Shown here one piece after another: positions 1-64,000 of a stretch of DNA of 64,000 nucleotides. This DNA is from Paraspadella gotoi. Its lineage: Eukaryota > Animalia > Chaetognatha. The notes beneath the pieces are model-generated. The model was not told the DNA's origin. It made no database searches and saw nothing but the letters and a program-made list of their open reading frames with translations. The stretch is from NCBI GenBank assembly GCA_051294375.1, contig CM119269.1, positions 14,829,918 to 14,893,917 of the forward strand, given 5' to 3'. Within the stretch, counting starts at the first letter, position 1; each line of letters starts with the position of its first letter. A program made the position numbers and the translations under genes.

Positions 1-163
1 TTTGTTGCCGACAATGAAAAAAGCAGGAGTTGGATTTCCCCTTTTCAGTTTTTATCTTATAGCTAAGCGGTGCGGCTTATTAACAAAACACAACGAAAAG
101 AAAGATAAAACACAATGTCTATCTTATACCTGTAAATGCCTGATTGTTTGCATTTTACACAAG

Positions 164-3100
164 GCCTTCTGCAGCGTGGGTTTGTTGGCAGTCCCCTACG
201 CTGTCAGCAAGATCGGATTCATCCCTGGCCTCATAGGTGGGAAAATCATTGTTTTTATGCTGCAATAAAAATGTAAATGGCGCATCTCGAACTTAACATT
301 CATCGAGTTATTTTTTCAGGAATCCCGATCGTCGGCATGTTGATGCTGCATTGCATGAGAATTTTGACGTTAAACGCCAGAGAGTTTTGCAAACTGACGC
401 GACGCGAAAATGTCGACTATGGGTAAATCAGTGGTTTCAATAATAGAATGTTACTAAGCAAAATTGATCTAACAAAGGAGATATATATGAGTAAATTACC
501 ATGATGATGTATCTAATTTGCTATCATGGTAACCCTCCACAAAAAATAACTTGTTGGTTCATCTCATAGCTTCTGCTGATATGAATCTTATCTGTTTGCA
601 TATTTGGTAACACAGGTTTTTGATTAAAATGTTAGTTGACTCCTCTACTTCCGAGTATCGAACCCGAAACACTTTCTGTGCACCAACAGCTTGCCCACTT
701 ACTCACCGATATAAGTTATAACCCTCCCCTCGATCCCTTCAGCTATGCACTTCAGTTCGCCTTCGAGTTCGGCCCTCCATCCCTCCGCTTCTTCTCTCGC
801 TTCGCCAAGCGTGCCATCAACGTGCTGCTCGGCATCATGCAGGTCGGCGTCTGCTGTGTCTGCATCGTCTTCATCGCCGATAACTTGGAGCAAGTCATCA
901 ACTACTACGCCGGGACGGACTTGCCGATTCAGGTCAGCTGAACCGGTTAGGGTTTTCCAAGCGAATCGCCGTGGTTTTCATAAAATTGTCCGTGAAAAAA
1001 GTCATTTAATATGATGACCTTAAATATAACTTTATATGGACATTTAATCGAGACTAAACTTTTAAAATGACCTTTACCCTAAGAATTATTCTTTTAATAT
1101 TAATTTGAGTTATAAATGTAATTTTTTTTAAAATACTAATTCTAAAATATTTTTGGTTTTTCAAATGATTTAATAAGCGGACCAATTTGAATTTGGTCCG
1201 CTGCTAAGATAAAAAGGCTCGATTGTAAGTCTTCTTGAGCCGATTCTCCGGTCATATTCCAGGTTTGGATGGCGGCTGTCTACCCCGTCCTTCTCGGCTT
1301 ATGTTGCATCCGCGAAATCCAAATATTGGCTTATGCTTCAGGTTAACAGATTTTTAGGCGGCTGGAGCAGGACATTTTGATACCGGAAAAATTATTATTA
1401 AATTTACCTAAAGATGAAATAACAATATTTTTCCGTTTTGTAAAGAAAAAAAATTGTTAAACAACCGAGTATTTTAATGTTATTTTGACATTTCCTTTTC
1501 GCTTTCACAGGTTTGGCCTTGGTGATTCAATTCGCCGGCTTCTTCCTCATATTCGTCTACTGCGGTATGGAGGCGTTGCAATGGAACCAAGTGCCGTTCC
1601 ACTTCGATCCGGCGGGGATCCCGGTCTTCCTATCGGCGATGGCCTATTGCTTCGAGGGAACAAACCTCATCCTTCACTTCCACAACCGGATGTCCGACAG
1701 GTCGCGACGCCGAGCGGAGGACATTTTAAGAAAGACTTTTGCTTTTCCATCATTGAACTTTTTCCCTCATTTTCACGTAGAGACGCCCTTCTGCCCTCTC
1801 ACGGTGTTCTTAACACGGCGATCTTCATCGTCGTTATCCTTCAATTCGCTTTCGGATTTTTCGGCTTCATCACCTTCGGTAATCGATACGTTTAATTGTT
1901 GATGTTATCAATAGCCGATTATATAGTTTTAACTAATTTTTGATCTTTATTATTTATTTTAATAACTTTTAAATTTTAGGGAACGAAGCCTTAGGAAGTA
2001 TCACGCTCAATATGCCCAATGATAACTTGTACCAGGTAAAACCAGAGTTTTTAATCATTCCCCCTTTTCCCCATATGTATAAATGTACATATTACATAAA
2101 CTTAAGCTAAACGTTACTATGTCCTACTACAGTCCCTGAAGTTTCTCTTTGCCATGGCCGTCACTGTCGGCTACGCGCTTCAATTCATGTTGGCTCACGA
2201 ATTGTTGTACGGTCGAATAAAAAAATGGATTCCCGATCCTTCCCGCCATTTGTTGTACGAGTAAGTAGTAATTATTAAAAAGTTTGAATATCGAAATAGA
2301 TAGATTTTGTTCCCTTTAAAAATATTTAGCTACGTGTTCCGGGTTTGTTTGGTGACGACGACGACGGCAGCGGCCATGGGCTTGCCACATCTTGGGCCAT
2401 TTGTTTCGCTAATCGGTTAGTTTATTAAATGTATACTCGTGTATTCATATTTTTACTTATATATTTATATAAATAAACTTTTGTGAAATCATGACGCTTT
2501 AGGTGCTTCTTTCGGTTTTCATCTGTGTCTCACGTTTCCCGCATTCATCGATTTATTGTACATCATTCCTCGACCTAGTCACTTTTCAAACAAGAAATAT
2601 CGGTACAGTAAATGTTTGACGTCATTAGTTAACAGATATTATTATGAAATTGGTACAACCGATTTAAAAATTATTCCTTCATTTAATAAATAAGCTAGTA
2701 TCTTGCCCCTGACTTTGGTAGCCCAAGGCCTCCATCCCTCTTACAAGATAATGACATAGAAGGTCCCTGCAAGCTTTCAATCAAGAATCTCTGACTGTTT
2801 TGTTTATTCACTCCCAAAGTACCTGGCTTCCCTATCAATGAAGTGGTATAATATTTCAAAGAATGTTTCAACCGTATGAAAAGAACACTCTGAAGAGACA
2901 GTGATAATTGTTATATGTTAATGACAGAACGGTTCAATATAAGCAGTCCCTGAGCTTCGGATCAGGCTGTAACACCATGTTACAGGCGGGTTAAGCGCCC
3001 CGTCCATCTTAACTGCTAGGCGACCACCGGGCTAGAACCCCGGACCTTTGGGTTGGGAGGCGAATGACTTGCGATGAACGGTTGGTGGATTTTAGTCCAC

Positions 3101-3352
3101 CATAACTCCCTTAAGTATTAGATCGGGGAATACTGTATTGTACTCCGCCCAGAATCAAAATACAAGGAGCTGAATTTTTTTAAATTGTTACATCCAATTT
3201 AAAAAATTATCCATTCATTTATGTTATTTTTTAATTGTAGATATTACGGGCGAATTGCTTCTGATCTCATCATCATCATCGTATGTATGGTGGCGTCAAT
3301 TTCGGGAGTCGTCACATCAATATTTGACATTGTGGAAGAATTTAAAAAGTGA
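164..3352 (+). CDS. Proton-coupled amino acid transporter (SLC36/PAT family), 5'-truncated by window edge
   Basis: GT-AG exons 164-236, 320-422, 743-932, 1263-1341, 1511-1700, 1781-1878, 1980-2035, 2133-2260, 2330-2415, 2503-2602, 3241-3352(TGA). Motifs GLLAVPYAV..IG, HCMRIL, VDYG, GVCCVCIVFIADN, YCFEG, FGFFGFITFG, GSITLNMP and P.LGPFVSLIG match the SLC36/Aa_trans pattern. Confidence 0.9.
2645..2737 (+). mobile_element. Dispersed intronic repeat family A (TGAAATTGGTACAA...TATCTTGCCCCTGACTTTG), copy 1
   Basis: Same ~90-bp motif at 25117-25217 (+), 35322-35430 (+), 12017-12093 (-) and partially at 3181-3220. Copies share a sharp TGAAATTGGTACAA end. Confidence 0.7.
2895..3104 (-). mobile_element. 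tRNA-derived SINE-like element, copy with A-box region deleted
   Basis: Reverse complement aligns with 16364-16595. It keeps the T-arm/B-box-like CCGGG-GTTCTAG-CCCGG. Confidence 0.75.
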
Positions 3353-4215
3353 TGTTTAATATTTTAACTTAATAGTTTTAACAACGGACAAATATTGTTG
3401 TTCATTTTAGTGTATTTCGCCGTGCACGATTAAGACTTGGCTTCATTATAAAACAAAGTTCAAGATTTTACGCGGACGATTTTCATGTTACAAACCTTAG
3501 TCATTCGACAAAGCTAATTGCTAGATATTCTGCTTGATACTGCGTATTGAGTATATCTCACAACCCTAATTCATATTCTATTTGTACAATGTACATTTGA
3601 CTTTAACAGAACATTTTTTTTATGTTCTTCTCTTTGCCCATATAACTTGTCCCTCCATCGGTATACCACACTTCGCTCCGCAATTCTTCCATTCTGCAAT
3701 AGGAAACACGCGACTACGGCAATGGATTTTTTTCTCATTGCAGTCTTCAATAAAACGAGAAGGCAGAAGAAAAAGTACAAACGGCATTTCGCCGGTGGCG
3801 AGACGCCGGACTCTGCCCTCGTCGGGATGGCTGGTGGGGTCTGCCCTATGAGCGGGGTTGGGGATGGGTAAAAGGGGGAGTGGGGAATAGTCTGTTCTCT
3901 CTGGCGTGACCATCGCCACTTTAAGTCAAATAGCGGCGTCTCCGTAGGTTCGCGTGTTTCATACTCGGGGAAAACACGAAATCGGATTTTTGGCAATTTG
4001 AGGATATTTTCGACTTTCGAATGGACAACATTTCCAGAAGATTTTAAATTTGTCCCCATTTTGTTACGAAAACCAAACAAAAAACAGTACCATTAAGTCA
4101 ATATAACGTTCGCCCGAACGTCGAGCACGATATTAGACATCAAAAAATAAATCCGCGCCGAACTTAAATAAGAAAAAGGGCAACGATATACGTCCCGTCC
4201 TCTATCGTCAAAGAG

Positions 4216-5474
4216 ATGTCGCGCCTCTCCAGACTCGAAGACCTCGCGGACGATTCGGCACTGGACGGAACGCCGGACAATTTTTCGCCGGGCGTGGCTG
4301 CTCCGGACGCAAGGGGAAGAAAAAAGAGCGCCGGGGCCAAAGGCGCCTCTGGAGGCGTGACATGCGGTACCGGCGTCAGAAGTCCTGAACAAGAACACGA
4401 CGTCAGCAGCGATGACGACGAAGAAACAACGAGACTAACGAGGAACAGGTGAGCCGTCGACCAAGGCTGAAGGCGACAAACACTTTGCCAAACCATATCA
4501 AAGAGAAACGATGCTCTGGAGATTAGGGACAAGCAAAAGATGTATCAAATCACGCCGTCAAGGATGCTGATAAGCAAAAATGGACAAAGCTTTGTTAGAA
4601 TGTTGCCTTAATATTAGATATCATAGAAATCGTTAAAGGTCATAATTACAATGTGTGTCAGATTGACCTTCCATTGTCATTGTTTTCAAATGAGCACTTT
4701 TTCTGCAGTCGAGAACGAGCCACTACAGGAGATTCCTTCCTACGTCGCTTCGTCGACGACCTGCGTCGGCGTCCAGCTTCGGCGCTGCGCCGTTGCGTTA
4801 ACGTTGCCTGCTGTTGTGGTCACGGAGCGCAATACCAGCGGACGGTCGACGACGGTTACGCCCTCCATGCGCCCGACAAGACGCCTTCGTTGTCCCATCT
4901 GCGAATCGAACAAGTCCTTCCCGGCGTCACAGATGTCATCCCCGACGGCGACGGTGTCCAAGGCGCCTCTTCGATTCGCGTGCACCTGGCCGAGGCAAAG
5001 AACGCCGAAACGCCGGCGCCAATCACGAGGATAAACGCTGCACCAACGACGCCTACAAAAAACGCCGCCTTGAGAGTCGAGAAACCGAAACCGCAGACGC
5101 TGCAGCTGCAGCGGCAGGATGATTCGCAGAATTCGGAATATGCAGCAAAAATCGTTCAAACGACGACAATAGCTTCTCCAAAGCGACCGCCTGAAATTAA
5201 TCGCGGAGAAGAATCATCAGCTCCAGTGGAGACGATGATGATTACGACCGATTCCGACCGTAAGTCTATCAAGTCGGCGCTGGAGCAGCTCGCCGACAGA
5301 TCATCCTCCTCTGAAAGCATTGATCTCGTCGGCGAGGATGTTGGAGAAGCACCGACCACGACGACGACGACGACAAACGTCGGAACGTCGAGCGAATCGA
5401 AGGCGACTTCAATGATGGGCGCTTTGGTCAGCATCAAGACATTGGACGCCACGCCGTGGGAAGCCAATATTTGA
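4216..5474 (+). CDS. Two-exon gene for an uncharacterised, largely low-complexity protein (~332 aa)
   Basis: Exon 4216-4448 (donor AG|GTGAGC) joins in frame to 4709-5474 (acceptor TTTTTCTGCAG). GC content is exon-like. No domain recognised; S/T/D-rich with a VACCCG cluster. Confidence 0.6.
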
Positions 5475-5662
5475 TTTTTTTTTTCTGTGATACGGCTCTA
5501 AGTTGCCTATTTTAATAATTATGCGTATTATTAAAATTTCTTGTAATATTCTCGTAAACTAGTAGCTTGTAGCTTTTTTAAACTTACCGTGTTTTAGTTG
5601 CGCCGCAAGTACTCACTTTTCGGTCGGTCTGTCCTATCCCGTGAAAAATATGAAGAAAGGAT

Positions 5663-5712
5663 ATTGACAATATTAATTATTATGACAATATTAATTATTA
5701 TGACAATATTAT
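5663..5712. repeat. 18-bp tandem repeat (GACAATATTAATTATTAT) x~2.6
   Basis: Direct reading of the sequence. Confidence 0.8.
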
Positions 5713-6578
5713 AGTCACAAAGGCTGAACATGACAAATGAGCATCGGTCGACCGGAGCCCGAAGTTCTCGTGGTGCCAATATAATATTAATAACGACCGA
5801 AGCCTTACATTTTTTACAACGTAGGAAACTCATTTTAATAATCTTATTTAAAAGATTAAAAAATATTCACGTGAAATGTTTATAATTTTTTTTTCTGAAA
5901 TAAAAGAGACAATTTGACAGTTAAGACGATAAAAAGCTAAAACGATTTGAAACAATATTACATTCAAACAATAAATGAGTATTGAGCAAGACTAATTGCA
6001 CTGATGGCACTAAAAATAAAAAATAAAATTCAACAATTAAGGATCATTGCGGACACTGCAAATTGGAAAAGTATTAAGTATACCAATGAAAATTATGAGT
6101 AAATATCATTATAGTTCCTAACAATGTTTAGAAAGGTTATTAAAATCCTCAAAATATTTAGTCTTGCAGCTTCTTTTCCACAGAAACAATTGCACTAAAA
6201 ATTCTCATTCTAGAATTATCCGGTCTTTACTCGTAAACTATTTTCGCAATTACGTCAATCCGTTTTCGTCTGAGCCGCCAATCGCCTGGATACAGACTAT
6301 GGTCTGTCCAATAGCATCTCTCATATTAAAAGCAAAATGCTAGACGTAATATGATCGCTCGTCCGCGAATGGCGTATCGAAATAGAAAATTTCGACCAAT
6401 GGCGTCGCTTAAACGAAAGATTCAGACACGCCGGACTTCTCACTTTCGCTCCCGACGCGCGTCATGTCGCGTCACGTCCAGGCAGAAATAAAACTCGGTT
6501 CTAAGAAAACGTTGTTCGTGCTTTGCAAATACTGCGCGGGAGCGAGAGGCAAACGGCAGAGCCCGCGAGGAATGATGT

Positions 6579-6609
<31 letters not shown>

Positions 6610-7161
6610 CGTGAAGATTCTAGAATTATTCAAGGGCGAAACGAATTGCAGAAACTTACGCAGGTTAACATTTCTCCCGGATTTCAAATCTGACATCTGA
6701 CGTTAGCCTATTTTTATTTTTCCGTGAGACTAAGAGGAACTCGGTTTATAAAACCGTTCCCTTTACGTCACGCAATCGCACGCTCCCATTTTTTTTTCTA
6801 GAAATCGTGATTCGCTTTTCGTTTCAGATCACGAATATAATCGAATCAGAACTTAAATTTCTGAACTCTCGAATATAAAAATCTGAATAAAATTTATTCT
6901 CCAACCAAAATAAAAACCAAAACAAAACAAAAGGATCAGAATCTCATTAAATATTTTTCTTCTATACTTTAACATTTAAATTCAAAAAAATCAATATTAC
7001 CTCTTTCTCTCTGTATACTTGATTCTTTTTTTTTTCTGTCGTATCATACCTACTTTGCTTGGAATATAACTTATAACTTTTAATTTAAATCCATCGCAAA
7101 ATAAACAACAACAAAAAAAGAAAAAGAAAAAAAATCTCAAAAGAACCAAAACGAAACAAAA

Positions 7162-9940
7162 ATGTCCGAAATCAAATCTTCCGAAACGGAGGCTTTTCTG
7201 TCGCCGAAGCGCGGAGGCGACGACGACTCGGAATCCAAGTCGATGTCCGAAACAAAAACAACGAACGAAACGGGAAAACAGAAAACAAACGAAACGGAGG
7301 GAACGACGCCGAGTCGAAGTTCGAGTCGTCACACCTTCGAACCTCCGAAATCGGGGATTCGAGTGACGCCGCTCCCGACGCCGGTTCCGTCGCCGGGGCC
7401 CTCTCCTCCTACGTCACCAAAACGCGGCGGCGCTGGCGCCCCGTCCATCGGCCCTACTGCCGGGCCCGCCTCTTCGCCACCGGACAGGCAAACTTCCACC
7501 GAGGTCCGGCAAGCGCTCTTTGAAGTTTTGCCGCAAAACACCGACGCAGTCAGATTTAACATCGGAGCGCCAGGTAGTGAAGCGAGGGAGTTCAATTTTT
7601 GTAGTGTAACATATTCAACGTGTAATAATTGTTATGTATGTATTTAAATATCTCTAACTCAAGTGTTAAAAGTTGTTAACTTTCTACCAGAATTCCAAAT
7701 TGCCTTCTTGTTTTCCCACAATTCTCAAATAGATGACGTTGACGGCGACGACGACGACGTCGAAACCTGTCCCAAGTCCCCCGATTTCCGCCACGACACC
7801 ATCATGGCGTCCGCTGGGGGCGCCCCCAAAATACAACTCCAGTATCTCTCGAGCTCCATGTTCGAGCCGCCAAATCCGCAAAAATTTGTCGGTAAATGTT
7901 TCAAAAGATGTTTATCATTAAGCCTTAAGGGCCTGAGAATGTTAAGGACGAAATCACCTAACTAAACTAAAATTTAAAACTTTATTTTAATTCAGCGAAC
8001 CTATGTATAACTGATAATAACCGCGAGGTTTGGGGACGTTCCTCACTATTTTCGTCCAAATTTTCTATTATAAACATTTGGATTAAACTTTTCGCTCGTT
8101 TTTTTTTTCCCGTTCCCCTTCAGTGACGCCGAGTTGCGACAGCCTCGACCCAGAGACGCTTCATCTCCTCAATGTCAAATCGCCACGCCCTCTCGGCGAC
8201 TCCAAGGGATCGTCGCACGAGGCCAGTCAAGCCTCCGCCCTCTCCGACATCTCCATGGGATCGGAGGGTGGGTGCGTCCCCAAGTGCGTCAGGGTCGAGT
8301 GGGACAATAAGGTAAAATGAGGTTGGGTCGAAACAAGTGGCTAGTTAAGATAGCGATAAGAGGGGACCCAAAATTAAGTAGATTTTTTCATACTAATTTT
8401 TATTCTAAAATTAGAAACAATGCCGATAAATACTTGTTTTGCGGTTGAAGGACCCGGATATAAAAAAAAAGGTGAGTCATTTTTTCAAATAACTGGCTGA
8501 GTCATGAGTCAATATGATGCAAAGACGCGAGGTGAGTCACGATCTATTTTTTTGCGCAGTTCTTTGTCCTTAAAATTGGAACGGGAATCGTTACTCACCA
8601 TTTCAATTCCCTCCCCTTCCCTCAGATCCAGTTCATGCTGGCGGTGATCGGCTACGCGGTCGGCCTCGGCAACGTCTGGCGATTTCCTTACCTTTGCCAG
8701 AAAAACGGAGGCGGCGCTTTCCTCATCCCTTACTTTCTCATGTTGTTCGTTGAAGGGATTCCGCTCTTTTATCTAGAACTCGCCTTCGGGCAGCGATGGA
8801 GGAAGGGCGCTATAGGTGAGGACTGATGACTGGGTGAATCTTGGGAAAGGGTAGATGAGAACGTTGAGATTTTTTTAGCTTATTGGGCTTATTGAGGCTT
8901 TTTGGGCTTATAGCGCAATCTTTTTTTGCGAGCTGGAAGTGGAAGAAAACTAGTGAGTTCTCTCCGCCATGATTTCTTTTATTTCATTTTTTATTATTCT
9001 TCAAAGACATCAATTTATTTGAGAAAGATTTGTTTTCGTTCTTAATCACGATCGGGTTTCCAACACGAACTCATTATATTTTCTCTGTCAACCTCTCAAC
9101 TTCTCTGCTCCCCCATAAGGCGCCTGGGGCCTGGTGAGTCGACGCCTGGGCGGCATCGGCGTCGCCAGCTGCGTCGTCTCCATCTACTTGGCCCTTTACT
9201 ACAACACCATTATCGCCTGGTGCTTTAGCTACCTCTTCTCTTCCTTCCAATACCCGATGCCGTGGGACGCCTGCCCGGAGGCTGCGGCTGACGCGGCGGC
9301 GGAGGCGGATGCTGCCACCGCGAACGTCACGCTCCCCTGGCGACCCGAACCTGAGTGCGATCTGAGTTCCCCCACACAGTTCTACTGGCAACGATCCACG
9401 CTGGCCACTACGGGTTCCATTTCTGACTTTGGCCAAGGGTGGAATTTTTGGTTGTGGGGTTGCGTCATCCTCGCCTGGATCGTCGTCTACGCATGCGTCA
9501 TTCGTGGCATTACATCCGCGGGAAAAGTCGTCTACTTCACCGCGACTTTCCCTTATCTCGTTCTCGTCATTTTCTTCTTCAGGTGTGAGTGCGTTGATTT
9601 TGGCGAGAATGCTGGAATGCGGGAACCTTTGAGTTGTTTTCATGTTATTCTTGTTGTCACGTTTTGAAAGTGTTGCCCGTTTTAATAAATGAAGATTTTT
9701 CGTTTTTACAGAGGCGTCACTTTGCCTGGGTTCAGCGATGGAATCATACATATGTTCACTCCGGACTTCAAGAAACTGGTTGAGCCGCAGGTTTATAACA
9801 GAGAGAATGAATGAATGAATGAATCTACGGATTCGGCCCTGGCCCTGGGCCCAGTGGGCACGCTTTCTGTGGCCTTAGTAAAAACTTCGTTAATAAAAAG
9901 CAAACGAAAAACACAGAGATTGGAAAATTATGAGAGAGAG

Positions 9941-10011
<71 letters not shown>

Positions 10012-10185
10012 CCGAAGCGGAGAATTGGAATTGATATGAATTGAATTGAATTGAATTGAATTAAATAGATTTTTATTGTTATTCTTCCGTGCAGAGAATT
10101 TATTACAAGATCGAAGGATAAGAAAAAAGATAATCAAGGAGGAGAGAAGAGAAGAAGAGAGAGAGAGAGAAGAGAGAGAAGAGAG

Positions 10186-10224
<39 letters not shown>

Positions 10225-10823
10225 CGGTCATTCATCCCATGAGTGATTGAGCATTGACGGTTTAATTAATTTTCCTCATGACCGAAGCTTCAGTCAAGAA
10301 AAGATCGAAAATAATTTTCGTGATTTTCTATCGGTCATTAACATTTACAACAACAAGCAAAAAAGTACTAATCGATATTTATCTGTATGGGCATTTATTT
10401 CAGGCTAAAAAGGTTCAACTGCTGAATTGAATTGAATTGAATTTTCACGACATCAACAGTTGCGACCTCTCCTCTCTTTTTTTCCGTCGTCGTTTCTGTC
10501 TAAAAATAGATTGTGTTCGTGTTGAGGAAGCAAATATCCGACGCCTGCGTTATGAACTCTTGAGATATATTTTGAGAGAGAGAGAGAGAGATAGGGAAAA
10601 AAGGGAATGGGAAAGAGTGAGATAGAGATGGAAGGGGAAAGAGTGGAATAGAGACCGAAGGGGAAAAAAAGGACGGTTGAGACTTCAGGAGATAAGAGAG
10701 AGATAGAGAGAGAAGAGGAAGATTAAAATAGAGACAGTGCTAAACGAAGTGGAAACCTGAGGCGAACATGAATGTGCGTGGAAGAGGAAGAAAGAGAGAG
10801 GAAGAAAGAGAGAGGAAGGGAGA

Positions 10824-10856
<33 letters not shown>

Positions 10857-13800
10857 TGAGGGTGCTTTTTTCCCTAAACGCTGAGAATGAGGGAACTCTT
10901 TTCTCCATATCCGCATCCCCCACATCCACCCCCAAACTCCTCCACAAGGTGTGGCTCGAGGCGGCGACCCAGATCTTCTTCTCCCTCGGCCTGTCGTTCG
11001 GCGGCGTCATTGCCTACGCCTCCTATATGCCTCTTCGCAACGATTGCTTCCGCGACGCCATCGTCGTCTCCGTCACCAACTGCGCCACGTCCATCTTCGC
11101 GGGAATCGTCATCTTCTCCATTTTGGGCTTCAAGGCGCACAAGGTTGGTTGATTGATTGATTGTTTGGTATCGAATATTAATATAATTATTTAAAATCAT
11201 TGACAATGAGTAATTATTTATATATTCATTTATTAATATGAAATTTTTATTTGATTTATTGACTAATTAATTTATTTAAAATATAATTTTGATTGATTTA
11301 ATTCTTTCATTTACATGTATAAATGAAAAGATTTGGTTGATTATTAAATTGACTCAAAAAGAAAAAATAATAATTACCATAAATAATGACAATAAATTAT
11401 TTAAAACAAAAATCAAACTTAATAAATCAATTGATTGATTTCATTGTTGCATAATATTAATAATATTTCTTAAATCGACAATCGGAATCTTATTATACTT
11501 TTATTTATAAATAATAATCCGTTTTTCATTTATCCAAGGCGTTGGATCACTGCAACCACGAGCTGGAAGAGTTTTTCCAGCATCAAATGATTCCATTCGT
11601 CTTCAACGAAGAAGGAAATGTCGCCAACGCGTCGACGCTTCCACTTCCCGGCGCCACATACGTCGCGACGACGAACACGACGACGAACACGACGATGAAC
11701 ATGACGATGCCGTCGGTCATTCCGGTTCAGGTGTGGCGGAAGGGAGAGGGTGTAGTGGTGCCATGGCGGGGGGCGAAGAACGCTATGGTGGAGATGAGAT
11801 GCGCTGTGAAAAGGGCGAAGGGTTCTGTGATAGAGAGAGGAGGGGGTTTTGTGATAAGGGCGAGGAGGAAATCGAGGAAGATCGAATTCGTCGCTACGGA
11901 AACGAAATGATGACGAAGCGATTTTCCTTGGCGGTTTTTGCAATTCGCAAAAATTGTAAAGCAAAATAAGTGAGGAGTGAATAAACTCGACTGAGAGAGA
12001 ATTTTGATTTAGAGCTTGCAGGGTCCTGTCTAAAGGCAGGGGCAAGATATCTTATTTATTAAATGAATGGATAATTGATTGTACCAATTTCATATGACAA
12101 AGGTTTTGTGCTAAAACGAGATTCATTTGAAATCAATAAAAAAATGTAAATATTTAAAGTAGTCTCGATTTCCCCCCCCCCCCCCCCCTCCTCCTTAATT
12201 GTAGTTGGTCTGCGACTTGAAGACGGAGTTGAGCACGACGGCGTCGGGAACGGGTCTCGCCTTCATCGCCTTCACCGAAGCCATCTCTCAATTCGGAGCC
12301 TCAGCCCCTTTCTTCGCCGTCCTCTTTTTCCTCATGCTACTCACTTTGGGTAAGTTGGGTTTTTTTTTTGTCGAAGAGAAAGAAAAAAAACTTCTTATAT
12401 TTCATGATTAATTGTACTTCAAAATTAAATTTAATTACTTTTGAATTATAATTATTAACTATTTCTGACAAATTGGATATTATGAGAAAGAAGATTAATT
12501 TTGGAAATATCTTTACTAATTTGTTAGTTAAGTTAAATATATAATTAGTCGTTTTTCTCTTCAGGTCTGGGTTCCATGATCGGCACCATGGAAGGAGTCA
12601 TCACTTCTATGATTGACATGAATCTTTTTCCCGGAGTCAGAAAAGAATTCGTCTCAGGTGGACTCTGCGCGATCCTCTTACTCGTCGCCCACATCTTTGT
12701 TCCGGGTAAGCTTGATTGCTCCCTTGATTTATTCATTGCTTGGTTTATTCATTTGATTGTTTGCTCGCTTGATTTATTCATTGAATCATTGACCCATTAA
12801 TCGATCGAATGATTCAGAGCTGATTTATTTCTTATTTGCCTTTCTCGTTTTACTTTTTCCTGTTTTTTATTTACTTTCTTTCTTTGATTCCTTCGTTCTT
12901 TATTTTATTTTAATTAGCCAAGTCTAATACACTATACAGATAATAATAACATTTTTTTGATAAAAATATGTTTAATAATTATAATAGTCAATCGACTTTC
13001 TCTCTCAGGCAACGGGAATTACATCGTAGGATTTCTCGACACGTTTGCCTGCCCCATTCCTCTCCTAATCATCGCTTTGCTGGAGTGCATCGGAGTCTCT
13101 TACGTCTACGGAGTGAAGAAGGTGAGGCGGTGAAGTCTCTCTCTCTGTCTGTATGTCTGTCTGTCTATCTCTCTTTATATCTCTCTCAACTCAAGTGATT
13201 TATTTGGGAGCCTTTCATTTGTTAATGATATCTATGACAGCTGTCGAGATTCCTCTCTTTATCGTCAGAATAACTGAAGCATTCTTTTTTTTTCAAACTC
13301 GATTGAATTTTTATGATTTATCGGTTTACTGTTGGTTTTAAAGAATGTTTGATTGATTGACTGATTGATTGATTAAATAATTTATTGTTTGATTGACTTT
13401 TTTTTCCAACTCTCAGTTCAGCGACGACGTGGAACTGATGACGGGGCGACGCCCGTCTCTCTTCTGGCAAATTTGTTGGAAGTTCGCTTCTCCCGGAATC
13501 ATGACCACCGTGCTGCTGGCTTGCCTCGTCAAGATGTTCATGTCGCGGCCTACATACGAAATCTGGTAATAGTCGGTGGTCGAAGATATAATTATAATTA
13601 GAAATAGTTAAAAATAGTCGAAAATAGTCAAAGATACTCAAAGATAGTCAGAAATATTCAAAGCTTTCAAAAGACAGTCGAAAATGATAAGGGATAGTGA
13701 GAAATAGTCAAAGATAGTTCAAAATAACGTCAGAAATAGCCAGAGTAAAAAACAAAGACAAAGTAAAAAACAAATCCAAAGTAAAAAAAAATGCCAGGGT

Positions 13801-14334
13801 TATTGGCCTTCTGTTTTTACTACTTCTGACAGAAGTTCTGTTTGTGGGTTTGAAATTTACAAACGAAAGAAAGCAATAACAATGGCATCGAAAATCAACG
13901 AATAATTGAATTAACAGAATTTCTCTCACTGCAATTCAAGGTTTTACGGTGCGGACTCAAACGGCGTTGAACGAGCCTCTCCGCTTCCCGACGTTCCATA
14001 CCCGGCGACGTTCCTAGTTCTAGCGGCGCTCCTCGTCGCCGGCGCCGTCCTCTGGATTCCTCTGGTCGGCGTCGGTTGCCTTCGCATGAAGGAGGACAAA
14101 GTGTTGGAGGAGTTTCCGGAGGAGGAGTTGAGGAGCGAGAGGAATATTCAGGTGAGGATCATTGAGAGAGCATTCACGACAGCCAAGAAGTTGACATGAA
14201 AATTGAATTTTTTGTCTTATATTCCTTTCTATTCCAATTTTTGTTTTCAGGACCGAAAACCATCAAGGTTCGAACGAAAGTTCCTCTGGCCCGCCTCTTC
14301 GAATACGTCTGAAGCGACACCCGCCGATGTTTGA
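7162..14334 (+). CDS. Sodium-dependent neutral amino acid transporter, SLC6 family (SLC6A15/17/18/19/20-like)
   Basis: 14 exons: 7162-7573, 7733-7891, 8124-8311, 8626-8815, 9120-9582, 9712-9790, 10949-11143, 11539-11730, 12205-12349, 12565-12705, 13009-13121, 13416-13566, 13941-14151, 14251-14334. Signatures [63 protein letters not shown] and CDL..EL...[15 protein letters not shown]; large EL4 insert typical of the B0AT clade. Confidence 0.95.
9932..10222. repeat. (GA)n microsatellite tracts in SLC6 intron
   Basis: Direct reading. Similar GA/CT tracts occur at ~6578, 10780-10860, 34430-34570, 56310, 57210, 60990 and 63110-63690. Confidence 0.95.
12017..12093 (-). mobile_element. Repeat family A copy (inverted)
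   Basis: CAGGGGCAAGATA...TTATTAAATGAATGGATAAT..TTGTACCAATTTCA is the reverse complement of the family A motif. Confidence 0.65.
13600..13745. repeat. Degenerate 10-bp minisatellite (AAATAGTCAA-like)
   Basis: Units gaaatagtta/aaaatagtcg/aaaatagtca/aagatactca/aagatagtca in an SLC6 intron. Confidence 0.75.
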
Positions 14335-16211
14335 CGTCCAACGCGTGACGCTCTGGCGGCTTAAATCTCCGTCATCCGATTTAGATTTTGAACCTCAAGA
14401 AACGCCGCGCCGCCTCGATGTTTACGTTGAGATTATTCTGCCCTTTTCGTGGTCTTTCGTGAACATTTTCAAAACGCGCAGACCAAAGCCCGATTCTTAA
14501 GAAACTTTTTATTTGAAATCGAGACTAAAAACTAAGAAGTTAAAGGCTTGGATTCCAAAGTCGAAGCCGTAAACTAAATTTAAAGAGCTGTGTGAACTAA
14601 CAATTTAACTTTTGGCACTAAAATAAAGTAACGATGGCAACAGCCTGGTTGCTATGTGGGTTGTCTCACGTATTGGCGTGAGGGGTTTCGGATCCTCAGT
14701 GGCGATTTGGCGACCCCTAACAATGGCGCGGTTACACCGGTACCGTAAAGCTTTGCCAACGCAGCGCGAAGTCGTAGGGAGGCACGCTTGGCTCTTAGGA
14801 TTGTTGGAAGTAAGGGTGTGTGACTATACCGCCAAATAACTTTACTTTAAAGTTTTATCTCCACATTACGAGGACATAGTTAAGAAATTATTACTGAATT
14901 CTTAAAAAAGCAATATCCTCACATACAAAGATAGAATAGTTTAATCTTGTGGGTATTGAAAACGTCATAGTTGTATAAAATTTTGTATGATACCTCCCTC
15001 ATTTTTTTAACAAATTACATTTTTAAACTATTCATTATGGACTGAATTCACATATTTAACTAGTATGATAGGATTGTTTGTGATAGATTTTTTGATACAT
15101 TTTTCTTTACTGCATTTTAAATATATTTATTTTTAAAAACGGGTAAAATAAAATAATAAGCAAATGCAAGATGCAAAACGTTTTGGTGGAGGATATTTAA
15201 AATTTAGAATCTATTTTTTTAAAAATCTCATAGAGAGAGAAAACTCTACGTTTAAATTTCAAAGGCGCACAATTTTGAACTATAAAGATTTTAACTCACG
15301 AAACTGTACGTATGTTTTATCGATACCAATTCAAATCCAATGAAGATCTGAAACTCAATGAAATAGTTTGATCTCATATTCAATGTGTTTCTATTTAAAT
15401 TTTAAGCTCATTTTATCAATTTACAGCCTTTAAATTACATATAATTTTTATTTTCACATATCATTTTATTTTTTTTGTGTGTGTGAAATGCTTCATTACG
15501 ATATTGGTCTGATTTTTTTAAGATTTATTGTTTTTGGCGTTTTTTATTAATTTGATGTGATTGATAATTTAACCCAAAAATTTGTAAGGCAATATGAATA
15601 TCTTTTAATGAAATTCTTTGTTATTGTCTAACATTTTACTCGGCTTTCAAGCTATTGTGATAAGTATTCATGAAATGCAAAATACGACACAACTCCTATG
15701 CCTTTATATCACGAGATTATTAGTCCTTATCCCAGATACGTAGATTGTTGAACAATGACACGTGTGCAACAGACAAGCTATATAATAGAGATAAAATCAA
15801 GTTGACAATTTTTTTATATTTTTAATCAATGAAGTCTGTAAACTGAATCTGTTTTATATCTTAAATTGCTTGTAAGACGTAACAGATTGTCACCTTTACT
15901 AAACTGTGATTGTTCATGATACTCTTAGAATGAAAATATATTAAAATATATTTTATTTTAAATAACAAATGTTTTTATTTTTTGATAACAATATGCAGTC
16001 TCAAAGAGAGAGAGAGAGATAAAAATATGCAGTCTCAGAGAGAGAGAGAGAAAGAGAGAGAGAGCCGCGTTTCCAATCTTCCAAAGTTTAGTTAATACAT
16101 TAAAAAGTTGATTGAAACTGGTTCTTTTATCGAATCTCGGTCTCCGGTCTCTTGTCAGAGGAAAACTTTTTCGCTCTTGAAAAGCAAATAATCATCCAAA
16201 TTCACCAAAAA

Positions 16212-18078
16212 ATGAGGAAGATTGATATCCACAATCACATCCTGCCTAAGGATTGGCCAAATTTAGAGGAGGTGATGTGAACATTTTTTCATGGAATGGC
16301 TATTGGCTAATTATAAACTTACTTGACAAATAAATAAATTTAGTAATTATTTATAATTGCATACTATGGTGGACTAAAATCCACCAACCGTTCATCAGCG
16401 GCCCTTGGTGCCGGAGGCAAGTCATTCGCCTCTCAACCCAAAAAGTCCGGAGTTCTAGCCCGGTGGCCGCCTAGCAGTTAAGAGGGACGGGGCGCTTAAC
16501 CCGCCTGTAACACGGTGTTACAGCGTGATCCGAAGCTCAGGGACTGCTTATATTGAACGGTTCTGTCACTATCATATAACAAACATTACTGTCTCTTTAA
16601 TACTTTACTTTTTAATCAAGCAATTTGGCTATGACGGTTTCGTCCAACTCCGTCGCGAACCCGGAGGAGAGATTCTCATGATGAAGGACGATCAGATCTT
16701 CCGAAAAATTGAACCCAACTGCATCGACGCGGAACTCAGACTTAAAGAGATGGACGACACTGGAGTCTCGATGCAGGGTGAGCTGCAATTAGAGAAAAGT
16801 CACAGCTGAGAAACAAATTTAGCTATTAGGTTCCTCAACCTTTGTTTTAGCTCTGTCCACCGTTCCGGTCATGTTCAATTATTGGGCGAAACCGGAACAT
16901 TGTCACCAATTCTCTCAATTCCTTAACGACGACTTGGCGAAGACAGCTCAACAGCATCCTGATAGGTCAATTGTGTTATCTTTTGGTATATTTAGTTGGA
17001 TAATCAACTTGCTGTACCTTTACTTGTAGATTCGTACCGCTTGGCACTCTACCGATGCAAAGCCCTGAACTTAGGTTAGTTATATAATACTTGTGAGAAA
17101 TAGTCTCCCTTCGCTATAAAATATATTTTACCTCAGCGTTCAAGAATTAAATCGATGCGTGAATCAACTCGGAATGAAGGGCGTTGAGATTGGTATGTCG
17201 CACACTTTTCAAGCATTAAGTGATTAACATTCTTTTTACCTAAAAAAGACAATTGTATTGGCGAAAAGGCACGAGCATCAACGATTGGAACTTGGACGCG
17301 CCCGAACTGAATCCTTTTTGGCACGAGGCCGAAAGACTTGGTATATTCTTATAATGATCAATACTATAAACTAAAAAATTTGGATCGAAAATCCCAATCT
17401 ATACCGTGATCCAGGAACGGCCATCTTCGTTCATCCATGGAACATGCCTTTGGGAGGGCGAGCATCAAAGTATTTTCTCCCCTGGCTGGCCGGTATGCCC
17501 TATGAGACTGCAATTGCCATTGGGAGCCTTTTGATGGGCGGGGTGTTGGAAAGGTTTCCCTCGCTGAAACTCTGCTTTGCTCACGGAGGAGGAGCTTTTC
17601 CTTACACCATAGGTTCGGGGAGAGTTTGTTTTAAAATAATATCATTTAGTCACATAAGTCAATTAGAGGATTTCGCTGTCAGGTCGGTTTAGCCACGGAT
17701 TCGAAGCCTACCCGAATTTATGCCAAACGGAAACCACTAAAAATCCCAGAGAATTTCTCGGAAAGATCTTCTTCGATTCCTTAGTGCATGATGCTGGAGC
17801 CCTTAAGTATCTCGTCAGCGTCGCCGGAGAGGACAAGGTTTTAACGGGAGAGCACGTTACATTATAATGATCAAAACTGGAGTTGCCGTTTAGAAAGAGA
17901 TATTATAATAATTTATATGACTATTATAATTTCACAGATTTTGTTCGGAACGGATTACCCTTTCCTACTTGGTGATTTGAAAGGAGGACGCTGGCTGGAA
18001 GAGAGCCAAGAGTTTTCTCAATGTCTTAAAGAAAAAATTTTCTCAAAGAACATATCCGCTTTTCTGGGAATAGAATGA
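16212..18078 (+). CDS. ACMSD: 2-amino-3-carboxymuconate-6-semialdehyde decarboxylase
   Basis: Exons 16212-16271, 16621-16777, 16851-16964, 17030-17074, 17138-17193, 17269-17340, 17415-17612, 17683-17837, 17938-18078. KIDIHNHILP (HxH metal motif), ALSTVPVMF.YWAKP, LGTLPMQ.PEL, FVHPW, YFLPWLAGMP, CFAHGGGAFP and FGTDYPF.LG closely match animal ACMSD. Confidence 0.96.
16364..16595 (+). mobile_element. tRNA-derived SINE-like element in ACMSD intron 1
   Basis: tRNA-like head at ~16398-16470 (GCGGCC..GGCCGC acceptor-like stem, A-box-like TGGTGCCGGAGG, TTCGCCTCTCAACCCAAAAAGT, B-box-like GGAGTTCTAGCCC). Inverted copy at 2895-3104 and a fragment at 61907-61945. Confidence 0.75.
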
Positions 18079-18564
18079 AATTAATTTCTCCAAGTAAAAC
18101 TTTTAAATCTCTGTTAATGACATAATTTAGACTCGTTTTGATTTCTATCTAGGATGTTAAAAATTTAAAATAATAAAACATGCTCTACAAATCTTTTTTA
18201 ACGATCGAAGTAGCTGAATGTACAATATATACAATAGGAATATGTTTTCGTCAATTGACAGCTTTGAAATTTAACATTGTAAGTTCTAACATCTGACAGT
18301 TTTTTCTGTCTTTCAAGTAAACGCAGCCTTTGGCTTCCTGCAGACACAGATTTCTGCAGATGCTGCAGCAGGCCAGTGTCGTTGGCAGCTGCAGCATCCT
18401 GACTCGCTCTTCCTCTTTGTTTCTCTTCCTCACCACATTCAGCCAAGCCTTCTTCCTCTTCCTCTTATTAGAATATCGCGTGGTTTTATTCAGTGACTGA
18501 CAAAAGACTCAGGAAATTTTCTCTCTTTTCTGTCTTTCTCGCTTCTCCTTTTCCACCATTTTGA

Positions 18565-21534
<2,970 letters not shown>

Positions 21535-23672
21535 TTTGAGTAAAATTGCGTTTCCTGTTTTAAAAAAAGTCTGTATGAAATTTTTTTTATTCTATTCTTT
21601 TCGAATTTTTATATATTTTTATCTGTTCCTTTCAAGGAATGAAGTTTCAAATTGTTTTTTTTAGCATTGATTTTTTTTATTTTGACGTTAGCTCTTCTCA
21701 ATTATGTTGTTGTAATTATGTATTTATCGTAGATACTACCCATTATCGTGAATTACATTTACCGGGACTATAACTTGTCAATTTAATGTATATTGTTCAA
21801 TGTTCAATATGAATACGCGATGACATTAGTACAATCAGTACACCTGTTTTAAATAGCCAGTCAGTCATAGCTAGTTAACATAAATTTATAAAACAATTAC
21901 ATCATTCATCGTCGATGCTATAATAATAATAATTGATAATCGGTTTTGACATCTGAATGTTGAAGACGAAAGTTCTGAGATCACTGCGTATCAAACGTGT
22001 TAACAGTAAGGCTAAGAGTATAGATTATTTTTCTTGAGCAATTGTGATGTCAAATGTTGAGGCACATCGATCCATGTCTTGGAAATCTTAAAAACAATAA
22101 TAATCAGTGTCTGTGCAAACTCAGACAAGATAGATACATTACTTACGTCTTATATACAATGAATGAAAACTGCTGATAAACATCGGCGTTAACTCATTTT
22201 ATACAAACCAAATTCATCTATTAACAACTTCGCAAATTAACTATGGTTAAGCGATGCTAAATATATTTCTCAATTAAAAATAGTATGCGTTTTCCTCATG
22301 AAACTATGTTAAACACCAACATTATCTATTAACAAAGCATCTGAGAGATTCTTTACAACCTCGAAAATCGTTAAGAAAAACAGCTTTATCGGCGTGAGAC
22401 ATTTTCGCTGAATTTCCATCTAGCCCCCCCCCTCTTGCGCCTTGGATCTTGGATGACGCACATAAAAGTAAAGATAATCAAGTTAAGTTTATCGAGGGTT
22501 TTTGGAATTAAATAGCACAATAAAACGTTAATTGAGGAAAGCTATGAAACCTTGTAGGCGCTGGAGGGCATTCTTATCTGGATAAAGAGACAAAGTGAAT
22601 GAGTCTTTCATTTCTCCGATGAATTACAAAGGAGTTATTATTTTGGAAATATAATGAAAGAAATCTCGTAGTTTTTAATTAATGAGTTGCCTTCCACTCA
22701 CAACCGGCATTTTTCAGCTTTATCCCATTGTCAAATTCTGATTTCTATGCGAGATGGAAGTACAATATTTTGACCCTTTCGAGCTCAATAATTTTGACCA
22801 CAATATAAATTGTTGCCATTTAAAGGCTTCATTTTTTTTACTTACGCAACGTCATCGCCAATCAAGAGTAAACTCTAAATTCTAAATTCATGATGATGAT
22901 TATAATTAAATATTTTTAATTATTTTCCCAGAAGAATCATAAGTTTCGTTTGGGCTCGGCAATTAATCGCCATGAAGCAACAATTGAATCATTAAATGTA
23001 TTTTTTTCTTTTAATTTAATTAATATTAGATAAAGTTCCCAACGAAAATCATTTAACAGAATCATTCACATGTTGTCATTATATAAAAAATAATCTCTTT
23101 TTTTTTCTGATGTGGATAATAAGATAGAATGAAAAACCAAATTTAATAAAATTTGTCATATTGAAGGGGACTTACCCAGAAACGTGATACCTAAAAAAAA
23201 AAAAAAAATATTAAAAAACAATTGTTAAAATAACTTCGTTATTCACTTGATAATAATTTGCAACTTTTTAGTACCCCATTTAATTTTTAACTAAAAAGGA
23301 AATATACATGGATAATGGATTTCTGCCGGGATGCCGCCTAGTAGAGTGAGGGTATATAGAGGGTATCTGCACTTTACAGATGCCCCCTCTATTTGGGGAC
23401 CGTTACATCTTTGATCGTCAAAATATTCGATGACGATGGCAAAAGCTCTAAATAAACTGATCACTGCATCCGAGACCGCCAACTTTTTTCTTTCTTTGGT
23501 TTTCTTTCATATTTTTTATAGTATTTTTTAGTAAATTGTCCGTAAATGCTGATTTTAACGGGAACGAAGCGCTTATCATTTTTCTAACCCGCCTCAGTCT
23601 ACTACATCATGTAGTTACGTTAATTGCCAGTTAAATATTTAAATTTGCGAACGTAATCAAAAGCTCTCAACA

Positions 23673-25258
23673 ATGTCGCTTCAAACTGTTTTCACCAATT
23701 TGGGCAAAGCGTCTGTCGGTTCGATTTTACGCCACCACACGACAGATTTCGCGAATGCCGTCCGACAAAAGAGCAACGGGTGCTTCGTTTTAGGTTTGGC
23801 CACGTCGAATCCCAAATGGGTTGTGACGAAAGAAATGGCGCTCGGTTTCGCGGAAGCCGTTCAAGTAAGAAACCTTAACCGTCTGATTTGCGGCCCGATC
23901 TCGAGAGCTTTACGTTCAGATATACTCAAAAAATAGCAATTGTTGAAGTTAGTTGTTGTAAAAATAATATTGTACCGTCTTCTGAGCCTAAAAACACTAT
24001 ACAGTAAGGCGTAGTAAAATTCCTAAATTTAACTTTAATTAAAATTCTAAAAGTGAGGAATGAACAACACTATACTAATGAACATTTATGTAATAAAAAA
24101 ATTTAGAATAAATTTTACAATTTACGCAGTAGGCCATATTTATACTAGTACTAAACCAATAAATGTTAAAATTTCAAAACAGTTTTTTTTAAGATTTTTT
24201 TTGCAGATTTGGATTCGTCATAAAAAGTTTATAAAAAGAAATATAACTCTTTTTGAAAAATTCCTTCATTAAGTGGGTCAAAAATTAGAAAAAACTATAT
24301 TTTAAAGTGAAAATTAACTTTTTATATATTAAATATAGTTTTTTAAATTTTTAACCCACCTAATGAAAGAATTTTTAAAAATGATTTATATTTTCTTTTA
24401 TCAACTTTTGACGAGGAATTCAAATCTGTAATCAAAATTAAGAAAAGCCTATTTTAAAATTTTTTGATTTTATAAGTATAGTATTGACTTTTAGAATCTT
24501 CGTATGTAACTTTCACTACGCCTTACTATACAGTATATAGTCAGATTGCTTTTTTATTTATGGGAAAGCTAAATTTTTATAAGAAACATATTATTAAAGT
24601 TTATAATGCAAAAGTTACGCTTGTTCAGACCACTCCTCATTTAAAGAAGATCTATGACGCGACGGGAATAGAACGACGGTGCATCGCGTTCGATCCCAGA
24701 ATCGTCGGTCAAATCGAGGTATGAGTTTGGTGGTCTGTCTGTCTGTACCCTAACTTTAAGCCATTCGGTGTATCGCGAATTATATAATATTCATAAATAT
24801 TATTTGAAATCATTTTTTTACAAAAGCATCGATGACGTATTACGTCATTGGTATTTCTAACTGTTTCTTTACTTCTTAGTTTTAAATTCCAACGAGTATT
24901 ATTCAACGAGCTATTGTTTGTCAAAATTCACAAACATTCAAGAGCATAAAACTTAACAATTTCATAAATATTTAGTTAACTCCCCAACGAAGGAGCGATT
25001 TATGGTGGGAATCCGCGAAGGAGTTGACGACGGCGGCCATCTTGGAAGCGATGACGAAGGCCGGTGTCGAAAAGCATCAAGTGAGAAAAACTTTAGGTCG
25101 AGAATTAGTGTTTCTATGAAATTGGTACAAACAATATAAAAATTATCCATTCATTTAATAAATAAGCTATCTTGCCCCTGACTTTGGACAGGCTTTGATG
25201 GTTTAAGGTCTCCATCACTATCATTATCACTATATTATTATCATTATTATTATTATTA

Positions 25259-25297
<39 letters not shown>

Positions 25298-27914
25298 TAT
25301 TATGTTGTCATTTTATAATTCTAGGTAAAGTCTCATTTTTTTCAAACTCGTAAAATGGTATCATGAATTGGCCGCATAACATTTTGTCATTGATTCGTTC
25401 CGCTACTTCCGCGTGTCCATTGTCCATTGTCCAATGTCTAGATCGGTAGCCTCATCTTCATGTCGACGACGGAATGTCGCGCGCCAGGGATCGACGTCGC
25501 TCTCGTCAATCAACTCGGATTCGACGCTGACGTCAAGAGGACATTTTTGGGTGAGGCGGCATTTGGGAACGGGAAAGGTGGGTGGGGGGTTGTTGGGGAA
25601 ATGAAATATAAACAGTGTTGGCAGGGAAGAGAGATGATTCAGTAATCTAACGTCTCAAACCGTCGCGAGCTCAAAGCGGAAATAGACTCCTAATCTTAAA
25701 CTTAAAGACCAGTTTGATCAATGGTTAGGATGGATGGGCTGCGGCGCCGCCATCAATGGACTCGAACTCGCGCGAAATTGGGTCATGAGCGGCGCCGACG
25801 TCAGCGATAACGACGACGGGTGAGAAAGCCCTTTTACCGTTTAATACTAATCTAATGCAATATATTTTGTGTTATGTTCTTCATTAATATTGGATGAACA
25901 AATTCGACAAAGAAGTCGAAAGTGAAAATTGGTTTTGCAATTAAAATTCGACCTTTAAGGCTGCGAACTTTAAAGTTTTATAGAATTAAAATTACACGTT
26001 CTACTAATTAATTGAAAATATTTCTTCATTAGTTTGAGGGCCACGACGTTAATCTTCAACATGATTCTACTTTCAGTAGGGTGGCCCTTCATGTCGCCAT
26101 CGATTTGCCTTCTTATCACATGTCCTTCGACAGAAAATTAGAGGTTAGCGTTAAACTATGATTTATCACTATCCTCTATATTTTTTCAAGCATTTCCTTA
26201 TTATATTAGAATTGTATTGCTAATTCACACAAAGTCCAATTATCCATATTTCTAATGTTTTTTGTATTTTCACGCCAAGACTGATAGTCTTTTGTTTTAT
26301 AACGAAGAGCGCCATCTTCCACGCGCTCATGGGCGACGGATGCTCCGCAACAATTCTTGGCGGGGAAAAGTTAGTCGGTCAATCTTCGAAAGGAGCCGAA
26401 GGCGGAAGCGGTTTGTCGGTCGAGTTGGCGGACAGCTTTTCCTTGGTTGTGCCAGGAACAGAGGACATTGTTTCCTGGGGGGTCAACATCGGAGCTAACC
26501 TTTCTAAGGATCTCTCGGACATCGTTCAAAGTCAGTATTTAGCTTTTTATGATTTTTTTTTTAGTTTATTCTTAAATGATTTCTGGAAATTATATGGTAT
26601 ACATTACGAAAGCTTATTTAAATTTATTTATCATTAAACACGAATGGATATATCATAATACATATATTATATATAAAAAAAACAAAGGTCAAGAATAAAA
26701 AAGTACTGAGAAATCGACTTGTTAAAGAAACACATAATAACAGTCTGCTTTTTGCTTCTTGTTTCTCCATTTTGCTTCTTAAGTTATGACAACATTTACG
26801 ATTCAAAGTAGCGTTTTACCATCGTGAGTTGAAGGATGAAGGAACGAAAAAATCGATCGAAAACCAACTGAATAGTTGAGATTAAAACCTATGTATAATG
26901 ACTTAATGTATTTCTATTTTTAATTTGTATTTTTATCTGAGGTAAAAAAGTAAACGCAAACAAACACTGCACAGTGCACAGTGCAGGGTCAATAAACCTT
27001 GGTCAGAATCAGTAAACAATTGTTTTTAAAACTATATATTTTTCAGGCAATATTGGACCGGCCTTGACGGGATTTTTAGCTAAAAATGGATTACATCCGG
27101 GAGACGTGGACCATTGGTGCGTACATCCGGGGGGACCCAGGATCATCGAAGCCGTAGAGAGAAGTCTGGGTCTGGGCGAACATCAAACGCGGGAGTCGTG
27201 GGAGGTGTGGACACGGTTGAGGTGGTGGTTTGGGCCTTGGGGGTGGTTGGTGAATTAAGGTGGGTAAGATCGGGAGAAAGGAATATAATACAAATTGGCA
27301 GCCTACGACAAAAGTGTGAGCCGATAGATAGGGAATAGATGGCCATTGGGCAATTGCGCTGTAATAGCGGATGTTGGGGAGTGAGTTGGCGAAGAGTGGA
27401 CCTCCTAAGAGTGAATCAGCGGGGTCTGTGAAAGCTGGCCGAGTTTCCAGTAATAAGTATAAATGAGAGAAAACGAGAAAATAGAACCAAAAAAAAAAGA
27501 TTATGATGGAGTGAATCTCGAGTATTTCGGTCAAAACCGACGGAGAATGATTGGGGTTGAGAAACGGGCGGAGGCGAAGAAGCTTCGATATTTTTTTTTT
27601 AATATTCTGTTCGGAGTTTAATGTCTGACGCGAATCAGATAACATGATTGAGTCGTTCCGTAATAATTACCGAATCACCACCTGGTCTCAAACACACGTT
27701 TATCTCTTTTCAGGTTTTGCGCAACTTCGGCAACATGATTTCGCCAACCGTGATGTTCGTCGTTGAGCGAGTCCTCGAGCGGCTGGGCAAAGAGGTCGCA
27801 AACGACGCCAGTGGGTCAAGTGACGCCAACGGCCCTTACAAAACCATCGTCGCTCTGGGATTCTCTCCCGGGGTCTCTGTTGATGGGGTTTTGCTGAAAT
27901 GCTATCGGAAATGA
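23673..27914 (+). CDS. Type III polyketide synthase (chalcone synthase superfamily, Pks18-like), 411 aa, 9 exons
   Basis: Exons 23673-23864, 24629-24718, 24976-25080, 25442-25550, 25729-25819, 26077-26143, 26308-26530, 27047-27204, 27714-27914 join in frame (1236 nt), all GT-AG. Motifs LGLATSNP, IY.ATGIERR, STT...APGID, WMGCGAAINGL (Cys), GDGC, WCVHPGGPRII (His), VLRNFGNMIS (Asn), GFSPGVSVDG. Confidence 0.93.
24002..24528. mobile_element. Fold-back MITE (Tc1/mariner-like ends, TA flanks) in PKS intron 1
   Basis: Terminal inverted repeats CAGTAAGGCGTAGTAAAA / TTTCACTACGCCTTACTA flanked by TA. The interior is an imperfect palindrome centred near 24317. Confidence 0.8.
25117..25217 (+). mobile_element. 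Repeat family A copy in PKS intron 3, followed by (TTA)n
   Basis: TGAAATTGGTACAAACAATATAAAAATTATCCATTCATTTAATAAATAAGCTATCTTGCCCCTGACTTTGG matches 2645-2737. Confidence 0.7.
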
Positions 27915-29166
27915 CGCATCACTTGATGATTTGTTCACATATTTGTGAACAGTTAAAATGGTTTGGCTTTGTAAACGTACTTATAGATAGATAAACAAAT
28001 TGTAAAAACTGGGTAATCATTATTCTTAGTAGCATTTGAAAGATGTCTTCTCTCATTTAACTTCATCTGTTTGTTGACATAAATTTGTCAGAACAGTTGT
28101 AACAGTTCATCACATTAATAATAAATAAATATTAAAACTTAGATCTGAGGAAAAGAATCGTCAATCATCATGTATTAATATCAAGAGTCTATGATGATGA
28201 TCATGTCGTTTTCACTCATTTGTAGTTACGGTATGTAGCAGTATGAATTGCTCCACGCCTAAATAAAATATGAATTCAAACAGAATTTGAATGAATTGAG
28301 TATGATTTTTATAATGGCGATCATCAATCAGTTATGCTTTCTCAGCAAATGAAAATCTCGAGGAAAGTGCACAGGGCCCTCATTCTTCTTATCTGTTTGC
28401 CGTCAAGGGTTCCTAGACTCGGATTGGAATCCCTTCGGGGGCAGGGTCCGACGTGACAAGTCAGGGTTCATAAATTAAAAAAAAAGAGCCTAGCGAATTT
28501 TTTTAAATTTTATAGAAACTAACTAACAACCAAATATATCAGGTCTCGGACCCTATTATTTCTAGAATTATAGGAAATACATTCCATTTTTAAGTTTTCA
28601 TTGTTAAACTTATGCCCGGGTCGGAGTGTTCTTTTTTTTTCTCTCTTTTTTTTTCTCAACATCCGGGGACGGGGAGTTACGTGGTCGAGGCTGCGCCGCT
28701 GCTCTGCCGCGTGGCCTCGGGAGGGGCGGCGTGAGCTGAAGCAGCCGCCGTCGATTGAGAAAACAGGGAACGAAACTCGCCTTCTCTTTAAGTTTAACTC
28801 GTCCTCTCCGCTGGAGAAACGAAAAAAAACTGTGACGAAACAAAGAGAGATAGAGAGAGAGATCAACTGACTCGGATTCAACTTCGTCCGAGTAAGCCAT
28901 ATTTTTCGACGCGTTTCGGCGACTCGCCCTTGAGAAGGATAAATTGGTGACCCTTAAGGTAGGTTAGTGGGGCGCGAGAAACCACACTTGTTTTGTGTCC
29001 TACAAGGTCCGGCTTGCGAGAAGGACGGAGAAAAAGCTTGAGTTTTTAGTAGATATTAACCATGTGTCTTCGGCTGCAACGGAGATTCGCGGAAAAAACA
29101 CCTGATCATTATTTATTTTTTAGTCATTGTCTTTTTTCCCTCAGTAATTTATATTAACTTAATTTT

Positions 29167-29320
29167 ACTTTGGCCGACCGGGGTTAGGGGTGGTTTAGGG
29201 TTAAAGGTGGTTAATGGGTAGGGTGGTGAGGGTTTAGGTAATTGAATATTTTTTTAAATTTATTAAAAAACATTTTTAAATGGTTTTTCAAAAGATGCCA
29301 AAACCCCGGTCGGCGAAAGT
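29167..29320. mobile_element. Small inverted-repeat element enclosing degenerate TTAGGG-like repeats
   Basis: ACTTTGGCCGACCGGGGTT (29167-29185) and AACCCCGGTCGGCGAAAGT (29302-29320) form an 18/19 inverted repeat. A GGGTTAGGGG..TTTAGGGTT tract lies inside. Confidence 0.6.
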
Positions 29321-29850
29321 TATTAATCTGTAGCAAATTATTGGTTTTTACATAAATAGATATAAATAAAATTATAGAAAAAAGATGGGTCACAATCCTG
29401 AACAGTAAACAATCATGCACAATGTGCAACTTTTAATTTTTTTACGCGAAGCAAACAATTTTTGCGCTTAATTTTATTTTCGCCGACTGGAACCAAACCA
29501 GTCGCTTATTTTTATGTATCAAAACTTTATATATATAATTGATGTTAATAATCAAGCAATTAGGTTTTTTTATTTTGTTTTTTTGCACATGACTTGAGCA
29601 GTGAACATTCGCGATGAAATTCTGTTCTGGTCGGGAATTGAGTAATTATCATTACTTGTTTCACTTTTATTTAGTTTTTGGGTTTCAAAAGATATATACA
29701 TGTATATATATATATGTATATACATGTAATTACCATCCCCGCTTTACCAGGCGCATCAACCAAGTTGGCTGACTGAACTAAGATATGCTTTTTGCGGTTT
29801 TATAACTTGCCTATCTCATATCGAACGTTGATTGAACGAAGAGCTACAGC

Positions 29851-30606
29851 ATGAGTCTAACTTCCGTGGTTCGCTTGGCGTCTCGTACGCAGAGGACGGC
29901 CGTTTTAGGGTAAGGTTTAGGCCCTAAATCAACTTTCATCATAACTCTGCGTTTCACAGTAAATTTCCCTGAAATGGGTAAAAAATCTGATATTTTTTTA
30001 AAATTTTTATCACTTATATGGTTTTAGAATTCAGATTAAATTCAAATTCACGAGCGTTTCATCCGTTATTAAGTTAAATTTGTGAAAGATGCATATTTAT
30101 TAATTATAAATACATGAAATTTTTATAATACATTATTCAAACATGAAGATGGAGACTCGATCGTGGCGTTCAAGCAAGCTGTAATCGTGGTTTTCAAACG
30201 ACGCCCGAACGCCCTGCCGTCAACGTGATACCTGACAGCAATTTAAGAGATATTGAGGAGACCAGGGGATCTTTGTACAAATTAATCTGGAAGGCGAGTC
30301 TTCTTGAGAAAATTTCTCTTATTTTCATAATTTAACTGGTATTAATTTTTCTTTTAGCGCAAATTCACCTGGTTGATCATTTTTGGAGGCATTGGTGCCC
30401 TCATTTTTGAATTGGTCCATCCGGATAAAGAGAACAGAAGCAAACAGCTGATGAAGGACTGGAAGAGTGGAGGGTAAGGCAATCTCGACAGCCATGTCAA
30501 CGGCAAATGGATTTAGTATAACCCAAAACCCTTTGTATTCTATTTCAGATCCTACAACAAACCCGAGAGAGGCATCAAGAAGGACCCTCCCGAACAGTCT
30601 TCCTAA
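29851..30606 (+). CDS. Small (125 aa) predicted mitochondrial single-pass membrane protein, unidentified
   Basis: Exons 29851-29909, 30149-30293, 30358-30473, 30549-30606 join in frame (378 nt; intron 2 has a GC donor, AAG|GCGAGT). Protein: MSLTSVVRLASRTQRTAVLGWRLDRGVQASCNRGFQTTPERPAVNVIPDSNLRDIEETRGSLYKLIWKRKFTWLIIFGGIGALIFELVHPDKENRSKQLMKDWKSGGSYNKPERGIKKDPPEQSS. Confidence 0.7.
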
Positions 30607-32360
30607 AAATGTGCAAATTGTTTTTAACCATTCAAAGCTCGTGTTTCGTTATTTTTTCAATATGACTTTATTAATTACCGGGATTAAAAGCGTCTTTTAT
30701 TGCTTAATCCTTTGCCCTGCGTTTTTTCGGTTTTTTTGATAAATAGAAATAAAATTAATTTGATGTGTATCGATAATGATTTCAGTCCAATAAATATGAG
30801 TCACTTGAAAAATTTTTTTTTTTATCACGACTGCAGAATTATTGTGATTAGTAATCACCGACTACTTGTTAGCAAGTGTATGAGGTTAGCGTTCAGAGCA
30901 TTACTAATGTTTGTCATCAATTTAAATCCATACGACGGTTTATTATTTCTAAAATAATTGAAATTGCAATCAAAAAGTAGAATATAATATGATTAATTTT
31001 TGTCAAAAAAAATTAATTATTAATAATGAAACAACGTTAAACATTAGACCTTACTGCAATATTTTTAAACAAAAGTTACATCACATGGCCTTCGCAAGGT
31101 TGAACCTCGATTTTTTTTCCATCGTGCGATTAGCGGTCGTCAGATTCCAGCACCTATTTGTTTAAAGGATTGTCTCCCTGCGTTTTAAGACAAAAGGACA
31201 ATTCTTTCTTCCTGCTTAATTCCTGCAAAAAATTCCTACAAAAAAAATCCTTGCAGTGCAACGATAAAAATTGTCGTTTTCGTTACACCTTTTTCCTACC
31301 TTTTCATTTGCATAATATTATTTTATATACATAAGTACGATTTTGGCCGAGAATTGGCTTCACACGGTTCAAGCGAAGGCAAAATAGAACGTGGAATAGT
31401 CGACAAAGAAAGACGGAAGAAACTTCCGTCGTGTCAACACATTTCTTTTTTTCTTTTTTTTTTGCGTCTTTTAAAGACGATCTCGATCTCGGAACCATTC
31501 CTAATGTTGCTAATTACGGATTCTTGAAAAAACTCGTCTGTTATTTATTTTTTCAAAGTTAAACTGACTCGTCAACAAACAGCCTCGCCGAGTTAATAAG
31601 TATTTAACTTATAAGCCCGTATTCTACTTTATATACACATTAAACAAGCATTTTTCACTCAAACTCATTTTATTTACAAATATTATCACTGTCACAAACA
31701 ATTTGTAAAGTTGTGAAAAAAAGTAAACACTTCTAACTTAAAACATGTAATCTCGAAACCGTTGCTTCCGGATATAGTATATATCGTTGACACAACGTTA
31801 AATGTGACATGGAATCAAGTCGGTAATAAATGGAACGGGAAGTAAGAATAATAATAATAATAATAGTTATAATACTTAGGATGATTCAACTCACACAAGG
31901 CAGACGTCAAAGAACTGGACGTTTGTATCAATCTTCAGTCAAACACGAACGGATCCCGATAACGGGAATTAGACGCGGATAAAAATCGAAATGGATATCA
32001 TTAGTCAGGACGACGTCAAAGTCAGTGAAAAGTAACGAATAAAAAACAATGTTGCCACTGCATTCGGCGGTTTTTTGAGAAGCGATAATCAAACGTAAGA
32101 CGGGGATGATGCAGACGACAAGGACGCGAAAACATCGAAAATAAGAATGGGCTAAGTTCAACTCAATTGCCATGGGAACCAAAAGGCAAGATCCTCGCGC
32201 AATCACGAGTTTAAGTTTTTAGATATTGGTTTCGCGTGCGTCGTTGCAAAGGCAAGACATGGAAGGGTTATTTGTTGATTTTACTTATTAAGTCGCGGTT
32301 TAGTTTGTTATGGTGTACAATTAAGTGTCAAATCTTTTTCGTTGTTGTTCTTGTTGTTGA

Positions 32361-34434
32361 TTAAACGATAACTTCATACAGCGTCCTCTTGACTGGCTTT
32401 TGGAAGAGCGGCTGAGTCGGGCGATTGGCCGGCTGAGGGGCGGGGGGTTCCGACGCCGAATACCCGCTATCGGATCCGTCGGGTTTGACCGACTTCTTGA
32501 GGTCGTCCTCGAAGTCTATGATGTAGGGACTTTGGACGTCGCCGCGTCGAAGGGCCAGGCTTGAGTCTACGACATCCGGGTGATTCACGCGGTGATGGGG
32601 GTTGTTGTTGAAGGCGGAGTTGGGGGGAAGGGGCCACTCCATTCGCCCGGCGGGAGCGGCTTTGACGGGGGCGGTGTTGAAATGACCGGAGAGTCGATGA
32701 TGGGGGTGTTGGGAGTTGTGGGTGTGGTTGTGTTGTGGGTGGAAGGGCTGAGGGAAACCGTTGACGCCCGCCGTAGCGCCGTTGGGAGTCTGCGTGGAAT
32801 AAATCCCGGCGACGTCGCCCGGAGACGCCTCCAACGCCGGATTGTCGTGGTGACCGGCGCCGATTTCGGGCGCCTTCTCCACGTCATAGTCCAAAGCCGG
32901 GTTTTTCTCGAGAGTCGGCGCCCTCCTGCCGCGCACGACGCCGCGGAGGCAGAAGCAGACGCCGAGGATGAGGAGGACGAGGACGAAGACGACGGCGGCG
33001 ACGACGGCGACGACGACGGTGAGAACGCCGTTGTCGGGCAGCATCAGCGTCTCCCACGGTCCGCAAACGTCGGGCTTGTCAGCTACGCAGACTGCGGCGC
33101 GGACGGCCCCCAATTGGCTCGGTAGCGAATGGCGCGCGATGTCGGCGTCGGCGCAGGGGGCGTGGCTCTCGAAAGAATCGGCGTCTCGTCCGCGGACTTC
33201 AATCTTGATGCACTTGCGCCACGTGGCGGCGCGACTGGCGTTGTAGCGGAGCGTAAGACCGCCGTTGGCCACGCCCAAGTTTTGTGGCGTCGGAAGGTCG
33301 TCGCGCTTCACCGGAAATTCACGCGTCATGAACGACGTCTCCCGAGTGACGCTGAACCCGTGGGCGTTACGGGACATCATGCGCGCCACGTAACGGGTCG
33401 CTGGTTGGAGAGTGGTGAGCTCAAAGACGAAGGGTTCTCCTGAGAAGATGATGAACAATGTTTGTAAGTATCAAAGCATATTATTAGCAGGTTCATATAC
33501 TGAGTTTAATTATTACTATGGTTTATAATCAAAAATAAATAAATTCAAACAATTACAAAGCTTTATAATCATTATTCAATGACCGTTTTAACTTTCTCTC
33601 ACCTTCAAACCCGATCTCGAGCCTCTTGGGGATGGCCTCGGTGTGCGGGTCCATCTCCACAAAAAAGGTCTGTGACAATCCGCCGTTGAAACCGGAGGTC
33701 CACGTCAGCGTCGCCGCGTTGAATTTAACGTCGGTGACGGAGACGGTCGTCGGTGGATCCGGTTTCGAGGAGACCTGCGTGAGTGATTTCAGAATGAGGT
33801 AATGTGTCGTGAGTTTTGAAGAGTCTCTGGATCACCAGCAGATAAAATATAATGCAAATGATGTCCGAAACTGAGGCTTAGAGAAAATTAATGGTCAATC
33901 CGGAGTTCAACTGAAGCAATTAATTGTATTAGTATTTATTACTAATAAAGAATTGTTATCCTGACTTCGATACTTTGAGTTTTCATCAAATCCCCGACTT
34001 TCTGGTAATAATATGATTCATCCTACCTTCAACTCCATGGTGATCTGGTCTTTGCCGAAAGCGTTCTCCGCGGCGCACTCGTACGTTCCCAAGTCGTCCC
34101 TGGCGACCGACTCGAAGCGAAGGATGCTGTAGAAGGTGTCGTCCACTCGAGTGGAGGTGACTTCGAGCCCCGCCTCCGCCACGACCTTCGTAAACGTCGG
34201 CGACGATGAAGGCGACGACGACGACGACGGCGACGAGCGTCTCCAGGAGAATTCGGGCGGGGGGTAGGCCGTCGCTACGCAACGAAGCTCCGCGACTGCG
34301 CCGAGGTTGAAGGCGAACTTGGTAACGCTCTGGTGGAGGAATTGAGGAACGAGATTAGTTGATGATCTTGAATTTGTATCTGGCGTTATCTCTGTGTTTG
34401 TGTGCTTCTTTCTCTGCTCAGGTTTTTTATCTCT

Positions 34435-34489
<55 letters not shown>

Positions 34490-34495
34490 TCTTCT

Positions 34496-34570
<75 letters not shown>

Positions 34571-37500
34571 ACCTTCCTCGAGCCTCGGCTCGTATTCCAC
34601 GTTGAGCTTTCCCCATTTTTGAACTCTTTTTTTGGCACTCCCCCACCCGTTATCCGCTCTGCAGGCGAAGGCGCCCTTGTCCTCGGGTTGGATTCGGTCG
34701 AAGGGACTGCGGACGGAGTCGTCGCCGCCCACGCCGCTCAGGTTCAACTCGCTCGTCGTCTCGTCGCCGGTAGAGGCGCCTTAAGTTAAGGGGATTTAAG
34801 GGGATTAAGGCTGATAAAATTCAACCAACAATTTAGCAGATTGAAATTTTTATTTTTTTAAATTTTTCTTATTTCTAATTTTTTTTACTTTTCGCGAAAT
34901 AAGTAAAAAAACCCTGAATTTCATGAACAAATAACGTTTGGTTTTTAAAATAATTATCTTAAAATTAAAATCTATTGAATGCTTTTTATTACCCCCTTAA
35001 AAAATCCAAATTCACCCAAATCTCTTACTTTTAATGTCGTAGAGCGATCCGCTGTTTAATTTCGCTCCGTCTTTGAACCACGTGATGTTGGGCGCGGGTC
35101 TGCCCTCTGCCCGACAACTGAGACTGAAGGTTTGCCCGGCGGCGACGGTGGCGTCGGCAAGATTGGAGAGAAGCGTCGGCGCCAAGTTGACGGCGACGTC
35201 GACGCGGGCGGCGAGACCGTCGCCGAGGGCGTTCTTGCCGTAGCAGGCGTAGACGCCTGGCGTGGATAAAAATGAGTTTAAAATTATAGTTATAGTTATA
35301 GCTAAGGTGAAAAAAGTCGATTGAAATTGGTACAACCGATATTAACCATTTATCCTCTCATGCAACAAATTCGCTATCTTTTCTCCTGACTTTGAACAAT
35401 GGACAAATTGGACATAGCAAAGGCCACTATTGGTTAAGACTCAAGACTCTCTCTGTCGGCCTTGTTTAATTATTTTTAGAGCAATAAGGCTATTGTGTTG
35501 CGTCCACACTATCTTGCTTTGTCGTATTAGAAATAATACATTTTCAAATCATAAAAGTCTTCATTTGTAGAATTATTTATATATTAGTATATACTATAAA
35601 CTACGCAGTAACTTTCCTCTTTACCCTAACATTAAACTGTTTGACGAAAGCCTTTTCAACTTCTCCCTTTCACTTCGCCCCGCTAACCCACCCAGCCCTT
35701 TCCCTCTCCTCTCAGCCTTACCTTCGTCGTCCAGCTGCGCGTTGGAGATAGAGAGGGTGTCGGCGATGCTGGTTTCTCCGTTGGGTTTCGTCCAGTGGAT
35801 CGTCGCCTTCGGGATTCCGAAGTCTTCGAGGAGGCATTTCACCGTCGCCGTTTCGCCCTGGATTAATGATAATATTCGAATTGATTGAATAATTGATTTA
35901 TTAAATTATTTACCGATTGATTATTTATTTATTTAATTAATTGATGATTATGGTAATTTGCTTCAATTTATCGATTCTTTTGATGTTTGACAGAATTGAT
36001 TTTTATTATTAATTTAATACTTTGATTTATTGATTGATATGATGATTGGATGATTGCCCGACTGATTTCCAGAGTCTTTTTTCCTCCCCTCCCTCTCCGC
36101 CCTTCCCGTGAAAGATGTTGCTCGTATTTGACCAGATGACCTTAATTCTCTCGGTATTGATCGTTTGGGTCATTTTCAGCTCTCTATTCTTTTCTTTTCT
36201 TTCTCACCTGCAGTATGTTAGCGTTCCCCTGCACCGAGGCTTTTCCCGGTTTGTGTCTGACGACGATCCTCGTGATCGCCGTCCCTCGCTCGTACTCCAA
36301 CGCGCCAACCGTGGGCACGAGGGTGTTCATGCTGGTGCACTCGTACTCGCCGGCGAGATCGCGTCTTACGGCGTCGACGCGGAGAAAGCGCGACTGGGAG
36401 ACGACGTCGTTGTTGCGGCGCCAGACGACGCTGTCCGGGCGAGGGTTGGCCTCGACGATGCATTCCAGCTCGAGAGCGGCGCCTGGTGGAGGATGACAAA
36501 AAAGGGTTGGGAGAGGGCGGTGTGGTTTTTTTTTTTTCAAATTGTCGAGTCAATGATTTTCATTTTACTAAAGAATTTTAGTGATTTATTTAGGCTACTG
36601 TTTTAAACGTAAAATATAATCTATTTTATGCCACAGGAATCGTGTGGATTTTTCTTTTTTAAAAGTAATTTAATACGAACCTAAACAGAACAAGTTAAAC
36701 AAACGACAAACTGAAACCAGATTTCACAAGTTGAGAAATTAACTTACCTTCGTCGACTTCGTGGACGGGGGCCACTTGTACATCGGGTCTGAAGAGGACA
36801 TTCAAATTGAGACTGGCCTCGCCGGATCCGATCGGGTTGGACACCTTCGCGAAGAGGGGGGGAGGAAAGTAAAGAAAGGTAAGTTAACTTGAAAAATAAT
36901 ATGCAAAACAAGTTCCATTCTCTTCAAAGTTCTCTCCAAAAACCGCGACCCACCTTGCATCGATATTCTCCCTTCTCCTCCCGGTCGACGGCCTTCAACG
37001 CCAGCACGCCTCCCCGCTCCGCCAATCGCGTCGTCGATCCCTCGAATGTCCTCGTCCACTCGAAAACGTCGACGGGCGGATTGGCGTCCACTTCGCAGGT
37101 GACGTTGGCGTTGCGTCCCTCGATCACGCGTAACTGGTCGTCGGAGGCGGGGGCCAGGCGCACGCGCGGACGGAAGTTGACGGAGACGGTGACGGTGGAG
37201 ACGAGCGGCGCGGAGATGGCGCTGTTTTTGACCGAGCAACTGGAAGGAAAGAGATTGGTGAATGGTGAAAGAAGATGCTTCAAGCGGGTTGTTGAAAAAA
37301 TCGCGGGAGAGAAAATAAAATTAAAAACAAAATGTTATTTTCGAGGGGGGAAATAAAAAAAATATAATGAATAAATAAATAAATATATATATATATATAT
37401 ATAAATAAATTACTAATGAAATTACTAAATAAATGAATATAAAAAGAAATCAAAAATAAATAAATTTAAAAAAAATCGTAATTTAATTCATAAATAAATA

Positions 37501-38397
37501 GATAAATAAAAATTAAATACATAAATAAATAAAATATTCATGCCCCTCGAAGTACAATTCACGTGATTGCGTCCTCCTCTTTGACTCACCCAAAGGTGGC
37601 GCCGTGATCCTCTCGCGCGAACTTGTGGGTGAGTATCGACTTCGTGGCTCGAGGGTCGTCGAAGTCCATCCGGCTCCGGGTGAGTTCGACGCCGGGCGTT
37701 CCGGCGTCGCTTCCCGGCGTCCGCCGCGTCCACACGATTTCCGGCCTGGGATTTCCGGTCACCCGATTCGCAGGTCAAATCCACTTCGCTTCCCTCGACA
37801 AAGGGACTCGAGAGGCTGAGACCTTCGCCGGCGGAGATGGTAGGGGGGCCTGGGGAAGGGGAGGGCGAGGTGGTTTGGGGGAGGGGGTTAGGTGGTGGGT
37901 GGGGTGAGGTGGGTAAAGGAGAAAAAGTTGTTGTTTAATGACTTGAGAAAAAAAAAACAAAAGTAGAAATGATGTATAGCTGCTCCCTCTATTCGCAGAA
38001 GTCAACACTAACTACCCTCGTTCCGTCTCAAAAATAACATTTTAAATAAGGCTTATTATTTACATATTTTTTATTTATATCTAAACAAATCATTTTAGCA
38101 CTTTTCAATCTGTTCATAAATAGTCGCGCAACTTTTACCCTCTCATAAGATAACTCACTCGGCGGGACGAGCACGACGACCCTGGCGTCCTTGAGATCCT
38201 CTCCGCCCTGGCAGATGTACTTCCCGTTGTGCAGATCGAAGTCGACGTCGTCGATGCGGAGGTCGAACCCGTTCTCCGTCCGCATGTTGGGGTCGGAACC
38301 CATCGGGGTCACCGAGCCCTTCCGGTCGCGGAAGAACAGCACCTGGTTGGGGAGGGGAAAGGATAGGAGGGGATCATAGTCGTCGTCGTTGTCGTCG

Positions 38398-38464
<67 letters not shown>

Positions 38465-38771
38465 TATCGTCGTCGTCGTCGTCATCATCATCCTCACCTT
38501 AGGAACCACGTCTGCCTTCATCCACGTGAGGGTCACGTTTTTTCCTTGGACTTCGCACTCCAGAGTCACCGATTCACCGGGACGGACGTTTTGGCTGAAA
38601 ATAATAATTAATATATGTAGTTTTGAAAATAAAAATAGTAATTTTATAATTCAATCCATCCGCTGATGCTGAAACTGACCTCCATTGGTACTTGGTCCTT
38701 GCAACGCGTCGCCACCAACGACGATGCCAAAGAAAAGTCACGACGACGAATCCGGAAACGATCGACGCCAT
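32361..38771 (-). CDS. Echinoid/fred/nephrin-like immunoglobulin-superfamily adhesion protein (multiple Ig, FN3, TM, PDZ-binding tail)
   Basis: About 13 exons with Ig motifs (VTLECEV, NGKYIC, CEVDANPP, LECIVEANP, GEYEC, CRAEGRPAPNITWFKDG, GAFACRADN, GTYECAAENAFG), FN3 (LTWTSGFNGG, LQPATRYVARM), TM VLTVVVAVVAAVVFVLVLLILGVCFCL and C-terminus LYEVIV (Drosophila Echinoid ends EIIV). One apparent +1 frameshift near 37763. Confidence 0.82.
35322..35430 (+). mobile_element. Repeat family A copy in IgSF gene intron
   Basis: TGAAATTGGTACAACCGAT...GCTATCTTTTCTCCTGACTTTG. Confidence 0.6.
38378..38492. repeat. (TCA)n/(TCG)n microsatellite in IgSF intron
   Basis: Direct reading. It explains the poly-Met in the ORF track. 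Confidence 0.95.
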
Positions 38772-39314
38772 TTTGAATTCACTTCCGGTTTTTTTGGGTT
38801 TTTTGTTTTTTGTTTTGTTTTTTTCTTCTTTCGAATTTGCGTTGAGCCGCAGTTTGTGCGACTTTAAAACTGATTTATATTAGTGTTTAATTAGTTCAAT
38901 AACTTTTTTTCATGATGATTTTATCTTAACAGGGGTCAAACGCTCCGTTTTCACAGTTTCTCCCCCTTTTTCACTTTCCCCTCTTTTCACACGCATCCAA
39001 CCTCACGCAATTAAGGATGGCACCGAAGTTATAAACTTTCCAAATTTTTTTTTCTTTAGAAAAAAAAAATGGGATGAGACCGAAAGAAAGAAGAGGATTA
39101 AGTCTTTGGCAAAAGATGTGCGACCAAAAGCTCTTCTTTTTTTTATTCACTTTGTTGTTCTTTTTTCTTCTTTGTTTTTCTTCAGTTTTAAGTTTTAGGT
39201 TTGGATGTTTCGGGTTTTTTAAGTTTTTTCGTTGTTTTCTTTTTTTGTCTCTCAAAGACAATCGAATCGTTTGTGGCTTCGCTTTTGGTGAGAAATCTGG
39301 AAGAAGAAGAAAGG

Positions 39315-39339
39315 NNNNNNNNNNNNNNNNNNNNNNNNN
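39315..39339. other. Assembly gap (25 N) at duplication junction
   Basis: N run. Other gaps at 58740-58749 and 61288-61415. Confidence 0.99.
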
Positions 39340-41390
39340 GTCTCTGTTGATGGGTTTTGCTAAATGCTATGGAAGACTGACATCACTTGATGATTTGTTT
39401 CACATAGTGAAAGTTATATTTTAAATGGTTTGGCTTTGTTAAACGACTTATAGATAGATAAACAAATGTTAAAACTGGGGTAATCATTATTCCTTAGTAA
39501 GCATTTGAAAGATGTCTCTTCTCATTTAACTTCACTCTGTATTGTTGACCATTAAAATTTGTCTCAGAACAGTTTGTAACAGTTCATCACATTACATAAT
39601 AAAAAATATTAAAACTTAGATCTGAGGAAAAGAACTACGTCATCACTCATTATTTAATATCAACGAGTCTATCGATGATGATCATGTCGTTTTCACTCAT
39701 TTGTAGTTAGGTTATGTAGCCAGTATAATTGCTCCAACGCCTAAATAAAATATGATTCAAACAATTTGAATGAATTGAGTAGATTTTTATAATGGCGATC
39801 ATCAATCAGTTTGCTTCTCAGCAAATGAAAATCTCGAGGAAAGTGCACAGGCCCTCATTCTTCTTATCTGGTGCCGTTCAAGGGTTTCCTAGACTCGGAT
39901 TGGATCCTTCGGGGCAGGGCCGAACGTGACAAGTCAGGGTTCATAAATTAAAAAAAAAGAGCCTTTTAGCGAATTTTTTTTAAATTTTATTAGAAACTAA
40001 CTAACAACCAAAATATAATCAGGTCTCGGACCCTATTTATTTCTTAGAATTATAGGAAATACATTTCCATTTTTAAGTTTTCATTGTTAAACTTATGCCC
40101 GGGTCGGAGGAGTGTTCTTTTTTTCTCTCTTCTTTTTTTTCTCAAACATCCGGGACGGGGAGTTACAGTGGTCGAGGCTGCGCCGCCTGCTCTTGCCGCG
40201 TGGCCTCGGGGAGGGGCGGCGTGAGCTGAAATCAGCCGCCCGTCGATGAGAAAAACAGGGAACGAAACTCGCCTTTCTCTTTAAGTTTAACTCGTCCTCT
40301 CCGCTTGGAGAAACGAAAAAAAAACTGTGGACGAAACAAGAGAGATAGAGAGAGAGAGATCACTGACTCGGATTCACTTCGTCCGAGTTAGCCATATTTT
40401 TCCGACCGCGTTTCGGCGACTCGCCCTTGAGCAAGGAATAAAATTGCAGTGGACCCTTAAGGTTAGTGTTAGTGGGCGCGAGAAACCACACTTGTTTTGT
40501 GTCCTACAAGGTCCGGCTTTGCGAGAAGGACGGAGGAAAAAAGCGTGAGTTTTTAGTAGATTATTAACCATGTGTCGTTTCGGCTGCAACGGAGATTCGC
40601 GGAAAAAAACACCTGATCATTATTTATTTATTAGTCATTGTCTTTTTTTTCCCTCAGTAATTTATATTAACTTAATTTTACTTTGGCCGACCGGGGTTAG
40701 GGGATGTTAGGGTTAAAGGTGGTTAATGGTTAGGGTGGTTGAGGGTTTATGGTAATTGAATATTTTTTTAAATTTATTAAAAAAACATTTTTTAAATGGT
40801 TTTTTCAAAAGATGCCAAAACCCCGGTCGGGCGAAAGTTATTAATCTTAGCAAATTATTTGGTTTTTACATAAATAGATATAAATAAAAATTATAGAAAA
40901 AAGATGGGTCACAATCCTGAACAGTAAAACCAATCTTTGCACAATGTGCAACTTTTAATTTTTTTTTACGCGAAAGCAAACAATTTTTGCCTAATTTTTA
41001 TTTTCGCCGACTGGAACCAAACCAGTCGCTTATTTTTTATGTATCAAAACTTTGTATATATTATAATTTGTGTTAATAATCAAGCAATAGAGTTTTTTTA
41101 TTTTGTTTTTTTGCACATGACTTGAAGGGCAGTGAACATTCGCGAGATTGAAATTCTAATGTTCTGGTCGGGAATTGAGTAATTATCATACTTGTTTCCA
41201 CTTTTATTTAGTTTTTTGGGTTTCAAAAGATAATACATGTATATATATATATGTAATAAATACATGTAATTACCATCCCCGCTTTAACCAGGCGGCATCA
41301 ACCAAGTGGCTTGGACTGAAACTAAGATATGCTTTTTGCGGTATAACTTGCCTATCTCATATCGAACGGTTGATGAACGAAGAGTACAGC

Positions 41391-42183
41391 ATGAGTCTAA
41401 CTTCCGCTGGTTTTCGCTTGGCGTCTCGCTACGCAGGGCACGGCCCGTTTTAGGGTAAGGTTTAGGCCCTAAATCAACTTTCATCATAACTCTGCGTTTC
41501 AACAGTAAATTCCCTTGAAATGGGTAAAAAATTCTTGAATTTTTTAAATTTTTATCACTTATATGGTTAGAATTTCAGATGTAAATTCAAAATTCACGAG
41601 CGGTTTCATCCGTTATTAAAGTTTTAAAATTTGGTGAAAGATGCATATTTATTAATTATAAATACATGAAATTTTTATAATACATTATTTCAAAACATGA
41701 AGATTGGAGGGACTCGATCGTGGGCGTTCAAGCAGAGCTTGTAATCGTTACTATCGGTTCAACGGACGCCCGAACGCCCTTTGCCCGTCACGTGATACCT
41801 GGACAGCAATTAAGAGATATTGAGGAGACCAGGGGATTCTTTGTACAAATTAATCTGGAAGGCGAGTCTTCTTGAGAAAATTTCTCTTATTTTTTCATAA
41901 TTTAAAACTGGTATAATTTTTCTTTTAGCGCCAATTCACCCTTGGTTGATCATTTTTTGGGCATTGTGCCCTTCATTTTTGAATTTGGGTCCATCCGGAT
42001 AAAAGAGAACAGAAGCAAACAGCTGATGAAGGACTGGAGAGTGGAGGGTAAGCAATCTCGACAGCCATGTCAACGGCAAATGGAATTTAGTTTAAACCCA
42101 AAAACCCTTTGTATTCTATTTCAGAGTCCTACAACAAACCCCGAGAGAGGATCAAGAAGGACCCTCCCGAACAGTCTTCCTAA
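41391..42183 (+). pseudogene. Frameshifted duplicate of the small mitochondrial protein gene (likely artefact)
   Basis: Collinear with 29851-30606. The GC donor AAG|GCGAGT is retained at ~41860. Confidence 0.6.
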
Positions 42184-43995
42184 AAATGTGCAAATTGTTT
42201 TAACCATTCAAAGCTCGTGTTTCGTTATTTTTTTCAATATGACTTATTAATTACCGGGATTAAAGCGTCTTTTATTGCTTTAATCCTTTGCCCTGCGTTT
42301 TTTTCGGTTTTTTTTTGATAAATAGAAATAAAATTAATTTGATGTGTATCGATAATGATCAGTCCAAGTAAATATGGAGTCACTTGAAAAATTTTTTTTT
42401 TTATCACACTGCAGGAAATTAGTTGTGATTAGTAATCACCGAACTACTTGTTAGCAAGTGTATGAGGGTTACGCGTTCCAGAGCATTACTAATGTTTGTA
42501 TCAATTTAAATCCATACGACGTTTATTATTTCTAAAATAATTGAAATGCAATCAAAAAGTAGGAATTCAATATGATTAATTTTTGGTTCAAAAAAATTAA
42601 TTATTAATAAATGAAACAAAACGTTAACATTAGACCTTACTTGCAATATTTTTAAACAAAAGTTACATCACTGGCCTTCGCAAGGTTTGAACCTCGATTT
42701 TTTTTCCCATCGTGCGGTATTAGCGGTCGTTCATATTCAGCACCTATTTGTTTAAAGGATTATCTCCCTGCGTTTAAGACAAAAGGGCAAATCTTTCTTT
42801 CCTGCTTAATTCCTACCAAAAAAACATGCAGTGCAATGATAAAAATTGTCGTCGTTGACACCTTTTTCCTTCCCTTTTCATTTGCATAATATTATTTTAT
42901 ATACATAAATACGATTTTGGCCCCCGAGAATTGGCTTCACACGGTTCAAGCGGAAGGCAAAATAGAACGTTGGAAATTAGTCGACAATAGAAAGACGGAA
43001 GAAACTTCCGTCGTTGTCAACACATTTCTTTTTTTCTTTTTTTGATACTGCGTCTTTTAAAGACGATCTCGGAACCATTTCCTTAATGTTGCTAATTAGG
43101 ATTTCTTGAAAAAACTCGTCCTGTTATTTTATTTTTTTCAAAGTTAAAACTGACTTCGTTCAACAAACAGCCTCGCCGAGTTAATAAGTAATTTTAACTT
43201 ATAAGCCCGTATTCTACTTTATATTACACATTAAACAAGCATTTTTCACTCAAACTCCATTTTATTTAAAAATATTATCACTGTCACAAACAATTTGGTA
43301 AAGTTGTGAAAAAAAAAGTAAACACTTTCGAAACTTAAAACATGTATCTCGAAACCGTTGCTTTCGGATATAGTATATACGTTACGCAACGTTAAATGTG
43401 ACATGGAATCAAGTCGGTAATAAATGGGAACGGGAAGTAAGAATAAATAATAATATAATAATAGTTATTAATGCTTAGAGATGATTGCAACTCACCACAA
43501 GGCAGACGTCAAAGAACTGGACGTTTGTATCAATCTGTTCAGTCAAAACCACGAACGGATTCCCGATAACGGGAATTTAAGGACGCGGATAAAAATCGAA
43601 ATGGATATCATTAGTCAGGGACGACGTTCAAAGTCAGTGAAAAGTAACGAATTAAAAACAATGTGCCACTGCATTCGGCGGTTTTTTTGAGAAGCGATAA
43701 TCAACGTAAGACGGGGATGATGCAGACGGACAAGGACGCGAAAAACATTCGAAAATAAGGAATGGGCTAAGTCTCAACTCAATTTGCCATTGGGAACCAA
43801 AAGCAAAGATCCTCGCGCAATCACGAGTTTAAGTTTTTAGATATTGGTTTTCGCGTGGTTCGTTGCAAAGGCAAGACATGGAAGGGTTATTTGTTGATTT
43901 TACTTATTAAGTCGCCGGAAATTCCGGTTTAGTTTGTTATGGGTGTACAATTAAGTGGGTCCAAATCTTTTTCGTTGTTGTTTCTTGTTGTTGAT

Positions 43996-46162
43996 TTAAA
44001 ACGATAACTTCATACAGCGTCCTTCTTGACTGGCTTTTGGAAAGAGCGGGCTGAGTCGGGCGATTTGGACCGGACTGAGGGGCGGGGGGTTCCGACGCCG
44101 ACGAATACCCCGCTATCGATTCCGGGTCGGGTTTGACCGACTTCTTGGGGTCGTCCTCGAAGCTATGATGTAGGGGACTTTGGACGTCAGCGCGTCGAAG
44201 GGCAGGGCTGAGGTCTACGACATCCGGGTGATTCACGCGGTTGATGGGGGTTGTTGTTGAAGCGGAGTTGGGGGGAAGGGCCACTCCATTCGCCCGGCGG
44301 GAGCGGCTTTTACGGGGGCGGTGTTTGAAATGACCGGAGAGTCGATGATGGGGGTGTTTGGGAGTTGTGGGTGTGGTGTGTGTTGTGGGTTGGAAGGGTC
44401 TGAGGGAAACCGTTGACGACCCGCGTAGCGCCGTGGGAGTCTGCGTGGATAAATCCCGGGCGACGTCGCCCGAAGACGCTCCAACGCCGGGATTGTCGTG
44501 GTGACCGGCGCCGATTTCGGGGCGCCTTCTCCACCGTCATTAGTCCAAAAGCCGGGTTTTTCTCGAGAAAGGCGGCGCCCTCCTGCCGCGCACGACGCCG
44601 CGGGAGGTCAAGACAGCAGACGCCGAGGATGAGGAGGACGAGGGGACGAAAGACGACGGCGGCGACGACGGCGACGACGGACGGTGAGAACGCCGTATTG
44701 TCGGGCAGCATCAGCGTCTCCCACGGTCCGCAAACGTCGGGGCTTGTCAGCTTACGCAGACTGCGGCAGCGGGACGGCCCCCAATGGCTCGGTAGCGAAT
44801 GTGCGCGCGATGTCGGCGGTCGGCGCAGGGGGCGTGGACTCCCGAAATGAATCGGCCCGTCTCGTCCGCGGACTTCAAATCTTGATGCACTTGCGCACGC
44901 GGCGGCGCGACTGGCGTTGTTAGCGGAGCGTAAGGACCGCCGTTGTCCACGCCCAAGTTTGTGGCGTCGAAGGTCGTCGCGCTTCACGGAAATTCACGCG
45001 TCATGAAACGACGTTCTCCCGAGCTGACGCTTGAACCCGTGGGCGGTAGGGACATCATCGCGCCACGTAACGGGTCGCTGGTTGGAGATGTGGCATGAGC
45101 CTCAAGACGAAGGGTTTCTCCTGAGAAGATGATGAACAATGTTTGTAAGTATCCAAAGCAATTATTAGCAGGTTTCATATTACTGACGGTTTAATATTAC
45201 TATGGTTTATAAATCAAAAAAAATAAAATTCTCCAAACAAATACAAGCTTTATAATCATTTATTCAATGACCGTTTTAACTTTCTCTCCACTTCCAAACC
45301 CGATCTCGAGCCTCTTGGGGATGGCCTCGGTCGTGCGGGTCCATCTCCACAAAAAAGTTTTCTGTGACCAATCCGCCGTTGAAACCGGAGGTCCAAGTCA
45401 GCGTCGCCCGCGTTTGAATTTTACGTCGGTGACGGACGACGGTCGTCGGTTGGATCCGGTTTCGGAGGAGACCTGCGTGGTGGGATTAGATAATGAGGTA
45501 ATGGTGTCGTGAGTTTATGAAGAGTCTCTGAATAACCAGCAGATAAAATATAATGCAAATGATGTCCGAAACTAGGCTAGAAAAATTAATGGTCAATCCG
45601 GAGTTCAACTGAAGCAATTAATTGTATTATTTATTTTATTACTAAATAAAGGAATTGTTATTCCTGATTCGATACTTTCATCAAATCCCCGACTTTCTTC
45701 GCGTAATAATATGATTCCATCCTCCTTATCAAACTCCAATGGGTGACTGGTCTTTGCCGAAAAGCGTTCTCCGCGGCGCCTCGTACGTTCCCAAGTCGTT
45801 CCCTGGCGACCGACTCGAAGCGAAGGATGCTGTTGTTAGAAGGTTGTCCGGTCCACTCGTGTTGGAAGGTGACTTCGAGCCCCGCCTCCGCCACGACCTT
45901 CGTAAACGTCGGCGCAGGATGGGAAGGCGACGACGACGACGACGGCGACGAGCGTCTCCAGGAGAATTCGGGCGGGGGTAAGGCCGTCGCTACGCAACAA
46001 AGCTTTCCGCGACTGCGCCGAGGGTTGAAGGCGAACTTTGGTAACGCTCTGGTGGAGGGAATTGGAGAACGAGATTAGTGTATGATCTTGAATTTGTATT
46101 GGCGTTTCTCTGTGTTGTGTGCTTCTTTCTCTGGCTCAGTTTTTATCTCTTCTTCTCTCTCT

Positions 46163-46207
<45 letters not shown>

Positions 46208-49200
46208 CTCTCCTCTCTCTCTCTCTCTCTCTGCTCTCTCTCTCTCTCTCTTCTACCTTCTTCGAGCCTCGGGCTCAGTATTCCACGTTTGAGCTTCCAT
46301 AGTTGACTCTTTGGCACTCCCCCACCGTTATCCTCTCTGCAGGCGAAGGCGCCCTTGTCCTCGGGTTGGATTCGGTCGAAGGGACTGCGGACGGAGTTCG
46401 TCGCCGCCCACGCCGCCTCAGGTTCAAACTCGCTCGTCGTCCGTCGCGGTAGAGGCCGCCTTAAGTTAAGGAATTTAAGGGATTATTATTTTGAAATTTA
46501 TCGCTGCATAAAATTCAACCAACGTGTAATTGGTACAATTAGCAGAATTGAAATTTTTATTTTTTTTTTATTTTTGCGAAATAAGTTAACAAAATCCTGA
46601 ATTTCATGAACCAAATAACGTTTGGTTTTTAAAATAATTATCTTAAAATTAAAAATCTATTGTATTGGCTTTTTATTACCCCCTTAAAAATCCAAATTCA
46701 CCCAAAATCTCCTACTTTTAAGTCGATATTAGCGAATCCGCTGTTTAATTTCGCTCCGTCTTTGAACCACAGTGATGTTGGGCGCGGGTCTGCCCTCTGC
46801 CCGACAACTGAGACTGAAGGTTTGGCCCGGCGGCGACGGTGGCGTCGGCAAGATTTGGAGAGAAGCGTCGGCGCCAAGGTTGACGCGACGTCGACGCGGG
46901 CGGCGAGGACCGTCGCCGAGGGCGTTTCTTGCCGTAGCAGGCGTAGACGCCTGCGTGGATAAAAAATGAGTTAAAATTTATAGTTATAGTTATAGCTAGG
47001 TGAAAAAGCTATGAAATTGGTACAACCGATATTAAACCATTTATCCTCTCATGCAACAAAATTCGCTATCTTTGTCTCCTGACTTTGAACAATGGACAAA
47101 TTGGACATAGCAAAGGCCACTATTTGTTAAGGACTCAAGACTCTCTCTTGTCGGCCTTGTTTATTATTTTTAGAGCAATAAGGCTATTTTTGTGTTGCGT
47201 TCACACCTATCTTGCTTTGTCGTTGATAGAAATAATACATTTTCAAAATCAAAAAAGTCTTTCCATTGTAGAATATTTATATATTAGTTATATTCTATTA
47301 AACTACGCAGTAACTTTCCTTCTTTACCCTAACATTCAAAACTGTTAAGACGGAAAGCCTTTTTCAAACTTTCTCCTTTCACTTCGCCCGCTAACCCACC
47401 CAGCCCTCCCCCATTTCCCTCTCCCCGCAGCCTTACCTTCGTCGTCCAGCTGCGCGTTGGAGGATAGAGAGGGTGTCGGGATGCTGGTTTTCTCCGTTTG
47501 GGTTTCGTCCCAGTGGATCGTTCGCCTTCGGGATTCCGAAAGTCTTCGGGAGGCATTTCACCGTCGCCGTTTCGCCCTGGATTTAATGATAATATTCGAT
47601 TGATTAAATAAATTGATTTATTAAATTTATTTACGATTGATTTATTTATTTATTAATTGAATTGATGTGATAATGGATTAATTTGCCAATTTAATCGATT
47701 CTTTCTGATTGTTTTGACAGAATTCGATTTTTATTGATTAATTGTTAATACTGTTGAATTTATTGCATTGGATATGATTGATTTGGATGATTGCCCTCCC
47801 CTCACCTGCAGTATGTTAGTCGTCCCCGCACCGAGGCTTTTCCCGGTTTGTGTCTGAGACGATCCTCGTTGATCGCCGTCCCTCGCTCGTACTCCAACGC
47901 CGCCAACCGGGGGCACGAGGGTGTTCATGCTGGACTGCACTCCGTACTCGCCGGCGAGATCGCGTCTTACGGGTATCGTCGACGCGGAGAAAAGCGCGAC
48001 TGGGAGACGACGTCGTTGTTGCGGCGCAGACGATCGCTGTACCGGGCGAGGGTTAGGCCTCGACGATGCATTCCAGCTCGAGAGCGAGCGCCTGGTGAGG
48101 ATGACAAAAAAGGGTTGGAGAGGGCGGTTGTGGTTTTTTTTTTCAAATTGTTCGAGTCAATATGATTTTCATTTTACTAAAGGAATTTTTAAGTGATTTA
48201 TTTAGGCTACTGATTTTAAACGTAAAAAATATAATTCTATTTTATGCCACAGGAAAATCGTGTTGTGGTTTTTCTTTTAAAAAAGGTAATTTAATACGAA
48301 ACCTAAGTCAGAACAAGTAAACAAACGACAAACTGAAACCAGATTTCACCATTTGAGAAATTAAACTTACCTTCGTCGACTTCCGTGGACGGGGGGCCAC
48401 TTGCTACATCGGGTCTGAAGAGGACATTCAAATTGAAGACTGGCCTCGCCGATCCGATCGGGTTGGACACCTTTCGCGAAGAAGAAAAGAGGGGGAGAGG
48501 AAAGCTAAAGAAAGGTAAGTTAAACTTGAAAAATAATAGCAAAAACAAGTTCCATTCTCTTCAACCTTCTCATCCCAAAAACCGCGACCCACCTTGCATC
48601 GATATTCTCCCTTCTTCCTCCCGGTCGACACCGGCCTTCAACGCCAGCACGCCTCCCCGCTCGCCAATCGCGTCCGTCGATCCCATCGAAATGTCCTTCG
48701 TCCACTCGAAAACGTCTACGGGCGGATTTGGCGTCCACTTTCGCAGGGTGACGTTTGGACCATTGGCGTTGCGTCCCCGATCACGACAGTTAAACTGGTC
48801 GTCGGAGCGGGGGGCCAGGCCACGCGCGGACGGAAGTTGACGAGACGGTGACGGTGGAGACGAGCGGCGCGGAGATGGCGCTGTTTTGACCGAAGCAACT
48901 GGAAGGAAAGAGATTTGAGTGAATGGTGAAGAAGATGCTTCAAGCGGGTTGTTGAAAAAATCGCGGTGTGAGAAAAATAAAAAAATTAAAAACCAAAATG
49001 TTATTTTCGAGGGGGAATTAAAAAAAATATAATGAATAAATAAATAATAAATATATATATATATAAATAAATTCCTAATGAAATTACTAAATAAAATGAA
49101 TATAAAAAGAAATCAAAAAATAAATAAATTTAAAAAATCGTAATATTAATAAATTAAATAGATAAATAAAAATTAGAATTACATAAATAAATAAAATATG

Positions 49201-50552
49201 ACATGCCCCTCGAGACGTACAAATTCACGTGATTGCGTTCCTCCTCCTTTGACTCACCCCAAAGGTGGCGCCGCACATCCGTGATCCCCTTCGCGCGAAA
49301 TTGTGGGTGAGTATCGACCCTCCGTGGCTCTAGGGTCGTTCGAAGTCCATCGGGCTCCTGGGTGAGTTCGACCGCCCGGGCGTTCGGCGTCGCTTCTCCG
49401 GGCGCTATCCGCTGCGTCCACACGATTTCCGGCCTGGGGATTTCCGGTCACCGATTTCGCAGGTCAAATCCACTTCGCTTCCCTCGACAAAGGACTTTCG
49501 AGAGGCTGAGACCTTCGCCGGCGGAGATGGTTAGGGGGGCCTGGGGGAAGGTGAAAATTATCGGGAGGAACAACCTCGGGCGATGGTGCGTTTGGGGGAG
49601 GGGGGTTAGGTGGTGGTGGGGGTTGAGGTGGGGTAAAGGAGAAAAGTTGTGTTAATGGACTTGAGAAAAAAAAAAAAACAAAAGTAGAAATGATGTATAG
49701 CTGCTCCCCTCTATGCGCAGAAGGTCAACACTAACTACCCTTCGTTCCGTCTCAAAAATAACAAATTTTAAATAAGGCTTATTATTTTCATCATTTTTTT
49801 ATTTTATATCTAAACAAATCATTTTTATGCACCTTTTCAATCTTTTTCATAAATAGTCCGCGCAACTTTTACCCTCTCATAAGATAAACTCACTCGGCGG
49901 GGACGAGCACGACGACCCTGGCGTCCTTGAGAATCCTCTCCGCCCCTGGCAGATGTTACTTCCCGTTTGGCAGATGCGAAGTATCGACGTCGGTCGATGC
50001 GGAGGTCGAAACCCGTTCTTCCGTCCGCATGTTGGGGTCGGAACCCATCGCGGAGTCACCGAGCCCTTTCGCGTCGCGGGAAGGAACAGGCACCTGTTTA
50101 TGGAGGGGAAAGGATAGGAGGGGATCCATAGTCGTCGTCGTTGTCGTCGTTCGTCATCATCACCATCATCCATTCATCATCATCATTCATTCATTCATCA
50201 TCATCATCATTCATCATCATCATCATCATGATTCGTCGTTCGTCGTCATCATCATCCTCACCTTAGGGCAACCACGTCGCCTTCATCCACGTGGAGGGTC
50301 ACGTTTTTTTCCTATGGACCTTTCGCACTCCCAGAGTCACCGATTCACCGGGACGGACGTTTGGCTGAAAGAATAATAGTATTAGTAGTTTTGAAAATAA
50401 AAAATGCATAGTAATTTTTAATAATTCATCCAATCAGCTGATGCTGAAACTGACCTCATTGGTATCTTGGTTCCATTTGCAACCGCGTCGGCCACCAACG
50501 ACGATGCAAAAGAAAAGTCACGACGGACGAATCCGGAAACGATCGACGCCAT
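43996..50552 (-). pseudogene. Frameshifted duplicate of the echinoid-like gene (likely artefact)
   Basis: Collinear with 32361-38771; ORF fragments (RTLYEVIV, VVAVVAAVVF) broken by many indels. Confidence 0.7.
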
Positions 50553-52165
50553 TTTGAATTCACTTCTGGGTTTTTTAGGGGTTTTTTTGATTTTTGTTGT
50601 TTTTTTCTTCTTTCGAATTTGCGTTGAAAACCGCAGTTTTGTGCGACTTTAAAACTGAATTTATATTAGCTGTTAATTAGTTACAATAACTTGTTTTTCA
50701 TTTGATGATTTTATCTTAACAGGGGTCAACGCTCCGTTTTCACCAGTTTCTCCCCCTTTTTTCAACTTTTCCCCTCTTTCACACGCATCCAACCCCTCAC
50801 GCAATTAAGGATGGCACCGAAAGTTATAAAACTTTCCAATTTTTTTTTTCTTTTAGAAAAAAAAAATGGTGTATGAGACCGAAAGAAAGAAGAGGATTAA
50901 GTCTTTTGGCAAAAGATGTGCGACAAAAGCTCTTCTTTTTATTCACTTTGTTGTTCTTTTTTCTTCTTTGTTTTCTTCAGTTTTAAGGTTTTATAGGTTT
51001 GGCATGTTTCGGGTTTTTTTTAATTTTTTCGTTGATTGCTTTTTGTCTCTCAAAGACAATGAATTTCGTTTGTGGCTTTCGCTTTTGGGTGAGTTGAGAA
51101 ATTCTGGAAGGAAGAAAGAAAGGGGAGGGAAGGGGGGAGTTTAGTGCGAGCGCGTTGGAGTGGTGGTGGAGTGGAGGATGAGGGTGTGAGTAGGCGAAGG
51201 AGGATGAGCGAAGAAATGAGGGGGTGAGAGGGGAAGAAGGGGTGGAAGAAGAATCGAAAAAGGCGGAGAAGAATACGGGCGATGGTGGAGGAAATTGTAA
51301 TAGAGAGGGAAGGTAAAAAAAAAAGAGTGAAAAAAAAAAATATATTGGGAATTCGGAAGAAGTGAAAGGCAAAGTAAAGGAGAAGAAGAAAGAAGAGGAG
51401 GAGGAGAAGGATGAGAAGGCGGAGGAGGAAGAGGAAGAGGAAAACTCGAAAGTCAAATCTCATCGGGATTAAAACTTAAACGAGAGGAAAAAAAAAGGAA
51501 AAAAAAAAGAAAAAAAAAAAAAAGAAAAACAATCGGTTTGGAATCTAAACAAGGAAATCAAAGGGTAAAAAGGCGGGATGGTTGTTTTGAGAAAAACTCT
51601 TAAAGAAAAGTCGTTTACTTTTTATTTCGTGTTTTTTTTTAAATTTTTTCTTATTTTCTCGTTCCGATCAGTTGCGTGAGAAGAAAGGGCGACTTAACGG
51701 TCTGTGAATTTACGAACTATTTCTTTCTTTTTTCAAAATTAAAAACAATAACGCCGACGGGCGGCGGCGGCGGCGGCGGCAGGGAATGACGATTCGTTTA
51801 AAAAGCCTCGTTTAACTTGATGAGCGTAACGGCGAATTTTCAAAGAGAAGATGACTCTATGTTATTAAAACAAAGAGAAAAGAAACAAAGAAGATAACAC
51901 TTTGAAATTGCGTTAAAACCGCTCCCAATGTGAATTTATAAATTTTTTTTCTTTCAAATTTGGAATCGATTACAGTGTCTCACGTTTCGTAGTATCGAAA
52001 AATGTTCTCATTACTTTTTTTTCGGCTCTGGCATCAAAACTGAAAAAAAAAAAAAAACAATCTCGCCTCAAATTTTTTTATTTGATTTTTTTCTTTTTTT
52101 CAAGTTGGTGAATTTTAGGAAAAGTTTTTCACCGTTGCCAGAGTTTTTTTCGGTCGTCGGAAGAG

Positions 52166-52275
52166 AGAGATGACAGAGAGCGAGTGGAATGACAGATAAA
52201 AATGACAGAGAGCGAGTGGAATGACATAAAGAGATTAAATGACAAACAGTGGTGTCAGAGAGGGACGGCAATGAC
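52166..52275. repeat. Short tandem repeat (ATGACAGAGAGCGAGTGGAATGACA-based)
   Basis: Two near-exact ~33-bp units plus degenerate ones. Confidence 0.7.
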
Positions 52276-55200
52276 AAAAAAGAATGGTTGCATTAAAACA
52301 AATTTAGTAAATGAAGTAAAAGTGAAAAGAATGAATCGCAAAAAAGTCTTTAAGGAGATTCTAGATATATTTAATAGATATATATATGACTATTGCCCAA
52401 GTTACATAGAAACGACTAATACATGATTGGCTTGCAATTGCGCTTGGCAACCGACGTGTCGAGCGTTGAGAAAAAAACCTTTGGAAAACAAGAAAAAGTC
52501 TAAGACAATTTTTTTTCAAAGTTTGGCTGGACTGGATTCGCGCTAAGACGCGCGTTAATCTTCCTTTCAACTTTTTTCTTCCTTCCTTTTTTTTTTCTTA
52601 TGCCCCTTTGCGTTTTTCAGGCTCCTTTTGCAATTCTGTCCACTTTTTTCGCACGGTTTAATGCAGTTGTATTTTCGCTTGCGTCTGGAAAAGAAAATGC
52701 TTTCACTGTTAATCTTATAGATTTTAAACTAATCCTACGTAGTCTTCAGAAATTATGCATATTTTTCAAACCATCTAAAAATAATTTTTAAAAATTCATA
52801 TTCTTTATATTTGTTTTTGTTTGCACGTTGGCAGCGTCTTTCATCCTTCCCTTGTTCCTTTCCCTCGTTAGTTTTTAAATTTTTTTGCTAAATTTATGAT
52901 CTGTTTACTTTTTTCGTCAGTCAATCCTTAACAGGGTTCTGTTTAACTTTAAGACTTCGAACGGCCTTCGAGCAAATATTTATTTGACAAATTGAAATTC
53001 TGACGATTTCAGAAAAAGAATCATTTTTGTTGTCGCGTGGGGGAAAGGTTGGAAATAAATTTCAAAGGAGACAAAGGATTAAAAAAATAAGTTGCGATTC
53101 AATCTTTAAAAAAATAACGTATTTGTAATGCTTCTAATAAATTTTGTAAAATGTTAAATCAATGTTTTAGTGTTATAATAAATTCGAGATTGAATTTATC
53201 GTTAGAAAAAAACACAAAAACTAAATCAAAAAATAACCAAATATAAATTTGGATATAATTCAGAATGATCCACCGTCGGAGTCATAAATGGATTTCTTCG
53301 TCTTGCTTCCAAAACCGATGCCCAAAGGGGCTGACCCTTGGGACCGTGAGCGCCCTCTTCATCTCTCTCTCTCTCTCTCTCTCTCTCGATCTCTCTCTCT
53401 CGTCCATTCTCTCTCTCTCTCTCCATCTCTATCGTTGCCCCCGGCAGAAAAAAACTTACCCCGAAGTCATGAATTTTGACAATCGTCTCATTCTTCGCTC
53501 CGCACGAAAGAGAGGGACAGACACTCAGCGCGTGGCGACAGACAAAAGGACAGACAGAGAGACAGAACAAAAAAAACCCCTTCTGACCGGAACGAAGAAG
53601 AGAGATAGAAAGATTGGGAGATAGAAGCGAGAAAGAAGGAAACTAAAGGGCAGAAGGGAAAAGAAGCTAAGGAAAGAAGAGAGAGGAGAGAAAGAGAAAA
53701 AGAAAAGATTTTATCGATTTATCTATTAAAGTCGTTTTTTTCTTTTTTTTTTTCGTTGTTGTTGTTATTCTTGTTGGAGGCGATTGTTTGGTTGAACTTT
53801 GTCTCAGAAATCGAGGTTCCTATTATTCTATTATTATGTTTTTTATTATTACCTCAAGTTTCTGTCTAGATTTGTGTGGCTATTTGATAAGCGCATAATT
53901 TCATCAACAGTTTCAAATTAAAAGATATGAAAATAAACCAAAAAACGATCTGTCAATATAGATTTAAATGCCTCTGGCGCCAATGAGTGAAGCAAGTTCG
54001 CCTTCGACGAGCCACTGGGCCGCGAATCGGGACGACCAACTCCACCCAGACCCGACGAACCAGCTTGAGGTTCCTCCTTCAGATACTAAAGATTCTCCCT
54101 CTTAATTCCGGGTGATTAGCGACTCTGGATCGAGTCGACCGTAAGTCGCTCCTTTCCTTGTAACAGCTTCCGGTCGTCGTTCGTCGTTCGTCGTCGTCGT
54201 CGTCGTCGCCTCGGGAGTCTTCGCCATCGGCGTTCCAAAATTTCTTAAACAAAGGAGGAAAAAAAAAACCTTTTTCCTCTAAATTCTGAGATTTTTTGAA
54301 AAGTCGCCGCAAAAACAAAAAGGAGGGAAAAAGTCAAGAAACTCGCAATTTTTATTTTTATTTTGAGGAAATCGGTTTTAAGTTGCGACGAGAATATTCG
54401 CGGAGCAGCTCTAAAAGTCACTTTTCGGTCGGTCGGTCTGTTCCTTTTAAGTTTGAAATGGTTTTCACTTGACTAATACTTAATTAATAGTTAATAGAAA
54501 GCTTGTGTACCCAGATATGCTTAATGTGTATATGCTTTATACTTGTATGGTTGCGTGATTATCTGTATGTAAAAAAGTTAATGTGGCGCAACATATTGAA
54601 ATGATATTTTCTTGGGTTTTTTTTTTCTAGGAATTGGCGGCCATTCGTCATGCATTTTTAGTTTTGGGTTTCCGTTTGAATTTTTCGCGAATAAAAAATC
54701 TAAATTGGTGCCAAAAAATGTCAAACTATTGTGACCAAAATAATATCAAACTTTAGGGGAAAGGCATTTGTTTTGATGAAGCCACCGCGATAGAAAAATC
54801 GGATATATATTACGTATATTTTATGTAAATGATTACTCATAATATAAAAAATGGTGATTTTGTTTCGAATCGAGAAATTCGATCGAAAATTTTCAAATTC
54901 CTTTCGAATCATCGAACCGGAATTGAAGGGTTCGGTTCCACCCAGAGACCGATCCTCCCAGTTCAAGTAAAAAAATGTAAATTACTATGAAAAGAAAGAA
55001 AGGACAAAAAGAAAGAACAAATTTTAATAATCTTGGTGCCTGTTCGTGCGGCTCGCGGACCAGTATGAGAAATGGTCTCTCTTGCTCTCTCTCTCGTGTT
55101 CGTCTCGTCTCATCTCTCGTCTCTCTCCTCTCTCTCTTCGGTTCTCGTCTCTTCTCGTCTCTCTCCTTTCGTCTCCACCTGCGCCAGCCTTGCCGCTTCT

Positions 55201-56315
55201 TCAGGAAAACCATGAGTCTGTTGCTGCCGCAGACTCTTCGCCACAAAAATCCATTCGAGGTTATTTTTTTAAAATGGAGCAAAAGAAACATTAAAAAAGG
55301 CGAGAAGTTTTTAATTTATTAATTCAGGAAGGAAATTGAATTTTTTTAAGGGGACCCCAGTGATAAAAATGATATCATAAGCTTAAGGGTTATCATCAAA
55401 GAATTTTGAATGGTGATAGTCATTATTTTTCTTTGCACGGGAAAGTGGCAAAAAAATTCCTATCTCTTATTGTAGGGAAAACAAAATTTAATAATTATGA
55501 AAAAACATTTAGTTGACCCTACCTAAATATTATATAATACCATTATTTTTATTTTTGTATTAGAAAATATTTTTTACTAAATTCCATTTTGTTTATTTTT
55601 ACTAATACAAAGCTACAATTTTTAGGTTAAAGCGCTCATTGACAAAGGCTTTACAAGACTAATATTTTTTATATTTTATAATTACTTAAAACAGACAAAT
55701 CAAACCTAAATTCTATTCTTACAGAAACAAAACTGTAATAATTATTAATTAATATTCATATTCATCCCTTAAATGTATTATTAAACTATATTGATTCCTA
55801 ATTATAAATTAAAAATTTAGCAAAGTAAAGACTTTCTCTTCTTTTAATATTTATAATTACTTCAAAGAGTTTTATTTTATCATAACAGAATCATTTGAAA
55901 AGAATTTAAATAAAATCAAGTCGATACCTTAAATTTGATTCATTCCTTAGTTTTTTTTCTATAAATTTTTATGATAAAGCTGAAATCTTTTTAAAATTTT
56001 TTTGGAAAAAAAAATTTAAATTTGAAAAAAGATTTTTCTTCTTACCGATTTTTTTAAAGAAAAATTAAGCTGGCTGATTTTATCGAATTTTTTTAACATA
56101 CTTTCCCAAATGAATTATAGAAAAAAAAATTATATAGTCAGAACCAGCTTAAGTTAAAGGGTCCAAACATTATGTTTTCAGCTTTTTACCCCCCTGTTCA
56201 CTTGGTCCTTTAAGGCGTTTTGTTTACTTTTCAACTTTTTAACTTTGTTTATTTTTTTTTTTTTTTTCTCTTTGTTTCGTTTCGACCTCGCAGGGTTGCT
56301 GAGGTGGGAAGAGAG

Positions 56316-56357
<42 letters not shown>

Positions 56358-57422
56358 GAGAGAGAGAGAGAGGAGAGAGAGCAGAGAGACGTCTCATGGC
56401 ATCGTCGTATGATTATTGTCACCGTCACCGTCGGACTCATCATTATCTCCGTCGTCATGGTCGCCCTGCCGGTTTCTACGTCGTTAAGATCGTCATCCAT
56501 CACGTCGTCGTCGTCTTCGTCGTCGTCGTCTTCGTCGCCGTCGTTGTCGTCGTCGTCCTCGATCTCAAAAACTTGATATCCAGAGGGAAATCTGATCGCG
56601 CGACTTTCTTTGGGGGAGAAAATTTAGTTATATTTTAATTTGAATATTGTTCAATGTTTTAGAAAATGAAATGACAATCGAACCGTAAAAATGAGAAAAA
56701 GGGACGGGGAAAGAGAGTGGGAAAGAAAGATGGAAATAAAAAAAAAAAAGAACAAATAGCAAAAAGATAATTAAAAGGAGAGAAAAGGAAAAAAGAAAGA
56801 AAGAAAGAAAGAAAGAAGGAAAGAAAGAAACCAACCAAGAATCACAGCATCACTTTGTTTGTAAAATTCAAAAATATAAAATTCGACAAAAGAAGAAAAA
56901 CTCAGATGAACCGTAAATAAATAATTCTTTGTTTTATAGGTTATCGTTCCAACTTCCCCTCTCTCTCTCTTCCCTGACGCCGTCTCCTTATTTTCTCTTC
57001 ATTTTCTCTTTATTTTCTCCTTTTTTTTCGTTTTTCCGTCTGGAAACTATTGTTTTGTTGCGAGGACGGCGAGAAAGTTCAGACAAAAGGGAAAACGATA
57101 TTTTTTTTAAAAAACTTTTTCCGTCACATTCTGTCCACCCAATTCTGGTCCTCTTTGTGAAAGTTGCTGATTTTTAGAGCAAATTGTGATTGAGAGACGA
57201 GAGATGATCGAGAGAGAGAGAGAGAAGAGAGAGAGGAGAGTGAGAGAGAGAGAGAGAGAGGATGACGAGAGTATGCACGAGAGAGAGAGAAGTAAGAGAA
57301 GAGAGTGAGGATGTAAAGGCATACAAGGGGTAATCAACGCGAACTGGTCACAAACACCTACCGAGGATTAAACAACTTCGACGGTGGTGATATTAGTCAG
57401 CGGGGAGATTTGACATTTTCGA

Positions 57423-57455
<33 letters not shown>

Positions 57456-57994
57456 AAAAAGAGCAACGTCGAAGACGATTTTTAGTTTTTCGATAAAATT
57501 AAAGACGAAAATAATTTTTTTGTTAATTTGAGACGAAAAACATTACACCAGATTCTTTCCTGTTATCCGACTCCACAGGACAGATGACTCGATTTCTTTT
57601 CTCAGGATGCGAGTGATGGCGAAAATGGCAAAGATGGCAAATAAGGAAAAGGTGGCAGAAATGGCAGACGTGAAAAATGAGGATCAATTCGTCAAATTGA
57701 CGTTTGAATGACGGAGCGCATTCTTCATCGAGGCTTTCGACGCCGAAAGGAAGGCATCTAACGCTGAGGGGATAATTTAGCTTTGAACTTTAATTAAAGT
57801 AGTAACGATAACAAAGAAAACCAGTTGTTGGTTGTTGATAAAAAAAAGAGTAAAATGTAGACCAAAGTTGGAAGATAAAAAGCAGACCGACAGAGAGACA
57901 TGGTGACCAAGGGAAAGCCTAATAAAAAAGATTAAGAATTTAGATTCACAGTAAGAATCGATATTACGTGAACGGCGTTATGAGCAGCAGTCAG

Positions 57995-58048
<54 letters not shown>

Positions 58049-60988
58049 TCTTCACCGCGGGAATCCTGGAGCGGAAACCCTGGCCAGACTCGGCGGAAAG
58101 TCGTTGAGGTCAAGAATCTCATTTGCATACTGAAGTCGGAAGATTCAATCACCATTTTTTTTTATTTGAACAGGTATCTCGTGGGAAAACGAGATTAGTG
58201 TTAATTAAAATGATCGGAAAATTAAGAATAGAAAGTAACATAAACCAAATAAAATCGAAAAGTAAAAACCAAACAAAAACAAAAAAAAACAAAAAACAAA
58301 ATGGGAGGACGTGACGATAAGCGGGTGACATAAACGAGGGAATCGAGATTTTGTCGCTTCGATCGTCGAAAACAAAAGACGATCGATTGAAAAGATTTCG
58401 TCGATATCGTTTTATTTCCTCGATTTCCTCGATCATCTTCCATTTTTCGGGTTTTGATTATAAAATGAGATAAAACTCTGTTCAACAAGAAAGAATTTTA
58501 AGGTTGGGATCCACGAGAGAAGGAAAGGAGCTTCAATTGCAACGCGACATTTTCTCAAGCGAAGATTTTTATTTTTATTTTTCAAGACAAATATTCCGTC
58601 GTTGCGCTGATAGCGTTACCCTATAACCTTGATTGGAACGAGCATCGATAGAATAAAAGAATATGCAAATGACCATAAGGTTAAGATTCTTATCAACGAT
58701 TCGAACACTGCCGCTGATTATGACGACGACGACGACGACNNNNNNNNNNACGACGACGACGATGAAAGACGATGATTTCATTTATTGATTCCGAATTTTT
58801 AGTCAAAAGAAGATTCCAGATTTTTCTGCGGTTTTCGTTCTGCATGATTCGCGCGAAGACACGAAGATGCAAAGACAGGGAAAATGCAAAGAAAATTCAC
58901 GAAGCAAAATGCAAAGAGATTTGAAAAGCATGCAAGCAGGGACAGGAAATATGAGTTAAATGGCGTCAAAACAAAACGAGAACATGCTAATAAAGATAAC
59001 AAAATTGACACAAAATTGACATATTTGAAAAAAAAAAGTAAAGATAAACTTTTCGGTAAATTTCAACAGAGACATAATGATGAAAAAACGATCATCTTTT
59101 CACAATAGTGAAACGAAAATAATATTTGTTAATTTGATTTTCTCGTTTGCCAAAGAAATATTTGTCAGTTCGTTTTCGTGTCGGATCCACAAATTCTAAA
59201 GAATCCGATTTTTTTTTGTTTCTAAAAACCGAAAACGGAAAAAAAAGTTGTTTTTTTTTTCTTTTTCTTCTTCGGATTCTCGAATTTTTCCGATACTCAT
59301 TTTAAGTCTGGAATATTTACCTTTCCACAGAAGCGGGTAAGTGACGAGGTGAGGAGAAGGTGAGGCGACGACGACGACGACCGATTCAACGGAAGGTAAG
59401 GCGACGACGGCGACGACGACGAAATCGACGGTGAAACTCGGGTAAGTGTGACGAGCGAGAAAAAATATTTCCCCCCCTTTCCCAAAAGGAGAAAAAATAG
59501 AATATCGATTTTCGAAAGTGAAAACTTGAGCCGAGGGGGGGGGGAGCCTGTTTCTTTTAAATTAGTTTTTTGTTTGTCGTTGTTTATGTTTCAACTTTTG
59601 TTATTCTTTTTTTGTGATAGAAATTTGATCAAAGGTTTCTTTCGCTCCCTGGTGATTTCCAGGAAAGTATATACCAGACGATTTTAGTTTGGGTTGGGAC
59701 TTTTTAAAAAAAATTATTTTCGGTTTGAAGATTAAAGATTGTTTTTTTTTTTTAATATTGTAATTTTTTTCCCTTTTCACGAATATAAAGCGATTCGATT
59801 GCTTCTATAAAAAAGAAGACTAATTGAAAGCTTTTAAAGAAAAAAAAATATTTAAAGATAACGTGATAACTTTATATTTGGAGTTAAACGTAGTTTCGCT
59901 CCGTATTTTTAACGAAATAAAAAAATAACAAGAAAATCGGTTTTCCTGTCGAAGTCGTGGCTTCACGTCCGAAAGGAGATGATGAACATTTAGGCCGTTG
60001 TGTTCGTTGCCCAATCATCGTCGTCGTTTTCATCATCGTCGTCGTCGATCGTCGTCGTCCTTCTCTTCGTCCTCGTTCTCGTCGTCGTCTCCGACAAATA
60101 AGAATCGCGTGCGCCGAATTCGAACCCTCCGACCAATCGGAACCGACCTTCCAAATATTAAGCCAATCACGATCGTTTTCCTTAAAAATTGAGATGAATC
60201 CGAACAAATTGGGCCAATCGGACGACGATCCGCTCATCGCAAAACTTACTCGCGACGTCAGCGACGGTGCTTTTTCTAAGAAAATAGACTTCGCGCGGAA
60301 GAGAAGAATGGAAAGAAGGACTTGGTAAAGATAAAGACGTAGGATAAGAGATTGAGATGGAGAGATCGATGATGTTCAAGATGGAGTGAGATGATGTTGA
60401 AGATGGAGTTCGACGATGTTGAAGATGAGGATCTATTTTGTATCAGTATGAAAATGAGACTAAATGAATGAGAGAGAATAAAAAAGTTCTATCTAAAAAT
60501 TAGAATAAAAAACGTAAATTTAAAAAAAAAATAGAGGATGAGCTTTTTATAGAAAAGATTAATACACAGTTGATGAGAAAGAAGATGAGGAAAAGTCAGA
60601 AGATGAGGAGTCGAGAGAAGAATAATAAAATAGAGTCGCTGAGGATCATCACGCGAGGAAGAGGAAGAAGAGGAGGAGGAGGAGGAGAAAGAGGAGGATA
60701 CGGTCCACGAAGGACGGAACGGGACGGGACTCGGGGGCACAATGGGGTAAGGGTCTCTCCCGCGACGAGGAGCGAGGTGAGGTGAGGGGAAAAGGAGAGA
60801 TGCTAGGTAAGGACAAGGGGTTGGGTAGGTGAGGAAGGAGGGACGAGCGAAAGTAAGGCAAGGATGACACGAAGATGACGACGACGACGACGACGACGAA
60901 TATGAGGATCCGTGCGAAAAAAAAAATGGTACTGATGTATTGTGGCGACCGCCCAAAAAACTGTCGAGGCGGAGAAATTATTGGGGGA

Positions 60989-61019
<31 letters not shown>

Positions 61020-61906
61020 GAGAGAGGAAGAGAGATGAGAGAGTGAGATGAGAGATGAGAGAGGATGAGAGATGCAAGAGAGAGAGAGAGGAGAGAGAGA
61101 GCAATCATTAAAATCTTTCGTGACCAGTGCATGCCAAAGGGGTTATGGAGGGAAAGCGGTGCCCTGACGCCAAATGCAAGATAAGAACAAAACATTTGAA
61201 GAAGATTCAAGTTATGAGCAAATAAGGATTAGCATGCAGCGTATCAGTAAAACGTATTCGCTTTGCCAATGTTCGAATATATTCACTNNNNNNNNNNNNN
61301 NNNNNNNNNNNNNNNNNNNNNNNNNNNNNNNNNNNNNNNNNNNNNNNNNNNNNNNNNNNNNNNNNNNNNNNNNNNNNNNNNNNNNNNNNNNNNNNNNNNN
61401 NNNNNNNNNNNNNNNATTCGCACATATTACAAAGTAAGTAGATCAATTAATTTGGCTCAGAAAGAAACATTTAAAGGGACAAAATCGCACGGTGCCAGAA
61501 CCGGGCCACGTCTATTTTTCATTGTGTCGCTGATGTTATCTTTGCCTTTTTAATTTTTTTAATTTCTTAAGGAACTAAAATTTTGAATTTGTCGTTTTAA
61601 TTTTTTAAGACGGTAAATTCAGTTGTTGAAACGGTTTCAATATTATATTTGAATAAGTTAATAAATTATCTTATATTTCACATTAGATTTCAGAATATAT
61701 GAGAAGTCTTCATCTTAAACAGAACGGCTAATTCAAATGTGTTGCGCTGCAGTGACTGCCTGTATCACGTGTTTCTGTGACATATGATTATTACAACGAT
61801 ATGTATGACATGCACTACTATAACTATTTTAGTAATCATAGCCAAATTGCTAATTTATACAGCATTAAAATAATCTATCATGAGCATAGATTATGGTAAT
61901 AAAATA

Positions 61907-61945
61907 AAGCAGTCCCTGAGCTTCGGATTAGGCTTTGTAACACCC
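61907..61945 (-). mobile_element. Fragment of the tRNA-derived SINE body
   Basis: AAGCAGTCCCTGAGCTTCGGATTAGGCTTTGTAACACC matches 2941-2977. Confidence 0.6.
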
Positions 61946-62889
61946 TATGAATGCCGGGTTACTCCTATTCTTAGCAATATTGAGAAACCAATTTTATGCA
62001 AGTTATTAGCATATAGACAGACTGATCCGACCGAAAGTGACTTAGAGTTGCTCCGCAAGCGAACGGTGCTGCACACATGCAATTTTTTTTTCACTCTCAG
62101 ACGTGTGGCCGACAAGACAGCCGGCCTCTAGCCGCCTCATCCGCGAGTGGCTGACTCGTTGCAAGGGTGTTCGATAACCACCATGTAAAGGAAAGCCTCG
62201 TCAAAAGTGTATTAGACTTTTATTAATTGGTGATTAACGGTATTTAAAGCATTAAAACACGTTGCATTGTTTTGCAAGGCTTGTAAACTTAATTAGAAGC
62301 CAATTTCTATAAGCTAATATAACTTCTAGGTAAGCAGTAACATAAAAACAAACAACTGAGGAAAAATCTTTTCGAAAATTTTATTTCCCTTTAATTTCTA
62401 TCTTAAATAAAAATTTCAGCGAAGCTGGATAACTTCATTTCATTTCACTGGTAAATTAGTAATATGTAAAAATTTGACAACGAGAAAAATTTTCCGTAAT
62501 CTATAGACATGAAAATCTTTTAAAAACTACACGCCATCTATAATGACTACATATGCTGGAAGAAAACGGCGAAACGTTTTCCATTTTTTTTTAAATAGTT
62601 TGTACTAGCGCGTCAGAAATCTTAAGAGAAAGTCGAAAATTTTATTCCGAAAAAAATTATCTTTTAATGCATACGTTTGGTACTATATCTCAGAAACCAG
62701 TGCAGGAATTTAAAAACGGTTTTTTGCATGCTAATATTGACATCATTCTCTGTGGATCGGCATAAAAATATATACAAAAATAAATCATTATCAATTCTCT
62801 GATGAGGTATCTAATGTCAAAACAAAAAAAAAAAAAAACAACGCCGCCGCGTTTAAAAAAATAACCGAGAAGCATCAATCGATGGACTT

Positions 62890-63157
62890 ATGCTTCCACC
62901 CCCGACTGCTCCTCGCAGGCGTCTCGATGCTGGCACCAAAGGACAGGCGCGTTCTCGGCCGGCACTGGCCCCCACGTTTCACGTTCGACAGGTCATCCCA
63001 TTACTCGGTCGGTATGGAAAAGAGAGGATTCACAAGATGCGGCACCGTTGGTTCTATGTAGAGAAGTGCGGAGAGAAGGTTTAATAAAGTTATCTTAAGA
63101 GTAAGAGAGAAATCTCTCTCTCTCTCTCTTCTCCCTCTCTATCCCTTTCTCTCTCTC

Positions 63158-63204
<47 letters not shown>

Positions 63205-64000
63205 ACGGCCCATCAAAGAATATTCAACGCCCCCCACCCCCCAAAAAAAACGGCCGTCTACGTCGTGCCCCGCAACAGTCAAATCGGCGCCCCCCGGAGG
63301 AAGCCCGATGCGACAGTTGAACGAGGAGCCGACAGCATACTGCTCCTGAATTTGCTCCACGAGGAACAGCGAGAAGGCCTTGATGATTTCAGACAAAAGG
63401 GTGAGAGAAGAGATGAGAGAGAGAGGAGAGATGAGAGAGAAGAGAGAGGATGAGGGAGAGAAGAGAGAGATAACAAATCAATGAGAAGGAGAAAGAGAGG
63501 AGGGAAAGAGAGAGCAAAAGAGAGGAGAGAAGAGGGAGAGAAGAGAGAGAGATGATGAGAGAGAGAGAGAGAAGAGATAGATGAGAGAGAGAAAACAAAC
63601 AAGAGAAAGAAAGAAGATGAGGAAAGAGAGAGCGAAGAAGAGAGAGAGAAGAGGAGAGGGAGAGAGAGAGTAGGATGGGAAGAGAGAAATAACAAATCAA
63701 GTTAATTAAGTCCCATTGATATAATCTTAGATAAGTGTGAAAAAAAAGAAAAGCTTTAGTCCTTTCTATCTTTTCCCACCCAAACTTTTTTTTAATAGTA
63801 AGCGCAGTGTGGACGAGCCCTCCCGAAGGCCGCCCTTCTTCCCGCAAGTCGCGGTCCACTCGATGCCCTCTCCTCCATCTTCGAGAGGACAAAAGAAATG
63901 CGACAGATATCTCGGACGCCACCGATCAACGTGCTGATGTCGACAAGGATGTGCTGAGAATCAAAGAGAATCTGATACTACTGTATCTATCCGAATCAGT
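62890..64000 (+). CDS. Possible 5' exons of an unidentified gene running off the window
   Basis: GC-rich islands at ~62890-63078, ~63219-63400 and ~63798-64000 are separated by GA microsatellites. Donors AAG|GTTTAA and AGG|GTGAGA; the last island is open to the window end in the phase-compatible frame. Exon 2 needs a 1-base homopolymer correction. Confidence 0.35.

Follow-up and report, generated by a model that had tools for sequence, protein, structure and literature searches.

Polyketide synthases (PKSs) of type III have been described in plants, bacteria, fungi, amoebae and ochrophytes, and the polyketide chemistry of animals is credited to type I PKSs and FAS-like enzymes, or to symbionts. 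The term 'type III' occurs nowhere in a survey of animal polyketides (Nat Commun, PMC10764717), and in the open-access literature we found a single animal report, from a ctenophore (PMC6005172, in excerpt). This is Mnemiopsis leidyi ML18354a, a putative chalcone/stilbene synthase tabulated there as a transferred gene of inferred bacterial origin, with one intron, expression during tentacle formation, a plant protein as best HMMER match and 88-95% identity in six of the seven ctenophore comparisons listed; the excerpt describes it as absent from other RefSeq animals. Among the better-known systems, the Ectocarpus siliculosus PKS1 (PDB 4B0N; P0282) and the ochrophyte PKS1 family are the best-scoring relatives of the gene described here (35-36% identity over about 390 aa). 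They share with it the catalytic triad, a His-containing 'HA..DG' helix and the GTED and GNM.SP motifs. Mycobacterial Pks18 (1TED) and its cyanobacterial and Nocardia relatives fall in the same clade at 31-35% identity. Azotobacter ArsB and the ArsC G284W variant (3VS9) have, like our gene, a Trp at the position that decides between aldol and lactone closure, but they belong to another subfamily and to a bacterial cluster fed by acyl-ACP, whereas the animal gene has no partner genes.

The gene (hereafter PKS) lies at 23673-27914 of the window, by which we mean the whole 64-kb stretch of DNA that was analysed. Splicing its nine exons gives 1236 nt, that is 411 aa and a single terminal stop, otherwise stop-free, and all eight introns (164-764 nt) have GT-AG ends. 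The exon joins, the intron ends and the codon positions of the catalytic Cys, His and Asn are exactly those claimed by the first-pass annotation. The features of the locus are:

23631-23864, plus strand: exon 1, with 5' UTR from 23631, ATG at 23673 and coding part 23673-23864; residues 1-36 do not align to relatives
23996-24534, no strand: MITE-like element in intron 1, with 24-nt inverted ends and very high copy number
24629-24718, plus strand: exon 2
24976-25080, plus strand: exon 3
25115-25192, no strand: short interspersed host repeat in intron 3, with further copies at 2643-2718 and 12025-12094
25442-25550, plus strand: exon 4, matching Chal_sti_synt_N (E 4.9e-5, under the cut-off); Thr138, Thr139, Glu140
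25729-25819, plus strand: exon 5, with catalytic Cys170 (codon 25740)
26077-26143, plus strand: exon 6, the putative acyl-tunnel mouth (Asp205, Pro207, Tyr209, His210, Met211)
26308-26530, plus strand: exon 7, with Met226 (gatekeeper position), Trp275 (position of Pks18 Leu266 and ArsC Gly284) and Ala281
27047-27204, plus strand: exon 8, with catalytic His319 (codon 27124); its top type III PKS match in the PDB is Ectocarpus PKS1 4B0N
27714-28191, plus strand: exon 9, with Asn352 (codon 27732), Ile354, stop at 27914, 3' UTR and AATAAA at 28120; Chal_sti_synt_C at 28.2 bits (cut-off 27)

The gene is transcribed and spliced. Nine public sequencing runs from three studies contain the locus, and one of them (X9, taken as RNA by guess and from the precise loss of all introns) holds a 1555-nt contig that spans 23631-28191 and shows a joint at each of the eight predicted introns. 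The eight pieces listed for this contig contain no mismatched letter; exon 6 is unlisted, yet is bounded by two joints. A tblastn search within the 64-kb window found no further copy. Like ML18354a, PKS is an intron-bearing, expressed animal gene of the type III family attributed to horizontal transfer, but it has eight introns instead of one, and the ctenophore gene is strongly conserved among ctenophores. PKS seems to be a separate and much more diverged case of the Pks18/PKS1 type, presumably of independent origin, as judged from the published description of ML18354a (PMC6005172, in excerpt).

By its sequence the protein is a type III PKS of the Pks18/Ectocarpus PKS1 group. Cys170, His319 and Asn352 are in register with all nine aligned relatives, the GDG, HPGG, GNM and FSPG motifs are all retained, and the enzyme is a free-standing ketosynthase with a length inside the expected range of about 350-420 aa. 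Taken exon by exon, three of the nine matched Pfam: exon 4 as listed above, and exons 8 and 9 with Chal_sti_synt_C (E 2.8e-5 and 2.2e-6), one of the three passing the cut-off alone; the other six, searched singly in Pfam, gave no type III PKS family. Aligned over its full length to Ectocarpus PKS1, the spliced protein reaches 218 bits (E 1e-71), where the best of 200 shuffles attains 23.9. The alternative that it belongs with thiolases, FabH or HMG-CoA synthases is the more distant one by Pfam, by the exon 8 E-values (DpgA 2.8e-8 vs 0.0089 for fabH, with Chal_sti_synt_C outranking ACP_syn_III_C) and by the PDB search, in which every match that passes as a single stretch is a type III PKS. The TAL-repeat matches in that search are summed repeats with no passing stretch. 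We also discarded as chance an exon 7 match at one locus in JGI metagenome contigs (L081), an unrelated prokaryote-like ORF, and exon 8 searched against longer proteins gave five candidates, none scored, in what is a weak test. The gatekeeper Phe215 (CHS numbering) is replaced by Met226. This Phe is generally but not always kept, being Leu in benzalacetone synthase (PMC6274091, in excerpt), so Met226 does not disqualify the protein from the family.

The active-site cavity of PKS differs from that of its relatives. Mapped onto Pks18, PKS1 and ArsC, it has Glu140 for Gly, Asp205 for Glu and Met226 for Phe, all at positions kept by the nine aligned relatives. Pro207, Tyr209, His210 and Met211 replace Cys-Val-Asn-Ala (205, 207, 208, 209), Trp275 replaces Leu266, Ala281 Cys275 and Ile354 Leu348, and the hairpin that follows Trp275 is three residues shorter, the deletion lying just ahead of Ile279. 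Of the Pks18 tunnel residues, which include the small A52, S143, C205 and A209 that open the long tunnel, and N208, H221, L266 and L348, only two of the eight are identical (Ala56 and His223, for A52 and H221); the other six positions hold Thr138, Pro207, His210, Met211, Trp275 and Ile354, the last a hydrophobic residue like L348 (PMC6274091, in excerpt). With Pro, His, Met and Trp in place of C205, N208, A209 and L266, the long acyl tunnel of Pks18 is likely narrowed. Compared with algal PKS1, the animal enzyme has Trp275 for Leu as well as Met226, Glu140, Pro207, Tyr209, Met211 and the three-residue deletion, and its N-terminal extension carries no hydrophobic signal anchor (maximum 19-residue hydropathy 0.81). 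The backbone would therefore be that of the Pks18/PKS1 group, but a long-chain specificity is doubtful. Since the cavity residues differ from those of both Pks18 and PKS1, long-chain alkylpyrone or phloroglucinol chemistry is not simply transferable, and the changed conserved positions, together with the loss of three residues, mean that the reaction may be a different one or run weakly.

The reading towards which we lean is that PKS is a spliced host gene of Pks18/PKS1 type, likely an old transfer, whose product is predicted to extend an acyl-CoA of short or medium length by two or three malonyl-CoA units and so form a small alpha-pyrone, a resorcinol ring being less likely. By analogy with the chemistry of the family, an acyl starter would load onto Cys170, His319 and Asn352 would decarboxylate malonyl-CoA, and the chain would be extended and cyclised within one cavity. 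The positions equivalent to CHS 197, 256 and 338 are His, Trp and Ile, and with Met211, Tyr209 and Pro207 they would narrow this cavity as in 2-pyrone synthase, so that chains would stop early; bulk at these positions is associated in that enzyme with small starters and early lactonisation (PMC6274091, in excerpt). Some Sargassum PKS1 enzymes produce 4-hydroxy-6-methyl-2-pyrone (bioRxiv 10.1101/2024.02.19.579948, in excerpt). By residue mapping and steric rules, a pyrone synthase of short or medium chains is the foremost prediction, followed by a resorcinol synthase and then by altered chemistry. As the main product, a pyrone is quite possible, an alkylresorcinol or resorcylate would be an outside choice, a diketide or other altered product somewhat more so, and a phloroglucinol is improbable.

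The N-terminus suggests a bolder version. Residues 1-36 contain four K/R and one D/E (none of 339 other segments has as few as one acidic residue), and their amphipathic moment was exceeded in 83 of 2000 shuffles (about p 0.04). This extension could conceivably be a mitochondrial presequence, which we offer as a lead only. On that basis a PKS1/Pks18-type gene taken from an alga, a protist or an unsampled bacterium, independently of ctenophores, would have acquired eight introns, a mitochondrial presequence and a rebuilt cavity to make an aromatic polyketide of the animal's own. It would then be the first type III enzyme at work in an animal, drawing on mitochondrial malonyl units. Taken as a whole, we consider this unlikely but worth stating.

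Slightly less probable again is that the host gene encodes an aldol-cyclising alkylresorcinol or resorcylate synthase, Trp275 folding a tetraketide as Trp281 does in ArsB. Trp275 aligns with ArsC 284 (through L020 and Pks18 Leu266), ArsB's Trp at its 256-type position is tied to aldol closure, the G284W exchange shifts ArsC toward alkylresorcinols (PMC6274091, in excerpt), and planctomycete relatives with such a Trp are reported as alkylresorcinol makers (PMC10896814, in excerpt). However, Pks11 has the same Trp and is a pyrone synthase, and both Ile354 and the bulk at the tunnel mouth recall the restricted cavity of 2-pyrone synthase.

We give still less credit to a drift of the host enzyme, which might sit in mitochondria, to another reaction, be it one condensation only, the formation of a diketide or methylketone, or the transfer of an acyl group. 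It would agree with the gatekeeper change to Met226, comparable to the Phe to Leu change of benzalacetone synthase (PMC6274091, in excerpt), with Glu140, Asp205 and Pro207, with the longest branch of the tree described below and with the acid-poor, amphipathic first 36 residues, but the triad and all four motifs are retained.

To return to the preferred transfer of a Pks18/PKS1-type gene, its origin was sought among the relatives. In the bacterial set compared first, 79 of 80 loci and chiefly from planctomycetes and actinomycetes, identity was 26-35% and no score exceeded 164 bits. Profiles that included full-length bacterial scaffolds were swamped by those scaffolds, and a profile of exons 8-9 alone was run over 1.84 billion representatives. 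No close orthologue was found among them, the top single-domain score being 118 bits where PKS itself scores 215 on a near-identical local profile; the search pointed to the ochrophyte PKS1 family. The best of 291 proteins compared are PKS1-type sequences of pelagophytes, brown algae and plankton (233-236 bits, 35-36% identity), the best bacterium being a cyanobacterial Pks18-like enzyme (218 bits, 35%), and full-length identity to anything found is at most about 36%. In trees of 53 rows (15 of the 68 collected being dropped) and of 47 rows, neither with plant, fungal, amoebal, ctenophore or FabH sequences, PKS groups with algal PKS1, with cyanobacterial, Nocardia and Mycobacterium Pks18-like enzymes and with protein P0224 at a support of 100/99 in both. 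This bears out the affinity first proposed from motifs. PKS forms the deepest and longest branch of the group (length 1.6-1.75), sister to the whole and not nested in a donor clade; adjacent to it is P0224, for which GTDB offered no relative above 40%. An AU test, with groups named only after the tree was seen, did not reject a position as sister to algae (p 0.066), weakly rejected one as sister to cyanobacteria and actinobacteria (p 0.027) and rejected a planctomycete-type placement (p 0.002). Together these results make the subfamily assignment firm but not the donor. An algal or other eukaryotic donor would be as plausible as a bacterial one, algal PKS1 being itself thought bacterial in origin (bioRxiv 10.1101/2024.02.19.579948, PMC7284882 and PMC8133574, all in excerpt). 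That PKS was gained by an old horizontal transfer is likely. The first-pass annotation had proposed an old acquisition domesticated by introns: a horizontal origin is indeed the best reading, and host integration and splicing stand as well, though the age given there is a presumption.

Under vertical inheritance, PKS would descend from an ancient type III PKS of eukaryotes or animals that most lineages have lost, and would be connected with the ctenophore gene and with the P0224 group. The deep position next to P0224, the eight introns and the presence of a chalcone-synthase-type gene in ctenophores can be cited for it. We nevertheless hold it to be quite improbable: it requires many losses, no named animal appeared among 120 of the 305 family matches or in the 20 clusters looked up, and the ctenophore gene, with its one intron, plant best match and 88-95% conservation in most ctenophores compared, was not found in other RefSeq animals by its authors (PMC6005172, in excerpt).

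PKS is a host-encoded gene, integrated in the host genome. In the DNA run X1 the contig depth is 84.5 at exon 1; the contig of the hnRNP gene reaches 92.6, and four downstream ones lie at 87.6-101.3. The DNA runs, which come from two studies other than that of X9, carry the gene at about neighbour depth, with allelic differences. X5 and X6, from another study than X1, show four exonic alleles among 40 of 60 variant places, two silent and two replacements, both of the latter at poorly conserved sites. GC3 is 0.62, against 0.63 for the hnRNP gene and 0.53-0.77 in four other host exons. The introns had been said to hold a MITE and a repeat shared with neighbouring genes, and they do. The arms of the MITE-like element (23996-24019 and 24511-24534, 24 nt, inverted) are 88% complementary and its summed X1 contig depth is 788,861, compared with about 90 for single-copy DNA; the intron 3 repeat, also of enormous summed depth, has one of its other window copies inside the SLC6 gene. 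The neighbours in the window are animal-type: an amino-acid transporter, SLC6, an amidohydrolase, hnRNP A, a small spliced gene and an Ig-domain membrane protein, presumably the 'echinoid-like' gene so named from a C-terminal motif. The hnRNP A gene does lie upstream as first described, but the next gene downstream is the small spliced one (about 28870-30450), which intervenes before the Ig/FN3 gene. The hnRNP A protein is 51-60% identical to its best named matches over two RRMs and forms a clade with P0009, P0033 and P0011 (71-74%), adjoining rotifers at weak support (86/76). No tailoring or partner genes lie beside the locus. A search with Rfam gave no match.

The absence of an N-gap at the locus is confirmed, N runs in the window being found only at 39315, 58740 and 61288. 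The block from 27873 is duplicated after a 25-N gap; the copy is indel-rich with single-copy read depth and is a false duplication, and this noisy second assembly copy also links the 3' end of PKS to the downstream animal genes. X1 pieces end at 23185, restart at 23223 and break at an A-run. An assembly chimera with algal or protist contaminant or symbiont DNA, for which one could cite the algal best matches, the X1 depth of 3.7-4.7 over 25476-26543 (exons 5-7) and the absence, among the contigs listed, of one bridging hnRNP and PKS with 31 letters on each side, is hardly credible against the high-copy host repeats inside the introns, a depth equal to that of the neighbours at both ends, the presence of the gene in three studies, an identity of about 35% at best to any alga, the repeated 3' linkage and the cover of the X1 hole by X5 and X6, filtered records being able to produce such holes.

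What we describe is, then, a real, host-encoded and expressed gene whose enzyme kind is known but would not be expected in this kingdom, with a function that is predicted. It is not the first in animals, since a ctenophore chalcone/stilbene-synthase-type gene has been tabulated (PMC6005172, in excerpt). The novelty implied earlier is weakened by ML18354a, although for the present gene itself we found no previous report in the open-access literature. The ctenophore entry means that the family entered animals before, which lessens the surprise but turns repeated recruitment into a testable pattern, and PKS is a candidate alga-to-animal transfer. A domesticated, expressed type III enzyme offers a one-gene, easily expressed test of animal pyrone or phenolic-ring synthesis via the plant and bacterial route, and its rebuilt cavity may yield a new product. 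If the prediction holds, the animal could produce small compounds of the pyrone or resorcinol type on its own.

The block running from the 3' end of the type III PKS gene onward appears twice in the window, at 27873-39314 and 39340-51123, that is, some 11.5 kb on either side of a 25-N gap, with 88-90% identity between the copies and gaps outnumbering mismatches roughly threefold. Its read depth is that of single-copy sequence, and the repeat is a false duplication derived from noisy long-read fill, which is also why the second copy of the gene for the Ig-domain membrane protein is frameshifted. Between the PKS and this Ig-domain gene there is a small gene:

28870-30450, + strand, small gene of four exons, with splicing seen in X9 (a public sequencing run, presumably of RNA)

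Its product is short and basic, with one hydrophobic stretch.

Upstream of the PKS, the hnRNP A gene (18733-20430) has named relatives that are all at or below ca. 60% identity; the host apparently comes from a lineage not covered by the annotated proteomes compared. In its G-rich tail (20528-21091) there are at least 11 small indels, at which the assembly is contradicted by all four runs; these are homopolymer errors, which break the reading frame in the window only.

At 23624-23631, the start of the X9 transcript of the PKS is immediately preceded by CAG, as would be expected from a trans-splice acceptor. However, this CAG may be due to chance, since no leader sequence was seen on the transcript and the DNA runs differ at position 23631.

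Searching with a profile of PKS exons 8-9 among 1.84 billion representatives retrieved P0121, a 4818 aa protein of Cymbomonas tetramitiformis in which 12 stretches match the type III PKS C-terminal profile, and which is either a tandem array or a fused gene model. P0224, the protein adjoining the window PKS in the tree, is a deep Pks18/PKS1-like enzyme with its ORF called as one piece; its cluster comes from ENA contigs of 0.46-0.66 Mb and one Logan contig of 1547 nt, and no relatives at >40% identity were found in GTDB. Possibly, P0224 represents a further eukaryotic acquisition of a Pks18/PKS1-like enzyme.
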